From the IMG/VR virus record IMGVR_UViG_2695420617_000013, positions 1 through 18,918 of that record: 18,918 bases of DNA; one strand, 5' to 3'. Below are positions 1 through 18,918 of the stretch, in pieces. A program made the position numbers and the translations under genes. Origin of the DNA: a virus (lineage: Duplodnaviria > Heunggongvirae > Uroviricota > Caudoviricetes). Numbering within the stretch: position 1 is the first letter of the stretch; each line of letters opens with the position of its first letter. The notes below the pieces were generated by a model. The model was not told the DNA's origin and did not search any database. It worked only from the letters and a program-made list of their open reading frames with translations.

Positions 1-1028
<1,028 letters not shown>

Positions 1029-1141
1029 GGATATTTATCAGGATTTATCGGCTTCAAATCCCCGGATATGTTAAATCTTACCTCACCAGTGATGGGCACT
1101 GGCGGGAGGAGGATGTCAATCTGATAAACACAGAGGCGACT

Positions 1142-1402
1142 ATGGATTACACAAATCTACCAAAACAAACTTTTGCTGATTTAATCGCACTCAGGCAAGC
1201 AGTCGTAGCTCTAATCAACTTGTTGCCGGAGAAGGAAAAGGAATTAGTTAAAGCGCTTCTTAACAGAACTGCCGCCGATTTTTCATCATATCCACTGACA
1301 GATGACCTTGCGGACCTTCCTGAATTAATTGCAGCGTCCGCCAATAAGCTTACTGAAGAGATTTACCCTCCTCAAAAATCTTCACAAAATTCCTGCGAGT
1401 AA
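1142..1402 (+). CDS. Hypothetical small acidic protein (86 aa), convergent with the lysis operon
   Basis: ATG preceded by GAGG at about 6-nt spacing (acagaggcgactATG). Followed 20 nt downstream by a strong intrinsic terminator on the same strand. No recognisable domain. Its 3' end overlaps the 3' end of the minus-strand ORF 1350..1901. Confidence 0.35.
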   Translation: MDYTNLPKQTFADLIALRQAVVALINLLPEKEKELVKALLNRTAADFSSYPLTDDLADLPELIAASANKLTEEIYPPQKSSQNSCE

Positions 1403-1901
1403 CTTCAATGCAATAATCGTAAAACGCCGCAAACTGCTCATCGCGGCGTTTTTTTTCATCTTCAGAAGGAATCAGCACCGACAATTTTTTATTCAGATCA
1501 GCGACGCTGCTCTCCAGTTTTTCAATGGGCGATTCAATATCATCTTTTTCTGACCGCAATGCCGTCGGTGGCGTCTTCAGAGAACCTGTAATTCTTCCCG
1601 GTAGCTTTCCTTTGTAGGTTATCCACACATTCTGCGCCTCTAAAATTACCGGGCGCTTTTCCGGCGACAGCTCATCTCCTTCACATAACCCGGCAGCAAC
1701 ATCCAGGAAGAACTGTCTGATGCTCCTTCTCGCTGCTGCCTCATAAAACTCCAGCGCGGCACCTTCAACACGGTCCAGCGAGATGTCCAGGTCAAAAATT
1801 TCACCGTCAAAGCGTTTTTTGTCCCGTAAGGCTACAGTTACCGCCACTTTATTCTCAAAATTGCGGACTCCTTTCACAACCAGTTCATAGTCTTGTGTCA
1901 T
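1350..1901 (-). CDS. Hypothetical protein encoded between holin and endolysin (YdfR-like position), 183 aa from the ATG at 1901
   Basis: Long ORF in the same orientation as the lysis genes. ATG at 1901 lies 5 nt after the holin stop; the ORF-track start at 1922 is TTG. No domain recognised. The position corresponds to ydfR between essQ and rrrQ in Qin, but this ORF is longer. Its 3' end overlaps the plus-strand terminator and the 86-aa ORF, so its true extent is uncertain. Confidence 0.5.
   Translation of the reverse strand: MTQDYELVVKGVRNFENKVAVTVALRDKKRFDGEIFDLDISLDRVEGAALEFYEAAARRSIRQFFLDVAAGLCEGDELSPEKRPVILEAQNVWITYKGKLPGRITGSLKTPPTALRSEKDDIESPIEKLESSVADLNKKLSVLIPSEDEKKRRDEQFAAFYDYCIEVTRRNFVKIFEEGKSLQ
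1423..1458 (+). terminator. Rho-independent terminator (GC stem cgccgc/gcggcg followed by T8)
   Basis: aacgccgc-aaactgctcatc-gcggcgtt followed by tttttttt, directly after the stop of the 1142..1402 ORF. On the minus strand the hairpin is followed by only a short U-tract, so it would be weak in the late direction. Confidence 0.55.
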
Positions 1902-1905
1902 TGGA

Positions 1906-2121
1906 TTACTCTCTTCTCGCAACCTTACGCCTGTCTTCTTTAATCTTGAAATAAAGGTTTGTCAGATACGTCAGCAGGCCAAAAACCAGACTACCCAGCA
2001 CACCGATTGCAGCCCACTGTGACGGAGTTACTTTATCGAGTAACTGCAATGCCCAGAAACCAGCATTACCAGCCGATGTGCCATAGGCGATACCTGTTGT
2101 TAACTTATCCATTGATTTCAT
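1906..2121 (-). CDS. essQ: Class II pinholin, S21-like, with dual-start motif (71 aa)
   Basis: [26 protein letters not shown]...[17 protein letters not shown] closely resembles phage 21 S / E. coli Ess holins. Two in-frame ATGs (M1 and M4) give the classic antiholin/holin dual start; two TM segments and a charged C-terminus. Confidence 0.85.
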
Positions 2122-2288
2122 ATCCTCACCCCGATGTACACAGATGGTGCAATATGTTTGAAAAGATCGGAGTCTATGGGTTAGTTTTTATAGCAAACGT
2201 TGTTCTCAACGGCGCTAAAAAACAGACACATTAAAAATGTGGGTAATTATTTTAAATGAAAATCATATATTAAATAATAATACGAGAT

Positions 2289-2510
2289 ATGTTTTCATAT
2301 TTAGTGTACTGTATACGGCTATTTATACAGGAAAAGCCTATGTCAGAACGTAAAGACTCAAAATCACGCCGTAATTATCTCGTTAAATGTTCCTGCCCAA
2401 ACTGCACCCAAGAGTCAGAACACAGTTTTTCAAGAGTACAAAAAGGTGCCCTTTTGATCTGCCCTCATTGCAACAAAGTATTCCAGACAAATCTTAAAGC
2501 TGTAGCTTGA
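2289..2510 (+). CDS. ydfK: Small Cys4 zinc-ribbon protein, YdfK/YnaE-like
   Basis: CSCPNC...CPHCNK four-Cys motif in a small basic protein. Two candidate ATG starts (2289; 2340 with an AGGA-like RBS). Followed by a bidirectional terminator at 2571-2595. Sits in the csp cluster of the prophage late region as in Qin/Rac. Confidence 0.55.
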   Translation: MFSYLVYCIRLFIQEKPMSERKDSKSRRNYLVKCSCPNCTQESEHSFSRVQKGALLICPHCNKVFQTNLKAVA

Positions 2511-2570
2511 TTGATTTTATTCGTAACAAGTATTTTTTATATTTTAATAACATATTTAAAGCAGATAATA

Positions 2571-2595
2571 AAAAACCCGCCTGAGCGGGTTTAAT
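2571..2595. terminator. Bidirectional intrinsic terminator (aaacccgc-ctga-gcgggttt)
   Basis: Perfect GC-rich hairpin flanked by an A-run upstream and a T-run downstream, so it can terminate both ydfK-like (+) and cspB (-) transcripts. Confidence 0.6.
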
Positions 2596-2873
2596 ATTGT
2601 GGTGCTTTTTGTGGGAGTCATCCACTTACGCACTTTGTTTTGCTATGCCAGCAGTTAGCTTCTGCTGTAAAACTATTCATGCAGCAAACCTGCACTTCAC
2701 CACAATGGTTAGCATACTTTTCCTGATTAAGTTATTGCCAAATATGCTGGCCATTGTTTCATGTATTGGACCTCCTTACTATTTATTAAAGAGATCCAAT
2801 ATTCACCACTCTGTCTGTATCTCCACTCAGGCATCAGCCTTCTTCGTTATCGTATACAGACAAACTATGAATT

Positions 2874-3089
2874 TTAATCAGTAATTATGACATTTGCTGC
2901 TGCAGGACCTTTAGCACCACTCTCTACAGAGAAGGTAACCTTTTGACCTTCAAATAAGGTTCGAAAATTATCATTCTGAATCGCAGAAAAATGCACAAAC
3001 ACATCTTTACTACCATCAACAGGAGAAATAAAGCCAAAACCTTTATCAGCGTTAAACCATTTTACTAAACCAGTCATTTTATTTGACAT
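2874..3089 (-). CDS. cspB: Cold-shock protein CspB (CspA family), 71 aa
   Basis: [38 protein letters not shown]... with RNP1/RNP2 motifs (KGFGFI, VFVHF); near-identical to E. coli CspB as recalled. Long AT-rich upstream region typical of cold-shock 5' UTRs. Confidence 0.9.
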
Positions 3090-3389
3090 TCTACATTCCT
3101 TAACTTGAGCCTTTCGGCATAAATGGCTTGTATAACAGAAACGACTTCGTACTTAATTGGAGAGACTCAAAGAAGGAATAAGTGAATAACACCTGAAATG
3201 AGAACTGCTTTAGTAAACTACTTCGTATATCGTCTGTTCTTCAAACCGACGCAATCATTAACGCATAGTTGAACATATGAAGCAATGTTTATTTTAGACA
3301 TCCAGCCATCTTCAACCCCATCAAAAAACTATAGCTTTCTTCAGGAAGGTGTGTATAGTGCGCCCAGTTATCAGTATTAAGGAATTTTT

Positions 3390-3602
3390 TTGTCCCGTAA
3401 AATGACAGGAATTGTCAAAACCTTTGACGGCAAAAGCGGCAAGGGTCTTATCACCCCATCCGATGGTCGTATCGATGTCCAGCTTCATGTTTCAGCGCTC
3501 AATCTCCGCGATGCAGAAGAAATTGCCACCGGATTACGCGTGGAATTTTGCCGGATAAATGGTCTGCGTGGCCCTTCAGCTGCCAATGTTTACCTTTCAT
3601 GA
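3390..3602 (+). CDS. cspF: Cold-shock-like protein CspF/CspH family, 70 aa
   Basis: [36 protein letters not shown]...[19 protein letters not shown] matches the CspF/CspH subfamily. TTG start as given in the ORF track. Divergent from cspB. Confidence 0.85.
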
Positions 3603-3895
3603 GCTATATTAAAGCTTTAATTTCAGGCCCCATCGAATCAAACATGGAGAGTTTTCATGGATAACCCCGTCTGTCTTGATGACTGGTTGATTGGCTTTAA
3701 AAGCTTATGCTGTACTTTGACCGTAATAGCTCTGCTAATAATGTAATAAGCAGACTCATTGTATCTAGGGACATTGTACTGGAAGAAAACATTTTAAACA
3801 TCAGGCAGAAAACAAAGTCACCCGATAAATAATAAGTAAACAAACATGAATCCCGAAATGAGATTCAACATCTCTATTACCCTATTTAAAGCACA

Positions 3896-3928
3896 AAAAC
3901 CCGCTCATCAGCGGGTTTTCTACTTTTT
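3896..3928. terminator. Intrinsic terminator hairpin (acccgct-catc-agcgggt) with flanking A/T runs; candidate tR-prime of the late leader
   Basis: 7-bp GC-rich stem, 4-nt loop, T-rich tract on the plus side and a shorter T tract on the minus side. Located about 100 nt downstream of the Q stop on the minus strand. Confidence 0.55.
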
Positions 3929-3931
3929 CTT

Positions 3932-4024
3932 AACGTCGGGTATACAAAGCCCATTGTTGAAAACACTTTATCCATATTTTTTGAAAAATGCAAGCATTAC
4001 GTCGCCATCTTCGGCGAAAATCAT
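3932..4024 (-). promoter_or_regulatory. Candidate late promoter (pR-prime-like) and qut region immediately downstream of Q
   Basis: On the minus strand: TTGCAT, 17-nt spacer, TAAAGT, followed about 50 nt later by the terminator hairpin. This position and architecture mirror lambda pR-prime/qut/tR-prime. Inference only. Confidence 0.3.
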
Positions 4025-4777
4025 TTATCTCGTCACTTTTCTTAATTGCACCTCAGCATATGCTTCTTCCTGCCAGCACTTTGTAACCAGTTTATCAATG
4101 ACATCTGCATATCCTGTGTACCACTGATAATCAGTCAGGGCTGGTACCAGCTTCTGGACATGACACCGCGCCAGTGTCGTTGGTAAACGACTAAACCGGT
4201 TTCCATTGCAACGCCCACAAATCTTATAAACAGGCGCGCCATGAAGCCGGGTCCTTTTTTCATCCAGGACAATACCTTTACCCTTACACCCTCTGCACGC
4301 TGTGCTGACTTCTCCCTTACCATGGCAATGCTGACATAGTTCCTTCACCCACTCTTCCTTGATAACAGATTCCCCGCTTCTGGAGTGTTTCACCACTTCG
4401 CGCAATACATTATGAAATCCAGTACCTGCACAATGCTCACAGCGAGCCTTACTTGCCGCAGACCTGGAATAATCAGCAAAGGCAAAATTCACAAGGTAAG
4501 GGATGATCTGTAACCGGATTTCTTCACTCAATTTATTCAATGTCGGGTTATCCAGTGCCATCGCGTAATTGAGCAGACCTTCAATCGCAAACTGAGGATC
4601 CTGAACACCAACTTTTGCCAGGAATAAGGCAAAACCCAGTGGTGCTTTCGACTGCACCATCCCCTGCGCAGCCATCACATCCGTAATCGTTAAACCACCC
4701 GAGCCTGTCGCCGGTGCGTCATCACTCAATTTTGGAGATTTTGGGGAGTAATATTTTGGTAAGGCTTCAAGGTTCAT
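4025..4777 (-). CDS. quuQ: Late-gene antitermination protein Q (250 aa from the ATG at 4777)
   Basis: Cys-rich zinc-binding region (CQHCHGKG...CRGCKGKG...CGRCNGNRF), with the position upstream of the late promoter and lysis genes. ATG at 4777 with GGAG RBS; the ORF-track start at 4819 is GTG. Confidence 0.8.
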   Translation of the reverse strand: MNLEALPKYYSPKSPKLSDDAPATGSGGLTITDVMAAQGMVQSKAPLGFALFLAKVGVQDPQFAIEGLLNYAMALDNPTLNKLSEEIRLQIIPYLVNFAFADYSRSAASKARCEHCAGTGFHNVLREVVKHSRSGESVIKEEWVKELCQHCHGKGEVSTACRGCKGKGIVLDEKRTRLHGAPVYKICGRCNGNRFSRLPTTLARCHVQKLVPALTDYQWYTGYADVIDKLVTKCWQEEAYAEVQLRKVTR

Positions 4778-4790
4778 GCTCGTTCTCCAC

Positions 4791-5786
4791 TTACGCCAGT
4801 ACGCCTGTTGCCAGCGCACGATCGATAAAACGAAATATCAGCTCCAGCTGGGAGCCATACTTCTCTTCAAATGCCACGGTATCCGCATGCAGCTCGTCGT
4901 GATGCTTTCTGCACAAAGGCAACACAAAGAGGTCATGCGCTTTTGTTCCCATTCCACCCTGACCGTGACCTATCAGGTGGTGGGGATCATCAGCAGGCTT
5001 TCCACAACATGCACACGGCTGTGTCTTAACCCAGCGCGTGTACTTTTCATTAACCCAGCGGCGACGTTTTGGGCGTAACATAAAAGACTCCGGCGACTCC
5101 GGATCCACTTTCAGCGCCAGCACCTTTTTTGCCTTATCCTGGATGATGCTGGTGGCAGGAACCGAAGGCACAAGGTCACTTTCCCGGGTGACAGACGGCA
5201 CAACAGGCTTTGGTAATCTCAGTGCCTTACGGGCTGCACTTTCCGGTAAGGCATCCGCCAGGTCATTACGAATCAGCCACCAGCACAGTTCCGGCATTGT
5301 CACAACGTGACTATCATCAAAACCGAGATCCCGACGCACAACAGACAACACCCAGCGGGCACAGTTATCCGTTGCCATTGATTCCAGCCGTTCCGTGAAC
5401 TGATCGCGCAGCTGGTTATCGCAGTGCCAGCACAGACGGATTGCGCCCGTAGCGTGTCGCATTGTTGTCATATTCTCGCTGTGCCAGTCGGAATGAGGCC
5501 ACTGGCAGCCTTTTTCACGAAGTAACCAGCTTTCAAGACATTCCACGCCACCAGCACGACGGATCACTGCCTCATTGCGGAACACGGCCCGAACGGCAGG
5601 ATCATCCGCCAGCGGTTGTGATGCCGCCGGAACGGCACCACTGGCGAAAGATGAATAACGTTCCGGCTCAGGCTCCAGCAGGACACGCCCCTGCATAAAC
5701 AAGGGCATCAGCTCTGAACCTGGTCTGAACAATACGATCCCCATACGCGGGGCAATTTCAGGGGTCAGTAGTGCTCTCACGGTCAC
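4791..5786 (-). CDS. ydfU: DUF968-family phage protein with C-terminal HNH-like Cys/His motif (YdfU-like)
   Basis: C-terminal PCACCGKPADDPHHLIGHGQGG...LCRKHHDELH zinc/HNH-like motif. Sits immediately upstream of Q as ydfU does in Qin. Start codon uncertain (GTG at 5786 or ATG at 5744). Confidence 0.65.
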   Translation of the reverse strand: MTVRALLTPEIAPRMGIVLFRPGSELMPLFMQGRVLLEPEPERYSSFASGAVPAASQPLADDPAVRAVFRNEAVIRRAGGVECLESWLLREKGCQWPHSDWHSENMTTMRHATGAIRLCWHCDNQLRDQFTERLESMATDNCARWVLSVVRRDLGFDDSHVVTMPELCWWLIRNDLADALPESAARKALRLPKPVVPSVTRESDLVPSVPATSIIQDKAKKVLALKVDPESPESFMLRPKRRRWVNEKYTRWVKTQPCACCGKPADDPHHLIGHGQGGMGTKAHDLFVLPLCRKHHDELHADTVAFEEKYGSQLELIFRFIDRALATGVLA

Positions 5787-5787
5787 C

Positions 5788-6603
5788 TCAATGAACGGTA
5801 TCGAGCAGCTTTAACAGCTCAGGGAATCGGGATTCGAAGAAATGCGGCTGCGTCTCGCGCGGATTTGCAGGACTGGTGATGTTCTTGCCGAACATGCAGC
5901 CTTTCGCGGTCAGCGACCAGAATTTTTTGATGTTGTTAATCGCGGTACGACTGTATCGTTCGCGTTGTTCAACGATCCCCAGCTTCGCCATCTGGTGATA
6001 TGCCTGATTAGCCGTCAGGCGGATACCATACTGCTTCAGCAGTGCACTCAGCGACAGCGTAGGGCGGCTTGAACCATCTGGCGCATCAGCAGGTGCATCA
6101 ATGGCATAGATCGGCATAAGTTCAGGAAGACCAGCTACCTTTGATAATTTCTGGTATGCACCAAGTTTCGAGGAGTTTGACAGATTTAGAGTCTTTGCTG
6201 CTGATTCAAGCAGAATGACCCCGGATTTAATTTTGTCGGATGTGGTTTCTTCTGGTGATGAATTATGAAGCGCATCAAAAGTACGTATCACTTTTAAGCT
6301 GAATGCCGGGCTGATCCACATTGCATATGCATAGACCAGCTCTTTACAGACATACGTCCCACCATTGCGCCCCTGAATGGTGATGACAGGAATACTACGG
6401 GAATCTCCCGTAGTTTCTTCTTCCAATAATTCCACAAGAGCCTTCGTTTCAGGACGACGCATAAACTCGTGAACTTCCAGCGAACGGGAGGAGCGATTCT
6501 CACCAGCGGCAAGAAGAGCAGCTTTCTGAAGGTCGTTAAGACAGTAGTTAGATTCGAAGTACTGGCGCACAGAAACGCCATCAATTACAAGCAACTGATT
6601 CAT
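5788..6603 (-). CDS. KilA-N domain protein (Roi/antirepressor-like DNA-binding protein)
   Basis: N-terminal region ...IQGRNGGTYVCKELVYAYAMWISPAFSLKVIRTFDAL matches the KilA-N/APSES-type domain signature. ATG at 6603 with GGAG RBS. Confidence 0.65.
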   Translation of the reverse strand: MNQLLVIDGVSVRQYFESNYCLNDLQKAALLAAGENRSSRSLEVHEFMRRPETKALVELLEEETTGDSRSIPVITIQGRNGGTYVCKELVYAYAMWISPAFSLKVIRTFDALHNSSPEETTSDKIKSGVILLESAAKTLNLSNSSKLGAYQKLSKVAGLPELMPIYAIDAPADAPDGSSRPTLSLSALLKQYGIRLTANQAYHQMAKLGIVEQRERYSRTAINNIKKFWSLTAKGCMFGKNITSPANPRETQPHFFESRFPELLKLLDTVH

Positions 6604-6765
6604 TGGTTTCTCCACAAATTTTTATCCACGAGCGGGACTGCACTCCCTTTTCGTTGATGCAGGATGAACTTACTGCGATTTTTAATAGTTATCAAGGATA
6701 CACTGTTCATAAATACAGTATCTTTAACGAGGTAATACCCAAATTTAGGGTGTTGCTCAATTCCG

Positions 6766-7161
6766 TTACCGAGTTGCTAATTTGCAACTCGCTTTTTCGT
6801 ACTTACTGATAGTGATCTCGACCTTCCCCTCCGGGATAACCGGTCCCCACTCCACCAGCATTCTTTTCACCTGACTGTCGTCTTCCCACACCCCCGCGTG
6901 GGTCAGGGCGTCAAACAGCGCCTTGTTATAGTTGTCCAGATCGCGGATCCGGTTATCCGGAGGAAACAACACGATCTCCACTGAAGCAGGTGCCGACGTT
7001 GGTTTCGGCAGACGACGTAACTGCTCAACTATTGCTGCACACGCCGCGCTCTGGAATTTTCGCCCCGCCGCGCTTATCAGGCTCTTACCAGCAAACGCCC
7101 CTTTGTTGGGGTGTCGCCAGTACGTGTTCACGCTGGGCGGAAAAGGCAGGATCAGCTTCAT
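6766..7161 (-). CDS. rusA: Holliday junction resolvase RusA
   Basis: RDLDNYNKALFDALTHAGVWEDDSQV matches the conserved RusA catalytic-Asp region. Start overlaps the upstream gene stop (translational coupling). Confidence 0.85.
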   Translation of the reverse strand: MKLILPFPPSVNTYWRHPNKGAFAGKSLISAAGRKFQSAACAAIVEQLRRLPKPTSAPASVEIVLFPPDNRIRDLDNYNKALFDALTHAGVWEDDSQVKRMLVEWGPVIPEGKVEITISKYEKASCKLATR

Positions 7162-7484
7162 ACTTTCAGGCCTCTCTCATGTAACCAATGGGCTGCACGC
7201 AGCCTGGCGTTTTCCTCACCGGCAAGCAGTGAGCGGATAATCCCGACCGCCTCGCTGTCGTCGTCCTTCACCACGGTATGAAGCGTGATCCCCCGGGCCA
7301 CACCACGCTTTATCGTGATGACGCCTTTTTTCTCCAGTGCGCGAAGATGCTCCACCGCTGCATTCACTGAACGGTATCCCAGCATGGTTGCCACCTCCTG
7401 ATTGGTTGGCGGGAAGCCACGTTCTTTCTGATAAGAAATCAGCATATCCAGCACCTGCTGCTGGCATTGAGTTAACGTCGTCAT
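7158..7484 (-). CDS. LexA N-terminal DNA-binding-domain-only protein (108 aa), lacking the S24 peptidase domain
   Basis: LTQCQQQVLDMLISYQKERGFPPTNQEVATMLGYRSVNAAVEHLRALEKKGVITIKRGVARGITL aligns residue-for-residue with the LexA winged-helix DNA-binding domain ([55 protein letters not shown]). No Ser/Lys autoprotease domain follows. Confidence 0.7.
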   Translation of the reverse strand: MTTLTQCQQQVLDMLISYQKERGFPPTNQEVATMLGYRSVNAAVEHLRALEKKGVITIKRGVARGITLHTVVKDDDSEAVGIIRSLLAGEENARLRAAHWLHERGLKV

Positions 7485-8134
7485 GCCGCCATCTCCCTGA
7501 CCAGTTTTTCCGCCTGCTGGCGAACCTGCGCCAGAAACACCTCACCACATGCCTCAAGTTCATCGCGCCCGATGTAGCTGATTGCCGGTCCCTTCCAGGT
7601 CTTGTCGAAAACAGCAATAGCACCAGCGAAGAAAGCGCCTGTCGGCACCTGCTTCTCATCCTTCGGGATAAACCAGGCAGGCAGTTCAAAACCAATACGC
7701 CCGCGAATAAAAGCAATATGATCTGCATCTTCCGGCCACCACACTTCGCTGGTGGCAGCTTTGATCAGGAAAACATAGCGCCCGCCTTTATCACGCATGG
7801 CACTGGCATGCTTCATGATGTAACGCATGCCGGTGATGTATTGCCCCTCATGCTGACTGGCGCGGCTGTATGGGGGATTACCAAAGGCAGCACCTTTAAG
7901 CTCCGCAAGACGTTCTGACCAGTCATGCGCCAGCGCGTTGTCTTCCGCCGTGTAATACGCGGCACATTTGGCGTTATCACCGTCAGTGAACAGATCCAGA
8001 ACAAACGGACCAAACAGGGTGTTAATTCCCCAGAAAATGTTATCCGGCGTGCGCCACTGATCGCCCACGTCCTTCAGTTCATGGGCTGGTTTGTTCCGCA
8101 GTTCCACCAGCGCCCGGCAATATTTATTACTCAT
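7481..8134 (-). CDS. Phage N6-adenine DNA methyltransferase (Dam-like)
   Basis: NPPY motif (AFGNPPYS) characteristic of N6-adenine methyltransferases. ATG at 8134 overlaps the upstream stop. Typical nin-region phage Dam. Confidence 0.8.
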   Translation of the reverse strand: MSNKYCRALVELRNKPAHELKDVGDQWRTPDNIFWGINTLFGPFVLDLFTDGDNAKCAAYYTAEDNALAHDWSERLAELKGAAFGNPPYSRASQHEGQYITGMRYIMKHASAMRDKGGRYVFLIKAATSEVWWPEDADHIAFIRGRIGFELPAWFIPKDEKQVPTGAFFAGAIAVFDKTWKGPAISYIGRDELEACGEVFLAQVRQQAEKLVREMAA

Positions 8135-8628
8135 TAAGCCCCCACGTAATTCCCTGACAGATACCACTCTTCACCCGATGCAGCGCGCTTGCTGCTTTTC
8201 CGTAAGCACCGCTCACGACGTGCCAGAAAATTGTTTCGTTCTGGCTGGGAGTGGCTTTCACGGAATGCCGCCATCCACACGGTTGCAGCACGACGGTATA
8301 AGCCCCTTGACTCCAGTTCTTCAGCCTGGCGGGTCAGGCACAAAATCACCCGTGGATCGTTAGTGCCGACATAGAAATTGCGCACAGGTCTGGTTTCACG
8401 AACTGGTTGTGGTTCCGGCTCCTGCGCTCTCTCAGTCAGGCGCGGGAAATGTCTGCGTGTATCTCCTTCACAACGGTGAGCCACACGCCCACTCTGACGT
8501 AACTTGCTTGCTGACTGCAGAACGCGCTGCCGTGAGTAACCTGCAAAAGCATCCGCAATGTCTCCGGAAGTACACCCCGGATGGGCTTCAATGAATTTCT
8601 GAACTTCATTCAAAAGACTCATAATCAC
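8134..8628 (-). CDS. PerC-like transcriptional regulator with N-terminal extension
   Basis: C-terminal half (AEELESRGLYRRAATVWMAAF...ERNNFLARRERCL) resembles the PerC/Pch family signature found in enterobacterial prophages. The N-terminal 60 aa are unassigned. Confidence 0.4.
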   Translation of the reverse strand: MIMSLLNEVQKFIEAHPGCTSGDIADAFAGYSRQRVLQSASKLRQSGRVAHRCEGDTRRHFPRLTERAQEPEPQPVRETRPVRNFYVGTNDPRVILCLTRQAEELESRGLYRRAATVWMAAFRESHSQPERNNFLARRERCLRKSSKRAASGEEWYLSGNYVGA

Positions 8629-9566
8629 CCCCTGAATCCTGCCGGGATCTGGCTGTAGTCCACGTTGTCGTAACTGGCTTTGAAGTACGGGTCTTCACGT
8701 TTTTCTGTGTGCGTGCTGACGGACGGCGATAAGCGCAGGGAAAGCTCATCCCATTTTTCCCGCAACTTCGACGGGCTGAGCACGTTACGGCACCAGAACG
8801 GATCGCGGCTGACGCGGCTGTACATCTCGCAGATTTGTTTGTGAGTACGACCATCCTGCACACACATCAGGCGAATTTCGTTTGCCCAGGCTGTCCAGTT
8901 AGGTTCTTTGGGACGAACCACCTCGCCGTCACATTCGGCGGCCTGCTCGTACAGGGCGATGATTTTTTTCCAGAGCCACTGTGCGCAGGTCAAATCATCC
9001 TGCGTCCCCCACTGGCGCTTTTTAGGGCTGAATACAACCGCATCAGGATGGCGAGTTAAAAAATCCTGTTCATCCGTCTGCGTGTCCGGTTGCGAAGCGT
9101 CCGGACGAGAAGGTTTTTTATCTGACGGATCATGTTTTGATTTTACTGACGGATCCCCGACAGATTCTGACGGGTGAAAACCCGCTTTTTTGCCAGATTT
9201 CGACGCATCAAATTTTGACGGGTCAGATTTTGATGCGTCAGATTTTGACGGGTCAGAATCTGACAGTTGAGAAAATGCCGCTGCCTGAAGCTTCGCAACG
9301 TTAAGCTGATAAACATTCGACGCATTGCGGTTACCCTGGCGACGCGCCTTACGCGTTAACCAGCCTTCTGCTTCCAGCCGTGCGATAGCCGTTCTGACGG
9401 TACTCATCCCCGCGCCAATCTGACGGGCAATGGTTTCAATTGATGGCCAGCACACACCTTCGTCATTACTGAAATCAGCCAGGCGGGCCATAATTGCCAC
9501 GCTGGATAACTTCATGCCTGACGCAGCGCAACCATCCCATACATAGCCGGTTAATTTAGTGCTCAT
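8625..9566 (-). CDS. Phage replication initiation protein (O-like), N-terminal wHTH with internal iteron-encoded linker
   Basis: N-terminal HTH (SIETIARQIGAGMSTVRTAIARLEAEGWL), a linker encoded by tandem DNA repeats (SDPSKSDASKSDPSKFDASKS), and a Trp-rich C-terminal domain. Position downstream of cro/cII-like genes matches the lambda O slot. No P- or DnaC-like loader gene follows. Confidence 0.6.
   Translation of the reverse strand: MSTKLTGYVWDGCAASGMKLSSVAIMARLADFSNDEGVCWPSIETIARQIGAGMSTVRTAIARLEAEGWLTRKARRQGNRNASNVYQLNVAKLQAAAFSQLSDSDPSKSDASKSDPSKFDASKSGKKAGFHPSESVGDPSVKSKHDPSDKKPSRPDASQPDTQTDEQDFLTRHPDAVVFSPKKRQWGTQDDLTCAQWLWKKIIALYEQAAECDGEVVRPKEPNWTAWANEIRLMCVQDGRTHKQICEMYSRVSRDPFWCRNVLSPSKLREKWDELSLRLSPSVSTHTEKREDPYFKASYDNVDYSQIPAGFRG
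9121..9265. repeat. Iteron-like direct repeats (candidate replication origin) inside the replication initiator gene
   Basis: About eight copies of a TGACGG(G/A)T-type motif, including three tandem 15-bp units (attttgacgggtcag / attttgatgcgtcag / attttgacgggtcag) at 9211-9255, with AT-richer sequence on one side. This mirrors ori-lambda lying within O. Confidence 0.55.
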
Positions 9567-9575
9567 GACCGACCT

Positions 9576-9914
9576 CTATTTCCCTGAATTTACGACGAAA
9601 CTGTTCGAGCGGACTGAAGCATTCATGCTCATAGCCTTCGCGGAGGTAGATAACCCGTTGTGTTTCCGGCTCCCAACGAATGACTCTGACGGGTACTCCG
9701 TAGTGATCTTTGAACCAGCGGTTAATTTGACGCAAAGGACTGTCTCCTTCTGCCGGTTGAAATCACCCACAGCCCACTCTGCAAAGCTGTGGGTTACAAT
9801 TTCCCTGTCACCTGGTACATTCACTGCATAGCAATACTCCACCTTCGCTTTTCCACCCGGTACAGGAAGCGCAATCAGTTGCGAGCGACGGTAGGGTGTT
9901 GTTAAACTGTTCAT
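9576..9914 (-). CDS. Hypothetical protein (112 aa), translationally coupled upstream of the replication gene
   Basis: Stop TAG lies 9 nt before the initiator ATG, and the strand matches the operon. No domain recognised. An alternative plus-strand ORF (9559..9831) overlaps and was judged less likely. Confidence 0.35.
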
Positions 9915-10525
9915 GCGTTAGTTTCTCCACAATTAGAAGCAATCGACGCCACGACGCCCGGAGCTGCACACTCGCGGGCGTCATTACTTTCTGAAATGCA
10001 AAAGATTTTGTAGACCAGTGCTGCATGCTCCTGCAGCTTCGAAATTGACAGGTACAGTTCGTCGTTAATTGCTGCCTGCTCGTGTGGTTCCACCACCCCG
10101 TCTTCAATTGCTGAACGAATCTGTTTTGAATAACTGCCGATCTGTTCAATGACCTCCAGCAGGCGTTGGTTTATATCGGCGTTCTCTACTTCCTCAATTT
10201 CAGGAAGCGATACAAACACCCCACCAGCAGACTGTGCGACTGCATCCGCAATGTGGTGAGTGCCAGCAGCACGCTGTAAAACCATTGCCCATCCCAGCGG
10301 GAAAATCTGATCGCCATCGGCACGAAGGCGGTTAAATAATGCGTTCTCTGTTACATCCAGCCAGTCAGCAGCTTCAGCGTAACCCCCCGGCAATGCCGCG
10401 ATAGTTTTTCTGACAGCTTTCACGTACCACTCAGGCTGTTTTTCTACTTTCCAGTGATGCTTACCCACGGTTAGCCTCATCGTTCTGTGGTTTCTGTTAA
10501 TCGATTTATCCATTAGATTTTTCAT
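9911..10525 (-). CDS. YdaT-like / cII-position regulatory protein
   Basis: Occupies the slot directly after the cro-like gene, as ydaT does in Rac-type prophages. Start assigned to the internal ATG at 10525 to limit overlap with cro; the ORF-track start is 10582. Family assignment is from position and general resemblance only. Confidence 0.4.
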
Positions 10526-10706
10526 AAAGCTCAGGTTTAAATGGCAACCGTCCGCAAGTTCTATATGCAGCTTCTGCTGCACGTCCTTTTGGAATTAACT
10601 GGCCCGGACGGTTTCGCCACTGATAAACGGCTTCAGTTGTTATGCCGAAAAAAGCAGCAACTTTCTCAATACTGCCGAAGTAGCTTTCGATATCGTCAGT
10701 TGTCAT
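10506..10706 (-). CDS. Cro-like HTH repressor (66 aa)
   Basis: Small HTH protein (FGITTEAVYQWRNRPGQ) transcribed divergently from the cI-like repressor. Strong GGAGGG RBS upstream. Confidence 0.6.
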   Translation of the reverse strand: MTTDDIESYFGSIEKVAAFFGITTEAVYQWRNRPGQLIPKGRAAEAAYRTCGRLPFKPELYEKSNG

Positions 10707-10803
10707 ACGCCCTCCAAACTAAGTTTTATTAGATGCTAATTACAAATCTATCTTTGGTCAATAAAAACTAAGATTACTTAGCAATTCAAGAAATGGTGCT
10801 CCT
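10707..10803. promoter_or_regulatory. Immunity-region operator/promoter (OR-like) between cro-like and cI-like genes
   Basis: 97-bp AT-rich divergent intergenic region with repeated CTAAG/CTTAG half-sites (e.g. CTAAGATTACTTAG, CTAAGTTTTATTAG) and a TTGACC -35-like element for the cro-direction promoter. Confidence 0.4.
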
Positions 10804-11430
10804 ATGGAAACGGTTGGTCAGCGTATAAAAGCTCTGAGAAGAGTTACCAGAACGTCCCAGAAAGAATTGGGTAAATTTTGTGGAGTAAGCGACGTTGCTG
10901 TGGGGTACTGGGAGAAAGACATCAATACCCCTGGTGGGGAGGCACTTTCGAAATTAGCGAAGTTCTTCAATACGTCAATAGATTACATTCTTTATGGTGC
11001 TGAGTTTGAAGGCAAACTCGTCACAAACATGCGCAGAGTTCCTGTAATATCGTGGGTTCAGGCTGGGCAGTTTACTGAGTGCAGGGCAGCAGAAGTGTTT
11101 AGTGAAGTGGACAAGTGGGTAGATACATCATTAAAGATTGGTGATAACTCATTTGCATTAGAGGTTAAAGGTGACTCCATGACTAACCCTAATGGCCTCC
11201 CAACAATACCAGAAGGCGCAACAGTGATTGTAGATCCAGATGCAGAACCTCGTCATGGAAAAATAGTCATCGCTCGACTTGATGGAACAAACGAAGCTAC
11301 AGTAAAAAAATTAGTCATCGATGGCCCTCAAAAGTTTTTAGTGCCATTAAATCCTCGGTATCCCAACATCCCTATCAATGGTAATTGCCTTATCATTGGT
11401 GTAGTCAAAGGAGTTCAATACGAACTCTAA
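10804..11430 (+). CDS. CI-like prophage repressor (HTH-XRE N-terminus, S24 LexA-like autopeptidase C-terminus), 208 aa
   Basis: N-terminal HTH (SQKELGKFCGVSDVAVGYWEKD). C-terminal S24 signature with the Ser nucleophile in GDSM and a downstream Lys (VKKL). Implies a RecA/SOS-cleavable repressor. Confidence 0.9.
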   Translation: METVGQRIKALRRVTRTSQKELGKFCGVSDVAVGYWEKDINTPGGEALSKLAKFFNTSIDYILYGAEFEGKLVTNMRRVPVISWVQAGQFTECRAAEVFSEVDKWVDTSLKIGDNSFALEVKGDSMTNPNGLPTIPEGATVIVDPDAEPRHGKIVIARLDGTNEATVKKLVIDGPQKFLVPLNPRYPNIPINGNCLIIGVVKGVQYEL

Positions 11431-11439
11431 GACCTCTCT

Positions 11440-11632
11440 TCTCTAACTAAGGCACCGAACTAAGAAAAGTTTGGTGTTTTCTCTTGCTATAATAACTAAG
11501 TTAAGTTAGATTTTATATCAAAGATAACGAACAGGCAGGACGCCCACGAAGTAGCCGCCGGTGGCGTATGAATGACCGGATGATTCGTTAGCAACAAAAA
11601 AAGCGCCCTATAGGACGCTTCGCTCTTTAACA
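11440..11632 (+). promoter_or_regulatory. Candidate pL-like promoter/operator region with rrn-type boxA-like motif
   Basis: CTAAG operator-like repeats (aactaaggcaccgaactaag; aactaagttaagttag) flank an extended -10 (tTGcTATAAT) near 11484-11492. Downstream motif GCTCTTTAACAA at about 11618-11629 matches the core of the boxA element as I recall it, preceded by a palindrome gcgccctataggacgc. Confidence 0.3.
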
Positions 11633-11664
11633 ATCCTGGTATCCCCGTAACAAAAGAGGGTTCT

Positions 11665-11958
11665 ATGGTCATATTCTGTGCTTACGTTCATCCTAATGGA
11701 TTTTTTATCAGCACCAACCAACAAGACGAATTCTGGATTCTACTTAGTAAGCAGGTCGGATGGGGACGATTCTGTCTAATCCGACCAGAATCAGAATTTA
11801 CAGAGAATGGAGGGCTTTTTGAATTACGTGAAATACGTCCGGCAGATGGTCAAGCCCCTGACCAAGTAATCGAATCGTCAGCTGTTTTATGGCGTCGGCA
11901 GGAAGCGTTCGAAGCTGAGAGAGTAATTTCTTCTTATCTTCAGTCGTGGCAGAAGTAG
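11665..11958 (+). CDS. Hypothetical protein (97 aa), first ORF downstream of the putative pL
   Basis: Good RBS (aaagagggttctATG). No recognisable domain and not Arg-rich (not N-like). Its 3' 160 nt overlap the convergent ORF 11798..12301, so one of the two may be mis-called. Confidence 0.35.
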   Translation: MVIFCAYVHPNGFFISTNQQDEFWILLSKQVGWGRFCLIRPESEFTENGGLFELREIRPADGQAPDQVIESSAVLWRRQEAFEAERVISSYLQSWQK

Positions 11959-12301
11959 AACTATTGATGATACGTTCAAGTTCACAGAGAGTCTCATCAT
12001 GCAATCTTATTGTCATAATCCCAAGAATAGCTTTAAGACCTCCATCATCACGAATGAAATCAATTCCATCTTTAGTAATTCTTAATTCAGGAATATTTAT
12101 ATTTATGCCATCCAAGTAATAATCAAGAGCATTCTTAATCAAGCCATGTTCTTCGAGATAAATTAAGTTCGAAATTAGGACATTATCATCTCCAAATGCG
12201 TCACGAACAGACTGCAACGCATCATCAGAAATTTCATAAGGATGAGCATCATACAGTATTTGTAACAACTGCCTTTGTGCACTTCTATCAAATTTGTCCA
12301 T
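11798..12301 (-). CDS. Hypothetical AT-rich protein with predicted winged-helix motif (DUF2513-like?), convergent with the cI/pL direction
   Basis: Strongly AT-rich coding sequence (about 11960-12300) versus GC-balanced flanks. Motif NLIYLEEHGLIKN resembles a wHTH recognition helix. Opposite orientation to all neighbours. A hairpin (ggtcggat...atccgacc) follows its stop. Confidence 0.5.
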   Translation of the reverse strand: MDKFDRSAQRQLLQILYDAHPYEISDDALQSVRDAFGDDNVLISNLIYLEEHGLIKNALDYYLDGININIPELRITKDGIDFIRDDGGLKAILGIMTIRLHDETLCELERIINSSTSATTEDKKKLLSQLRTLPADAIKQLTIRLLGQGLDHLPDVFHVIQKALHSL

Positions 12302-12579
12302 CTTAAATAATCACCATGTTATTGGGGTTATCAAGATTAACCGAATCCTTGTTGTTGGGGAATAACCAGGTCCACCTCGCCTGATGTGGCTAAAAGCAGG
12401 CACATAACAGCTAAGTATTTTCAACCAGAGAGAATCCTTAGCGTTGTGGTGAATGCGGCTCAGCGCACGCGGGTTAAGGTTGAGGCTGACAGTCGACCTT
12501 CTGTGGATACCCACCCGCCTGGTGTGCAACCTTCGCCAGGCACCGGGAGGCACCCGGCACCACAACAGCCACTGCTTTG

Positions 12580-12714
12580 GCGGTACCAGTTTGTACACTT
12601 GCTTCCGGCTGGTACCGCTCTTTTTACAAAACAGAGAAGAGCATCACCGGACGACGGGCTCATAACCCAATCCACCCGGGCGGCTGCCACCGCAGGTGTT
12701 CTTCTCTGTTTTGT
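12580..12714 (+). promoter_or_regulatory. Structured leader: terminator-like hairpin plus long imperfect inverted repeat upstream of the yfdP-like operon
   Basis: Hairpin cggtaccag-(loop)-ctggtaccg followed by ctcttttt (12582-12625). Immediately after, acaaaacagagaaga...tcttctctgttttgt forms a 15-bp perfect stem extended by 4 more bp across a bulge, enclosing a 46-nt GC-rich loop. The terminator U-tract (ctcttttt) overlaps sequence complementary to the second stem (agaagag), so the two structures are mutually exclusive. boxA-like CGCTCTTTTTAC at about 12617. Confidence 0.4.
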
Positions 12715-12762
12715 GGAGAAACCAACCGACCTTGCAGGGTCGATATGATGAGGAGCAGCAAA

Positions 12763-13125
12763 ATGGCTAGCGAACGCAGTACTGATGTGCAGGCATTTAT
12801 CGGGGAGCTGGACGGCGGCGTATTTGAAACCAAAATCGGCGCAGTTCTCAGTGAAGTCGCTTCCGGTGTGATGAACACGAAAACCAAAGGGAAGGTCTCA
12901 CTCAATCTGGAAATCGAACCGTTTGATGAGAACCGTGTGAAAATCAAACACAAACTCTCATATGTTCGCCCGACTAACCGCGGGAAAATTTCCGAAGAAG
13001 ACACCACCGAAACGCCGATGTATGTCAATCGCGGTGGTCGCCTGACTATTCTGCAGGAAGACCAGGGACAATTACTGACTCTTGCCGGTGAACCTGACGG
13101 AAAACTCCGCGCAGCAGGTCATTAA
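12763..13125 (+). CDS. YfdP-like phage early protein (120 aa)
   Basis: ATG with GAGGAG RBS, directly upstream of the yfdQ/yfdR/yfdS-like genes in the same order as the CPS-53 (KplE1) prophage cluster as I recall it. The ORF-track start at 12577 lies in the structured GC-rich leader and is rejected. Confidence 0.55.
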   Translation: MASERSTDVQAFIGELDGGVFETKIGAVLSEVASGVMNTKTKGKVSLNLEIEPFDENRVKIKHKLSYVRPTNRGKISEEDTTETPMYVNRGGRLTILQEDQGQLLTLAGEPDGKLRAAGH

Positions 13126-13190
13126 TATCGTTTTTAATTAACTGATTATTTATCTCATCACTGAATATTTTTATATAGTGAGGACTTATT

Positions 13191-14015
13191 ATGTCTCAGA
13201 ACTTAGACGCAACCGCAATTAATCAAATCCATGCCCTTATTTCTGCTCAGGGTGTTAATGAAATTATCAGTAAGATTGGTGCCGATGCTGTGGCATTGCC
13301 TGAGAATTTCCGCATTCATGATCTGGAAAAATTTAATTTAAATCGTTTCCGTTTCCGTGGTGCGCTTTCCACTGCCAGCATCGATGACTTTACCCGTTAT
13401 TCTAAAGATCTTGCAGATGAAGGCACCCGCTGCTTTATCGATGCCGATAATATGCGTGCCGTCAGTGTGCTTAACCTGGGTACTATTGATGAACCAGGTC
13501 ACGCAGATAACACCGCCACTCTCAAACTGAAAAAGACAGCACCGTTCTCTGCTCTGTTGTATGTTAATGGCGAGCGTAACTCCCAGAAATCACTGGCAGA
13601 ATGGATTGAAGACTGGGCCGACTACCTTGTGGGCTTTGATGCTAATGGTGACACCATTCAGGCAACAAAAGCGGCTGCGGCGGTCCGTAAAATCACGATT
13701 GAAGCAAACCAGACTGCTGATTTTGAAGATAATGACTTCAGCGGCAAACGCTCCCTGATGGAGTCTGTCGAAGCGAAGACCAAAGACATTATGCCAGTGG
13801 CATTTGAGTTTAAATGCGTTCCGTTTGAAGGTCTGAAAGAACGTCCGTTTAAATTACGCCTCAGCATTATCACTGGCGATCGTCCGGTACTGGTTCTGCG
13901 CATTATTCAGCTGGAAGCGGTGCAGGAAGATATGGCTAACGAATTTCGTGATCTGCTTGTTGAGAAATTCAAGGACAGCAAAGTAGAAACCTTTATTGGG
14001 ACTTTCACCGCCTGA
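13191..14015 (+). CDS. yfdQ: YfdQ-like protein (DUF2303 family), 274 aa
   Basis: Length and sequence character match E. coli prophage YfdQ as recalled. GAGGA RBS. Conserved gene order with the HD-domain YfdR homolog downstream. Confidence 0.7.
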
Positions 14016-14027
14016 TTTCATTACTGC

Positions 14028-14049
14028 AAATGCCCCTGCGGGGGCATTT
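14028..14049. other. Perfect 9-bp-stem hairpin (aaatgcccc-tgcg-ggggcattt) between yfdQ-like and yfdR-like genes
   Basis: Seen directly in the sequence. Lacks a long U-tract, so it is a weak terminator at best; could be an attenuator or RNA processing/stability element. Confidence 0.3.
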
Positions 14050-14142
14050 ATGGAAACATAATTGACTCAATAATCGCCTGATGGCGAGGGTTTTCTTTAA
14101 CCAAAATTCAGCGCGGTGCAGCGCATATACGTGGAGAACAAA

Positions 14143-14679
14143 ATGTCATTTATTAAAACTTTTTCCGGGAAGCATTTTTATTATGACAAGATAAATAAAG
14201 ACGACATCGTGATTAACGATATCGCGGTTTCCCTTTCAAATATCTGTCGCTTTGCAGGACATCTTTCACACTTCTACAGTGTCGCCCAGCATGCAGTGCT
14301 TTGCAGCCAACTGGTGCCGCAGGAATTTGCTTTTGAAGCGTTAATGCATGATGCAACAGAAGCGTATTGCCAGGACATCCCCGCACCACTGAAACGACTT
14401 CTTCCTGACTATAAACGGATGGAAGAAAAAATAGACGCCGTAATCCGTGAGAAATACGGGTTACCTCCTGTTATGAGCACGCCAGTGAAATATGCCGATC
14501 TCATTATGCTGGCAACCGAACGCCGCGATCTCGGACTTGATGATGGCTCTTTCTGGCCTGTATTGGAAGGTATCCCGGCAACAGAGATGTTCAAAGTTAT
14601 TCCACTGTCGCCAGGTCATGCCTACGGGATGTTTATGGAACGTTTTAACGAGTTATCGGAGTTACGCAAATGCGCATGA
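14143..14679 (+). CDS. yfdR: HD-domain 5'-deoxynucleotidase, YfdR-like (178 aa)
   Basis: HD phosphohydrolase motifs (H...LMHDATEAY) and 178-aa length from the ATG at 14143 with GGAGA RBS. The ORF-track start at 14116 is upstream of the RBS. Confidence 0.8.
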   Translation: MSFIKTFSGKHFYYDKINKDDIVINDIAVSLSNICRFAGHLSHFYSVAQHAVLCSQLVPQEFAFEALMHDATEAYCQDIPAPLKRLLPDYKRMEEKIDAVIREKYGLPPVMSTPVKYADLIMLATERRDLGLDDGSFWPVLEGIPATEMFKVIPLSPGHAYGMFMERFNELSELRKCA

Positions 14680-15032
14680 ATGTTTTCGAAATGGAAGGGT
14701 TTCTTCGCGGGAAATGTGTACCGCGAGATCTGAAAGTGAACGAAACAAATGCTGAGTACCTGGTACGTAAATTCGACGCGCTTGAAGCTAAATGTGCGGC
14801 ACTGGAAAACAAAATAATACCAGTGTCAGCTGAATTGCCACCTGCAAATGAAAGTGTTCTGTTATTTGATGCTAACGGAGAAGGCTGGCTGATTGGCTGG
14901 CGTTCTCTCTGGTACACCTGGGGACAAAAGGAAACCGGAGAATGGCAGTGGACATTTCAGGTCGGGGATCTTGAAAACGTCAATATCACTCACTGGGCAG
15001 TAATACCAAAGGCACCGGAGGCAGGGGCATAA
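14670..15032 (+). CDS. yfdS: YfdS-like phage protein (120 aa)
   Basis: Start overlaps the yfdR-like stop (ATGCGCATGA). Same length and position as YfdS in the yfdPQRST cluster. Confidence 0.6.
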   Translation: MRMNVFEMEGFLRGKCVPRDLKVNETNAEYLVRKFDALEAKCAALENKIIPVSAELPPANESVLLFDANGEGWLIGWRSLWYTWGQKETGEWQWTFQVGDLENVNITHWAVIPKAPEAGA

Positions 15033-15652
15033 TGACCACATTTACCGACAAAGAACTGATTAAAGAAATCAAAGAGCGTATAGGCAGTCTGGATGTGCGA
15101 GACAATATTGAGCGCCGTGCTTATGAAATTGCTTTGGTATCGCTGGAAGCAGAACCGGTGGCATGGCTGCATTCAGACAATGGCTTAGGTATTCCGGCAA
15201 TAACACGGAGTAAAAACATTGCTGACAGTTGGTTATCAAAGGGCTGGTATGTTCAGCCGCTATATATAGCCAAGCCAGTGCCGGTGGTGCCAGATGTTCG
15301 TCCATCTTTAAATAATGGCATAGTCGGTTTTGATGAAGGCTGGAACGCCTGCCGCGCCGCCATGCTTCATGGTGCCGAACCTGTAAGCCAAACTTACAAG
15401 TTGAACGAGCTGTCGGGCAACTCTCCGGTAACTCCGGATGGTTGGATAAGCTGTAGTGAGCGAATGCCGAACGATAAACAGTATGTTTGGTGTTGGGGGA
15501 AGTCTTACGGCTGGACTGAGTGCGATACCTTCGAAGGGTATTACGATTGGTCGAGAAACAAATGGTGGGCAATTACTGACGATGGGGAAGAACCGGCATC
15601 GAAAGTAACCCACTGGATGACGCTACCGGAGCCACCGCAGGAGGTGAAGTAA
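15032..15652 (+). CDS. Phage protein with C-terminal DUF551 domain
   Basis: C-terminal Trp-rich motif (PDGWISCSERMPNDKQYVWCWGKS...KWWAITDDGEE...VTHWMTLPEPP) is characteristic of DUF551. Start overlaps the upstream stop (TAATGA). Confidence 0.65.
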   Translation: MTTFTDKELIKEIKERIGSLDVRDNIERRAYEIALVSLEAEPVAWLHSDNGLGIPAITRSKNIADSWLSKGWYVQPLYIAKPVPVVPDVRPSLNNGIVGFDEGWNACRAAMLHGAEPVSQTYKLNELSGNSPVTPDGWISCSERMPNDKQYVWCWGKSYGWTECDTFEGYYDWSRNKWWAITDDGEEPASKVTHWMTLPEPPQEVK

Positions 15653-15900
15653 TGAACAACTTAATGACAACTAAACAAGTCGCCGACTTCTGTGGCGTTT
15701 CAGTATCGACCGTTCTTCGCTGGAACAGTGTAAACAGGAGAACTGGCCAGAAATACAGGCCAGACTTTCCAGATCCTGATATTAAATCCTGCCCAAATAA
15801 ATGGGCATCACGTAAGATTTACAAATTTGCCGGAGTTATTGAGGAATGTGAAGCAGCTCAGATTGAGATGACACATCCTATAGCACATAGCCAAACATAG
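15652..15900 (+). CDS. Excisionase-like / AlpA-type HTH DNA-binding protein (82 aa)
   Basis: HTH (TTKQVADFCGVSVSTVLRW) in a small protein at the distal end of the early-left operon near the integrase, the usual xis position. Start overlaps the upstream stop. Confidence 0.45.
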   Translation: MNNLMTTKQVADFCGVSVSTVLRWNSVNRRTGQKYRPDFPDPDIKSCPNKWASRKIYKFAGVIEECEAAQIEMTHPIAHSQT

Positions 15901-16096
15901 CAATCAGACTGTCCGCTTTGTGTTGAAGCGGACATTGCCGCAGCGACTTGTCTTAGCCATAAATAACCAAAACGATGCGCTGTTCATATAAAGTTCTTTT
16001 AAACTTCAAATCAGTAATTTTTGTCTAAATCTTTTCAAACTCATAAAAACCAGTAAGATAAGAAATCACCTTTACCTGTTTTTATGAGAGGCATAA

Positions 16097-17323
16097 ATGA
16101 TTGATAATGAAGTTAAAATTTTTGCAAAAGAAAAAGAAAAAATGCTGTGCAGCAAACTTTCTTTTTACAGGGAGCATGCTCAATCGAGTGAAGATACAAG
16201 AAAAAGAAACGAATTTGAACGAGACTATGCGCGTATTCTTTATTCCTCTTCGTTCCGCCGGTTACAGGGAAAAATGCAGCTCTTTGAAGTCGATCCTCAA
16301 AAATTTAACCGTAATAGACTGACTCATAGCCTAGAAGTTGCCCAGATAGCCCGAAGCATCGCATCCGAACTAGAACTTGAACATCCTGTTGTAGCAGAAC
16401 TGGCTGCACTTGCTCACGATATTGGCAACCCTCCGTTTGGTCATTCCGGTGAAAAAAAGCTAAACGATATTGCTAATGATTTCGGCGGCTACGAAGGCAA
16501 TGCGCAGGCACTTAGAATACTCAGAAGTCTCGAGATAAAGCATCCAAATTGCCCCGGTCTCAACCTTACCCACCGTGCCATTCTCTCCGTCGTTAAATAT
16601 CCTTATAAAAAGGAAAACGGCAGAAAAAAATATCTTTATAATGATGACTATAAATACTACACAGAATTGGTAAATAGATATGAATTAGATTTGCAGACTG
16701 GCGAGAAGACCATTGATGCACAGATAATGGATCTGTCAGACGAAATTGCATATGCCGCGCATGACCTTGAAGATGCACTAAGCCGTAGCATGGTCAGTAT
16801 TGAAGATATTTTTTATGAGTTTGGGATATCCAAGTACAAAGACTCAATTGATTTATTAAATACAATCATTGAAAAATCTAAATATACAGCTTCGAGAGCA
16901 TCAAGACTCAATTCATCTGAAGAGTTCGCCATAATATTCAGAAAGGAATTGACATCCAATATTGTTAATGCGCTTGTTAATGATATTACTGTTATTCAAA
17001 GTGAAAATGGATTCAAGCAACTTGGATTTAGCACTACAAAAAATCTGTCTGCAGGCCTTAAAGATATCGTATTTAAAGTCATCATGCGAAAAAGAGATAT
17101 TAAAAGTTATGAGCACAAAGGAAACATTATCATCGAAGATTTATTTAATTTTTATAATGATAGAGATAACATAGAATTCATATCCCCTCAATTGTATAGA
17201 ACGCTCCCAAATAAAATAGAGCCTATTTATCAAGAACTTAAAAAACGTGCAATTGTCGACTACATCTCTGGAATGATGGATACATTTGCCATCCGCGAGT
17301 GGGAAACGCATCACAAAAAATAA
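16097..17323 (+). CDS. Dgt-family HD-domain dNTP triphosphohydrolase (dGTPase-like), 408 aa; candidate anti-phage dNTP-depletion enzyme
   Basis: Conserved dGTPase motifs: DYARILYSSSFRRLQGKMQLF, RLTHSLEVAQIARSI, HDIGNPPFGHSGE, DEIAYAAHDLEDA. Strong GAGAGG RBS. The gene is markedly AT-rich relative to the flanking prophage genes and sits alone between the excisionase-like gene and the convergent integrase. Confidence 0.85.
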   Translation: MIDNEVKIFAKEKEKMLCSKLSFYREHAQSSEDTRKRNEFERDYARILYSSSFRRLQGKMQLFEVDPQKFNRNRLTHSLEVAQIARSIASELELEHPVVAELAALAHDIGNPPFGHSGEKKLNDIANDFGGYEGNAQALRILRSLEIKHPNCPGLNLTHRAILSVVKYPYKKENGRKKYLYNDDYKYYTELVNRYELDLQTGEKTIDAQIMDLSDEIAYAAHDLEDALSRSMVSIEDIFYEFGISKYKDSIDLLNTIIEKSKYTASRASRLNSSEEFAIIFRKELTSNIVNALVNDITVIQSENGFKQLGFSTTKNLSAGLKDIVFKVIMRKRDIKSYEHKGNIIIEDLFNFYNDRDNIEFISPQLYRTLPNKIEPIYQELKKRAIVDYISGMMDTFAIREWETHHKK

Positions 17324-17694
17324 CCAAACTGGCGCACATCAACAACAGATTCAGTGCCACTCTTCCCATGGGACAGAACAGTGATTCTGTCCATTATCAC
17401 CCGATTATACAGATAAGCCACATCTAGTAGTTCTGAGCTAGCATTTTCCACATTGATTACGCTTCCGTGCACATCGTTATTTTTAACCAAAAAGAAAGGA
17501 CATACGCAAAAATAATATCAAGTAACGGAGTGTGTTAAATCGTAACCAATCATCTTTACTTTACATTTCGTAACTTAAACCGTACGTTTTCTAAACATTA
17601 AATATACACTTTGCGCTGTAAGTTATATCTCTCCGTTAAGCTCACTGCTCAACGCCAATAGTCATATTTTATTGCGTTCTGGCTGCGCAAATTG

Positions 17695-18918
17695 TCAACT
17701 GGAATCTGAACTAGGACAAGTAACGAGCGATTCAACCCTCTCCCACCATACCTGGTAGGCTTTACGCTGTTCTTCTAGATAATCGCTCTTGTCATAAACC
17801 TGCCATACCCCTGGCAGTTTATGACCAAGCATAATTTCTGCAATATGAGGCGCAGTAAGATCAGAAAAGTTTGTTCGTGCTGTTCGCCTCAAATCATGAA
17901 GAGACCAATGAGGGAATTGATACCCCAAACGTCGCCATGCGAACTGCATTAAATTGTAAGGCAGCGACTGCAATGATGTCCGACCAACTGGCTCCCTGCT
18001 TCCTTCCTTAGTAAAAAGCATATCGGAACCGTTGTTCATAGAGATAACGTATTTTATAAGCTCTTCAACCGGTTCAATAATGGGCCGCTTTAGTGGTTCG
18101 CCTGTTATCTCCCCTGTCTTATGTCGTTCTGGCGGTACAGTCCATACCTTATTAATGAAATCAAAATCGTCCACCCTGGCGGTAATTAGCTCTGAACTAC
18201 GGCAGCCAAAATGCAGCAATAGTTTAATGAAGGCCCGGTATTTAGGAACCATTCGAGAACCATCGATCGCAGCATAAAGGATTTTAATTTCATCATGTGT
18301 CAGAAACCGTTTCTTCTGACCTTTACGGATATCCATATCTTTACCCGTGATATCCGACAGCGGGCGAGTTTCAATGAGCTTTCTCTTATACGCCCAGACA
18401 TGGGCCTGCTTTGCGTTAATTAGTAATCGGTCTGCTATTGCTGGAGCCTTAGTGCTAAGAGGCTCCAGGACTTCTAACCAATCATGCAATGTAGCTGCAT
18501 CGTGAGGGATATTCCCGATTTTAGAGAACAGGTGCAGCTCAAACGAGCGGAGTATCTGTTCAGAGCCTTTTTTATTTTTTACACAATATGCTTCATACCA
18601 GGCACGGATCACAGACTCTACCGTCATGGCTTCAGTAGCTTTTCGTTTTTCAGCCTGCTTGACCAATCGTGGATTACGGTTTGACTCGAGTTCACCACGG
18701 AGACGGATAACTTCTTCTCTGGCCTCTTTTAATCCAGTTGCCGGGTAAGTTCCGATATCAAGACGCTCACCTTTCCCTGCCCATTGATAACGATATTGGA
18801 ACACTACGCGACCTTTCGGTGATACTCTGACAGACAGACCATCACGATCGGATTTAACCAAAACCTTATCACGTTCCTTTCCAACGACTGAACGCAACCA
18901 CGCATCAGACAGCGCCAT
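17695..18918 (-). CDS. Tyrosine recombinase / phage integrase with N-terminal arm-binding domain (407 aa)
   Basis: N-terminal arm-type domain (GLSVRVSPKGRVVFQYRYQWAGKGERLDIGTYPATGLKEAREE) and C-terminal catalytic region (HDLRRTARTNF...GH...Y). The ATG is the last three bases of the window, so the attachment site and any tRNA lie beyond the edge. Confidence 0.9.
   Translation of the reverse strand: MALSDAWLRSVVGKERDKVLVKSDRDGLSVRVSPKGRVVFQYRYQWAGKGERLDIGTYPATGLKEAREEVIRLRGELESNRNPRLVKQAEKRKATEAMTVESVIRAWYEAYCVKNKKGSEQILRSFELHLFSKIGNIPHDAATLHDWLEVLEPLSTKAPAIADRLLINAKQAHVWAYKRKLIETRPLSDITGKDMDIRKGQKKRFLTHDEIKILYAAIDGSRMVPKYRAFIKLLLHFGCRSSELITARVDDFDFINKVWTVPPERHKTGEITGEPLKRPIIEPVEELIKYVISMNNGSDMLFTKEGSREPVGRTSLQSLPYNLMQFAWRRLGYQFPHWSLHDLRRTARTNFSDLTAPHIAEIMLGHKLPGVWQVYDKSDYLEEQRKAYQVWWERVESLVTCPSSDSS

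Follow-up and report, generated by a model that had tools for sequence, protein, structure and literature searches.

In phage 21 the lysis genes S, R and Rz are adjacent to one another. The lambda morons bor and lom are accessory genes of the late region which have their own promoter and terminator, and the moron concept itself is said to come from Hendrix and Juhala. Convergent pairs that overlap at their 3' ends, in which one transcript is antisense to the other, are known from oop/cII of lambda and from txpA/RatA and bsrG/SR4 of B. subtilis prophages. Among the closest known relatives of the locus described here is the lysis cassette of the Qin prophage of E. coli K-12, which has the order essQ-ydfR-rrrQ-rzpQ. 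The K-12 YdfR protein binds the N-terminal domain of RNase E through a surface carried by its residues 1-72, and it co-purifies with RNA (PMC13232886).

The stretch of DNA that we analysed (18,918 nt, called the window below) is, judged by its sequence, a Qin-like E. coli prophage. On its late (minus) strand the essQ pinholin gene (1906-2121) is followed by an ORF of 183 aa (1350-1901) and then by the rrrQ endolysin gene (495-1028); on the opposite strand, between the borders formed by essQ upstream and rrrQ downstream, there is an ORF of 86 aa, here called ORF86. The features, in order of position, are these.

495..1028, minus strand: rrrQ, SAR-type endolysin, 177 aa (Pfam Phage_lysozyme, E 2.6e-24; PGAP rrrQ lysozyme)
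1031..1072, plus strand: promoter-like element, TTTATC (1044-1049), 17-nt spacer, TATGTT (1067-1072) (conserved hexamers and spacing)
1076..1115, plus strand: predicted 5'-leader stem-loop, in which CCAGTG (1086-1091) pairs with CACTGG (1097-1102) (from the fold)
1133..1136, plus strand: Shine-Dalgarno sequence GAGG, 5 nt 5' of the ORF86 ATG (read from the sequence)
1142..1402, plus strand: ORF86, 86 aa (PHROG 2572; PGAP hypothetical protein WP_001557934.1)
1350..1402, both strands: 3'-to-3' overlap of ORF86 and the ydfR-like gene, 53 nt (ORF coordinates)
1350..1565, minus strand: C-terminal helical module of the ydfR-like gene, residues 113-183 (matches to phrog_36381 and phrog_15975)
1421..1456, plus strand: candidate ORF86 terminator, a 10-bp hairpin with a 12-nt loop and T8 (from folding)
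1566..1901, minus strand: DUF1327 part of the ydfR-like gene, residues 1-112 (Pfam PF07041; alignment with K-12)
1906..2121, minus strand: essQ, phage-21-type class II holin, or pinholin (Pfam Phage_holin_2_1, E 7.3e-34; PGAP essQ)

The borders of this slot are much as in phage 21. EssQ, like S21, is a Phage_holin_2_1 protein with an MKSM dual-start motif, and RrrQ is likewise a SAR-like lysozyme of 177 aa, whose N-terminus resembles a SAR signal-anchor. Unlike in phage 21, there are two extra genes between S and R. The original prediction stressed that canonical cassettes of this type have no intervening genes, but this does not make the locus unusual: K-12 Qin itself is essQ-ydfR-rrrQ, with the same gene order and families as here. 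Annotated sequences show that lambdoid prophages of E. coli, that of K-12 included, normally carry ydfR between the genes for holin and endolysin. The arrangement of essQ, a ydfR-like gene and rrrQ is also present in the Escherichia phages 2H10, the PhiR12 group, PhiR5_1 and PhiR63_1, and 5149 of the 5426 complete E. coli genomes match parts of this region. The interval holds two real genes on opposite strands and is not a single operon with an odd insertion.

The late-strand gene had been listed as a 183-aa ORF of unknown function. The ORF is indeed there, but it is not an orphan, since it belongs to the YdfR/DUF1327 family (Pfam PF07041: residues 8-119, counted on the 190-aa reading, score 144.9 bits, the gathering cut-off being 25); it also matches phrog_2091 over its full length (E 4.6e-111) and sits between a class II holin and an endolysin, as this family does in lambdoid cassettes. 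The ORF as listed runs from 1350 to 1922 with a TTG start (190 aa). Because its homologues begin with MTQ(N/D)YEL, we place the true start at the ATG at 1901, which gives 183 aa, the stop codon being 1350-1352. The gene is a DUF1327 N-terminal part joined to a helical C-terminal module of about 70 aa. Its first ~70 codons are near-identical to those of K-12 ydfR and homology is lost beyond about codon 70; the K-12 gene differs in that it is only 103 aa long, abuts rrrQ, and lacks the C-terminal helical module, the hairpin and a convergent ORF. In an AlphaFold2 model, residues 1-72 of the 183-aa protein form three strands and a helix (pLDDT about 70-82), while the model past residue 72 was too poor for a fold search. 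The protein is hydrophilic (GRAVY -0.76). Homologues of 176, 183 and 211 aa differ from one another by in-frame indels, with the frame and the C-terminus preserved. The PGAP label on this intact gene, "pseudogene, missing C-terminus", looks like an annotation artefact and is worth correcting.

On the plus strand, an acidic ORF of 86 aa with a good ribosome-binding site was foreseen and is present at 1142-1402, with its GAGG 5 nt from the ATG, a pI of 4.57 and a net charge of -5.5. ORF86 matches PHROG 2572, a family without assigned function, over positions 1-86 of 86 (E 4.4e-53). Scans against Pfam and NCBIfam gave no match, and the label "DUF1823" that it bears in PhiR12 phage records was not reproduced with Pfam at E <= 0.1. 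An exhaustive HMMER search found two diverged relatives, P0200 and P0201 (E 9e-14 and 2e-11; 41-49% identical), which fall in two other phage lineages and define alleles B and C. In allele B the helical late-strand module is a separate gene of 73 aa (43% identity over 35 aa, E 3e-5).

It is these remote alleles alone that settle the question of a coding signal in ORF86. Between alleles dN/dS is 0.10-0.34, the differences at codon positions 1/2/3 number 16/11/21, 25/11/27 and 15/10/24 (fewest at position 2 and most at position 3 in each comparison), and BLOSUM sums peak in the plus frame. The Shine-Dalgarno sequence and the start codon are conserved across the three alleles. Of 35 metagenome copies, 34 have an intact ORF, and AlphaFold2, given a shallow alignment, models it as three helices with a pLDDT of 72. 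Among the E. coli copies alone dN/dS is 0.68-0.75, on just 13-14 differences and no better than in other frames; this value is uninformative because the differences are too few and because the wobble-coincident antisense frame, which is also largely open, scores equally. We considered the antisense minus-strand ORF at 1147-1344 as the true gene and rejected it, given the codon-position order and its lower BLOSUM sums; further, it has stops in two alleles, and its only possible starts are TTG codons without a Shine-Dalgarno sequence. In view of the comparison between alleles, we regard ORF86 as a true gene that stands apart from the late operon and has diverged relatives. Its first 75 nt are nearly invariant at every codon position in the E. 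coli and Salmonella copies. Decay is nevertheless seen in some copies: GAGG is kept in 72 of the 75 copies examined, the start ATG has become ACG in 7 of 75 loci, the -35 hexamer is lost in one locus (L086) and the entire leader in another (L091). With leader, -35 and start-codon losses in some copies, ORF86 must be dispensable, and it is decaying in some prophages.

ORF86 is always convergent with its late-strand neighbour. All three alleles face a homologous or equivalent helical module, and the 3' ends overlap by 53 nt here and by 59 nt in alleles B and C. As the two genes leave no space between them, each shares its final 18 codons with the other, and the hairpin downstream of ORF86 falls within the ydfR-like coding sequence. 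Neither this 53-nt overlap nor the place of the hairpin within the minus-strand ORF had been remarked upon earlier. The geometry is that of oop/cII, txpA/RatA and bsrG/SR4, with a 3' overlap of tens of nucleotides and a hairpin inside the partner. Unlike those pairs, the ORF86 unit encodes a conserved protein and is not paired with a small hydrophobic toxin. We therefore rejected a type I toxin-antitoxin or cis-antisense RNA pair, given the conserved protein, the GRAVY of the partner and the lack of an Rfam family: a search of positions 800-2400 against Rfam returned none, apart from a chance-level match to GcvB (E 0.64).

Related prophages were to be checked for conservation of the ORF, and ORF86 turned out to be kept in some of them and missing from others at the same position. 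It occurs in 364 of the 5426 complete E. coli genomes, and it was found only in E. coli in a scan of 185,579 species genomes; this species-wide scan and a scan of metagenomes yielded no additional alleles. In other prophages the same slot holds one of three unrelated convergent ORFs behind the same promoter-like element, namely ORF90 (622 genomes), ORF106 (27) and ORF210 (133). Carriers of the ORF86 cassette include the strains CFT073 and 631 and the phages 2H10 and PhiR12_2, while BL21/C41(DE3) has the version with ORF90. With the cassettes counted separately, the ORFs of 86, 90, 106 and 210 aa are found in roughly a fifth of the complete E. coli genomes. No relation between ORF86 and the other slot ORFs is claimed, since blastp found none and hhalign gave only E 0.12 with a probability of 0.5%; scans of the other cargo ORFs with Pfam, NCBIfam and PADLOC gave nothing meaningful. 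The cassette is absent from K-12 Qin and from loci of the type with a 296-aa YdfR variant, and therefore the endolysin does not depend on the promoter-like element. The G+C content is 0.415-0.43 across 1001-1500 and 0.50-0.55 in rrrQ and the DUF1327 part, a mild difference. From these comparisons the position beside the endolysin start appears to be a swap site for cargo.

The promoter-like element consists of TTTATC and TATGTT and is preceded by the A/T-rich stretch ATATTTATCAGG. The two hexamers and the distance of 17 nt between them are conserved, with a variable spacer, in 8 of the 8 cassettes compared, which comprise alleles A, B and C of ORF86 together with ORF90, ORF106 and ORF210, that is, four unrelated cargo ORFs. 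Allele B keeps the element though it has no neighbouring endolysin gene. Within the window the pattern has a single occurrence, this site, from which it was derived; the element matches 7 of 12 consensus positions, and a consensus scan did not report the site. It is a putative promoter, with transcription probably starting near 1079-1081. The leader that would follow folds with -23.2 kcal/mol (z -2.8; 0 of 200 shuffles as good). The leaders of alleles B and C and of ORF90 also begin with a stem-loop, of a different sequence and with weaker z, from -1.0 to -1.9. The leader stem-loop is suggestive only.

Downstream of ORF86, a hairpin begins 18 nt past the stop codon. Its 5' arm is AAAACGCCGC (1421-1430) and its 3' arm, after a loop of 12 nt, is GCGGCGTTTT (1443-1452); 6 of the 10 stem pairs are G-C and 4 are A-U, and the T-run at 1449-1456 has 8 T, 4 of them within the stem. 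On the late strand the same DNA encodes KKRRDEQFAAFY. Folded alone, the plus strand gives -14.6 kcal/mol (z = -4.75; 0 of 200 shuffles equal it), while in a 76-nt context z is just -1.5. The original prediction saw here a strong terminator, made of a stem and T8, which would be weak in the late direction. The hairpin and T8 are present, but "strong" is overstated: a canonical intrinsic terminator is taken to have a G+C-rich stem, a loop of 3-8 nt and a U-tract immediately after the stem, and the terminator scan passed over this hairpin because its loop has 12 nt. As to direction, the reverse holds thermodynamically, the hairpin being more stable on the late strand (-18.7 vs -14.6 kcal/mol alone, -23.1 vs -17 in context), where the stem has no free U-tract behind it. 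The 3 alleles, represented by 9 variants, all keep an 8-bp core that starts 18-24 nt past the stop and includes one compensatory change from G-C to A-U; covariation is not significant, as 115 of 500 shuffles reach the same count. Alleles B and C lack the T-run, and loops measure 10-12 nt; neither is typical of an efficient intrinsic terminator.

In our opinion ORF86 is best explained as a self-contained accessory cassette, a moron, which would be transcribed against the late operon; we hold this view with moderate confidence. The proposal of a lysogen-expressed moron fares well as far as the build is concerned. As in the lambda morons, presence is patchy between relatives, and ORF86 has its own Shine-Dalgarno sequence, a promoter-like element, a hairpin with a T-run and a lower G+C content; it lies in or beside the lysis genes and, like bor, is opposed to the late operon. 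Unlike the lambda morons, it sits inside the cassette, between holin and endolysin, overlaps a late gene and has its candidate terminator within the coding sequence of that gene. RNA polymerase would start at the weak sigma-70-type promoter TTTATC-17-TATGTT, 16-44 nt off the endolysin start codon and directed away from the endolysin. The transcript would open with a leader of ~60 nt, the stem-loop coming first, and ORF86 would be translated from the GAGG sequence; at the hairpin and T8 transcription would end, or the 3' end would be protected. In the lytic cycle, ribosomes on the ydfR-like gene and polymerase modified by Q would take late transcription across the hairpin, and this heavy transcription would silence the weak opposing promoter. 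ORF86 would hence be made mainly while the late operon is silent, as in the prophage or early in infection. In other prophages the same promoter-like element would drive the unrelated convergent cargo ORFs. As to the product, we would guess first at a cytoplasmic protein that binds or inhibits a target, possibly the co-inherited late-strand partner. In searches of the literature on DUF1327, on the carrier phages and on the protein accessions we found nothing about expression or function except the interaction with RNase E.

The hairpin could also be mainly an element of the late mRNA rather than a terminator of ORF86, a reading we find doubtful. It would then serve in mRNA processing or stability, or as a partial attenuator that fixes how much holin and YdfR is made relative to endolysin, and its place after the ORF86 stop would be a by-product of the partner gene remaining collinear. 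Its greater stability on the late strand speaks for this, as does the loss of the plus-strand T-run in alleles B and C, allele C instead having UUUGUUG behind the late-strand stem. One locus (L088) keeps the hairpin although the nearest convergent ORF stops about 500 nt earlier, and K-12 YdfR is the protein that binds RNase E and co-purifies with RNA (PMC13232886). However, ribosomes should melt the stem, since the site is part of a late ORF that is translated; the best T-runs (T7-T8) occur where a convergent gene ends just upstream (A-type copies of ORF86, and ORF210); and the 296-aa YdfR variant, in which the hairpin is missing through a 5-codon deletion, has no convergent ORF either. Alternatively, what matters may not be the ORF86 protein but the antisense transcript, or convergent transcription itself. 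Firing against the late operon immediately upstream of the SAR-endolysin gene would then block leaky read-through into rrrQ in the lysogen, and the transcript would also pair with the 3' ~100 nt of ydfR mRNA. SAR endolysins can lyse cells without a holin, so that a leak would be costly, and the unrelated cargo ORFs do have the promoter-like element, position and orientation in common; the 53-59 nt overlap together with the hairpin amounts to about 105 nt of complementarity to ydfR mRNA, and the near-invariance of the first 75 nt at all codon positions fits as well. We nonetheless consider this unlikely, in view of the purifying selection on the protein across alleles and the intact ORF in nearly all metagenome copies, and because prophages of the K-12 type and the 296-aa type cope without any such cassette. 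A more ambitious reading, which strikes us as quite unlikely, makes the ORF86-family gene and the overlapped helical module a conserved two-gene switch that moves between lysis cassettes. Convergent transcription through the shared, coding-embedded hairpin would be mutually exclusive and would leave ORF86 protein in the prophage state; that protein would neutralise, or protect against, its late-strand partner (part of the RNase E-binding YdfR) or leaky transcription of the SAR endolysin, and the promoter-bearing site by the endolysin start would act as a general insertion point for cargo directed against the late operon.

The suggestion that ORF86 is a lysis regulator, an antiholin-like factor or a defence gene found no support: the protein looks soluble, judged by its GRAVY (-0.20) and its three modelled helices, and has no match in Pfam, NCBIfam or PADLOC. 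An antiholin-like timing factor, or an inhibitor of endolysin or pinholin, would suit a family confined to lysis cassettes or their end in all three alleles and co-inherited with the late-strand helical module. We give it little credence, as Pfam shows no match to a holin family, some copies tolerate the loss of the start codon or the leader, and a gene transcribed against the late operon would be least abundant just when lysis is timed. A role in defence or counter-defence, for example superinfection exclusion or anti-CRISPR-like inhibition, seems very improbable to us, even if a small, acidic, helical protein built like a prophage-expressed gene invites the idea. AcrIIC4 (PDB 7f7p, 8hns) is of similar size and all-helical; it shows a weak collinear HMM match to residues 25-86 of ORF86 (E 0.12-0.14), which includes an LP...K.L...FSS motif, and is the top Foldseek PDB match of the ORF86 model (E 2.4). 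The identification was not confirmed, hhalign giving a probability of 9% over 25 columns; PADLOC at E <= 0.1 has no match for ORF86, ORF90, ORF106, ORF210 or the 183-aa protein; and E. coli is not known to have a type II-C CRISPR system. Finally, it is improbable that ORF86 is a non-functional ORF, arisen by chance or decaying within a recently spread mosaic segment. The dN/dS of about 0.7 among E. coli copies, the restriction to E. coli among the species genomes, the largely open wobble-coincident frame and the decay variants would all be expected of such an ORF. Against it are the diverged homologues with their low dN/dS, a codon-position order that fits the plus and not the antisense frame, the conserved Shine-Dalgarno sequence and start codon, and the pLDDT reached in spite of a shallow alignment.

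The locus is mostly ordinary, and ORF86, an add-on gene of a common sort though with a remarkably well conserved layout, was already catalogued, as a PGAP hypothetical protein and in PHROG 2572. What we add is that ORF86 is a genuine gene with diverged relatives, always paired convergently, with 3' overlap, with a helical module whose coding sequence carries a conserved hairpin, and that the spot by the endolysin start hosts several unrelated convergent ORFs behind a common promoter-like element. If ORF86 is expressed in lysogens, the cassette would give a handle on the silencing of SAR-endolysin cassettes and on the role of YdfR, the recently reported RNase E binder.

The lysis region of the window (900-2300) is 100% identical to a Qin-like prophage in several E. 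coli chromosomes, and we took the gene order from the PGAP annotation of one of these, strain 631.

Gene order around the lysis region (window coordinates; PGAP annotation of strain 631)
1-498, minus strand: rzpQ
495-1028, minus strand: rrrQ lysozyme
1142-1402, plus strand: hypothetical protein (the 86-aa ORF, here ORF86)
1566-1901, minus strand: "YdfR family protein", pseudogene
1906-2121, minus strand: essQ class II holin
beyond essQ: ynfU, cspB, cspF and the Q antiterminator, on to the integrase

Pfam matches the holin as Phage_holin_2_1, and also the lysozyme and DUF2514. Every feature named in the original prediction could be confirmed. The ORF listing starts the minus-strand ORF next to the holin at a TTG, for 190 aa; because its homologues begin MTQ(N/D)YEL, we take the ATG at 1901 as the start and 183 aa as the length. 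The product belongs to the YdfR/DUF1327 family (144.9 bits) and also matches phrog_2091. We disagree with the original prediction that an intervening gene is unusual here. For this phage group the premise fails: K-12 Qin itself has ydfR between holin and endolysin, and of 5426 complete E. coli genomes, 5149 carry matches to pieces of the region.

The YdfR family is mosaic: its forms measure 103, 114-116, 176, 183, 211, 268, 296 and 305 aa, and the homology of the 183-aa ORF to K-12 ydfR runs for about 70 codons and then breaks. The AlphaFold2 model has three strands and a helix in residues 1-72 (pLDDT about 70-82), then a low-confidence stretch and C-terminal helices, also of low confidence. 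K-12 YdfR is reported to bind the catalytic half of RNase E via residues 1-72 and to co-purify with RNA (2026; PMC13232886). PGAP labels the intact ORF a pseudogene "missing C-terminus" in the window (1566-1901, minus strand), in CFT073 and in others. Full-length 183-aa homologues are common, and since the 176- and 211-aa variants carry in-frame indels that leave the C-terminus unchanged, the ORF is read to its end; the pseudogene call is thus probably an artefact of a short family model.

The acidic plus-strand ORF with a good RBS is indeed present (pI 4.57; GAGG 5 nt before the ATG) and is catalogued as PHROG 2572. A scan of one genome per species (185,579 species) finds it in E. coli only. 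Copies there are too alike to be decisive, with 13-14 differences and a dN/dS of 0.68-0.75, no better than other frames; their synonymous divergence is 0.067, far below that of rrrQ at the same loci (up to 0.37), so the module has spread recently. An exhaustive HMMER search brought out two diverged relatives, 41-49% identical: one has 93 aa (E 9e-14), the other 89 aa (E 2e-11). The resulting three alleles, A in the window, B (loci L103 and L110) and C (locus L117), are all acidic (net charge about -5.4), with a dN/dS of 0.10-0.34 between them. Their differences at codon positions 1/2/3 (16/11/21, 25/11/27 and 15/10/24) follow the order 2 < 1 < 3, and BLOSUM sums peak in the plus frame. The antisense frame is largely open too and its wobble positions coincide with those of the plus frame; we rejected it as the coding frame because the codon-position order selects the plus frame. 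Of 35 independent metagenome copies, 34 keep the reading frame intact, and AlphaFold2 predicts three helices (pLDDT 72, from a shallow alignment). We conclude with high confidence that ORF86 is a real protein-coding gene.

At the 5' end of ORF86 (1142-1219, plus strand), the first ~75 nt hardly vary between copies from E. coli and Salmonella, whichever of the three codon positions is taken, while the remainder varies; constraint on the nucleotide sequence or a tract of recent recombination could explain this. Alleles A and B share a rare AGG codon. A Salmonella enterica contig (L094, 2501-2695) carries a clean deletion equivalent to window 1219-1455, which removes ORF86 codons 26-86 and the downstream hairpin and joins the ydfR-like gene to the frame antisense to the 5' part of ORF86.

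In each of the three alleles the small gene is convergent with a late-strand partner, the 3' overlaps being 53 (in the window, where the overlap had been overlooked), 59 and 59 nt. Allele C keeps the layout of the window, namely holin, 243-aa YdfR, convergent small gene and endolysin. In allele B the small gene lies between the spanin gene and the small terminase, and its partner is a stand-alone 73-aa gene whose product is 43% identical (E 3e-5) to residues 149-183 of the window's YdfR-like protein. By this match, the last ~70 aa of the 183-aa ORF are a separate module fused to DUF1327, one that travels with the ORF86-family gene.

Beginning 18 nt past the ORF86 stop is a hairpin with a 10-bp stem (1421-1430 with 1443-1452), a 12-nt loop and T8 (1449-1456). 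Folded alone it is clearly non-random (-14.6 kcal/mol, z -4.75). The hairpin and T8 of the proposed strong terminator are real; its strength was overstated, given the long loop and the lack of a report from a consensus scan. Nor is the hairpin weak in the late direction as suggested: it is thermodynamically stronger on the late strand, where it lacks a free U-tract. It had also been overlooked that the hairpin lies inside the ydfR-like ORF, encoding KKRRDEQFAAFY. Nine variants from the three alleles retain an 8-bp core that starts 18-24 nt past the small gene's stop. In allele C the stem reads ACGCCACC/GGTGGCGT versus ACGCCGC/GCGGCGT in the others, a compensatory G-C to A-U change that alters two late-strand residues (R to H, A to V); covariation over the hairpin is not significant, 115 of 500 shuffles reaching the count. 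The T-run varies: in the window it is T8, other A-type copies have T7 or T5CTT, allele B has TTTCTGTTC and allele C TTGTCGCTC. The 296-aa YdfR form has neither convergent gene nor hairpin, and locus L088 retains the hairpin ~500 nt beyond a different convergent ORF. Core conservation and this presence/absence pattern mark the hairpin as a selected nucleic-acid element tied to the ydfR C-terminal module; it is a candidate plus-strand terminator.

The 113 nt from the endolysin start to ORF86 open with ATATTTATCAGG, followed by TTTATC (1044-1049), 17 nt and TATGTT (1067-1072), which make up a putative promoter. The match is weak, at 7 of 12 consensus positions, and the consensus scan did not report it. 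The hexamers and their spacing recur upstream of all three alleles with different spacer sequence, and in other prophages they also precede three unrelated convergent ORFs that fill the slot from ydfR to the endolysin start.

Convergent ORFs in the slot at other loci
L100, 2311-2583, minus strand: 90 aa (ORF90)
L120 (C41(DE3)), 1201-1473: 90 aa (ORF90)
L088, 717-1037, plus strand: 106 aa (ORF106)
L099, 962-1591, minus strand: ~210 aa (ORF210)

Among the 5426 genomes, ORF86 is carried by 364, ORF90 by 622, ORF106 by 27 and ORF210 by 133, and no homology is detectable among the four. ORF90 follows a 114-aa YdfR, its genomes including BL21-derived C41(DE3); ORF210, mostly unannotated, is carried mostly by STEC. 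Allele B retains the promoter-like element though no endolysin gene adjoins, and K-12-type and 296-aa-type loci express endolysin without it; hence the element belongs to the convergent cassettes. The predicted leaders all open with a stem-loop (z-scores modest), and G+C falls to 0.42-0.43 across the module. Some ORF86 copies lack the -35 hexamer, leader or start codon, as expected of a dispensable gene in decaying prophages. Short direct repeats, GGATAT (1029-1034 and 1064-1069) and (A)TGGAT(T) (1041-1048 and 1142-1149), flank natural deletions in other copies, which removed the -35 region in L086 and the whole ORF86 leader in L091.

In our opinion, held with slightly better than even confidence, ORF86 makes up an independent accessory cassette, or moron. 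Its promoter, weak and of sigma-70 type, would fire against the late operon and away from the endolysin gene, giving an mRNA with a short structured leader and SD that would end at the hairpin within the ydfR-like gene. What is established about late transcription in lambdoid phages suggests three further steps: polymerase modified by Q, together with ribosomes translating the ydfR-like gene, should get past the hairpin when moving in the late direction; the opposing promoter should be occluded by strong late transcription; and ORF86 would then be made mainly while the late operon is silent. Its protein might be, at a guess, a cytoplasmic binder, possibly of the co-inherited late-strand partner. 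Of this picture, the analysis shows that the gene is real, how the pair is built, that its signals are conserved and where the cassette is present or absent; whether the promoter is active, termination, timing and any function of the protein are inferred.

That the hairpin acts for the late mRNA and not for ORF86 seems to us rather unlikely, and would in any case be compatible with a moron. We find it improbable that the functional product is the transcript or convergent transcription itself, for example as a barrier to leaky SAR-endolysin expression. The lysis-timing factor first proposed is less probable again: ORF86 has no holin similarity, looks soluble and has the wrong orientation for late abundance. 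We give equally little credence to a non-functional ORF, which the selection signal between alleles contradicts.

Several neighbouring features may be recorded. Out of frame within rzpQ (51-347, minus strand) lies a 98-aa ORF, probably the o-spanin and equivalent to rzoQ, whose LTSC motif resembles a lipobox; the strain 631 record, though identical, does not annotate it. The genes ynfU (2340-2510, plus), cspB (2874-3089, minus) and cspF (3390-3602, plus) lie in the stretch from the Q antiterminator gene to the holin. Directly upstream of essQ on the late strand is a terminator-like hairpin with a T-run (2573-2592, minus) that late transcripts have to read through. At the prophage end, adjoining the integrase (17695-18918, minus), a deoxyguanosinetriphosphate triphosphohydrolase family gene (16097-17323, plus) may be a prophage-borne nucleotide-depletion defence gene.

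Both ORF86 and the ydfR-like gene had been annotated or catalogued before, and morons are a well-known kind of element in the late regions of lambdoid phages. Our literature searches found nothing on the ORF86 family, the convergent pair with its hairpin, or the cargo slot. What is new is the demonstration of ORF86 as a real family, a conserved convergent pair with a hairpin embedded in coding sequence, and a cargo slot with shared signals beside the endolysin start.

Follow-up and report, generated by a model that had tools for sequence, protein, structure and literature searches.

Processive antitermination in the early operons of lambdoid phages takes two known forms: the N protein acting through nut sites, and the put RNAs, which are rare and known from HK022 and HK639. 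To our knowledge, the serotype-converting Shigella phages SfV, SfII and SfIV and the Salmonella phage ST64B have, like many enteric temperate phages, no recognisable N, and we know of no work that has addressed read-through of such N-less early-left operons (recombination genes, xis and int).

The put RNA of HK022 and HK639 is a cis-acting antiterminator that binds the beta' zinc-binding domain (PMC9378689). Antitermination that depends on boxA only, is directed against Rho and is free of any phage protein is known for the untranslated RNA of CRISPR arrays (Stringer et al. 2020, PMC7665894). The gamma-proteobacterial BoxA consensus is GYTCTTTAANA (Baniulyte et al. 2017, PMC5725501), and the BoxA of suhB represses translation, the criterion for this type being a BoxA within 50 nt of a start codon (PMC5725501).

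The locus described here lies in a window of 18,918 nt (the whole stretch of DNA that was analysed, to which all coordinates refer) that covers, in an E. coli prophage of the SfV/ST64B/CPS-53-like kind, the immunity and early region (cro, cI, pL, yfdPQ…xis-int). The favoured reading, with a probability of about 0.55, is an N-independent early-left leader in which BoxA and Nus factors would block Rho and a 5' RNA may act in a put-like manner. A consensus BoxA in such a leader, if functional, would extend host-factor-only Nus antitermination from rRNA and CRISPR to phage early operons, and the conserved 5' RNA would offer a concrete, testable candidate for a second mechanism that relies on RNA and is widespread, being short, defined by covariation, found in cultivable model phages and suited to mutagenesis.

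Organization of the early-left operon

The layout is based on Pfam and PHROG matches and on annotated relatives, and the yfdP operon is annotated alike in SfV, vB_EcoM-689R6, K-12 CPS-53 and an identical E. coli prophage, yfdP being followed on its 3' side by yfdQ (DUF2303), yfdR-like genes, xis and int. Copies identical to this prophage occur, for instance, in E. coli strain 631 (NZ_CP040263). The prophage carries cI, cro, cII and Q, the last coding for a Q-like late antiterminator. The elements between cI and yfdP that bear on transcription and coding are:

11445–11509, no strand assigned: OL-type operator region with three AACTAAG half-sites, at 11445, 11458 and 11494
11484–11512, + strand: predicted pL, with −35 TTGCTA (11484–11489), a 17-nt spacer and −10 TAGATT (11507–11512)
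11665–11958, + strand: 97-aa ORF, the first + strand ORF after pL; variable cargo
11798–12301, − strand: AT-rich, moron-like gene of 167 aa, with a full-length match to phrog_3983 (E = 2.6e-59)
12763–13125, + strand: yfdP, the first widely conserved early-left gene (phrog_204)

Five copies of AACTAAG are present in the window, all of them either in the cro–cI gap (10717 and 10766) or just after cI (the three listed above), and we infer that they are operators; the copy at 11494 belongs to a near-palindrome, AACTAAGTTAAGTTAG. The TTGCTA-17-TAGATT arrangement gives the best promoter score in close relatives too, and of the 52 family members whose promoter match reaches 9/12 or more, 33 have a −10 hexamer that ends 13–16 nt before helix P1 of the leader RNA described below. 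Transcription would start near 11519. Alternatively, pL could use an extended −10 that overlaps it, TGcTATAAT (11485–11493).

The way from pL to yfdPQ…xis-int leads through a strong intrinsic terminator and over about 0.8 kb of + strand RNA in which no ORF is annotated or supported by a family match, so that some form of processive antitermination is plausible. The 167-aa gene (GC content 0.31–0.36, labelled hypothetical protein in RefSeq), for which a promoter-like site is found at 12334–12307 on the − strand, is encoded on the opposite strand and leaves its stretch untranslated on the + strand. The preliminary description had noticed no N-like gene in this region, and this was borne out: a search of 17 ORFs against Pfam and PHROGs gave nothing N-like near pL or cro, and a scan for Arg-rich windows gave no Arg-rich ORF at the positions expected for N.

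A conserved RNA motif at the 5' end of the leader

The first part of the predicted transcript contains a structured motif with the following elements:

11526–11589, + strand: 5' leader RNA motif, a 64-nt three-way junction supported by covariation, at the predicted 5' end of the pL transcript
11527–11531 with 11584–11588, + strand: helix P1
11534–11536 (GGC) with 11542–11544 (GCC), + strand: P2, with the loop CAGGA(C/U/A)G
11545–11557, + strand: junction CACGAAGUAGCCG
11558–11562 with 11575–11579, + strand: helix P3
11580–11583, + strand: junction AUGA

A block of 60 nt in this leader is 83–98% identical among very different phages, and the motif recurs in early operons of well over 100 phages. 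In an alignment of 98 distinct motif sequences (A2), 95.1% of the cells are paired, against 72.4% in shuffles, and covariation reaches 0.574, against 0.149 in shuffles; none of 500 shuffles attains the score, and slid controls stay at or below 0.128. Covariation is seen in 11 of the 14 pairs, all 11 pairs of P1 and P3 having changed on both sides. The covariance model R1 scores 92.9 bits at 11526–11589, and the motif is also conserved when it is searched by an anchor that leaves the junction free. Conservation is highest in the 13-nt junction, CACG(A/C/U)AGUAGC(C/U)G, and not at the GGA sites, of which one is always present in the P2 loop (in exactly three variants, CAGGA followed by C, U or A and then G) and a second lies 40 nt downstream, being missing in ZF40. 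P2, and a possible pseudoknot between GCC (11554–11556) and GGC (11563–11565), are invariant in the sampled sequences.

Rfam searches with 1.4-kb and 136-nt queries, extended to E values as high as 10, gave no + strand match that shared more than 9 nt with the motif, a literature search for the junction sequence returned unrelated primer matches only, and the search for complementary targets in cis yielded chance-level 8–10-mers only. On the cro side of the window neither a second copy of the motif nor a boxA was found, that is, no nutR or putR equivalent.

In SfV, ST64B, ZF40, SPN3UB and SEN34 the motif stands at the head of the operon that begins directly after the annotated repressor genes, and an N annotation is absent from the records of six phages that carry it. 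In T5-like genomes it is located upstream of same-strand genes, with one occurrence in a T5-like terminal repeat, and in a T7-like genome it lies in a 1-kb untranslated stretch near the genome end, locations that likely correspond to early regions. A gene with a ribosome-binding site begins 25–45 nt after the motif in many members. Same-strand terminators downstream of it are not enriched (19 of 47 contexts, with a crude detector), the opposite strand having more. K-12 CPS-53 and mEp460, two well-studied carriers of yfdPQ, have neither the motif nor boxA. A 15-mer scan of genome contigs gave at least 120 stretches, with 3 real ones among the matches listed (Kosakonia, Leclercia and E. coli); a probe of this length is too short, so that the host range of the motif rests on phage records.

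The closest described counterpart is put, with which the motif shares its position at the 5' end of the pL transcript in a phage without N, a length of about 65–70 nt, conserved unpaired nucleotides and the presence of terminators downstream; the put of HK639 is also a single, left-only copy. In contrast, the architecture is different (a closing helix and two hairpins here, two tandem stem-loops with a triplex in put) and the motif is much more widely distributed, occurring even in T5-like and T7-like phages. A homology with put was considered and rejected: R1, run with filters off, found nothing at HK022 putL or putR or at HK639 putL, and over the HK022 immunity and HK639 early regions it gave no match with E <0.2, the weak matches lying off the put sites.

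The 64-nt RNA, which the preliminary description had overlooked, shows the highest conservation of all elements of the leader. It is a better candidate for a protein-independent antiterminator than the boxA-like elements on which that description had centred, and it may help to explain how these phages do without the N protein. It is possible, though we advance it only tentatively, that the motif represents a new class of cis-acting, protein-independent RNA that would modify the host RNA polymerase or block Rho during the earliest phage transcription, HK022 put being a functional analogue with another fold; such a class would extend across the N-less temperate phages of Enterobacterales and Aeromonas as well as lytic phages of the T5-like and T7-like kinds, sometimes in the company of BoxA.

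BoxA and the adjoining hairpin

The leader motif is followed by two adjacent elements:

11596–11621, − strand: intrinsic terminator for leftward transcription, with a hairpin at 11603–11618 and then U7 on the − strand (A-run 11596–11602 on the + strand)
11622–11634, + strand: BoxA, GCTCTTTAACAAT, a perfect match to GYTCTTTAANA and predicted loading site for NusB/NusE (S10)

The first of two boxA elements that had been claimed, GCTCTTTAACAA, is present, although at 11622–11633 (+), 4 nt away from the position originally given (11618–11629). It fits the consensus with its 11-mer GCTCTTTAACA (11622–11632) and is the sole match without mismatches in the window. By our own arithmetic, the exact 12-mer is expected by chance 0.002 times in 2 × 18.9 kb, and the 11-mer consensus about 0.07 times per window or about 3e-4 times in a 150-nt leader if only the right strand is counted; the 9-mer core by itself has no significance, since at least one match occurs in 100 of 200 shuffles. 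The element is about 100 nt from the predicted pL start. In terms of sequence, 11622–11634 is a real BoxA, and loading of Nus factors onto it is predicted.

In an alignment of 15 distinct relatives (A3), BoxA is the only fully invariant run, its single variable column being the N of the consensus (C or A), and both the flanks and the distal cargo diverge. Among 46 clusters of downstream context, 5 have a BoxA after the leader motif, where 0.012 would be expected, and BoxA accompanies the motif in two independent lineages only. Four of these five clusters share one module of A-run, hairpin and boxA, so that the invariance could partly reflect a recent spread of the module; in a T5-like Providencia phage, CGCTCTTTAAAAAT comes directly after the leader motif and no hairpin is present. 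In a crude comparison of ORF coverage between leaders with and without boxA, untranslated or opposite-strand sequence downstream was not discriminating.

The palindrome before boxA, which had been called perfect, is so for the 8-mer cctatagg, but the 16-mer gcgccctataggacgc (11603–11618) contains one mismatch, a C·A on the + strand and a G·U on the − strand. The predicted fold has −13.1 kcal/mol on the − strand versus −7.2 kcal/mol on the + strand, where the U-tract is interrupted; a terminator scan lists 11596–11621 on the − strand only, and in one hairpin variant (L105) the pairing is kept on the − strand only. The hairpin thus has the form of a canonical terminator on the − strand and is a weak one at best on the + strand, and the leftward transcript of the 167-aa gene would end at it. 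A role as a boxB-like partner of boxA was rejected, because the loop varies among relatives (UAUA, UACA, AUA, CGUA, AUC, UAAA and UACC) and the structure is a better terminator on the opposite strand.

The locus resembles lambda nut in the position of its boxA, within the early-left leader of a phage that carries cI, cro, cII and Q, and differs from it in the lack of an N gene and in the position of the hairpin, which is 5' of boxA here and 3' in lambda; unlike that of boxB, its loop is neither conserved nor GNRA-like, and there is no nutR equivalent after cro. With the BoxA of rRNA operons and CRISPR arrays it shares a perfect consensus on the sense strand, a long untranslated transcript, the distance of about 100 nt from the predicted start and the lack of a dedicated phage protein, and protection from Rho would be the role expected here as well. 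This BoxA is unlike them in being located in a phage pL leader, after a conserved structured RNA and a hairpin with the form of a terminator on the opposite strand. No boxC, which is a GU-rich element, was seen within 40 nt downstream of it.

The downstream terminator and the STnc100-like RNA

Three overlapping structures precede yfdP:

12425–12627, + strand: STnc100-like structured RNA, a full-length match to Rfam RF02076 below threshold
12579–12627, + strand: strong intrinsic terminator, with a 13-bp stem (12579–12591 with 12607–12619) and then CUCUUUUU
12621–12719, + strand: long hairpin of about 100 nt, with a lower stem of about 25 bp, directly upstream of the yfdP ribosome-binding site

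The terminator has a folding energy of −21.2 kcal/mol (z −4.3), and none of 200 shuffles is as stable. The second boxA that had been proposed, CGCTCTTTTTAC (12616–12627), belongs to this terminator: the letters are present, but CGCT is the end of its 3' stem arm and CTTTTT its U-tract, and three specified positions mismatch, as the candidate 11-mer GCTCTTTTTAC (12617–12627) fails the consensus at A8, A9 and A11. The same stretch reads CCGTCCTTTTT in SfV and CCGACCTTTTT in ST64B, where GCTC is not kept, so that only the T-run is conserved. The suggestion of early-left antitermination survives in part: the first motif would be on the early-left (+) transcript, past a putative operator-flanked promoter (predicted pL and operator half-sites lie 110–180 nt upstream of it on the same strand), and no N-like gene is present, but of the two proposed boxA elements the second drops out, being a terminator tail.

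The match of 12425–12627 to RF02076 scores 36 bits, against a gathering threshold of 47 (E = 7.6e-6, model positions 1–206 of 206), and both the full-length alignment and the E value indicate that this is likely a diverged relative of STnc100 and not a certified member. It is conserved in SfV, SfIV, SfII and ST64B. Like the STnc100/PasD prophage sRNAs (RF02076; bioRxiv 10.64898/2026.05.13.724894), it aligns over the full model, including CACCGGGAGGCACCCGGCACCA, ends in a terminator and is prophage-borne; unlike them, it falls short of the 47 bits and forms part of the pL operon on the sense strand, which makes its terminator an operon-internal barrier as well.

The long hairpin (−49.2 kcal/mol, z −6.6) overlaps the terminator U-tract with its 5' arm, and the stretch that includes it, from 12550 or 12558 to 12765, is 97–99% identical in Stx2/Stx2c phages, mEp460 and phage cdtI. 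In mEp460 the same terminator/hairpin/yfdP block occurs without the leader motif and without boxA, and neither of them is therefore indispensable for this type of operon.

A model for N-independent antitermination and its alternatives

In the favoured reading, the region would be the long, mostly untranslated pL leader of an SfV/ST64B-like prophage without an N gene. Transcription would proceed from about 11519, and the first 64 nt, as their covariation shows, fold into the three-way junction; the hairpin that comes next is mainly a terminator for leftward moron transcripts, as its folding and strand asymmetry show. As it does in rRNA operons and CRISPR arrays, BoxA would then load the host factors NusB/S10–NusA–NusG–SuhB onto RNA polymerase, and the polymerase so loaded would resist Rho over the approximately 0.8 kb of RNA between the 97-aa ORF and yfdPQ…xis-int, a stretch that lacks annotated or family-supported + strand ORFs and takes in the moron antisense, the STnc100-like RNA and the long hairpin. 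Against intrinsic terminators Nus/BoxA complexes are not very effective, and passage through the terminator at 12579–12627 would thus need something else. For a cis-acting, put-like element that modifies the polymerase, the 5' leader RNA is the best candidate, a role that by analogy with put we regard as conceivable but doubtful.

The first boxA could also be devoid of Nus function, being the distal, T-rich side of a module (A-run, hairpin and TTCGCTCTTT) that would terminate in both directions and travel as a unit at the moron insertion point, its likeness to BoxA being due to chance. Both boxA-like strings lie immediately 3' of a hairpin and both contain GCTCTTT, the first hairpin is a good − strand terminator and the module recurs in four of the five boxA-positive contexts; however, a terminator tail leaves unexplained the invariant distal AA(C/A)AAT and the variation confined to N, a mere tail looks like the second site, whose GCTC changes among relatives, on the + strand the hairpin is weak with an interrupted U-tract, and the Providencia phage has its CGCTCTTTAAAAAT without a hairpin, all of which makes this unlikely. 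Alternatively, BoxA could act negatively, as in suhB, with a Nus complex that blocks translation of the first ORF, promotes Rho termination and damps early-left expression. Its end lies 31 nt before the ATG of the 97-aa ORF, inside the 50-nt criterion, and in vB_EcoM-689R6-type and T5-like members a start codon is found about 50–55 nt after it, but the first ORF is different in every lineage, several members have no ribosome-binding site or start codon in the sequence after BoxA, and an operon that reaches xis-int through about 0.8 kb of RNA lacking an annotated + strand ORF has more use for an anti-Rho function, so that damping appears quite improbable. Equally, an unrecognised protein antiterminator might use the hairpin and boxA as a nut-like site, and the 97-aa ORF, the first gene after these two adjoining elements, had been put forward for this role. 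This proposal did not hold: the product belongs to no Pfam or PHROG family and is not Arg-rich, its only phage homologues (46–48% identity) are annotated in PhiR49_2 and Edwardsiella phage GF-2, it is left uncalled by RefSeq in the identical E. coli prophage, and it is not co-inherited with the boxA module, whose other carriers lack it and have different cargo. As the hairpin loop also varies freely, a protein of this kind is highly improbable.

With regard to the 5' leader RNA, it is possible, if far from assured, that boxA acts alone and that the RNA is a platform or decoy for another conserved host factor (e.g., CsrA), a 5' element that protects against RNase E or a ligand sensor. The GGA of the P2 loop, the second GGA downstream, the location at the extreme 5' end, the lack of enrichment of sense terminators and the RBS-bearing genes that begin shortly after the motif are all in line with such a function, and the loop CAGGA(C/U/A)G matches what we take to be the CsrB repeat consensus, which is to be considered a lead only. 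On the other hand, the 13-nt junction is more conserved than GGA, ZF40 does without the second one, and the locations at N-less pL and in T5-like and T7-like genomes (likely early) fit the polymerase-directed role of the favoured reading.

Gene layout and the early-left promoter

The window belongs to a temperate phage of the SfV, SfIV, ST64B and CPS-53 type and covers its immunity and early region; identical copies are present as prophages in E. coli chromosomes. From matches to Pfam and PHROGs, the genes are arranged as follows:

10506-10706, minus strand: Cro
minus strand: CII-like protein, O-like replication protein and RusA
4025-4819, minus strand: Q-like late antiterminator
minus strand: endolysin
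10804-11430, plus strand: cI, S24/LexA-type
12763-13125, plus strand: yfdP, 1.3 kb past cI
plus strand, after yfdP: yfdQ (DUF2303), nucleotidase, xis and int

This layout puts the early-left operon on the plus strand past cI, in agreement with the preliminary description, which had assigned its boxA-like elements to the early-left transcript. The heptamer AACTAAG is present in five copies in the window, at 10717 and 10766 (cro-cI gap) and at 11445, 11458 and 11494, all in regulatory gaps beside cI, and one of them forms the palindrome CTAAGATTACTTAG (10768-10781). Their sequence and placement suggest that they are probably cI operator half-sites, of OR and OL type, flanking a predicted pL at about 11484-11512; the annotated pL of HK639 also has AACTAAGG.

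A structured RNA at the predicted 5' end of the leader

A blastn search with 11431-11700 revealed a 60-nt block (11528-11587) with 83-98% identity across very different phages (ST64B, Pectobacterium ZF40, Yersinia YeP1, Pantoea AH07, Citrobacter phiNP, Aeromonas pAEv1818, the lambdoid mEp237 and SPN3UB, the T5-like Providencia PSTCR5 and the T7-like Escherichia phage Minorna), lying within a leader motif (11526-11589) that had been overlooked in the preliminary description. An exact-word scan of IMG/VR listed at least 120 stretches, a few of them chance matches, and the 98 distinct sequences among the matches listed, aligned with no internal gaps except one 2-nt loop insertion, support a three-way junction of helices P1, P2 and P3. 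Changes on both sides of the helix are found at 11 of 11 pairs in P1 and P3, paired cells reach 95.1% versus 72.4% in shuffles, covariation scores 0.574 versus 0.149 (0/500 shuffles; slid controls ≤0.128), and RNAalifold gives the same helices; P2 (GGC/GCC) does not vary in the sample and hence gives no covariation signal. Because this sample was seeded on a junction 16-mer, the invariance of its junction was circular, and the scan was therefore repeated with an anchor leaving the junction free. The resulting 116 distinct sequences have CACGAAGUAGCCG as their 13-nt junction in 83 cases; most of the variation falls at two positions, CACG(A/C/U)AGUAGC(C/U)G, others being altered in single sequences. 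The probability that the motif is a genuine structured RNA is put at about 0.95.

Rfam scans of the plus strand found no match to the motif, nor does it match HK022 putL/putR or the annotated HK639 putL. There is one motif per phage, and none after cro. P1 lies 13-16 nt past the end of the -10 hexamer in most members, which would make the motif the 5' end of the transcript, and in SfV, ST64B, ZF40, SPN3UB and SEN34, whose records contain no N annotation, it lies 100-190 nt past the repressor gene, heading the early-left operon. The main value of the finding lies in this phage leader RNA, which was exposed by following up the boxA and is very widespread and apparently undescribed.

Lytic phages also carry the motif. 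In Minorna (1159-1236, 54.7 bits; Drulisvirus) it is part of an untranslated 1-kb stretch close to the end of the genome, with covarying P1 (UUCGG/CCGAA); in PSTCR5 (2497-2574) a consensus boxA follows it, and in T5-like phages it falls in a region annotated as terminal repeat in the relative PR1. All members share the P2 loop CAGGA(C/U/A)G (GGA at 11538-11540), in line with the CsrB repeat consensus, and a second GGA (11578-11580) usually lies 40 nt downstream, within GGAUGA, so that a two-site CsrA target is possible. The junction AUGA usually starts a tiny ORF (AUG AUU CGU UAG in the window), and most members have a stop codon after P1. In a CCACC-P1 subfamily of RecE/Kil-type lambdoid phages (loci L035, 8600-8700, L004, 2570-2700, and relatives), about 60 nt more are conserved past the motif (GAGAUUAACGCGCAUCAGGUGUAAACGUUCCGCUGGCCGGCGAUAAGG), pointing to another structured element that would precede the first small ORFs.

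The boxA and the preceding hairpin

The sequence GCTCTTTAACAA at 11622-11633 (+), the sole exact match in the window, agrees with the published gamma-proteobacterial BoxA consensus GYTCTTTAANA (PMC5725501); the preliminary description had the sequence right and its position 4 nt too far left. In a shuffle test the short boxA core by itself is not significant; the full consensus is, with about 3e-4 chance matches expected arithmetically per 150-nt leader on the right strand. The pattern of conservation says more than these match statistics: in 15 distinct relatives sharing the segment, GCTCTTTAA(C/A)AAT is the sole fully invariant run, its only variable column being the consensus N, while the base preceding boxA, the hairpin loop and all sequence more than 8 nt downstream have diverged. 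GCTCTTTAACAA is also the sequence of boxA in the E. coli rrn operons. Of 46 downstream-context clusters, 5 have a consensus boxA after the leader motif (0.012 expected from shuffles), and six scrambled control patterns never occur there. Four of the five clusters share one module, which leaves two independent lineages, the other being the T5-like Providencia phage, with CGCTCTTTAAAAAT directly after the motif and no hairpin. The first boxA is rather likely to be a working Nus site.

The palindrome before boxA, described earlier as perfect, is a palindromic 16-mer (11603-11618) with a single mismatch, C.A on the plus and G.U on the minus strand. It folds at -7.2 kcal/mol on the plus strand versus -13.1 kcal/mol on the minus strand, where U7 follows; a terminator scan reported it on the minus strand only, a change in the variant of locus L105, a related phage, preserves pairing on that strand only, and the loop is free to vary among relatives. 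This makes the hairpin chiefly a terminator of leftward transcripts; a role as a boxB was rejected. These transcripts probably come from an AT-rich 167-aa gene (11798-12301, minus strand) with a full-length phrog_3983 match, the only gene in the stretch according to RefSeq.

The 97-aa ORF and the terminator before yfdP

As the preliminary description stated, there is no N-like gene: Pfam, PHROGs and an Arg-rich scan found neither an N-like family match nor an Arg-rich motif in any ORF beside pL or cro. The 97-aa ORF (11665-11958, +), which it suggested as a possible antiterminator, is not credible as a module-specific one: its product is acidic, has no family match and is replaced by other cargo elsewhere after the same boxA module. 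Two phage genomes, PhiR49_2 and Edwardsiella GF-2, carry homologues with 46-48% identity. The 97-aa and 167-aa ORFs are convergent, their 3' ends overlapping by 161 nt; both are independently supported, by these homologues and by the phrog_3983 match, and RefSeq calls only the latter.

The second proposed boxA, CGCTCTTTTTAC (12616-12627), breaks the consensus at three specified positions; its CGCT completes a stem of 13 bp (-21.2 kcal/mol, z -4.3), its CTTTTT is the U-tract, and SfV and ST64B have CCGTCC/CCGACC, then TTTTT, in the same stretch. The site is a terminator end, and very probably irrelevant as a boxA. The terminator (12579-12627) closes a 203-nt RNA aligned over the entire Rfam model of STnc100, a prophage sRNA related to PasD and poorly characterised; at 36 bits (E 7.6e-6) the match falls short of the gathering score, 47.

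A further hairpin, about 100 nt long (12621-12719, +; -49.2 kcal/mol, z -6.6), has its 5' arm overlapping the terminator's U-tract and immediately precedes the ribosome-binding site of yfdP; it may be a site for RNase III or a second sRNA. The segment from 12550 or 12558 to 12765, hairpin included, shows 97-99% identity with Stx2/Stx2c phages, mEp460 and phage cdtI. GC-rich structured leader RNAs contain several ORFs deposited as 'hypothetical protein' (e.g., mEp460_037, FIG00638873; mEp460 3588-3956, window 12311-12748), which are probably not genes. The different structured leader of mEp460 is similar to sequence downstream of the leader motif in another locus with that motif (L116).

Possible mechanism

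The analysis shows how the leader is built, how its 5' motif folds, what the boxA sequence is and how well it is kept, and that the second site is a terminator; how these parts work is an inference. Between the 97-aa ORF and yfdP, about 0.8 kb of the plus strand has no annotated or family-supported ORF, and such a transcript would be an obvious Rho target. In rRNA operons and CRISPR arrays, Nus complexes bound at BoxA shield RNAs of this kind with no phage protein involved (PMC7665894). The first boxA would likewise load Nus complexes, protecting the early-left RNA from Rho. These complexes are poor at handling intrinsic terminators, which, given the -21 kcal/mol terminator at 12579-12627, suggests a second activity. 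The 5' leader RNA, being promoter-proximal, host-range-wide and sequence-invariant, is the obvious candidate for that activity and would modify RNA polymerase in the manner of put. Such a combination would vary known antitermination themes.

Several points speak against this mechanism, and a role of the leader RNA as antiterminator is doubtful. mEp460 has the same terminator, hairpin and yfdP block with neither motif nor boxA, and sense terminators are not enriched after the leader motif. A start codon follows 31 nt past the end of the boxA, an arrangement like that of the repressive suhB BoxA (PMC5725501), and the resemblance of the P2 loop to a CsrA site would point to a different partner. 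The observation of the preliminary description is partly confirmed, and its interpretation, antitermination by host factors or an unrecognised antiterminator, partly supported.

Elsewhere in the window, a full-length cspA thermoregulator 5' UTR (Rfam RF01766, 156.5 bits; gathering score 78) is found at 2811-3250 (-), with a 71-aa cold-shock-like ORF at 2874-3089. The unit belongs to the late region, where it follows the Q-like gene and precedes the lysis genes, which makes it a phage-borne cold-shock protein moron with its own RNA thermosensor.

Follow-up and report, generated by a model that had tools for sequence, protein, structure and literature searches.

Do two open reading frames (ORFs) that converge beside the cI repressor gene of a temperate phage, and share their 3' ends, represent two genes or a single mis-called one, and what could such a pair do for its carrier? 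The question arises in an 18,918-nt stretch of a Caudoviricetes genome (IMG/VR record IMGVR_UViG_2695420617_000013), hereafter the window. Its cI gene (10804-11430) matches the Pfam families Peptidase_S24 and HTH_3, and the large gene of the pair lies downstream on the opposite strand, 368 nt from the cI stop codon (Table 1). The initial annotation had described an AT-rich minus-strand ORF of 167 aa, oriented against cI and pL, that overlaps a plus-strand ORF of 97 aa by about 160 nt. The ORF coordinates confirm this orientation, the overlap measures 161 nt, and base composition is indeed not uniform, with a GC content of 0.379 in the large ORF (12th percentile of all 504-nt windows) against 0.461 in the whole window. 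Outside the overlap the GC content of the large ORF is 0.338 (3rd percentile), that of the overlap itself is 0.466, and GC3 is 0.30 in the large gene versus 0.37-0.50 in the adjoining genes. The large-gene region is really, and moderately, AT-rich. Other islands of the window, at 2100-3450 and 15750-17400, are equally AT-rich. Within the overlap lie the codons for residues 45-97 of the small protein and for about residues 115-167 of the large one, and codon position 1 of each gene faces position 1 of the other. A minus-strand ORF of 58 aa (11496-11672) and the ORFs within the GC-rich stretch 12311-12748 have no family match and were treated as spurious.

Table 1. Position of the two genes, their shared segment, the cassette and the associated sequence signals in the window
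Feature	Position	Strand	Description
Large gene	11798-12301	minus	167 aa, ATG start; WP_000357060.1, annotated 'hypothetical protein'
Small gene	11665-11958	plus	97 aa, ATG start; without annotation in PGAP or phage records
Dual-coding overlap	11798-11958	both	161 nt; the two ORFs are convergent and share their 3' ends
Portable cassette	11622-12408		Gene pair shared with a P2-like Salmonella prophage (L008)
pL promoter	11484-11512	plus	-35 TTGCTA (11484-11489), 17-nt spacer, -10 TAGATT (11507-11512); read from sequence
Alternative extended -10	11485-11493		TGCTATAAT, overlapping pL
oL operators	11459-11473; 11495-11509		ACTAAGAAAAGTTTG (1 mismatch); ACTAAGTTAAGTTAG; same type as oR
Predicted intrinsic terminator	11590-11621	minus	9-pair hairpin GAAGCGTCCTATAGGGCGCTTT, then TTTTGTTGCT; terminator scan
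boxA-like sequence	11621-11633	plus	CGCTCTTTAACAA; 31 nt before the small ORF, marks the left end of the cassette
Predicted sigma-70-like promoter of the large gene	12307-12334	minus	TTGATA, 16-nt spacer, GATTAT; promoter scan, 9/12 matches
Direct repeats CCCCAAYAACA	12317-12360	minus	Copies at 12317-12327 (promoter spacer) and 12350-12360 (upstream of the -35)

The initial annotation left it undecided whether the overlap is unusual or one of the genes mis-called; comparison with relatives upholds the overlap and speaks against the mis-call. Of 90 related loci, 89 carry a recognisable small ORF antisense to the large gene (3 disrupted, 1 cut by a contig end), the frame relation between the two is identical in 88 of 88, and the overlap spans 152-218 nt. 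Most of the 58 distinct small-ORF sequences have an ATG preceded by a Shine-Dalgarno sequence, with GGAGG, GAGG or GGGGG 4-10 nt before the aligned start (here GAGGG at 11656-11660 on the plus strand, 4 nt before the ATG), and the motifs HPNGFF, DFWV.LS..GWG+F and VLW are kept across them.

Could the 97-aa frame nevertheless be no gene at all, but an accidental open frame lying over the constrained 3' end of the large gene and its 3' UTR and terminator? PGAP and all phage records call only the large gene, called proteins of the small family number only 86 among 5.8 billion, and within the overlap the small ORF has a dN/dS of about 1.1, the codon pattern of the large gene being dominant there. 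Against this reading, the 133-172 nt of the small ORF outside the large gene evolve as coding sequence, with pN 0.379 versus pS 0.782 (dN/dS about 0.29) and with 27050, 20395 and 39003 differences at codon positions 1, 2 and 3, that is, fewest at the second position and most at the third. In the large gene synonymous sites are suppressed two-fold within the overlap (pS 0.829 outside, 0.417 inside), and third-position differences drop from 0.653 to 0.352. In a simulation conditioned on the large-protein sequence and the codon usage of the family, the antisense frame stays open over the last 50 codons by chance with a median P of 0.003 per lineage; it is actually open in 51 of 55 distinct relatives, and along the rest of the large gene this frame is interrupted by 3.4 stops per 150 nt. 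Moreover, in some loci the large gene is reduced to its overlapped stub with the small ORF still intact. With the start codon and Shine-Dalgarno sequence kept by most relatives as well, an accidental frame is highly improbable. Synonymous change is halved, the frame relation constant and an open frame improbable by chance; computationally, the comparison shows two real genes, each subject to purifying selection, and an overlap that selection maintains. We accordingly hold the gene structure, two convergent protein genes with 161 doubly coding nucleotides, to be very probable. The overlap is the sole part of the pair alignable as DNA with distant relatives, and it contains the codons of the residues that are best conserved in either protein.

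What are the two proteins? The large one is a full-length member of phrog_3983 (E = 2.6e-59, residues 1-165 against profile positions 1-164 of 165), a phage protein family without assigned function in PHROGs, which comprises 1136 clusters at 50% identity and occurs in at least 498 viral contigs. Its predicted structure consists of an N-terminal winged helix (about residues 1-88), confidently modelled with a MarR-like fold, and a four-helix C-terminal region, in agreement with the winged-helix motif that had been read from the sequence earlier. Residues 1-88 have a pI of 4.25 and a net charge of -10, and the helix in the recognition position (helix 3; consensus ANLxYLxEHGLI) carries no conserved K or R among 27 aligned relatives. 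The small protein is predicted to form five beta strands and a C-terminal helix (pLDDT 71); it is acidic (pI 4.9), has a GRAVY of -0.27 and no hydrophobic segment. Neither protein has a significant match in Pfam, NCBIfam or PADLOC: Pfam HTH and MarR models give none for the large protein at E <= 1 and NCBIfam none, the PADLOC scan returned only a chance-level match (E = 0.013), with no KilA-N or other domain, and neither Pfam nor PHROGs has a family for the small protein. Chance matches only (E > 0.3) came from a profile search of PDB sequences, a Foldseek comparison of the large-protein model with BFVD found only generic winged-helix or YjcQ-like matches (E > 1e-3), and a literature search on WP_000357060 and phrog_3983 found no paper. 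Neither PGAP annotation nor Pfam nor PHROGs includes the small partner, even though the family of the large protein exceeds 1,000 clusters. Both proteins are acidic, and a simple charge-driven complex between them is not favoured.

The genomic distribution of the pair suggests what kind of element it is. A blastn comparison of the window with the P2-like Salmonella prophage finds homology limited to 11622-12408, at 78.5% identity. Phages 689R6 and SfV have flanks of 94-95% identity with different cargo in between, the exchanged segment corresponding to 11654-12317 for 689R6 and 11590-12371 for SfV. The cargo genes of 689R6 (144 and 68 aa) and orf33 of SfV were considered as distant relatives of the pair and rejected at hhalign probabilities below 3%. 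Insertion sites of the cassette include the cI/pL region, a position following the Q antiterminator gene and the interval that separates Rz from the small terminase subunit; genes adjoining it in other loci encode Q antiterminators, holins, Rz, small terminase subunits and CI repressors. Its pairing, orientation, frame relation and overlap length are kept down to 29-40% identity of the large protein and in at least four kinds of insertion site, and it is present across phages of Gamma- and Betaproteobacteria, in hundreds of temperate phages. Morons, as defined by Juhala and Hendrix, are additional genes inserted between conserved phage genes and equipped with a promoter and terminator of their own; normally each forms one autonomous transcription unit. 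The cassette resembles morons in its variable presence as extra DNA between conserved flanks, its predicted own promoter and terminator, its lower GC content (0.38 versus 0.46) and its location at usual moron sites, and differs from them in that its second gene follows the transcription direction of the phage operon around it and has coding DNA in common with the first. Judged by these features, the two genes together form a portable accessory cassette of prophages, or 'moron'. The small ORF, which moves with the large gene to other sites, is an obligate-looking partner of the winged-helix gene and not an ordinary neighbour. As the first ORF of the pL unit it was also considered as an N-like antiterminator, and this was rejected, since an arginine-rich motif is missing and the ORF accompanies the large gene to late-operon and P2-like sites.

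Each gene is also found without the other. Small-only loci are known (L116/L117, L118, L125), and the large gene occurs with the small ORF disrupted or absent (L023/L093, L028, L091, L100 and several distant lineages), so a strict partner or antidote relationship is not required; these natural small-only and large-only loci offer ready-made genetic controls. In 46 of 55 distinct loci the small ORF follows a gene of its own direction, often at a distance of only 3-15 nt. The co-directional neighbour upstream of the large gene is a repressor of the CI/Cro or Arc/Mnt type in 5 of 10 loci scanned, and a repressor stands there also in phage GF-2 and in Acinetobacter loci. In the Acinetobacter loci L126-L129 the small ORF stands antisense to cI as well as to the adjoining genes; there it must have its own promoter, and the drive from a lytic operon is therefore not universal.

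How would the pair be expressed? The pL promoter aligns column for column with TTGACC-17-TAGATT in Mangrovibacter and TTGACA-17-CATAAT in the hetero-immune phage SfV, directly after the cI terminator. The operator pattern ACTAAGN5TTAG has 5 matches in the window against 0.92 expected, all of them at oR (10718-10732 and 10767-10781) or oL. The cassette lies inside the cI-repressed early-left (pL) transcription unit, and pL is followed first by the small gene, for which the cassette contains no promoter. The initial annotation had placed the large gene in the immunity-proximal site of exclusion genes; the exchanged cargo between near-identical flanks bears out a variable cargo site, but the supposed equivalence to the rexAB position does not hold because the operators and the promoter are upstream of the cassette. 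A pL following the cassette, which would restore the rex position, was considered and discarded, as the operators and the aligned promoter occur only at 11459-11512.

On the minus strand, the predicted terminator of the large gene lies 44 nt past the start codon of the small ORF, from which it follows that the large-gene mRNA should be antisense to the whole small ORF. The Mangrovibacter locus (L011) has a corresponding hairpin, and 8 of the 16 relatives examined contain terminator-like sites. The boxA-like sequence, which resembles the rrn/lambda boxA consensus, has a single match in the window; the same 12-mer precedes the small ORF in the Salmonella loci L008 and L009 and in L011, and is found also in phage 689R6. 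At the other end, only 5 nt separate the -10 element of the predicted large-gene promoter from the ATG, and a Shine-Dalgarno sequence is missing, so that the mRNA may be leaderless or nearly so. This promoter layout is kept before the Salmonella and Mangrovibacter homologues, which stand in other genomic contexts. The repeat CCCCAAYAACA has 3 matches against 0.72 expected, both copies of the pair at the promoter are kept in the Salmonella loci L008 and L010, and we regard them as a candidate regulatory site. Promoter, terminator and leaderless start are consensus-level predictions.

With the large gene having its own promoter and a terminator past the small gene, and with the small gene first in the pL unit, mutually exclusive expression of the two is predicted. 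We hypothesize that in the lysogen cI would shut off pL, leaving only the winged-helix gene transcribed, from which an mRNA of roughly 700 nt, antisense to the entire small gene, would arise. Upon derepression or infection, read-through from pL would yield the small protein and, at the same time, antisense RNA across the whole winged-helix gene, and expression would flip through polymerase collision and RNA duplex formation. The cassette would then act as a switch of the 'excludon' type, with the large protein made in lysogeny and the small one in lytic growth. We lean slightly towards such a switch, which is read from the arrangement of genes and signals. The layout suggests that a mobile cassette could choose between a lysogenic and a lytic product without a dedicated regulator.

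A precedent for this proposed division of labour between strands exists in Pseudomonas phage Fc02 (Beetrevirus), where olg1/olg2 and gene 10 overlap on opposite strands beside the repressor; lysogens express one strand and the early lytic operon the other, and either strand yields products that exclude superinfecting phages (Ramirez-Sanchez et al. 2023, PMC9936078). Both cases concern an opposite-strand overlap of protein genes next to the repressor of a temperate phage, and the promoter and operator layout and gene arrangement of the present locus fit a predicted division of the Fc02 type into a lysogenic and a lytic strand. In Fc02, however, the overlap is complete, involves three ORFs and is confined to one phage group, whereas the present overlap is 3'-3' convergent, 152-218 nt long and mobile across many phage types. 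A tblastn search with both proteins against 50,697 phage records gave no match in Beetrevirus, hence no detectable homology to the Fc02 group.

Several other explanations of the pair have to be weighed against this switch. The two could be functionally independent accessory genes whose 3' ends were extended into an overlap by genome compression, with no regulatory meaning, as the persistence of each gene without the other and the size pressure on phage genomes would allow. The conservation of pairing, orientation, frame and overlap (152-218 nt) over large divergence and at least four kinds of site speaks against independence, as does the concentration of the most conserved residues of both proteins within the overlap, and convergent, fully complementary units must physically interfere somewhat; we find it unlikely. 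A second alternative would make the winged-helix protein a DNA-binding regulator, for example an auxiliary repressor acting at CCCCAAYAACA, and the small protein its anti-repressor. The MarR-like fold of the model, the repeats at the gene's own promoter that are kept in Salmonella relatives, the frequent adjacency of CI, Cro, Arc/Mnt and Q regulators and the label 'putative transcriptional regulator' in one phage record would agree with it. The acidic N-terminal domain, the helix 3 devoid of a conserved basic residue and the missing Pfam HTH or MarR match do not, hopping among unrelated phage backbones and sites is unexpected of a core regulator, and phage 689R6 keeps the promoter repeats before a different cargo gene (homology resumes at 12318). 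The acidity of the winged-helix domain argues against a classical DNA-binding regulator, and the domain probably binds protein, not DNA; the regulator alternative, which had also been raised in the initial annotation, is weakened by these sequence properties and appears to us about as unlikely as independence.

A toxin-antitoxin or addiction module would be either type II-like, with the winged-helix protein as antitoxin and repressor and the small protein as toxin, or type I-like, with mutually antisense mRNAs. Two small genes co-travelling on mobile elements and located in prophages, a convergent 3' overlap of 150-220 nt and a helix-turn-helix-type fold in one partner are all in keeping with such a module. 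TxpA/RatA and BsrG/SR4 are type I pairs with convergent, 3'-overlapping transcripts, and the 'excludon' concept reportedly goes back to Sesto et al. 2013; the present pair resembles them in its convergent units, its 3' overlap of more than 100 nt, mutual antisense, prophage location and expected exclusive expression. At the level of ORFs, with transcript ends being predicted, the layout is that of a type I pair (3' ends overlapping by 161 nt here). Unlike TxpA/RatA and BsrG/SR4, however, both strands encode conserved proteins of 97 and 167 aa rather than a toxin peptide and an antitoxin RNA: the small protein, given its GRAVY and beta-rich model, is soluble-looking and no hydrophobic peptide, and its antisense partner is coding. 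Nor do the genes form the co-directional operon of type II modules, the winged-helix domain is acidic, and neither protein matches a toxin or antitoxin family in Pfam, NCBIfam or PADLOC. Co-occurrence is not obligate among the loci compared, and both small-only and large-only loci exist, at least one of which kinds would not be expected of an addictive pair. We therefore judge this explanation distinctly unlikely, less plausible than either of the two above.

If the switch is the preferred reading, what would its products be for? Lambda RexAB and the SieB proteins of P22 and lambda are encoded by accessory genes of the immunity region and are presumed to protect the lysogen from other phages; rexAB shares its transcript with cI and is located in the interval from cI to pL. 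The present genes are likewise accessory genes in or near the immunity region of a lambdoid prophage, and differ in lying downstream of pL, on the opposite strand in the case of the large gene, in overlapping a partner, in sharing no homology with RexAB or SieB and in encoding no membrane protein. Co-transcription with cI between cI and pL, the layout of rexAB and bstA, is absent from the window and is found in the Acinetobacter loci and in phage GF-2. BstA with its aba self-immunity element is a further prophage accessory locus, in a mosaic hot spot beside cI (Owen et al. 2021, PMC8585504). It is comparable in combining a lysogen-expressed protein of DNA-binding-type fold with a second, cis-encoded function when its own prophage turns lytic; it differs in lying on the cI strand, downstream of cI and probably with a shared promoter, and in having as partner a 63-bp DNA element, not a protein (PMC8585504). 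BstA also has a KilA-N domain and no sequence similarity to the large or the small protein. Indeed, the large protein shows no homology to the described defence proteins covered by PADLOC or to RexAB, SieB and BstA.

We propose that both proteins would be accessory factors benefiting the lysogen or the phage. An exclusion or abortive-infection role, as first conjectured for this locus, is suggested by genomic context alone, and a part in exclusion or defence, most likely superinfection exclusion or phage-phage conflict, is the weakest step of the proposal and a tentative possibility. For the explanation as a whole, a moron cassette with a switch and an accessory role, which we consider the best available, we see the case as evenly poised. 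The occurrence of the cassette in sites rich in defence and exclusion genes makes it a concrete candidate for a new prophage conflict module. One step further, the pair may be an ancient and widespread opposite-strand arrangement acting as a self-contained lysogeny/lysis toggle, with both proteins engaged in phage-phage conflict through exclusion or its self-directed relief, a broader view that we consider less likely than not. If true, the toggle pair would rank among the best-supported long antisense overlaps of bacteria or phages, and would reveal a small-protein family that Pfam and PHROGs lack owing to its suppression by gene callers.

Long antisense overlaps of two functional bacterial protein genes are disputed and systematically stripped by annotation pipelines, and the present locus provides strong support for one such overlap from comparative data alone. 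The antisense overlapping genes of E. coli O157:H7 and P. aeruginosa are reportedly embedded, mostly young ORFs recognised mainly by their expression. The pair described here shares with them a non-trivial antisense coding overlap suppressed by annotation pipelines, and differs in being old, in being kept across phages of Gamma- and Betaproteobacteria and in being supported by comparative signals of selection rather than by expression.

The sequence comparisons indicate that the 97-aa plus-strand ORF, which overlaps the 167-aa winged-helix gene of the opposite strand (the small and the large gene, respectively), is also a real gene, and this is our main result. Used as a tblastn query, the 97-aa sequence found antisense matches at five diverse loci (E = 1e-28 to 1e-49) that extend into the part outside the large gene, and an HMM built from these loci detected the antisense small ORF in 89 of the 90 loci encoding the large protein (of the 89, three are disrupted and one is truncated where its contig stops). 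In 88/88 loci the two frames stand in a constant relation, with codon position 1 opposite position 1. The 58 distinct small-ORF sequences have the motifs HPNGFF, DFWV.LS..GWG+F, LF.L.E and VLW..EA in common, and in the majority the ATG follows GGAGG, GAGG or GGGGG. Outside the large gene (118-172 nt), pN is 0.379 versus a pS of 0.782, dN/dS is about 0.29 where measurable, and differences per codon position number 27050/20395/39003; inside the overlap, the constraints of the large gene dominate. Synonymous divergence of the large gene is 0.829 outside the overlap and 0.417 within it, and third-position differences drop from 0.653 to 0.352, which is the classical mark of a second coding constraint. 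When synonymous codons were resampled over the last 50 codons of the large gene, the median probability that the antisense frame remained free of stops was 0.003; the frame is actually open in 51 of 55 distinct relatives, and elsewhere in the large gene the same frame has 3.4 stops per 150 nt. Only the segment 11808-11943, within the overlap, can be aligned with distant relatives at the DNA level. The 'unusual convergent overlap', one of the two alternatives in the initial annotation, is borne out by the conserved antisense ORF, the selection signals and the 161 nt shared between the two genes.

The small protein is almost never annotated, only the large gene appearing in PGAP and phage records, and called proteins of its family number just 86 among 5.8 billion. 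It has no Pfam or PHROG family, and no significant structural neighbour was found for its model (pLDDT 71), which consists of five strands and a C-terminal helix. The small partner is a protein family missed by annotation, and the cassette of both genes is a moron, a portable prophage accessory unit, whose genes form a conserved antisense dual-coding pair.

The large gene is likewise real. Its product matches phrog_3983 end to end (E = 2.6e-59), with homologues ranging in identity from 99% to 29% in Salmonella, Mangrovibacter, Kluyvera, Serratia and Proteus and in phages of Edwardsiella, Pseudomonas, Klebsiella, Acinetobacter and Halomonas; the family comprises 1136 clusters at 50% identity in a profile search, and 498 IMG/VR contigs encode a relative. 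Both ORFs lie exactly where the initial annotation had placed them, and its description of the large one stands: the ORF is AT-rich (GC 0.379 vs 0.461 for the window; 0.338, the 3rd percentile, outside the overlap, and an ordinary 0.466 within it), the AlphaFold model (23 homologues, pLDDT 80) has a winged helix of three helices and two strands at the N-terminus and four further helices after it, and Pfam, NCBIfam and PADLOC scans found no enzymatic or other domain. The idea of a regulator is weakened, since the winged-helix domain is acidic (pI 4.25, charge -10) and its recognition-position helix (ANLxYLxEHGLI) has no conserved basic residue, so that protein binding seems more likely than operator binding; the idea of a lysogen factor is plausible. 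Both proteins are acidic overall, and no link to a known activity was found for either.

Where does the cassette sit? The window is a lambdoid E. coli prophage, SfV/CPS-53-like, to which several complete genomes are 100% identical and whose integration site adjoins yjjG. The operator pattern ACTAAGN5TTAG has 5 matches in the window versus 0.9 expected, confined to two groups, and the promoter beside the second group aligns column for column with TTGACC-17-TAGATT of Mangrovibacter and TTGACA-17-CATAAT of the hetero-immune phage SfV. From this operator pattern and aligned promoter, pL would fire rightwards from about 11515, with the cassette inside the pL unit. Lambda rexAB lies between cI and pL; the cassette does not, and the rexAB-equivalent position originally assigned to it has to be corrected. 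With a scan-predicted terminator downstream and a promoter just before its ATG, which lacks a Shine-Dalgarno sequence, the predicted large-gene mRNA would be antisense to the entire small ORF, and the pL transcript to the entire large gene.

Features of the prophage window and of the cassette
Feature	Position	Strand or direction	Remarks
cspA thermoregulator match	2811-3250	-	157 bits vs threshold 78
cro	10506-10706	leftwards	replication genes likewise leftwards
ACTAAGN5TTAG, first group	10718, 10767		cro-cI gap
cI	10804-11430	rightwards	HTH_3 + Peptidase_S24
ACTAAGN5TTAG, second group	11459, 11495		just past cI terminator
Promoter TTGCTA-17-TAGATT	11484-11512		beside second operator group
pL leader	11526-11589	+	87.5% conserved even in hetero-immune SfV
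Hairpin	11600-11621	pL strand	upstream of boxA-like sequence; with T-run, intrinsic terminator on minus strand (scan prediction)
boxA-like CGCTCTTTAACAA	11621-33	+ (pL strand)	3' of hairpin
GAGGG Shine-Dalgarno, then ATG of 97-aa ORF		+	after boxA-like sequence
Small ORF (97 aa)	11665-11958	+	
Inverted imperfect CCCCAAYAACA copy, CCAACCAACAAGACGAATTC	11714-11733	+	5' part of small ORF
Overlap	11798-11958		161 nt
Large gene (167 aa)	11798-12301	-	WP_000357060.1
Predicted large-gene promoter TTGATA-16-GATTAT		-	ends 5 nt before large-gene ATG; promoter scan
Direct repeats CCCCAAYAACA	12317-12327, 12350-12360	-	in large-gene promoter
Structured RNA region	12372-12762	+	cassette-yfdP gap
STnc100 match (Rfam)	12425-12627		full-length, sub-threshold
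Perfect 10-bp hairpin	12580-12618		
25-bp hairpin	12626-12714		
yfdP, yfdQ, yfdR and further genes up to HTH (excisionase-like) gene		rightwards	
dGTPase-family gene (408 aa)	16097-17323	+	after excisionase-like gene
int		leftwards	after dGTPase-family gene

Gene structure, selection signals, the layout of promoter-, operator- and terminator-like sites and the context statistics were shown computationally; the mechanism is a proposal. During lysogeny, cI would silence pL, and the winged-helix gene would be expressed from its own promoter, its mRNA masking the small gene. Upon derepression, transcription reading through from pL, with a probable modification at the boxA site, would lead to translation of the small gene and interfere with the convergent transcription of the large one, so that expression would flip between the two in an 'excludon'-like manner. 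The role would be accessory and probably one in conflicts between phages. Pseudomonas phage Fc02 offers the closest precedent: of its opposite-strand overlapped genes, those of one strand are read in lysogeny and those of the other in lytic growth, and the products of both strands exclude phages (PMC9936078). The logic, that of a locus which also makes provision for its own prophage's lytic cycle, recalls BstA/aba in the same mosaic hot spot (PMC8585504).

The large gene belongs to the lysogeny side and the small gene usually follows the sense of a lytic operon, as judged from the identities and orientations of their neighbours. Both long neighbours are on the small-ORF strand in 33 of 55 distinct loci, and in 46 the gene ahead of the small ORF runs in its direction, often at a distance of 3-15 nt. 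On one side the neighbours include Q antiterminators (10), Rz and CI, and on the other holins, small terminase subunits and HTH proteins; in phage PhiR49_2 the pair lies between Rz and terminase genes. Of 10 co-directional upstream neighbours of the large gene that were scanned, 5 are repressors of the CI/Cro or Arc/Mnt type, and a repressor-type neighbour also occurs in phages GF-2 and AbIPP1 and in Acinetobacter loci. Acinetobacter loci L126-L129 are exceptional in that their small ORF runs against every neighbour and must, by this arrangement, have its own promoter.

P2-like Salmonella prophages carry the same pair, and homology with them spans 11622 to 12408, taking in the boxA-like sequence and the large-gene promoter with its two CCCCAAYAACA repeats, and in phages 689R6 and SfV unrelated genes replace the cassette between conserved flanks. 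E. coli seldom carries the cassette: 77 of 5426 complete genomes have it at 99% identity or more, in every case on the chromosome, and 31 others have distant relatives. True plasmids essentially lack it.

Could the two genes constitute an addictive toxin-antitoxin pair? Beside an intact large gene, the small ORF is disrupted by a frameshift in L028, by a nonsense mutation in L091, and also in L023/L093, and the HMM did not find it in the most distant large-family members (Xanthomonadales, Betaproteobacteria, Moraxella), in several of which the antisense frame is closed; L105, L109 and L112 may hold diverged variants. Conversely, the small ORF is intact in Gilliamella apicola (L116/L117) and two Acinetobacter genomes (L118, L125), where the large gene is reduced to its overlapped C-terminal 50-70 codons; these are natural deletion variants, useful as controls. 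Because neither gene strictly needs its partner, an addictive pair is disfavoured, and the distribution suggests that each gene has its own function.

Several other observations concern the surroundings of the cassette. The pL leader is followed by a hairpin and then the consensus boxA-like CGCTCTTTAACAA (11526-11633, +), the same order as in rrn operons; no N-like gene was seen. This suggests that the phage group uses N-independent or RNA-based processive antitermination. The inverted copy CCAACCAACAAGACGAATTC could be a binding site or a chance occurrence. Other phages carry unrelated cargo at the same site, bounded by the pL leader and the structured RNA (L002 2279-2891, vB_EcoM-689R6; L003 2091-2387, SfV orf33). 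In 689R6 a plus-strand 68-aa ORF converges on a minus-strand 144-aa ORF with a 29-nt overlap, a pair that is again convergent but not homologous to the cassette. From 12318 to 12371 the window and 689R6 share the -35 region and the CCCCAAYAACA repeats, so the exchange of cargo seems to break inside the large-gene promoter.

The gap before yfdP is GC-rich (0.52-0.58), non-coding and highly structured (-168 kcal/mol, z = -6.9 vs shuffles), and its STnc100 match scores 36 bits, below the gathering score of 47 (E = 7.6e-6); STnc100 itself, a prophage sRNA, is related to PasD (bioRxiv 10.64898/2026.05.13.724894). The stretch is 94-95% identical in 689R6 and SfV, and of 5426 E. coli genomes 2896 match a 1.4-kb query containing it, though only 76 at >=80% coverage. 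The stretch could be an sRNA gene, or its RNA could serve as a pL leader or in antitermination.

At least one more defence moron is probably present in the prophage, since dGTPases are a described type of anti-phage defence: the 408-aa gene, annotated as 'deoxyguanosinetriphosphate triphosphohydrolase family protein', sits in a low-GC island (0.30-0.38) with early-left genes on one side and the integrase on the other. The cspA thermoregulator match lies in a further low-GC island, on the downstream side of the Q-like antiterminator, and cspB, cspF and ynfU are annotated at its position in a matching genome.

Follow-up and report, generated by a model that had tools for sequence, protein, structure and literature searches.

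The window, by which we mean the whole 18,918-nt stretch of DNA analysed, is a lambdoid prophage with 100% identity to E. coli 15.TR.026_OXA. Its immunity region, as annotated, has a cro-like gene on the minus strand (10506-10706), followed on the plus strand by the gene of a LexA-family, cI-like repressor with Peptidase_S24 and HTH domains (10804-11430). The leader region under study (12302-12762) lies between a minus-strand gene encoding 167 aa of unknown function (11798-12301), which is divergent from it, and yfdP (12763-13125, plus strand), the first gene of an operon. A GAGGAG ribosome-binding site and the ATG of yfdP at 12763 can be read from the sequence (12750-12765), and the RefSeq start in the identical strain corresponds to window position 12763. 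yfdP is followed on the plus strand by yfdQ (DUF2303), yfdR (5'-deoxynucleotidase), two genes of unknown function, an excisionase gene (15652-15900; phrog_1553) and a dGTPase gene, beyond which lies a minus-strand integrase gene. The original prediction had labelled these as host-takeover genes, but the operon content (YfdP, DUF2303, 5'-deoxynucleotidase, DUF551 and excisionase) is that of a lambdoid early-left operon with xis at its end. The leader region occupies the place of PL, nutL and N in phage lambda.

The presumed source of the leader transcript lies directly 3' of the repressor gene. AACTAAG-type operator-like repeats (families D5 and D10) are common to the cI/cro intergenic segment (10717-10781) and to 11440-11515, and rightward promoter-like hexamers are present after the repressor gene (TTGCTA-17-TAGATT at 11484-11512 and TATAAT at 11488-11493). 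From these motifs we infer that the OL operators and a PL-like promoter driving the early-left operon lie at 11440-11515 on the plus strand, the RNA core described below being about 930 nt further downstream. The place of the leader element, after the repressor gene and ahead of the first gene of the early-left operon, is occupied likewise in ST64B, mEp460, phiSTEC1575-Stx2k, F1055, phiNP and e14, and no N-like gene is annotated between repressor and operon here or in ST64B, mEp460, phiNP or e14. In the e14 element of E. coli K-12, ymfH-xisE-intE has been treated as one operon, and SOS-like conditions induce it together with ymfJ (PMC2634741, PMC12133099), which fits PL transcription through the element. 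The expression data in the literature on ymfH are at the operon level only.

The leader region is strongly structured. The segment 12400-12770 folds at -161 kcal/mol (z -7.4), a value equalled by 0 of 100 shuffled sequences, and the GC content is 0.54-0.61 over about 12375-12750 versus 0.31-0.37 in the flanks. The GC-rich structured leader of about 450 bp that had been proposed is thus found at 12372-12762, but not at 12302-12372, which is AT-rich and carries the promoter-like site of the divergent 167-aa gene. Four RNA modules can be distinguished: a core (12443-12566), an intrinsic terminator, T1 (12579-12625), a long hairpin, HP2 (12621-12719), and a small hairpin, HP3 (12727-12742). Their order (core, linker, T1, HP2, GGAGAAAC, HP3, ribosome-binding site) is kept while the first gene differs, being yfdP here, xisE in e14, a recombination-associated gene in F1055 and another gene in L075. 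At the Rfam gathering threshold there was no match in the region, AsxR and AgvB had no match anywhere in the window, and the only window match was the cspA thermoregulator at 2811-3250.

The statement that no credible open reading frame spans the region does not hold as worded, since a 120-aa frame opening with GTG (12386-12748, or 12446-12748) and others do span it. Moreover, RefSeq annotates the e14 homologue as a protein, YmfH, and some genomes have a "hypothetical protein" call here. The region could therefore be read as a YmfH-like protein-coding gene, and a conserved coding frame had been named beforehand as the finding that would speak against an RNA element. We tested the frame among relatives and it is not conserved. 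The variable columns of eleven E. coli-type and two Salmonella-type relatives fall 21:21:19 by codon position, and thus the substitutions have no codon-position bias. Frame-shifting indels (one of 8 nt in the linker and others of 1 nt) separate relatives that are 93-97% identical, and downstream of these indels the "protein" sequences differ among relatives. In ST64B the YmfH frame contains in-frame stops, one at codon 20. The translations across the region are low-complexity and rich in Pro, Arg and Gly, no Pfam or NCBIfam family matched in the region, and the conservation is explained by the RNA covariation described below. The protein-coding reading is already contradicted by the frame analysis, and we give it almost no weight. 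The region is non-coding, and the claim that the yfdP operon has a structured RNA leader stands, the fold being far beyond chance and the frame unconserved.

A covariance-model scan, proposed with the original prediction, gave the identity of the 5' domain. The sole credible Rfam match in the region is the prophage small RNA STnc100 (RF02076), full-length at 12425-12627 with 36 bits (36.0 against a gathering cut-off of 47 bits; E 3.8e-6). This is below the score for curated membership, and the copies of e14, ST64B and phage P1 likewise score 29-35 bits. We therefore built a covariance model, R1, from ten type-A (canonical STnc100) cores only; seven of the ten seeds were rechecked with Rfam and all seven gave 104-161 bits for STnc100. 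R1 aligned with window positions 12440-12569 over all of its length (model positions 1-134 of 134) with 56.8 bits (E 3.5e-11). The corresponding values were 60.1 bits for ST64B (E 5.6e-12), 51.8 bits for phage P1 (E 5.5e-10) and 44.8 bits for e14 (E 2.7e-08). R1 found no second core copy in the window, the PR operon included. The original prediction had offered a stable prophage sRNA as one alternative, and this came nearer to the result, since its structure places the 5' domain in the STnc100/EcOnc27/PasD family of Hfq-bound prophage sRNAs. The front half of the region is an unannotated, promoterless, divergent relative of STnc100.

The core is delimited by a closing helix, P1 (12443-12451 with 12558-12566), the 5' strand of which is followed by GAAU. 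Within it are hairpin H1 (12455-12470), with a bulged A and a UNNGC loop, hairpin H4 (12517-12541) and hairpin H5 (CCGGG-AGGCA-CCCGG, 12543-12557), which abuts the closing helix. A further hairpin, H0 (12410-12442), precedes the core in the minimum free energy (MFE) fold and is only partly conserved in ST64B. When 53 members were aligned, 97.7% of the cells were paired versus 76% in shuffles and at most 55% with slid partners, and 18 of the 26 pairs had changes on both sides; note that this alignment was fitted to the covariance model, and its pairing figures therefore lean towards structure. The closing-helix variants are, however, visible in the raw sequences (GCAU/AUGC, GUGU/ACAC, GUUGU/ACAAC and GAUGC/GCAUC). 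MAFFT alignments across subtypes (A2, A3 and A4) had the register of H4 and of the pseudoknot wrong, and from these RNAalifold gave only P1, H1 and H5; they were replaced by the covariance-model alignment (A6) plus a per-sequence script. The search for compensatory changes among homologues, another of the checks proposed at the outset, found them in the core and also in HP2. A tRNA-like fold, in which P1 and H5 would stack like acceptor and T arms, was considered owing to the tRNA neighbors of some family members. It was rejected because ARAGORN found no tRNA in the window and the H5 loop is not a T-loop.

The segment that follows H1 pairs with the loop of H4 to form a pseudoknot that is absent from the Rfam model. 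In the window AAGGUUG (12476-12482) pairs with CAACCUU (12527-12533). Among 59 distinct family variants, 83% have a match of at least 5 versus 20% for mismatched partners, and 28 distinct covarying pseudoknot helices were found across the family, among them UGGUUAU/AUAACCA in phage P1 and CCAGUC/GACUGG, AUCAGCG/UGCUGGU and CUGGUGU/ACACCGG in type A. These statistics come from our own script rather than from R-scape; column-wise counts on alignment A6 were dropped because loop lengths shift the register between subtypes. Such a compact and highly conserved fold exceeds the needs of a base-pairing sRNA, which hints at a partner or another activity.

Viral contigs were scanned with a pattern of motifs from the two ends of the core, and this returned 120 loci with 98 distinct cores, nearly all of them real. 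These fall into four types: canonical STnc100 (type A, 69-161 bits with Rfam); the copies of the window, e14, ST64B and phage P1 (type B); those of mEp460 and phiSTEC1575-Stx2k (type C); and a variant in which H5 is CCUGG/CCAGG (type D). R1 did not detect the type C cores at E<0.01 (without filters they scored 17 and 15 bits), and their kinship is drawn from the common P1, GAAU, H1 and H5 motifs only. An upstream sigma-70 match of at least 8/12 was present in 28 of 43 type A copies, compared with 0 of 10 for type B, 2 of 19 for type C and 3 of 10 for type D. In 15 type A copies the site is of the TTGACA-18-TAAATT type with the -10 element ending 5-9 nt before the closing helix; the RNAs of these copies begin at the fold and stop at their terminator. 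L020 has four type A copies and L035 three, in tandem promoter-core-terminator arrays, and many type A copies adjoin phage tRNA clusters. The window copy has neither of the marks of an autonomous STnc100 gene, its own sigma-70 promoter or a late-operon moron site. No plus-strand promoter-like site was found in 12302-12440, and hence this copy is leader-embedded.

The other types have other settings. In phage P1 the copy precedes tciA in the ban operon, which is under C1 control, and type D copies lie just upstream of kilR in Rac-type prophages. The element was present in 2,810 of the 5,426 complete genomes searched. The taxonomic range was taken from the phage collection (Salmonella, Klebsiella, Citrobacter and Cronobacter), because the pattern used to scan genome contigs, being overly specific, gave no more than four Escherichia/Shigella records.

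Many phages share with the window only 12550/12558-12763, joined to a different core type, and other mosaic joints are at 12372 or right after HP3. Joints located exactly at the conserved core ends, together with the lack of a promoter, would be expected if the module were mostly passive: a captured former sRNA gene retained as a stable structure plus terminator, serving in operon insulation and RNA-end protection, and as a homology patch for lambdoid module exchange. We consider this reading possible, but doubtful. Compensatory changes keep the helices and the pseudoknot within the promoterless subtypes (the window versus phage P1, ST64B, L012/L022 and type D), indicating selection on the RNA fold itself.

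Downstream of the core is T1 (plus strand, 12579-12625). The predicted cggtaccag/ctggtaccg hairpin was found at 12581-12589 and 12609-12617, and it extends to a stem of 11-13 bp across 12579-12619 (12579-12589 with 12609-12619) followed by C and UUUUU at 12620-12625. T1 folds at -21.2 kcal/mol (z -4.4 versus shuffles). In ST64B, F1055 and Kp4866-6 another hairpin sequence stands at this position, followed by the same TTTTTACA. The place and the TTTTTACA tail are thus kept while the stem sequence is replaced, which is the behavior of a functional terminator. Across the family a hairpin plus T-run was found in 97 of 129 copies; the median distance from core to T-run is +59 nt, and the T-run of T1 lies at exactly this distance. 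As there are only five U residues, the efficiency of T1 and its quality as an Hfq module are uncertain. Almost all relatives have a linker between core and T1 that is longer by 8 nt, and the linker sequence of the window (12567-12578) is also different from theirs. A convergent minus-strand sRNA sharing T1 was also considered and rejected, as there is no minus-strand T-run and the G.U pairs favor the plus strand.

The long inverted repeat that had been noted is present at 12626-12650 and 12690-12714, with 15 perfect pairs and more across G.U pairs. It forms HP2 (12621-12719), which alone folds at -43.5 kcal/mol (z -7.1) and has a core stem of 20 pairs (12626-12645 with 12695-12714), conserved apical sub-hairpins and a nearly invariant apical sequence, GACGGGCUCAUAACCCAAUCCA. 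In seven sequences from Escherichia, Salmonella, Klebsiella and Citrobacter, the 33 pairs of HP2 are 92.6% paired (slid controls, 41-50%) and five pairs have changed on both sides; the invariant U.G and other G.U pairs fit a plus-strand RNA only. The complementarity of the terminator U-tract to this stem is also real, as UUUUU (12621-12625) pairs with GGAGA (12715-12719), but rather than competing with T1 the pairing lengthens HP2 to a duplex of about 25 bp. As in leaders of the lambda N type, a near-perfect duplex of at least 20 bp lies between the leader element and the first ribosome-binding site, and by this analogy HP2 is probably a processing or stability element and a candidate RNase III hairpin. 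HP3 (12727-12742, CGACCU/GGGUCG) lies just 5' of the yfdP ribosome-binding site. Different hairpins occupy the same position in L075 (GCCCC/GGGGC) and ST64B (UGGCGG/CCGCCA), and thus the structure is kept while the sequence is replaced.

Terminator and stem-loop had been described as mutually exclusive, from which an attenuator or riboswitch-like element was suggested. On this view the core would respond to a ligand or factor, and its response would decide whether the terminator or another fold forms. An aptamer-like domain followed by a terminator is indeed the layout of a riboswitch, and the AAGGUUG segment of the window can pair either in the pseudoknot or locally, with UCGACCUU at 12493-12500, as it does in the MFE fold. 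However, T1 and HP2 are both present in the MFE and centroid folds, and are therefore not exclusive. Conservation extends neither to an antiterminator pairing nor to any pairing of the core with T1; the window and its closest relatives have linkers that are unlike in sequence and in length (by 8 nt), and both the linker and the T1 sequence are replaced wholesale among relatives, the T1 stem in ST64B being one case. Moreover, what follows a family member may be an unrelated gene, another copy or a tRNA gene. A switch of this kind thus seems very improbable.

The reading we prefer, with a probability of roughly 0.55, is that the region is a leader-embedded, promoterless member of the STnc100/EcOnc27/PasD family in which T1 releases a small RNA and attenuates the operon, HP2 probably being a processing or stability element. 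Upon loss of the LexA-type repressor PL would fire and part of the transcripts would end at T1. As there is no promoter nearby, a small RNA would require 5' processing of a transcript of about 1.1 kb. Trimming of the T1-ended transcript could leave about 185-200 nt of stable RNA ending in a free U-tail, and this product would resemble the autonomous Hfq-binding family members. Termination at T1 would also limit the transcription that reaches yfdP and the genes up to the excisionase, and it is a fair inference that the terminator gates downstream expression, as was originally supposed. Read-through RNA would fold HP2, the duplex taking up the U-tract of T1, and the length and position of HP2, like those of the RNase III hairpin of the lambda N leader, suggest a role in processing or stability. 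HP3 would then sit before the ribosome-binding site of the read-through RNA. Note that the transcript of about 1.1 kb would first have to run antisense through the 167-aa gene and extend for about 900 nt without being translated, a stretch in which Rho could stop it.

Alternatively, the core could act in cis as a processive antiterminator comparable to the put elements of phage HK022, riding its own polymerase through T1 and later terminators in place of N. Such an activity would solve the passage of the untranslated RNA and T1 needed to express xis. The HK022 elements and the window copy share the setting, a structured RNA in the early-operon leader of an N-less lambdoid phage, and the repressor of the related ST64B has been noted as similar to HK022 cI. 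An HK022 put element consists of two stem-loops of about 70 nt and has neither a pseudoknot nor a closing helix. The lack of an annotated N-like gene here and in ST64B, mEp460, phiNP and e14 favors a put-like role, as does the location of the element, which in early operons under repressor control immediately precedes a terminator and xis or kilR. The compact, pseudoknotted and highly conserved fold would likewise suggest a macromolecular partner, and in e14 the downstream xisE is induced about as strongly as the upstream ymfJ (PMC2634741). However, blastn at word size 7 against the nun-cI-cro-cII region of HK022, which covers its PL/PR region, gave nothing, and R1 had no match in the HK022 put region and none in L007, so the comparison made in the original prediction lacks both sequence and model similarity. 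Moreover, STnc100-family members stop at their own terminators: the RNAs that accumulate from canonical copies, which have the same core and a promoter and a terminator of their own, are short and terminated (PMC5331693, PMC4104026, PMC8550237). This would be unexpected if the core efficiently suppressed the next terminator, and it argues against strong self-antitermination. The tandem promoter-core-terminator units in L020 and L035 look like sRNA genes, and the window has a single copy with none in the PR operon. We therefore regard put-like antitermination as unlikely. The broader idea that the core of STnc100, of PasD-like RNAs and of the leader copies is a partner-binding domain (for RNA polymerase, Rho/NusG or another host protein) that acts in cis in the leader form is one we hold to be equally improbable. 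If it were true, N-less lambdoid prophages would by this means carry early-left transcription over terminators and over long leaders that are not translated, to genes such as xis and kilR, and the core would be a second class of put-like RNA, structurally unrelated to the first.

Whichever function applies, the region is a real, conserved, non-coding RNA feature and a sub-threshold, promoterless addition to a known prophage sRNA family. It is an element that thousands of E. coli genomes carry either unannotated or mislabelled as a protein (ymfH in K-12 and "hypothetical protein" elsewhere). The STnc100 family is wider than its Rfam model, with at least three further subtypes that are promoterless, are located in repressor-controlled early operons and sit upstream of xis, kilR and phage P1 tciA, and the fold of the family contains a covarying pseudoknot missing from the current model. 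Two questions become testable: how early-left transcription, and hence excision, proceeds past a conserved terminator in N-less lambdoid prophages, and why a single RNA fold has been put to use in autonomous sRNA genes as well as in an operon leader.

The closest known systems are the autonomous members of the family. STnc100 is multi-copy in EHEC and transcribed, and one copy was positive on Northern blots (PMC5331693). The copy downstream of stx2B is EcOnc27/sRNA103, which is Hfq-bound and is one of the sRNAs that form convergent pairs at the moron site downstream of PR' (PMC4104026, PMC7873438, PMC12711010), and PasD1/2 are Hfq-dependent and structurally related to STnc100 (PMC8550237; bioRxiv 10.64898/2026.05.13.724894). 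Discrete Hfq-bound transcripts have been reported for canonical copies and for PasD (PMC4104026, PMC5331693, PMC8550237). The window copy shares with STnc100, EcOnc27/sRNA103 and PasD1/PasD2 a closing helix ending GGUG...CACC, the GAAU, the bulged-A/UNNGC hairpin, the pseudoknot-forming hairpin loop, CCGGG-AGGCA-CCCGG directly adjoining the closing helix, an intrinsic terminator that follows the core at about 50-60 nt and carriage by lambdoid prophages. It differs from STnc100 in its score below the Rfam cut-off (36 versus 47 bits), in the sequences of H1 and the pseudoknot, and in its position without its own promoter in an early-left leader beside the repressor gene, whereas canonical STnc100 lies at the late-operon moron site by tRNA genes or stx, convergent with AsxR/AgvB-type RNAs. 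HP2 and HP3 follow the core in the window and are not part of STnc100; these leader hairpins joined to the core were previously undescribed, the cited STnc100/EcOnc27/PasD literature containing neither them nor the early-left leader copies and the pseudoknot.

Two other systems have a similar logic. In lambda 6S RNA and in StxS, an Hfq-binding RNA (PMC7873438), a leader ends at an intrinsic terminator, which blocks the operon and yields an Hfq-binding RNA, as would be the case here. Those RNAs are short terminated transcripts of the late promoter pR', with their own constitutive promoter and Q-dependent read-through, and also act as sRNAs, whereas the window copy has no adjacent promoter and no known antiterminator. 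In the lambda PL leader, nutL is followed by an RNase III-cleaved hairpin upstream of N. Although the window lacks boxA/boxB and an N gene, and has a terminator between its two elements, by analogy its organization resembles that of lambda: a long leader in which an RNA element is followed by a near-perfect duplex ahead of the first ribosome-binding site.

The window sequence joins its relatives at two mosaic joints, one at 12550-12558, within the core of the STnc100-family RNA (12443-12566), and the other at 12372. In many phages (mEp460, cdtI, Stx2c and Stx2a phages) the segment from 12550/12558 to 12763 is all that is shared with the window, at 97-100% identity, and it is joined to a different core subtype. 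In another group (e14, SfV, SfII) position 12372 is where the match begins. Recombination seems to use the conserved RNA ends as exchange points. More divergent cores precede the same module of terminator (T1) and long hairpin (HP2) as does the window core in three further loci, Klebsiella phage Kp4866-6 (L128, 2293-2418) and L129 and L130 (both at about 2300-2500). The H5 stem-loop of the Kp4866-6 copy reads GGUGG-AGGCA-CCACC, a fully compensated stem, and the F1055 and phiNP cores have the closing helix GUUGUGG…CCACAAC with a different interior.

The e14 prophage copy of the RNA in E. coli K-12 is covered (core, T1 and HP2) by a gene annotated as 'protein YmfH' (L002, 5076-5387), with xisE-intE directly downstream. 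Relatives do not preserve the ymfH reading frame, so the gene call is most likely an artefact of annotation over a structured RNA. Phage P1 carries an unannotated copy of the core (L003, 1499-1628; record positions 70075-70204), which scored 51.8 bits with R1, the covariance model built from 10 canonical STnc100 cores. The P1 copy lies between upl and tciA within the C1-controlled ban operon, where three tRNA genes are also found, together with a region resembling dicF.

A further core subtype, having a long closing helix and CCUGG/CCAGG as its H5 stem, was found at L018 5793-5927 and also in E. coli genomes. It lies directly upstream of kilR in Rac-type prophages, and the query was matched in 4,162 of the 5,426 complete E. 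coli genomes. Rho and NusG silence kilR. Canonical STnc100 units also occur in tandem arrays (L020, 2322-3354; L035, 369-992; L032, 3146-3745) in which the promoter-core-terminator unit is repeated three or four times, about every 250-330 nt, and clusters of phage tRNA genes often directly adjoin such units.

Other RNA family matches were recorded. A full-length cspA thermoregulator match (156 bits; 2811-3250, minus strand) overlies a cspB-like cold-shock gene that the prophage carries in its late region, within the window. In Salmonella phage ST64B, matches to C4 antisense RNA and to IsrK (79.7 and 64.3 bits, respectively; L004, 1409-1597, minus strand) fall within the coding sequence of sb41, an annotated transcriptional regulator in the PR-side operon.

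A dGTPase-type anti-phage defence gene (16097-17323, plus strand; PADLOC dGTPase, E 3.5e-105) closes the early-left region of the window, adjoining the integrase. Between the inferred early-left promoter PL and the RNA lies a minus-strand gene of unknown function (11798-12301; phrog_3983) encoding 167 residues, for which no match was found in Pfam, NCBIfam or PADLOC. It has its own promoter-like site (12334-12307) and strong terminator (11621-11600), both on the minus strand. In lambda the position of this gene is occupied by rexAB, and in e14 (ymfI) and P1 (plp-upl) opposite-strand genes likewise lie just ahead of the RNA copies.

What the first reader, a model, noticed from the sequence alone, without database searches (positions are those of the whole stretch)
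15901..17694. AT-rich single-gene cargo island encoding a dGTPase-like HD triphosphohydrolase between excisionase and integrase
The 408-aa ORF carries the full set of Dgt/SAMHD1-type dNTP triphosphohydrolase motifs, but its composition is far more AT-rich than the surrounding prophage genes, which points to recent horizontal acquisition. It sits alone in the integrase-proximal slot, a classic hotspot for anti-phage cargo, flanked by non-coding spacers (a hairpin at 15910-15932 on the left and a 370-bp AT-rich spacer on the right). Standalone defensive dGTPases that starve infecting phage of dNTPs have been described; this looks like a prophage-borne, possibly divergent, member. In the same arm the prophage also encodes an HD-domain 5'-deoxynucleotidase (yfdR-like), so two nucleotide-degrading HD enzymes are co-resident.
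Basis: partly seen in the sequence, partly recalled or inferred. Interest (0 to 1): 0.8.

Follow-up and report, generated by a model that had tools for sequence, protein, structure and literature searches.

The report
Prophage-borne anti-phage dGTPase cargo gene
An E. coli lambda-like prophage carries, in a swap-prone slot between its excision and integration genes, one gene for an enzyme that destroys the DNA building block dGTP; this is a new example of a known anti-phage defence, not a new kind of system.

Summary
ORF 16097-17323 (+, 408 aa) is an intact dGTP triphosphohydrolase. It lies alone between an excisionase (15652-15900) and a convergent integrase (17695-18918) of an E. coli lambdoid prophage inserted next to yjjG. 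The island has 37% GC against 47% for the rest of the window.

The protein passes TIGR01353 and matches the PADLOC dGTPase model (E 3.5e-105). It is 53% identical to Vibrio cholerae Vdg, an octameric anti-phage dGTPase with a solved structure, and keeps every catalytic and dGTP-binding residue. It is not the housekeeping Dgt, not the Shewanella-type clade tested by Tal et al., and not Clover, because there is no CloB partner.

Three results support a defence role:
- The same slot in sister prophages holds Dsr1, Borvo or at least seven unknown cargos.
- The gene travels as a 1.6-kb module found next to Shango and a Mokosh-like gene in Enterobacter, and next to Avs3 in Providencia.
- dN/dS is about 0.17.

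Defence activity, expression in the lysogen and the trigger are inferred, not shown. yfdR is a backbone gene, so its co-residence is incidental.

Verdict: a new member of a known kind, already annotated and detectable. Interest is low to moderate. The hypervariable slot itself is the better lead.

The parts
15652..15900 (+). Excisionase (xis), the last backbone gene of the early-left operon and the left border of the cargo slot
   Evidence: PHROG 1553 excisionase, E 1.3e-35. Weak HTH_17/MerR hits. Backbone homology to sister prophages ends at 15863-15922.
15910..15934 (+). Hairpin just after the xis stop: TGTCCGCTT, 7-nt loop, AAGCGGACA. A junction element of the backbone, not specific to this cargo.
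   Evidence: Perfect 9-bp inverted repeat, -15.3 kcal/mol, z -2.0. A hairpin at the same place in L005, L026 and L002/L007 has compensatory arm changes. No T-run and no terminator call.
15985..16096 (+). 5' non-coding part of the mobile dGTPase module. Candidate weak promoter TTTTCA (16032-16037), 16-nt spacer, TAAGAT (16054-16059). Shine-Dalgarno GAGAGG at 16086-16091.
   Evidence: Homology to the Enterobacter, Providencia and L008 copies starts at 15985 in all three. Both hexamers are conserved in L008. The promoter is inferred: it matches 8 of 12 positions, below the scan threshold. The inverted repeat 16040-16056 / 16072-16088 is not conserved in L008.
16097..17323 (+). dGTP triphosphohydrolase, 408 aa, HD plus HD_assoc domains, Vdg clade
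   Evidence: PADLOC dGTPase 350.6 bits, E 3.5e-105. TIGR01353 314 bits against a cutoff of 152. PDB 9vwa (Vdg) E 9e-115. 53% identity to Vdg with catalytic and dGTP-site residues conserved. AlphaFold2 pLDDT 89, pTM 0.90; every listed PDB fold match is a dGTPase/dNTPase. dN/dS about 0.17.
17371..17392 (+). Hairpin GGACAGAA, 6-nt loop, TTCTGTCC, 48 nt after the stop codon. Likely a 3' end or stabiliser element of the dGTPase transcript.
   Evidence: Perfect 8-bp inverted repeat, -13.2 kcal/mol, z -2.15. 100% conserved in L008 although the surrounding DNA differs by about 25%. No T-run.
17324..17598 (+). 3' non-coding trailer that travels with the gene as part of the 1.6-kb module
   Evidence: Homology to L008-L012 and L018 runs to 17598, and to L019 to 17425. 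No ORF is conserved, because the alignment has 2-nt and 12-nt indels. No Rfam family matches. Found in E. coli only with this cargo, apart from two deletion derivatives.
17647..17694 (-). Conserved backbone sequence 3' of the integrase stop; right border of the slot
   Evidence: Homology to sister prophages resumes at 17647-17671.
17695..18918 (-). Tyrosine integrase, convergent with xis and the dGTPase; yjjG lies beyond it
   Evidence: Pfam Arm-DNA-bind_3, Phage_int_M and Phage_integrase. PHROG 1. Chromosomal context in strain 631.
14143..14679 (+). yfdR-like HD 5'-deoxynucleotidase. Backbone context only, not part of the cargo.
   Evidence: RefSeq annotates yfdR. PHROG 318, E 2e-111. Annotated beside 9 of the 10 other slot loci with a gene table; missing from L024, frameshifted in L005.

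Best explanation
The island is a self-contained 1.6-kb mobile module carrying one gene for a dGTP triphosphohydrolase of the Vdg (Vibrio cholerae 'octameric dGTPase') clade. It sits in the hypervariable cargo slot between xis and int of a lambdoid prophage integrated next to yjjG in E. coli. The module runs from 15985 to about 17598 and comprises its own 5' region, the ORF and a 3' trailer.

Shown here: the protein has the fold, the metal ligands, the catalytic His/Glu dyad and all nine dGTP-contacting residues of Vdg. It is under purifying selection. Known defence genes are its positional alternatives and its neighbours.

Inferred: in the lysogen the enzyme hydrolyses dGTP to deoxyguanosine and triphosphate. 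This starves the DNA replication of superinfecting phages and so protects the host and the resident prophage. Activity is probably tuned through the conserved dimer-interface nucleotide pocket, which binds dAMP in Vdg. Seven of its eight residues are kept here. The gene is probably transcribed from a weak promoter of its own inside the conserved 112-bp upstream segment.
For: Enzyme identity:
- Pfam HD plus HD_assoc.
- TIGR01353 314 bits, above the 152 cutoff.
- PADLOC dGTPase E 3.5e-105.
- PDB 9vwa/9vwc (Vdg) E 9e-115 over residues 1-405.
- AlphaFold2 pLDDT 89; every listed fold match is a dGTPase/dNTPase.

Residues compared with Vdg:
- HD metal ligands H77, H107, D108 and D215, and the dyad H116/E119, are conserved.
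- dGTP site: 9 of 9 identical.
- dAMP site: 7 of 8 identical.
- Octamer interface: 10 of 14 alignable positions identical.

Function of the closest relative: Vdg hydrolyses dGTP and protected E. coli against T2, T4, T5, T6, T7 and phiX174. The H114A mutant lost protection (PMC13519002).

Mobility: the region is in 42 of 5426 complete E. coli genomes and in two Stx2c-converting phage genomes. The same module, at 82-84% identity, is in Enterobacter hormaechei, Providencia heimbachae and an unidentified species.

Association with defence genes:
- Sister prophages carry Dsr1 or Borvo BovA in the same slot.
- In Enterobacter the module lies between a Mokosh-like MkoC gene and Shango SngABC.
- In Providencia it lies beside Avs3a/b on an integrase-bearing island.

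Selection: dN/dS is about 0.17 against three orthologues.

Composition: 37% GC against 47% for the rest of the window.
Against: - This protein has never been tested. Its nearest tested relative is only 53% identical and was assayed under IPTG overexpression in BL21(DE3).
- The NCBIfam anti-phage dGTPase models are not met: 276 bits against a cutoff of 400, and 243 against 383.
- Identity to the Shewanella defence enzyme is only about 26%. Tal et al. found that homologues below 45% identity to it were rarely next to defence genes.
- No sigma-70 promoter reaches the scan threshold upstream on the + strand.
- The gene points the same way as the early-left operon. It could therefore be expressed on induction rather than in lysogeny, and dGTP depletion would then hurt the prophage's own replication.
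- Vdg R31 is Asp33 here, and the C-terminal tail bearing the octamer contacts Y400 and K402 is missing. Regulation and oligomeric state may therefore differ.
Confidence: 0.72

Rival explanations
1. The enzyme serves the phage rather than defence. It is read through from the early-left (pL-type) operon after induction and reshapes dNTP pools for the phage's own benefit, for example to slow host replication or to exclude competitors only during lytic growth. It contributes nothing in the lysogen.
For: - It has the same orientation as yfdP-yfdQ-yfdR-xis and lies directly downstream of them.
- The hairpin after xis has no T-run, so it may not terminate transcription.
- No strong promoter of its own was found.
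- Distantly related dGTPase homologues (25-32% identity) occur in other phage genome records.
Against: - The gene moves with its own conserved 112-bp upstream DNA into non-prophage defence islands.
- Cargo in this slot sits on either strand, for example Dsr1 and BovA on the minus strand, so the slot does not depend on operon read-through.
- dGTP depletion during lytic growth would starve the phage itself.
- Clade members give defence when expressed alone.
Confidence: 0.13
2. The gene is a passenger with no current function: a hitchhiking or decaying moron kept only by linkage to int and xis.
For: - The prophage family decays. Two genomes carry a deletion from the KilA-N gene to window 17410 that removes the gene.
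- A 364-aa truncated form heads a protein cluster (P0001).
- The Borvo cargo in the same slot is split into two ORFs.
Against: - dN/dS is about 0.17 against three orthologues.
- The region is full-length and at least 99% identical in 42 genomes of unrelated serotypes.
- All functional residues are intact.
Confidence: 0.06
3. It is the effector of a multi-gene nucleotide-signalling system such as Clover (CloA plus CloB), with a partner that restrains or triggers it.
For: - CloA structures are among the best fold matches (TM 0.76).
- CloA expressed alone is toxic and needs CloB.
- A conserved 275-bp trailer of unknown function follows the gene.
Against: - The module has one ORF. No conserved ORF lies in the trailer and none of the three other contexts has a shared neighbouring gene.
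- CloA similarity is remote (E 7.5e-30, 24-25% identity) compared with Vdg at E 9e-115.
- Vdg works as a single gene.
Confidence: 0.05
4. It is the housekeeping E. coli dgt, or a copy of it.
For: Same enzyme superfamily.
Against: - NF003429 scores 164 bits against a 405 cutoff.
- E. coli Dgt (4x9e, 505 aa) matches at only E 2e-23, with 22-23% identity in the fold alignment.
- The gene lies between xis and int of a prophage and is present in 0.8% of complete genomes.
Confidence: 0.01

Closest known systems
Vdg, the octameric anti-phage dGTPase of Vibrio cholerae O1 (DGT1B_VIBCH; PDB 9vwa, 9vwc, 9vwg; Shi et al., Nat Commun 2026, PMC13519002)
   Same: - Single-gene HD plus HD_assoc enzyme of about 400 aa.
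- 53% identity over the full length, E 9e-115.
- Identical catalytic dyad, metal ligands and all nine dGTP-contacting residues.
- 7 of 8 dAMP-pocket residues identical.
- Most dimer-to-octamer contact residues identical.
   Different: - Vdg R31, which gates the allosteric pocket, is Asp33 here.
- The last 9 residues, including the octamer contacts Y400 and K402, are absent.
- A 5-residue insertion lies near residue 303, and the 360-380 region differs.
- 0 of 4 residues of the 16-mer interface are kept.
- This copy is carried by a prophage.
- It has not been tested.
Sp-dGTPase-type defensive dGTPases (Shewanella putrefaciens CN-32, E. coli G177 and others; Tal et al. 2021/2022; NCBIfam NF041026; PDB 9p8w)
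   Same: Standalone HD dGTPase proposed to defend by depleting dGTP. Same fold (TM 0.71). Same PADLOC system name.
   Different: - A different clade: about 26% identity.
- NF041026 scores 276 bits, below its 400 cutoff.
- The motif is HDIGNPPFGHSGE here, against HDIGHPPFGHGGE in the tested enzymes.
- This protein is shorter, lacking the insertion after the first HD helix.
Clover (CloA dGTPase plus CloB nucleotidyltransferase; PMC12265719)
   Same: A dGTPase effector under allosteric nucleotide control at the dimer interface. Similar fold.
   Different: No CloB partner. Remote sequence similarity (E 7.5e-30).
E. coli housekeeping Dgt (PDB 4x9e) and human SAMHD1
   Same: HD-domain dNTP triphosphohydrolase chemistry and core fold.
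   Different: E. coli Dgt is a 505-aa hexamer encoded by a chromosomal housekeeping gene (own knowledge) and matches at 22-23% identity. SAMHD1 has a SAM domain and broad dNTP specificity (and own knowledge).
Prophage defence hotspots, such as the P2 and P4 hotspots (Rousset et al. 2022, PMC9122126)
   Same: A fixed position in a temperate-phage backbone where unrelated anti-phage cargos replace one another.
   Different: A different phage family and position: the xis-int junction of yjjG-integrating lambdoid prophages. I found no description of this slot in the held library, which does not prove that none exists.

Membership tests
dGTP/dNTP triphosphohydrolase (HD superfamily; TIGR01353) | HD domain with the H...HD...D metal ligands | tested here: met
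   H77, H107-D108 and D215. Pfam HD E 8.6e-14. These columns are invariant in a 40-sequence alignment.
dGTP/dNTP triphosphohydrolase (HD superfamily; TIGR01353) | C-terminal HD_assoc domain and a whole-protein score above the curated cutoff | tested here: met
   PF13286 E 2.4e-13. TIGR01353 314.4 bits against a cutoff of 152.35.
dGTP/dNTP triphosphohydrolase (HD superfamily; TIGR01353) | dGTPase fold | tested here: met
   AlphaFold2 pLDDT 89.1, pTM 0.90. All 50 listed Foldseek PDB matches are dGTPases or dNTPases, TM 0.63-0.78.
dGTP/dNTP triphosphohydrolase (HD superfamily; TIGR01353) | Hydrolysis of dGTP to deoxyguanosine and triphosphate | not testable with these tools
   Needs a biochemical assay.
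Vdg-type octameric anti-phage dGTPase | Close full-length sequence relationship to Vdg | tested here: met
   E 9.1e-115 over residues 1-405. 53% identity.
Vdg-type octameric anti-phage dGTPase | Catalytic dyad (Vdg H114/E117) and the dGTP-binding residues | tested here: met
   H116/E119 are present, and 9 of 9 dGTP-site residues are identical.
Vdg-type octameric anti-phage dGTPase | dAMP allosteric pocket | tested here: inconclusive
   7 of 8 residues identical. Vdg R31, said to exclude dADP and dATP, is Asp33 here.
Vdg-type octameric anti-phage dGTPase | Octamer assembly through the dimer-dimer interface | tested here: inconclusive
   10 of 14 alignable interface residues identical. The C-terminal tail with Y400 and K402 is absent. 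No multimer prediction or experiment was available.
Vdg-type octameric anti-phage dGTPase | Protection against phage that depends on catalysis | not testable with these tools
   Shown for Vdg only, under IPTG overexpression.
Sp-dGTPase-type anti-phage dGTPase (NCBIfam NF041026 / NF003701) | Score at or above the curated cutoff | tested here: not met
   276.1 bits against 400, and 243.2 against 383.
Sp-dGTPase-type anti-phage dGTPase (NCBIfam NF041026 / NF003701) | At least 45% identity to Sp-dGTPase, the bound Tal et al. used for the defence-associated set | tested here: not met
   26% identity in the fold alignment to 9p8w. The criterion is quoted.
PADLOC 'dGTPase' defence system | Match to model PDLC02374 | tested here: met
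   350.6 bits, E 3.5e-105, model positions 23-370 of 395. PADLOC's own threshold was not shown.
Clover (CloA/CloB) | Adjacent CloB nucleotidyltransferase gene | tested here: not met
   The cargo has a single ORF. There is no conserved ORF in the flanks and no shared neighbour in other contexts.
Housekeeping E. coli Dgt (NF003429) | Equivalog score and a conserved chromosomal locus | tested here: not met
   163.8 bits against a cutoff of 405. The gene lies in a prophage slot and occurs in 42 of 5426 genomes.

The most novel reading that the evidence does not exclude
The dGTPase may be one cassette of an undescribed cassette-exchange hotspot at the xis-int junction of yjjG-integrating lambdoid prophages, which include Stx-converting phages.
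- At least 10 alternative cargos occupy the same few hundred bases.
- Three are known defences: dGTPase, Dsr1 and Borvo.
- At least seven gene sets have no Pfam or PADLOC match and could be new anti-phage systems.
- The slot is bracketed by related hairpin motifs that may mark the exchange points.

A second, weaker reading concerns the enzyme itself. This enterobacterial subclade has Asp in place of Vdg R31, lacks the C-terminal latch and has an invariant 3' hairpin. It may respond to a different nucleotide cue or assemble differently from Vdg.
Probability: 0.4. Interest if true: 0.55.

Novelty: new member of a known kind. Interest (0 to 1): 0.3.

Why it matters
The case shows a nucleotide-depletion defence carried by lambdoid prophages, including two Stx2c-converting phage genomes, in EHEC-type and other E. 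coli. That bears on phage therapy, on Stx-phage ecology and on how a prophage avoids starving its own replication. The enzyme adds little that is new, because its clade already has a structure and a phenotype. More useful is the slot it occupies: a short, well-bounded and highly polymorphic site present in about 12% of complete E. coli genomes. Several of its unannotated cargos are ready candidates for defence screens.

Tried and rejected
- Rfam over the whole window found nothing in the island. The only hit is a cspA thermoregulator at 2811-3250.
- The promoter and terminator scan found no + strand promoter and no terminator in 15600-17800. The promoter I propose is below the scan threshold and is only an inference.
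- The 17-nt inverted repeat 16040-16056 / 16072-16088 just upstream of the start folds well (z -3.1). Its right arm is not conserved in L008, so I dropped it as an operator or 5'-UTR switch.
- The minus-strand ORF 17311-17490 and the minus-strand promoter-like site 17538-17509 are not conserved in L008, where there are indels and a changed -35. I rejected them as a hidden partner gene.
- The flanking non-coding DNA diverges by 0.23-0.25, against 0.33 at synonymous sites. That is weak constraint at most, not evidence for a structured RNA.
- I checked whether the E. coli G177 dGTPase tested by Tal et al. is this protein. It is not; it belongs to the other clade.
- The right half of the spacer occurs without the gene in two genomes. 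These proved to be deletion derivatives, not another cargo.
- The single-protein scan of genome contigs reached only close relatives (2 loci), so I could not do a broad context census for the clade.
- Literature searches for a description of this slot found none.
Full report
**What is in the sequence**

The window is part of an E. coli lambdoid prophage. It is 100% identical to several complete chromosomes, for example strain 631. There the prophage runs from terminase and lysis genes, through the Q, replication and immunity regions, to yfdP-yfdQ-yfdR, two DUF551 genes, xis, the gene in question and a convergent integrase. The host genes yjjG, rimI and holD follow.

The finding's ORF is 16097-17323 on the + strand. 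It has 408 codons, an ATG start and a GAGAGG Shine-Dalgarno 5 nt upstream. RefSeq annotates the same coordinates as a 'deoxyguanosinetriphosphate triphosphohydrolase family protein'.

The flanking genes are confirmed:
- 15652-15900 is an excisionase (PHROG 1553, E 1.3e-35).
- 17695-18918 on the minus strand is a tyrosine integrase with arm-binding, central and catalytic domains.

**Composition and boundaries**

The ORF has 36.8% GC (GC3 33%), the left spacer 35.2% and the right 371-bp spacer 38.5%. The first 15.9 kb of the window has 47.2%. The C-terminal half of the ORF is the most AT-rich part, at 32%.

The contrast is real but not unique. About 2000-3400 and 11798-12301 are equally AT-rich.

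Comparison with sister prophages at the same chromosomal site gives independent boundaries. Backbone homology stops at 15863-15922 and resumes at 17647-17671.

The hairpin is a perfect 9-bp stem, 15910-15918 with 15926-15934, at -15.3 kcal/mol and z -2.0. It has no T-run, and the scan calls no terminator in 15600-17800.

**What the protein is**

- Pfam finds HD plus HD_assoc.
- NCBIfam TIGR01353 (dGTP triphosphohydrolase) scores 314 bits against a cutoff of 152.
- The PADLOC dGTPase model scores 350.6 bits, E 3.5e-105.
- The best solved relative is PDB 9vwa/9vwc, at E 9e-115 over residues 1-405. This is Vdg of Vibrio cholerae O1, described in July 2026 as an octameric dGTPase. Vdg hydrolyses dGTP and is enhanced by dAMP bound at the dimer interface. 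It protected E. coli against T2, T4, T5, T6, T7 and phiX174, and the H114A mutant lost protection (PMC13519002).
- An AlphaFold2 model built on 40 homologues has pLDDT 89 and pTM 0.90. Every one of the 50 listed Foldseek PDB matches is a dGTPase or dNTPase: V. cholerae VC1979, CloA, the Shewanella anti-phage dGTPase, the Thermus dNTPase, E. coli Dgt and the L. blandensis dGTPase. That library predates the Vdg entries.

**Residue mapping onto Vdg**

Identity is 53% over 386 aligned positions.
- The HD metal ligands H77, H107, D108 and D215 and the catalytic dyad H116/E119 are conserved.
- All nine dGTP contacts are identical: Q61, L62, N135, K167, Y168, K178, Y219, D223 and E339.
- Seven of eight dAMP-pocket residues are identical. 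The exception is Vdg R31, which the authors say excludes dADP and dATP; it is Asp33 here.
- Ten of fourteen alignable dimer-to-octamer contacts are identical. The others are H-to-Y, K-to-R, E-to-N and Y-to-F changes.
- The protein ends 9 residues earlier than Vdg and lacks the tail residues Y400 and K402.
- None of the four residues of the 16-mer interface is kept.

On sequence the enzyme is therefore a dGTP-specific member of the Vdg clade. Its oligomeric state and its effector are uncertain.

**What it is not**

- It is not the housekeeping Dgt. The NF003429 equivalog scores 164 bits against a cutoff of 405. E. coli Dgt (4x9e) matches at only E 2e-23, with about 23% identity in the fold alignment. 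The region is present in only 42 of 5426 complete E. coli genomes.
- It is not in the clade of the original defence paper. The E. coli G177, Shewanella, Pseudoalteromonas and Mesorhizobium enzymes carry the HDIGHPPFGHGGE motif and an extra insertion. The NCBIfam anti-phage models are not reached (276 against 400, and 243 against 383). Identity to the Shewanella structure is about 26%. That is below the 45% bound above which Tal et al. saw enrichment next to defence genes.
- It is not Clover. CloA is a remote relative, and there is no CloB-like partner.

**Evidence that it is mobile defence cargo**

1. *The slot is hypervariable.* At least 672 complete genomes share the xis-side flank, but only 42 share the island. 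I inspected twelve loci at the same yjjG site and found at least ten different cargos:
   - this dGTPase;
   - Dsr1 (72 genomes);
   - Borvo BovA, split into two ORFs (32 genomes);
   - a 515-aa unknown (35 genomes, and also in many Stx2c and Stx1a phage records);
   - a 331-aa unknown (APEC O1);
   - a 413-aa unknown (CE10);
   - a 160+150-aa pair;
   - a 62+183-aa pair;
   - a 239-aa unknown;
   - a 271-aa unknown.

   Cargos lie on either strand.
2. *The gene moves as a unit.* Window 15985-17598 comprises 112 bp upstream, the ORF and 275 bp downstream. It is 82-84% identical to DNA in Enterobacter hormaechei B56, Providencia heimbachae (as far as 17425) and contigs of an unidentified species. 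The left end is the same in all of them.
3. *Its neighbours elsewhere are defence genes.* In Enterobacter they are a Mokosh-like MkoC gene and a complete Shango SngABC. In Providencia they are an integrase and Avs3a/b. A second E. coli variant (P0032, 64% identity) sits in another island, beside cdiBA.
4. *The gene is under purifying selection.* dN/dS is about 0.17 against three orthologues.
5. *Phage genomes carry it.* Two Stx2c-converting phage genome records contain the identical arrangement. Four IMG/VR viral contigs also contain it, two of them on a partly different backbone.

**How it most likely works**

Shown: the catalytic machinery and the guanine- and triphosphate-binding residues of a characterised dGTPase are intact, the gene is selected, and it keeps company with defence systems.

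Inferred: the lysogen produces the enzyme, which converts dGTP to deoxyguanosine and triphosphate. This denies replicating superinfecting phages a nucleotide they need. Control is probably allosteric, through the conserved interface pocket. In relatives that pocket reads nucleotide imbalance caused by infection: dAMP for Vdg and dTTP for CloA.

Transcription probably starts within the co-mobile upstream segment. The best candidate is TTTTCA (16032-16037), a 16-nt spacer and TAAGAT (16054-16059). Both hexamers are conserved in L008. The match is only 8 of 12 positions and below the scan threshold, so this is a guess.

The hairpin 17371-17392 is invariant between E. coli and L008, although the DNA around it differs by about 25%. 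It is the likeliest 3'-end element.

**Open problems**

- Expression in the lysogen is unproven.
- The gene is co-oriented with the early-left operon.
- Nothing explains how the prophage would avoid starving itself on induction.
- The defence phenotype of the nearest relative was obtained under overexpression.

**The yfdR remark**

The yfdR-like HD 5'-deoxynucleotidase is present at 14143-14679. It is a backbone gene annotated beside 9 of the 10 other cargo loci whose gene table I read. It is missing from L024 and frameshifted in L005. Its co-residence with the dGTPase is therefore incidental, not a designed pairing.

**Verdict**

The object is a new, untested member of a known and recently characterised kind. 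Standard annotation and defence-finder models already recognise it. Interest is low to moderate (0.3). The more promising lead is the slot itself, with its many unannotated cargos and the related hairpin motifs at both junctions. I did not find this slot described in the literature I could search.

Noticed in passing
window 15863-15922 and 17647-17671; loci L002-L007 and L024-L028: The xis-int junction of this yjjG-integrated prophage family is a hypervariable slot. Twelve sampled loci hold at least 10 cargo types. Seven gene sets have no Pfam or PADLOC match: proteins of 515, 413, 331, 271 and 239 aa, a 160+150 aa pair and a 62+183 aa pair. These are candidate new defence genes.
   Followed up: partly
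window 15910-15934 and 17640-17665; L004, L005, L006 and L026 junctions: Related hairpin motifs bracket the slot. After the xis stop, a stem with left arm CTGTCYRCTYTG recurs with compensatory right arms in different cargo variants. Downstream of the int stop, on the minus strand, L004-L006 carry a CAGTCCGCTTTGAGC...GCGGAC hairpin. This looks like two copies or halves of a bidirectional terminator, and possibly the exchange points. The int-side copy is degenerate in the window.
   Followed up: partly
window 17324-17598, hairpin 17371-17392: A 275-bp non-coding trailer travels with the dGTPase gene between species. It contains an 8-bp hairpin that is 100% conserved and has no conserved ORF and no Rfam match. 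Its function is unknown.
   Followed up: partly
window 11798-12301 (-): A second AT-rich gene (38% GC, GC3 30%) of 167 aa lies between the cI-like repressor gene and yfdP. It matches PHROG 3983 (unknown function) and has no Pfam or PADLOC match. It looks like another moron.
   Followed up: partly
window 2811-3250 (-): Rfam finds a cspA thermoregulator (156 bits) spanning the prophage cold-shock gene that RefSeq annotates as cspB (ORF 2874-3089) and its upstream leader, inside an AT-rich Qin-like block of csp genes.
   Followed up: no
L016 and L017 (E. coli USMARC-49610 and Z142-6), equivalent to window about 6000-17410: Two genomes carry the same prophage with a deletion from inside the KilA-N gene to window 17410. 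It removes the whole early region and the dGTPase, which shows that the prophage is decaying.
   Followed up: yes
L013-L015 (E. coli), gene at 6001-7233: A second Vdg-clade dGTPase of E. coli (P0032, 64% identical, cluster of 730 sequences) sits in a different island, next to cdiB/cdiA and an H-NS-like gene.
   Followed up: no
L003 5355-7486 (-): The Borvo (BovA) cargo in O121-type strains is split into 260-aa and 396-aa ORFs. They match the N- and C-terminal parts of the 720-position BovA model. The gene may be disrupted, or it may be a two-part variant.
   Followed up: no
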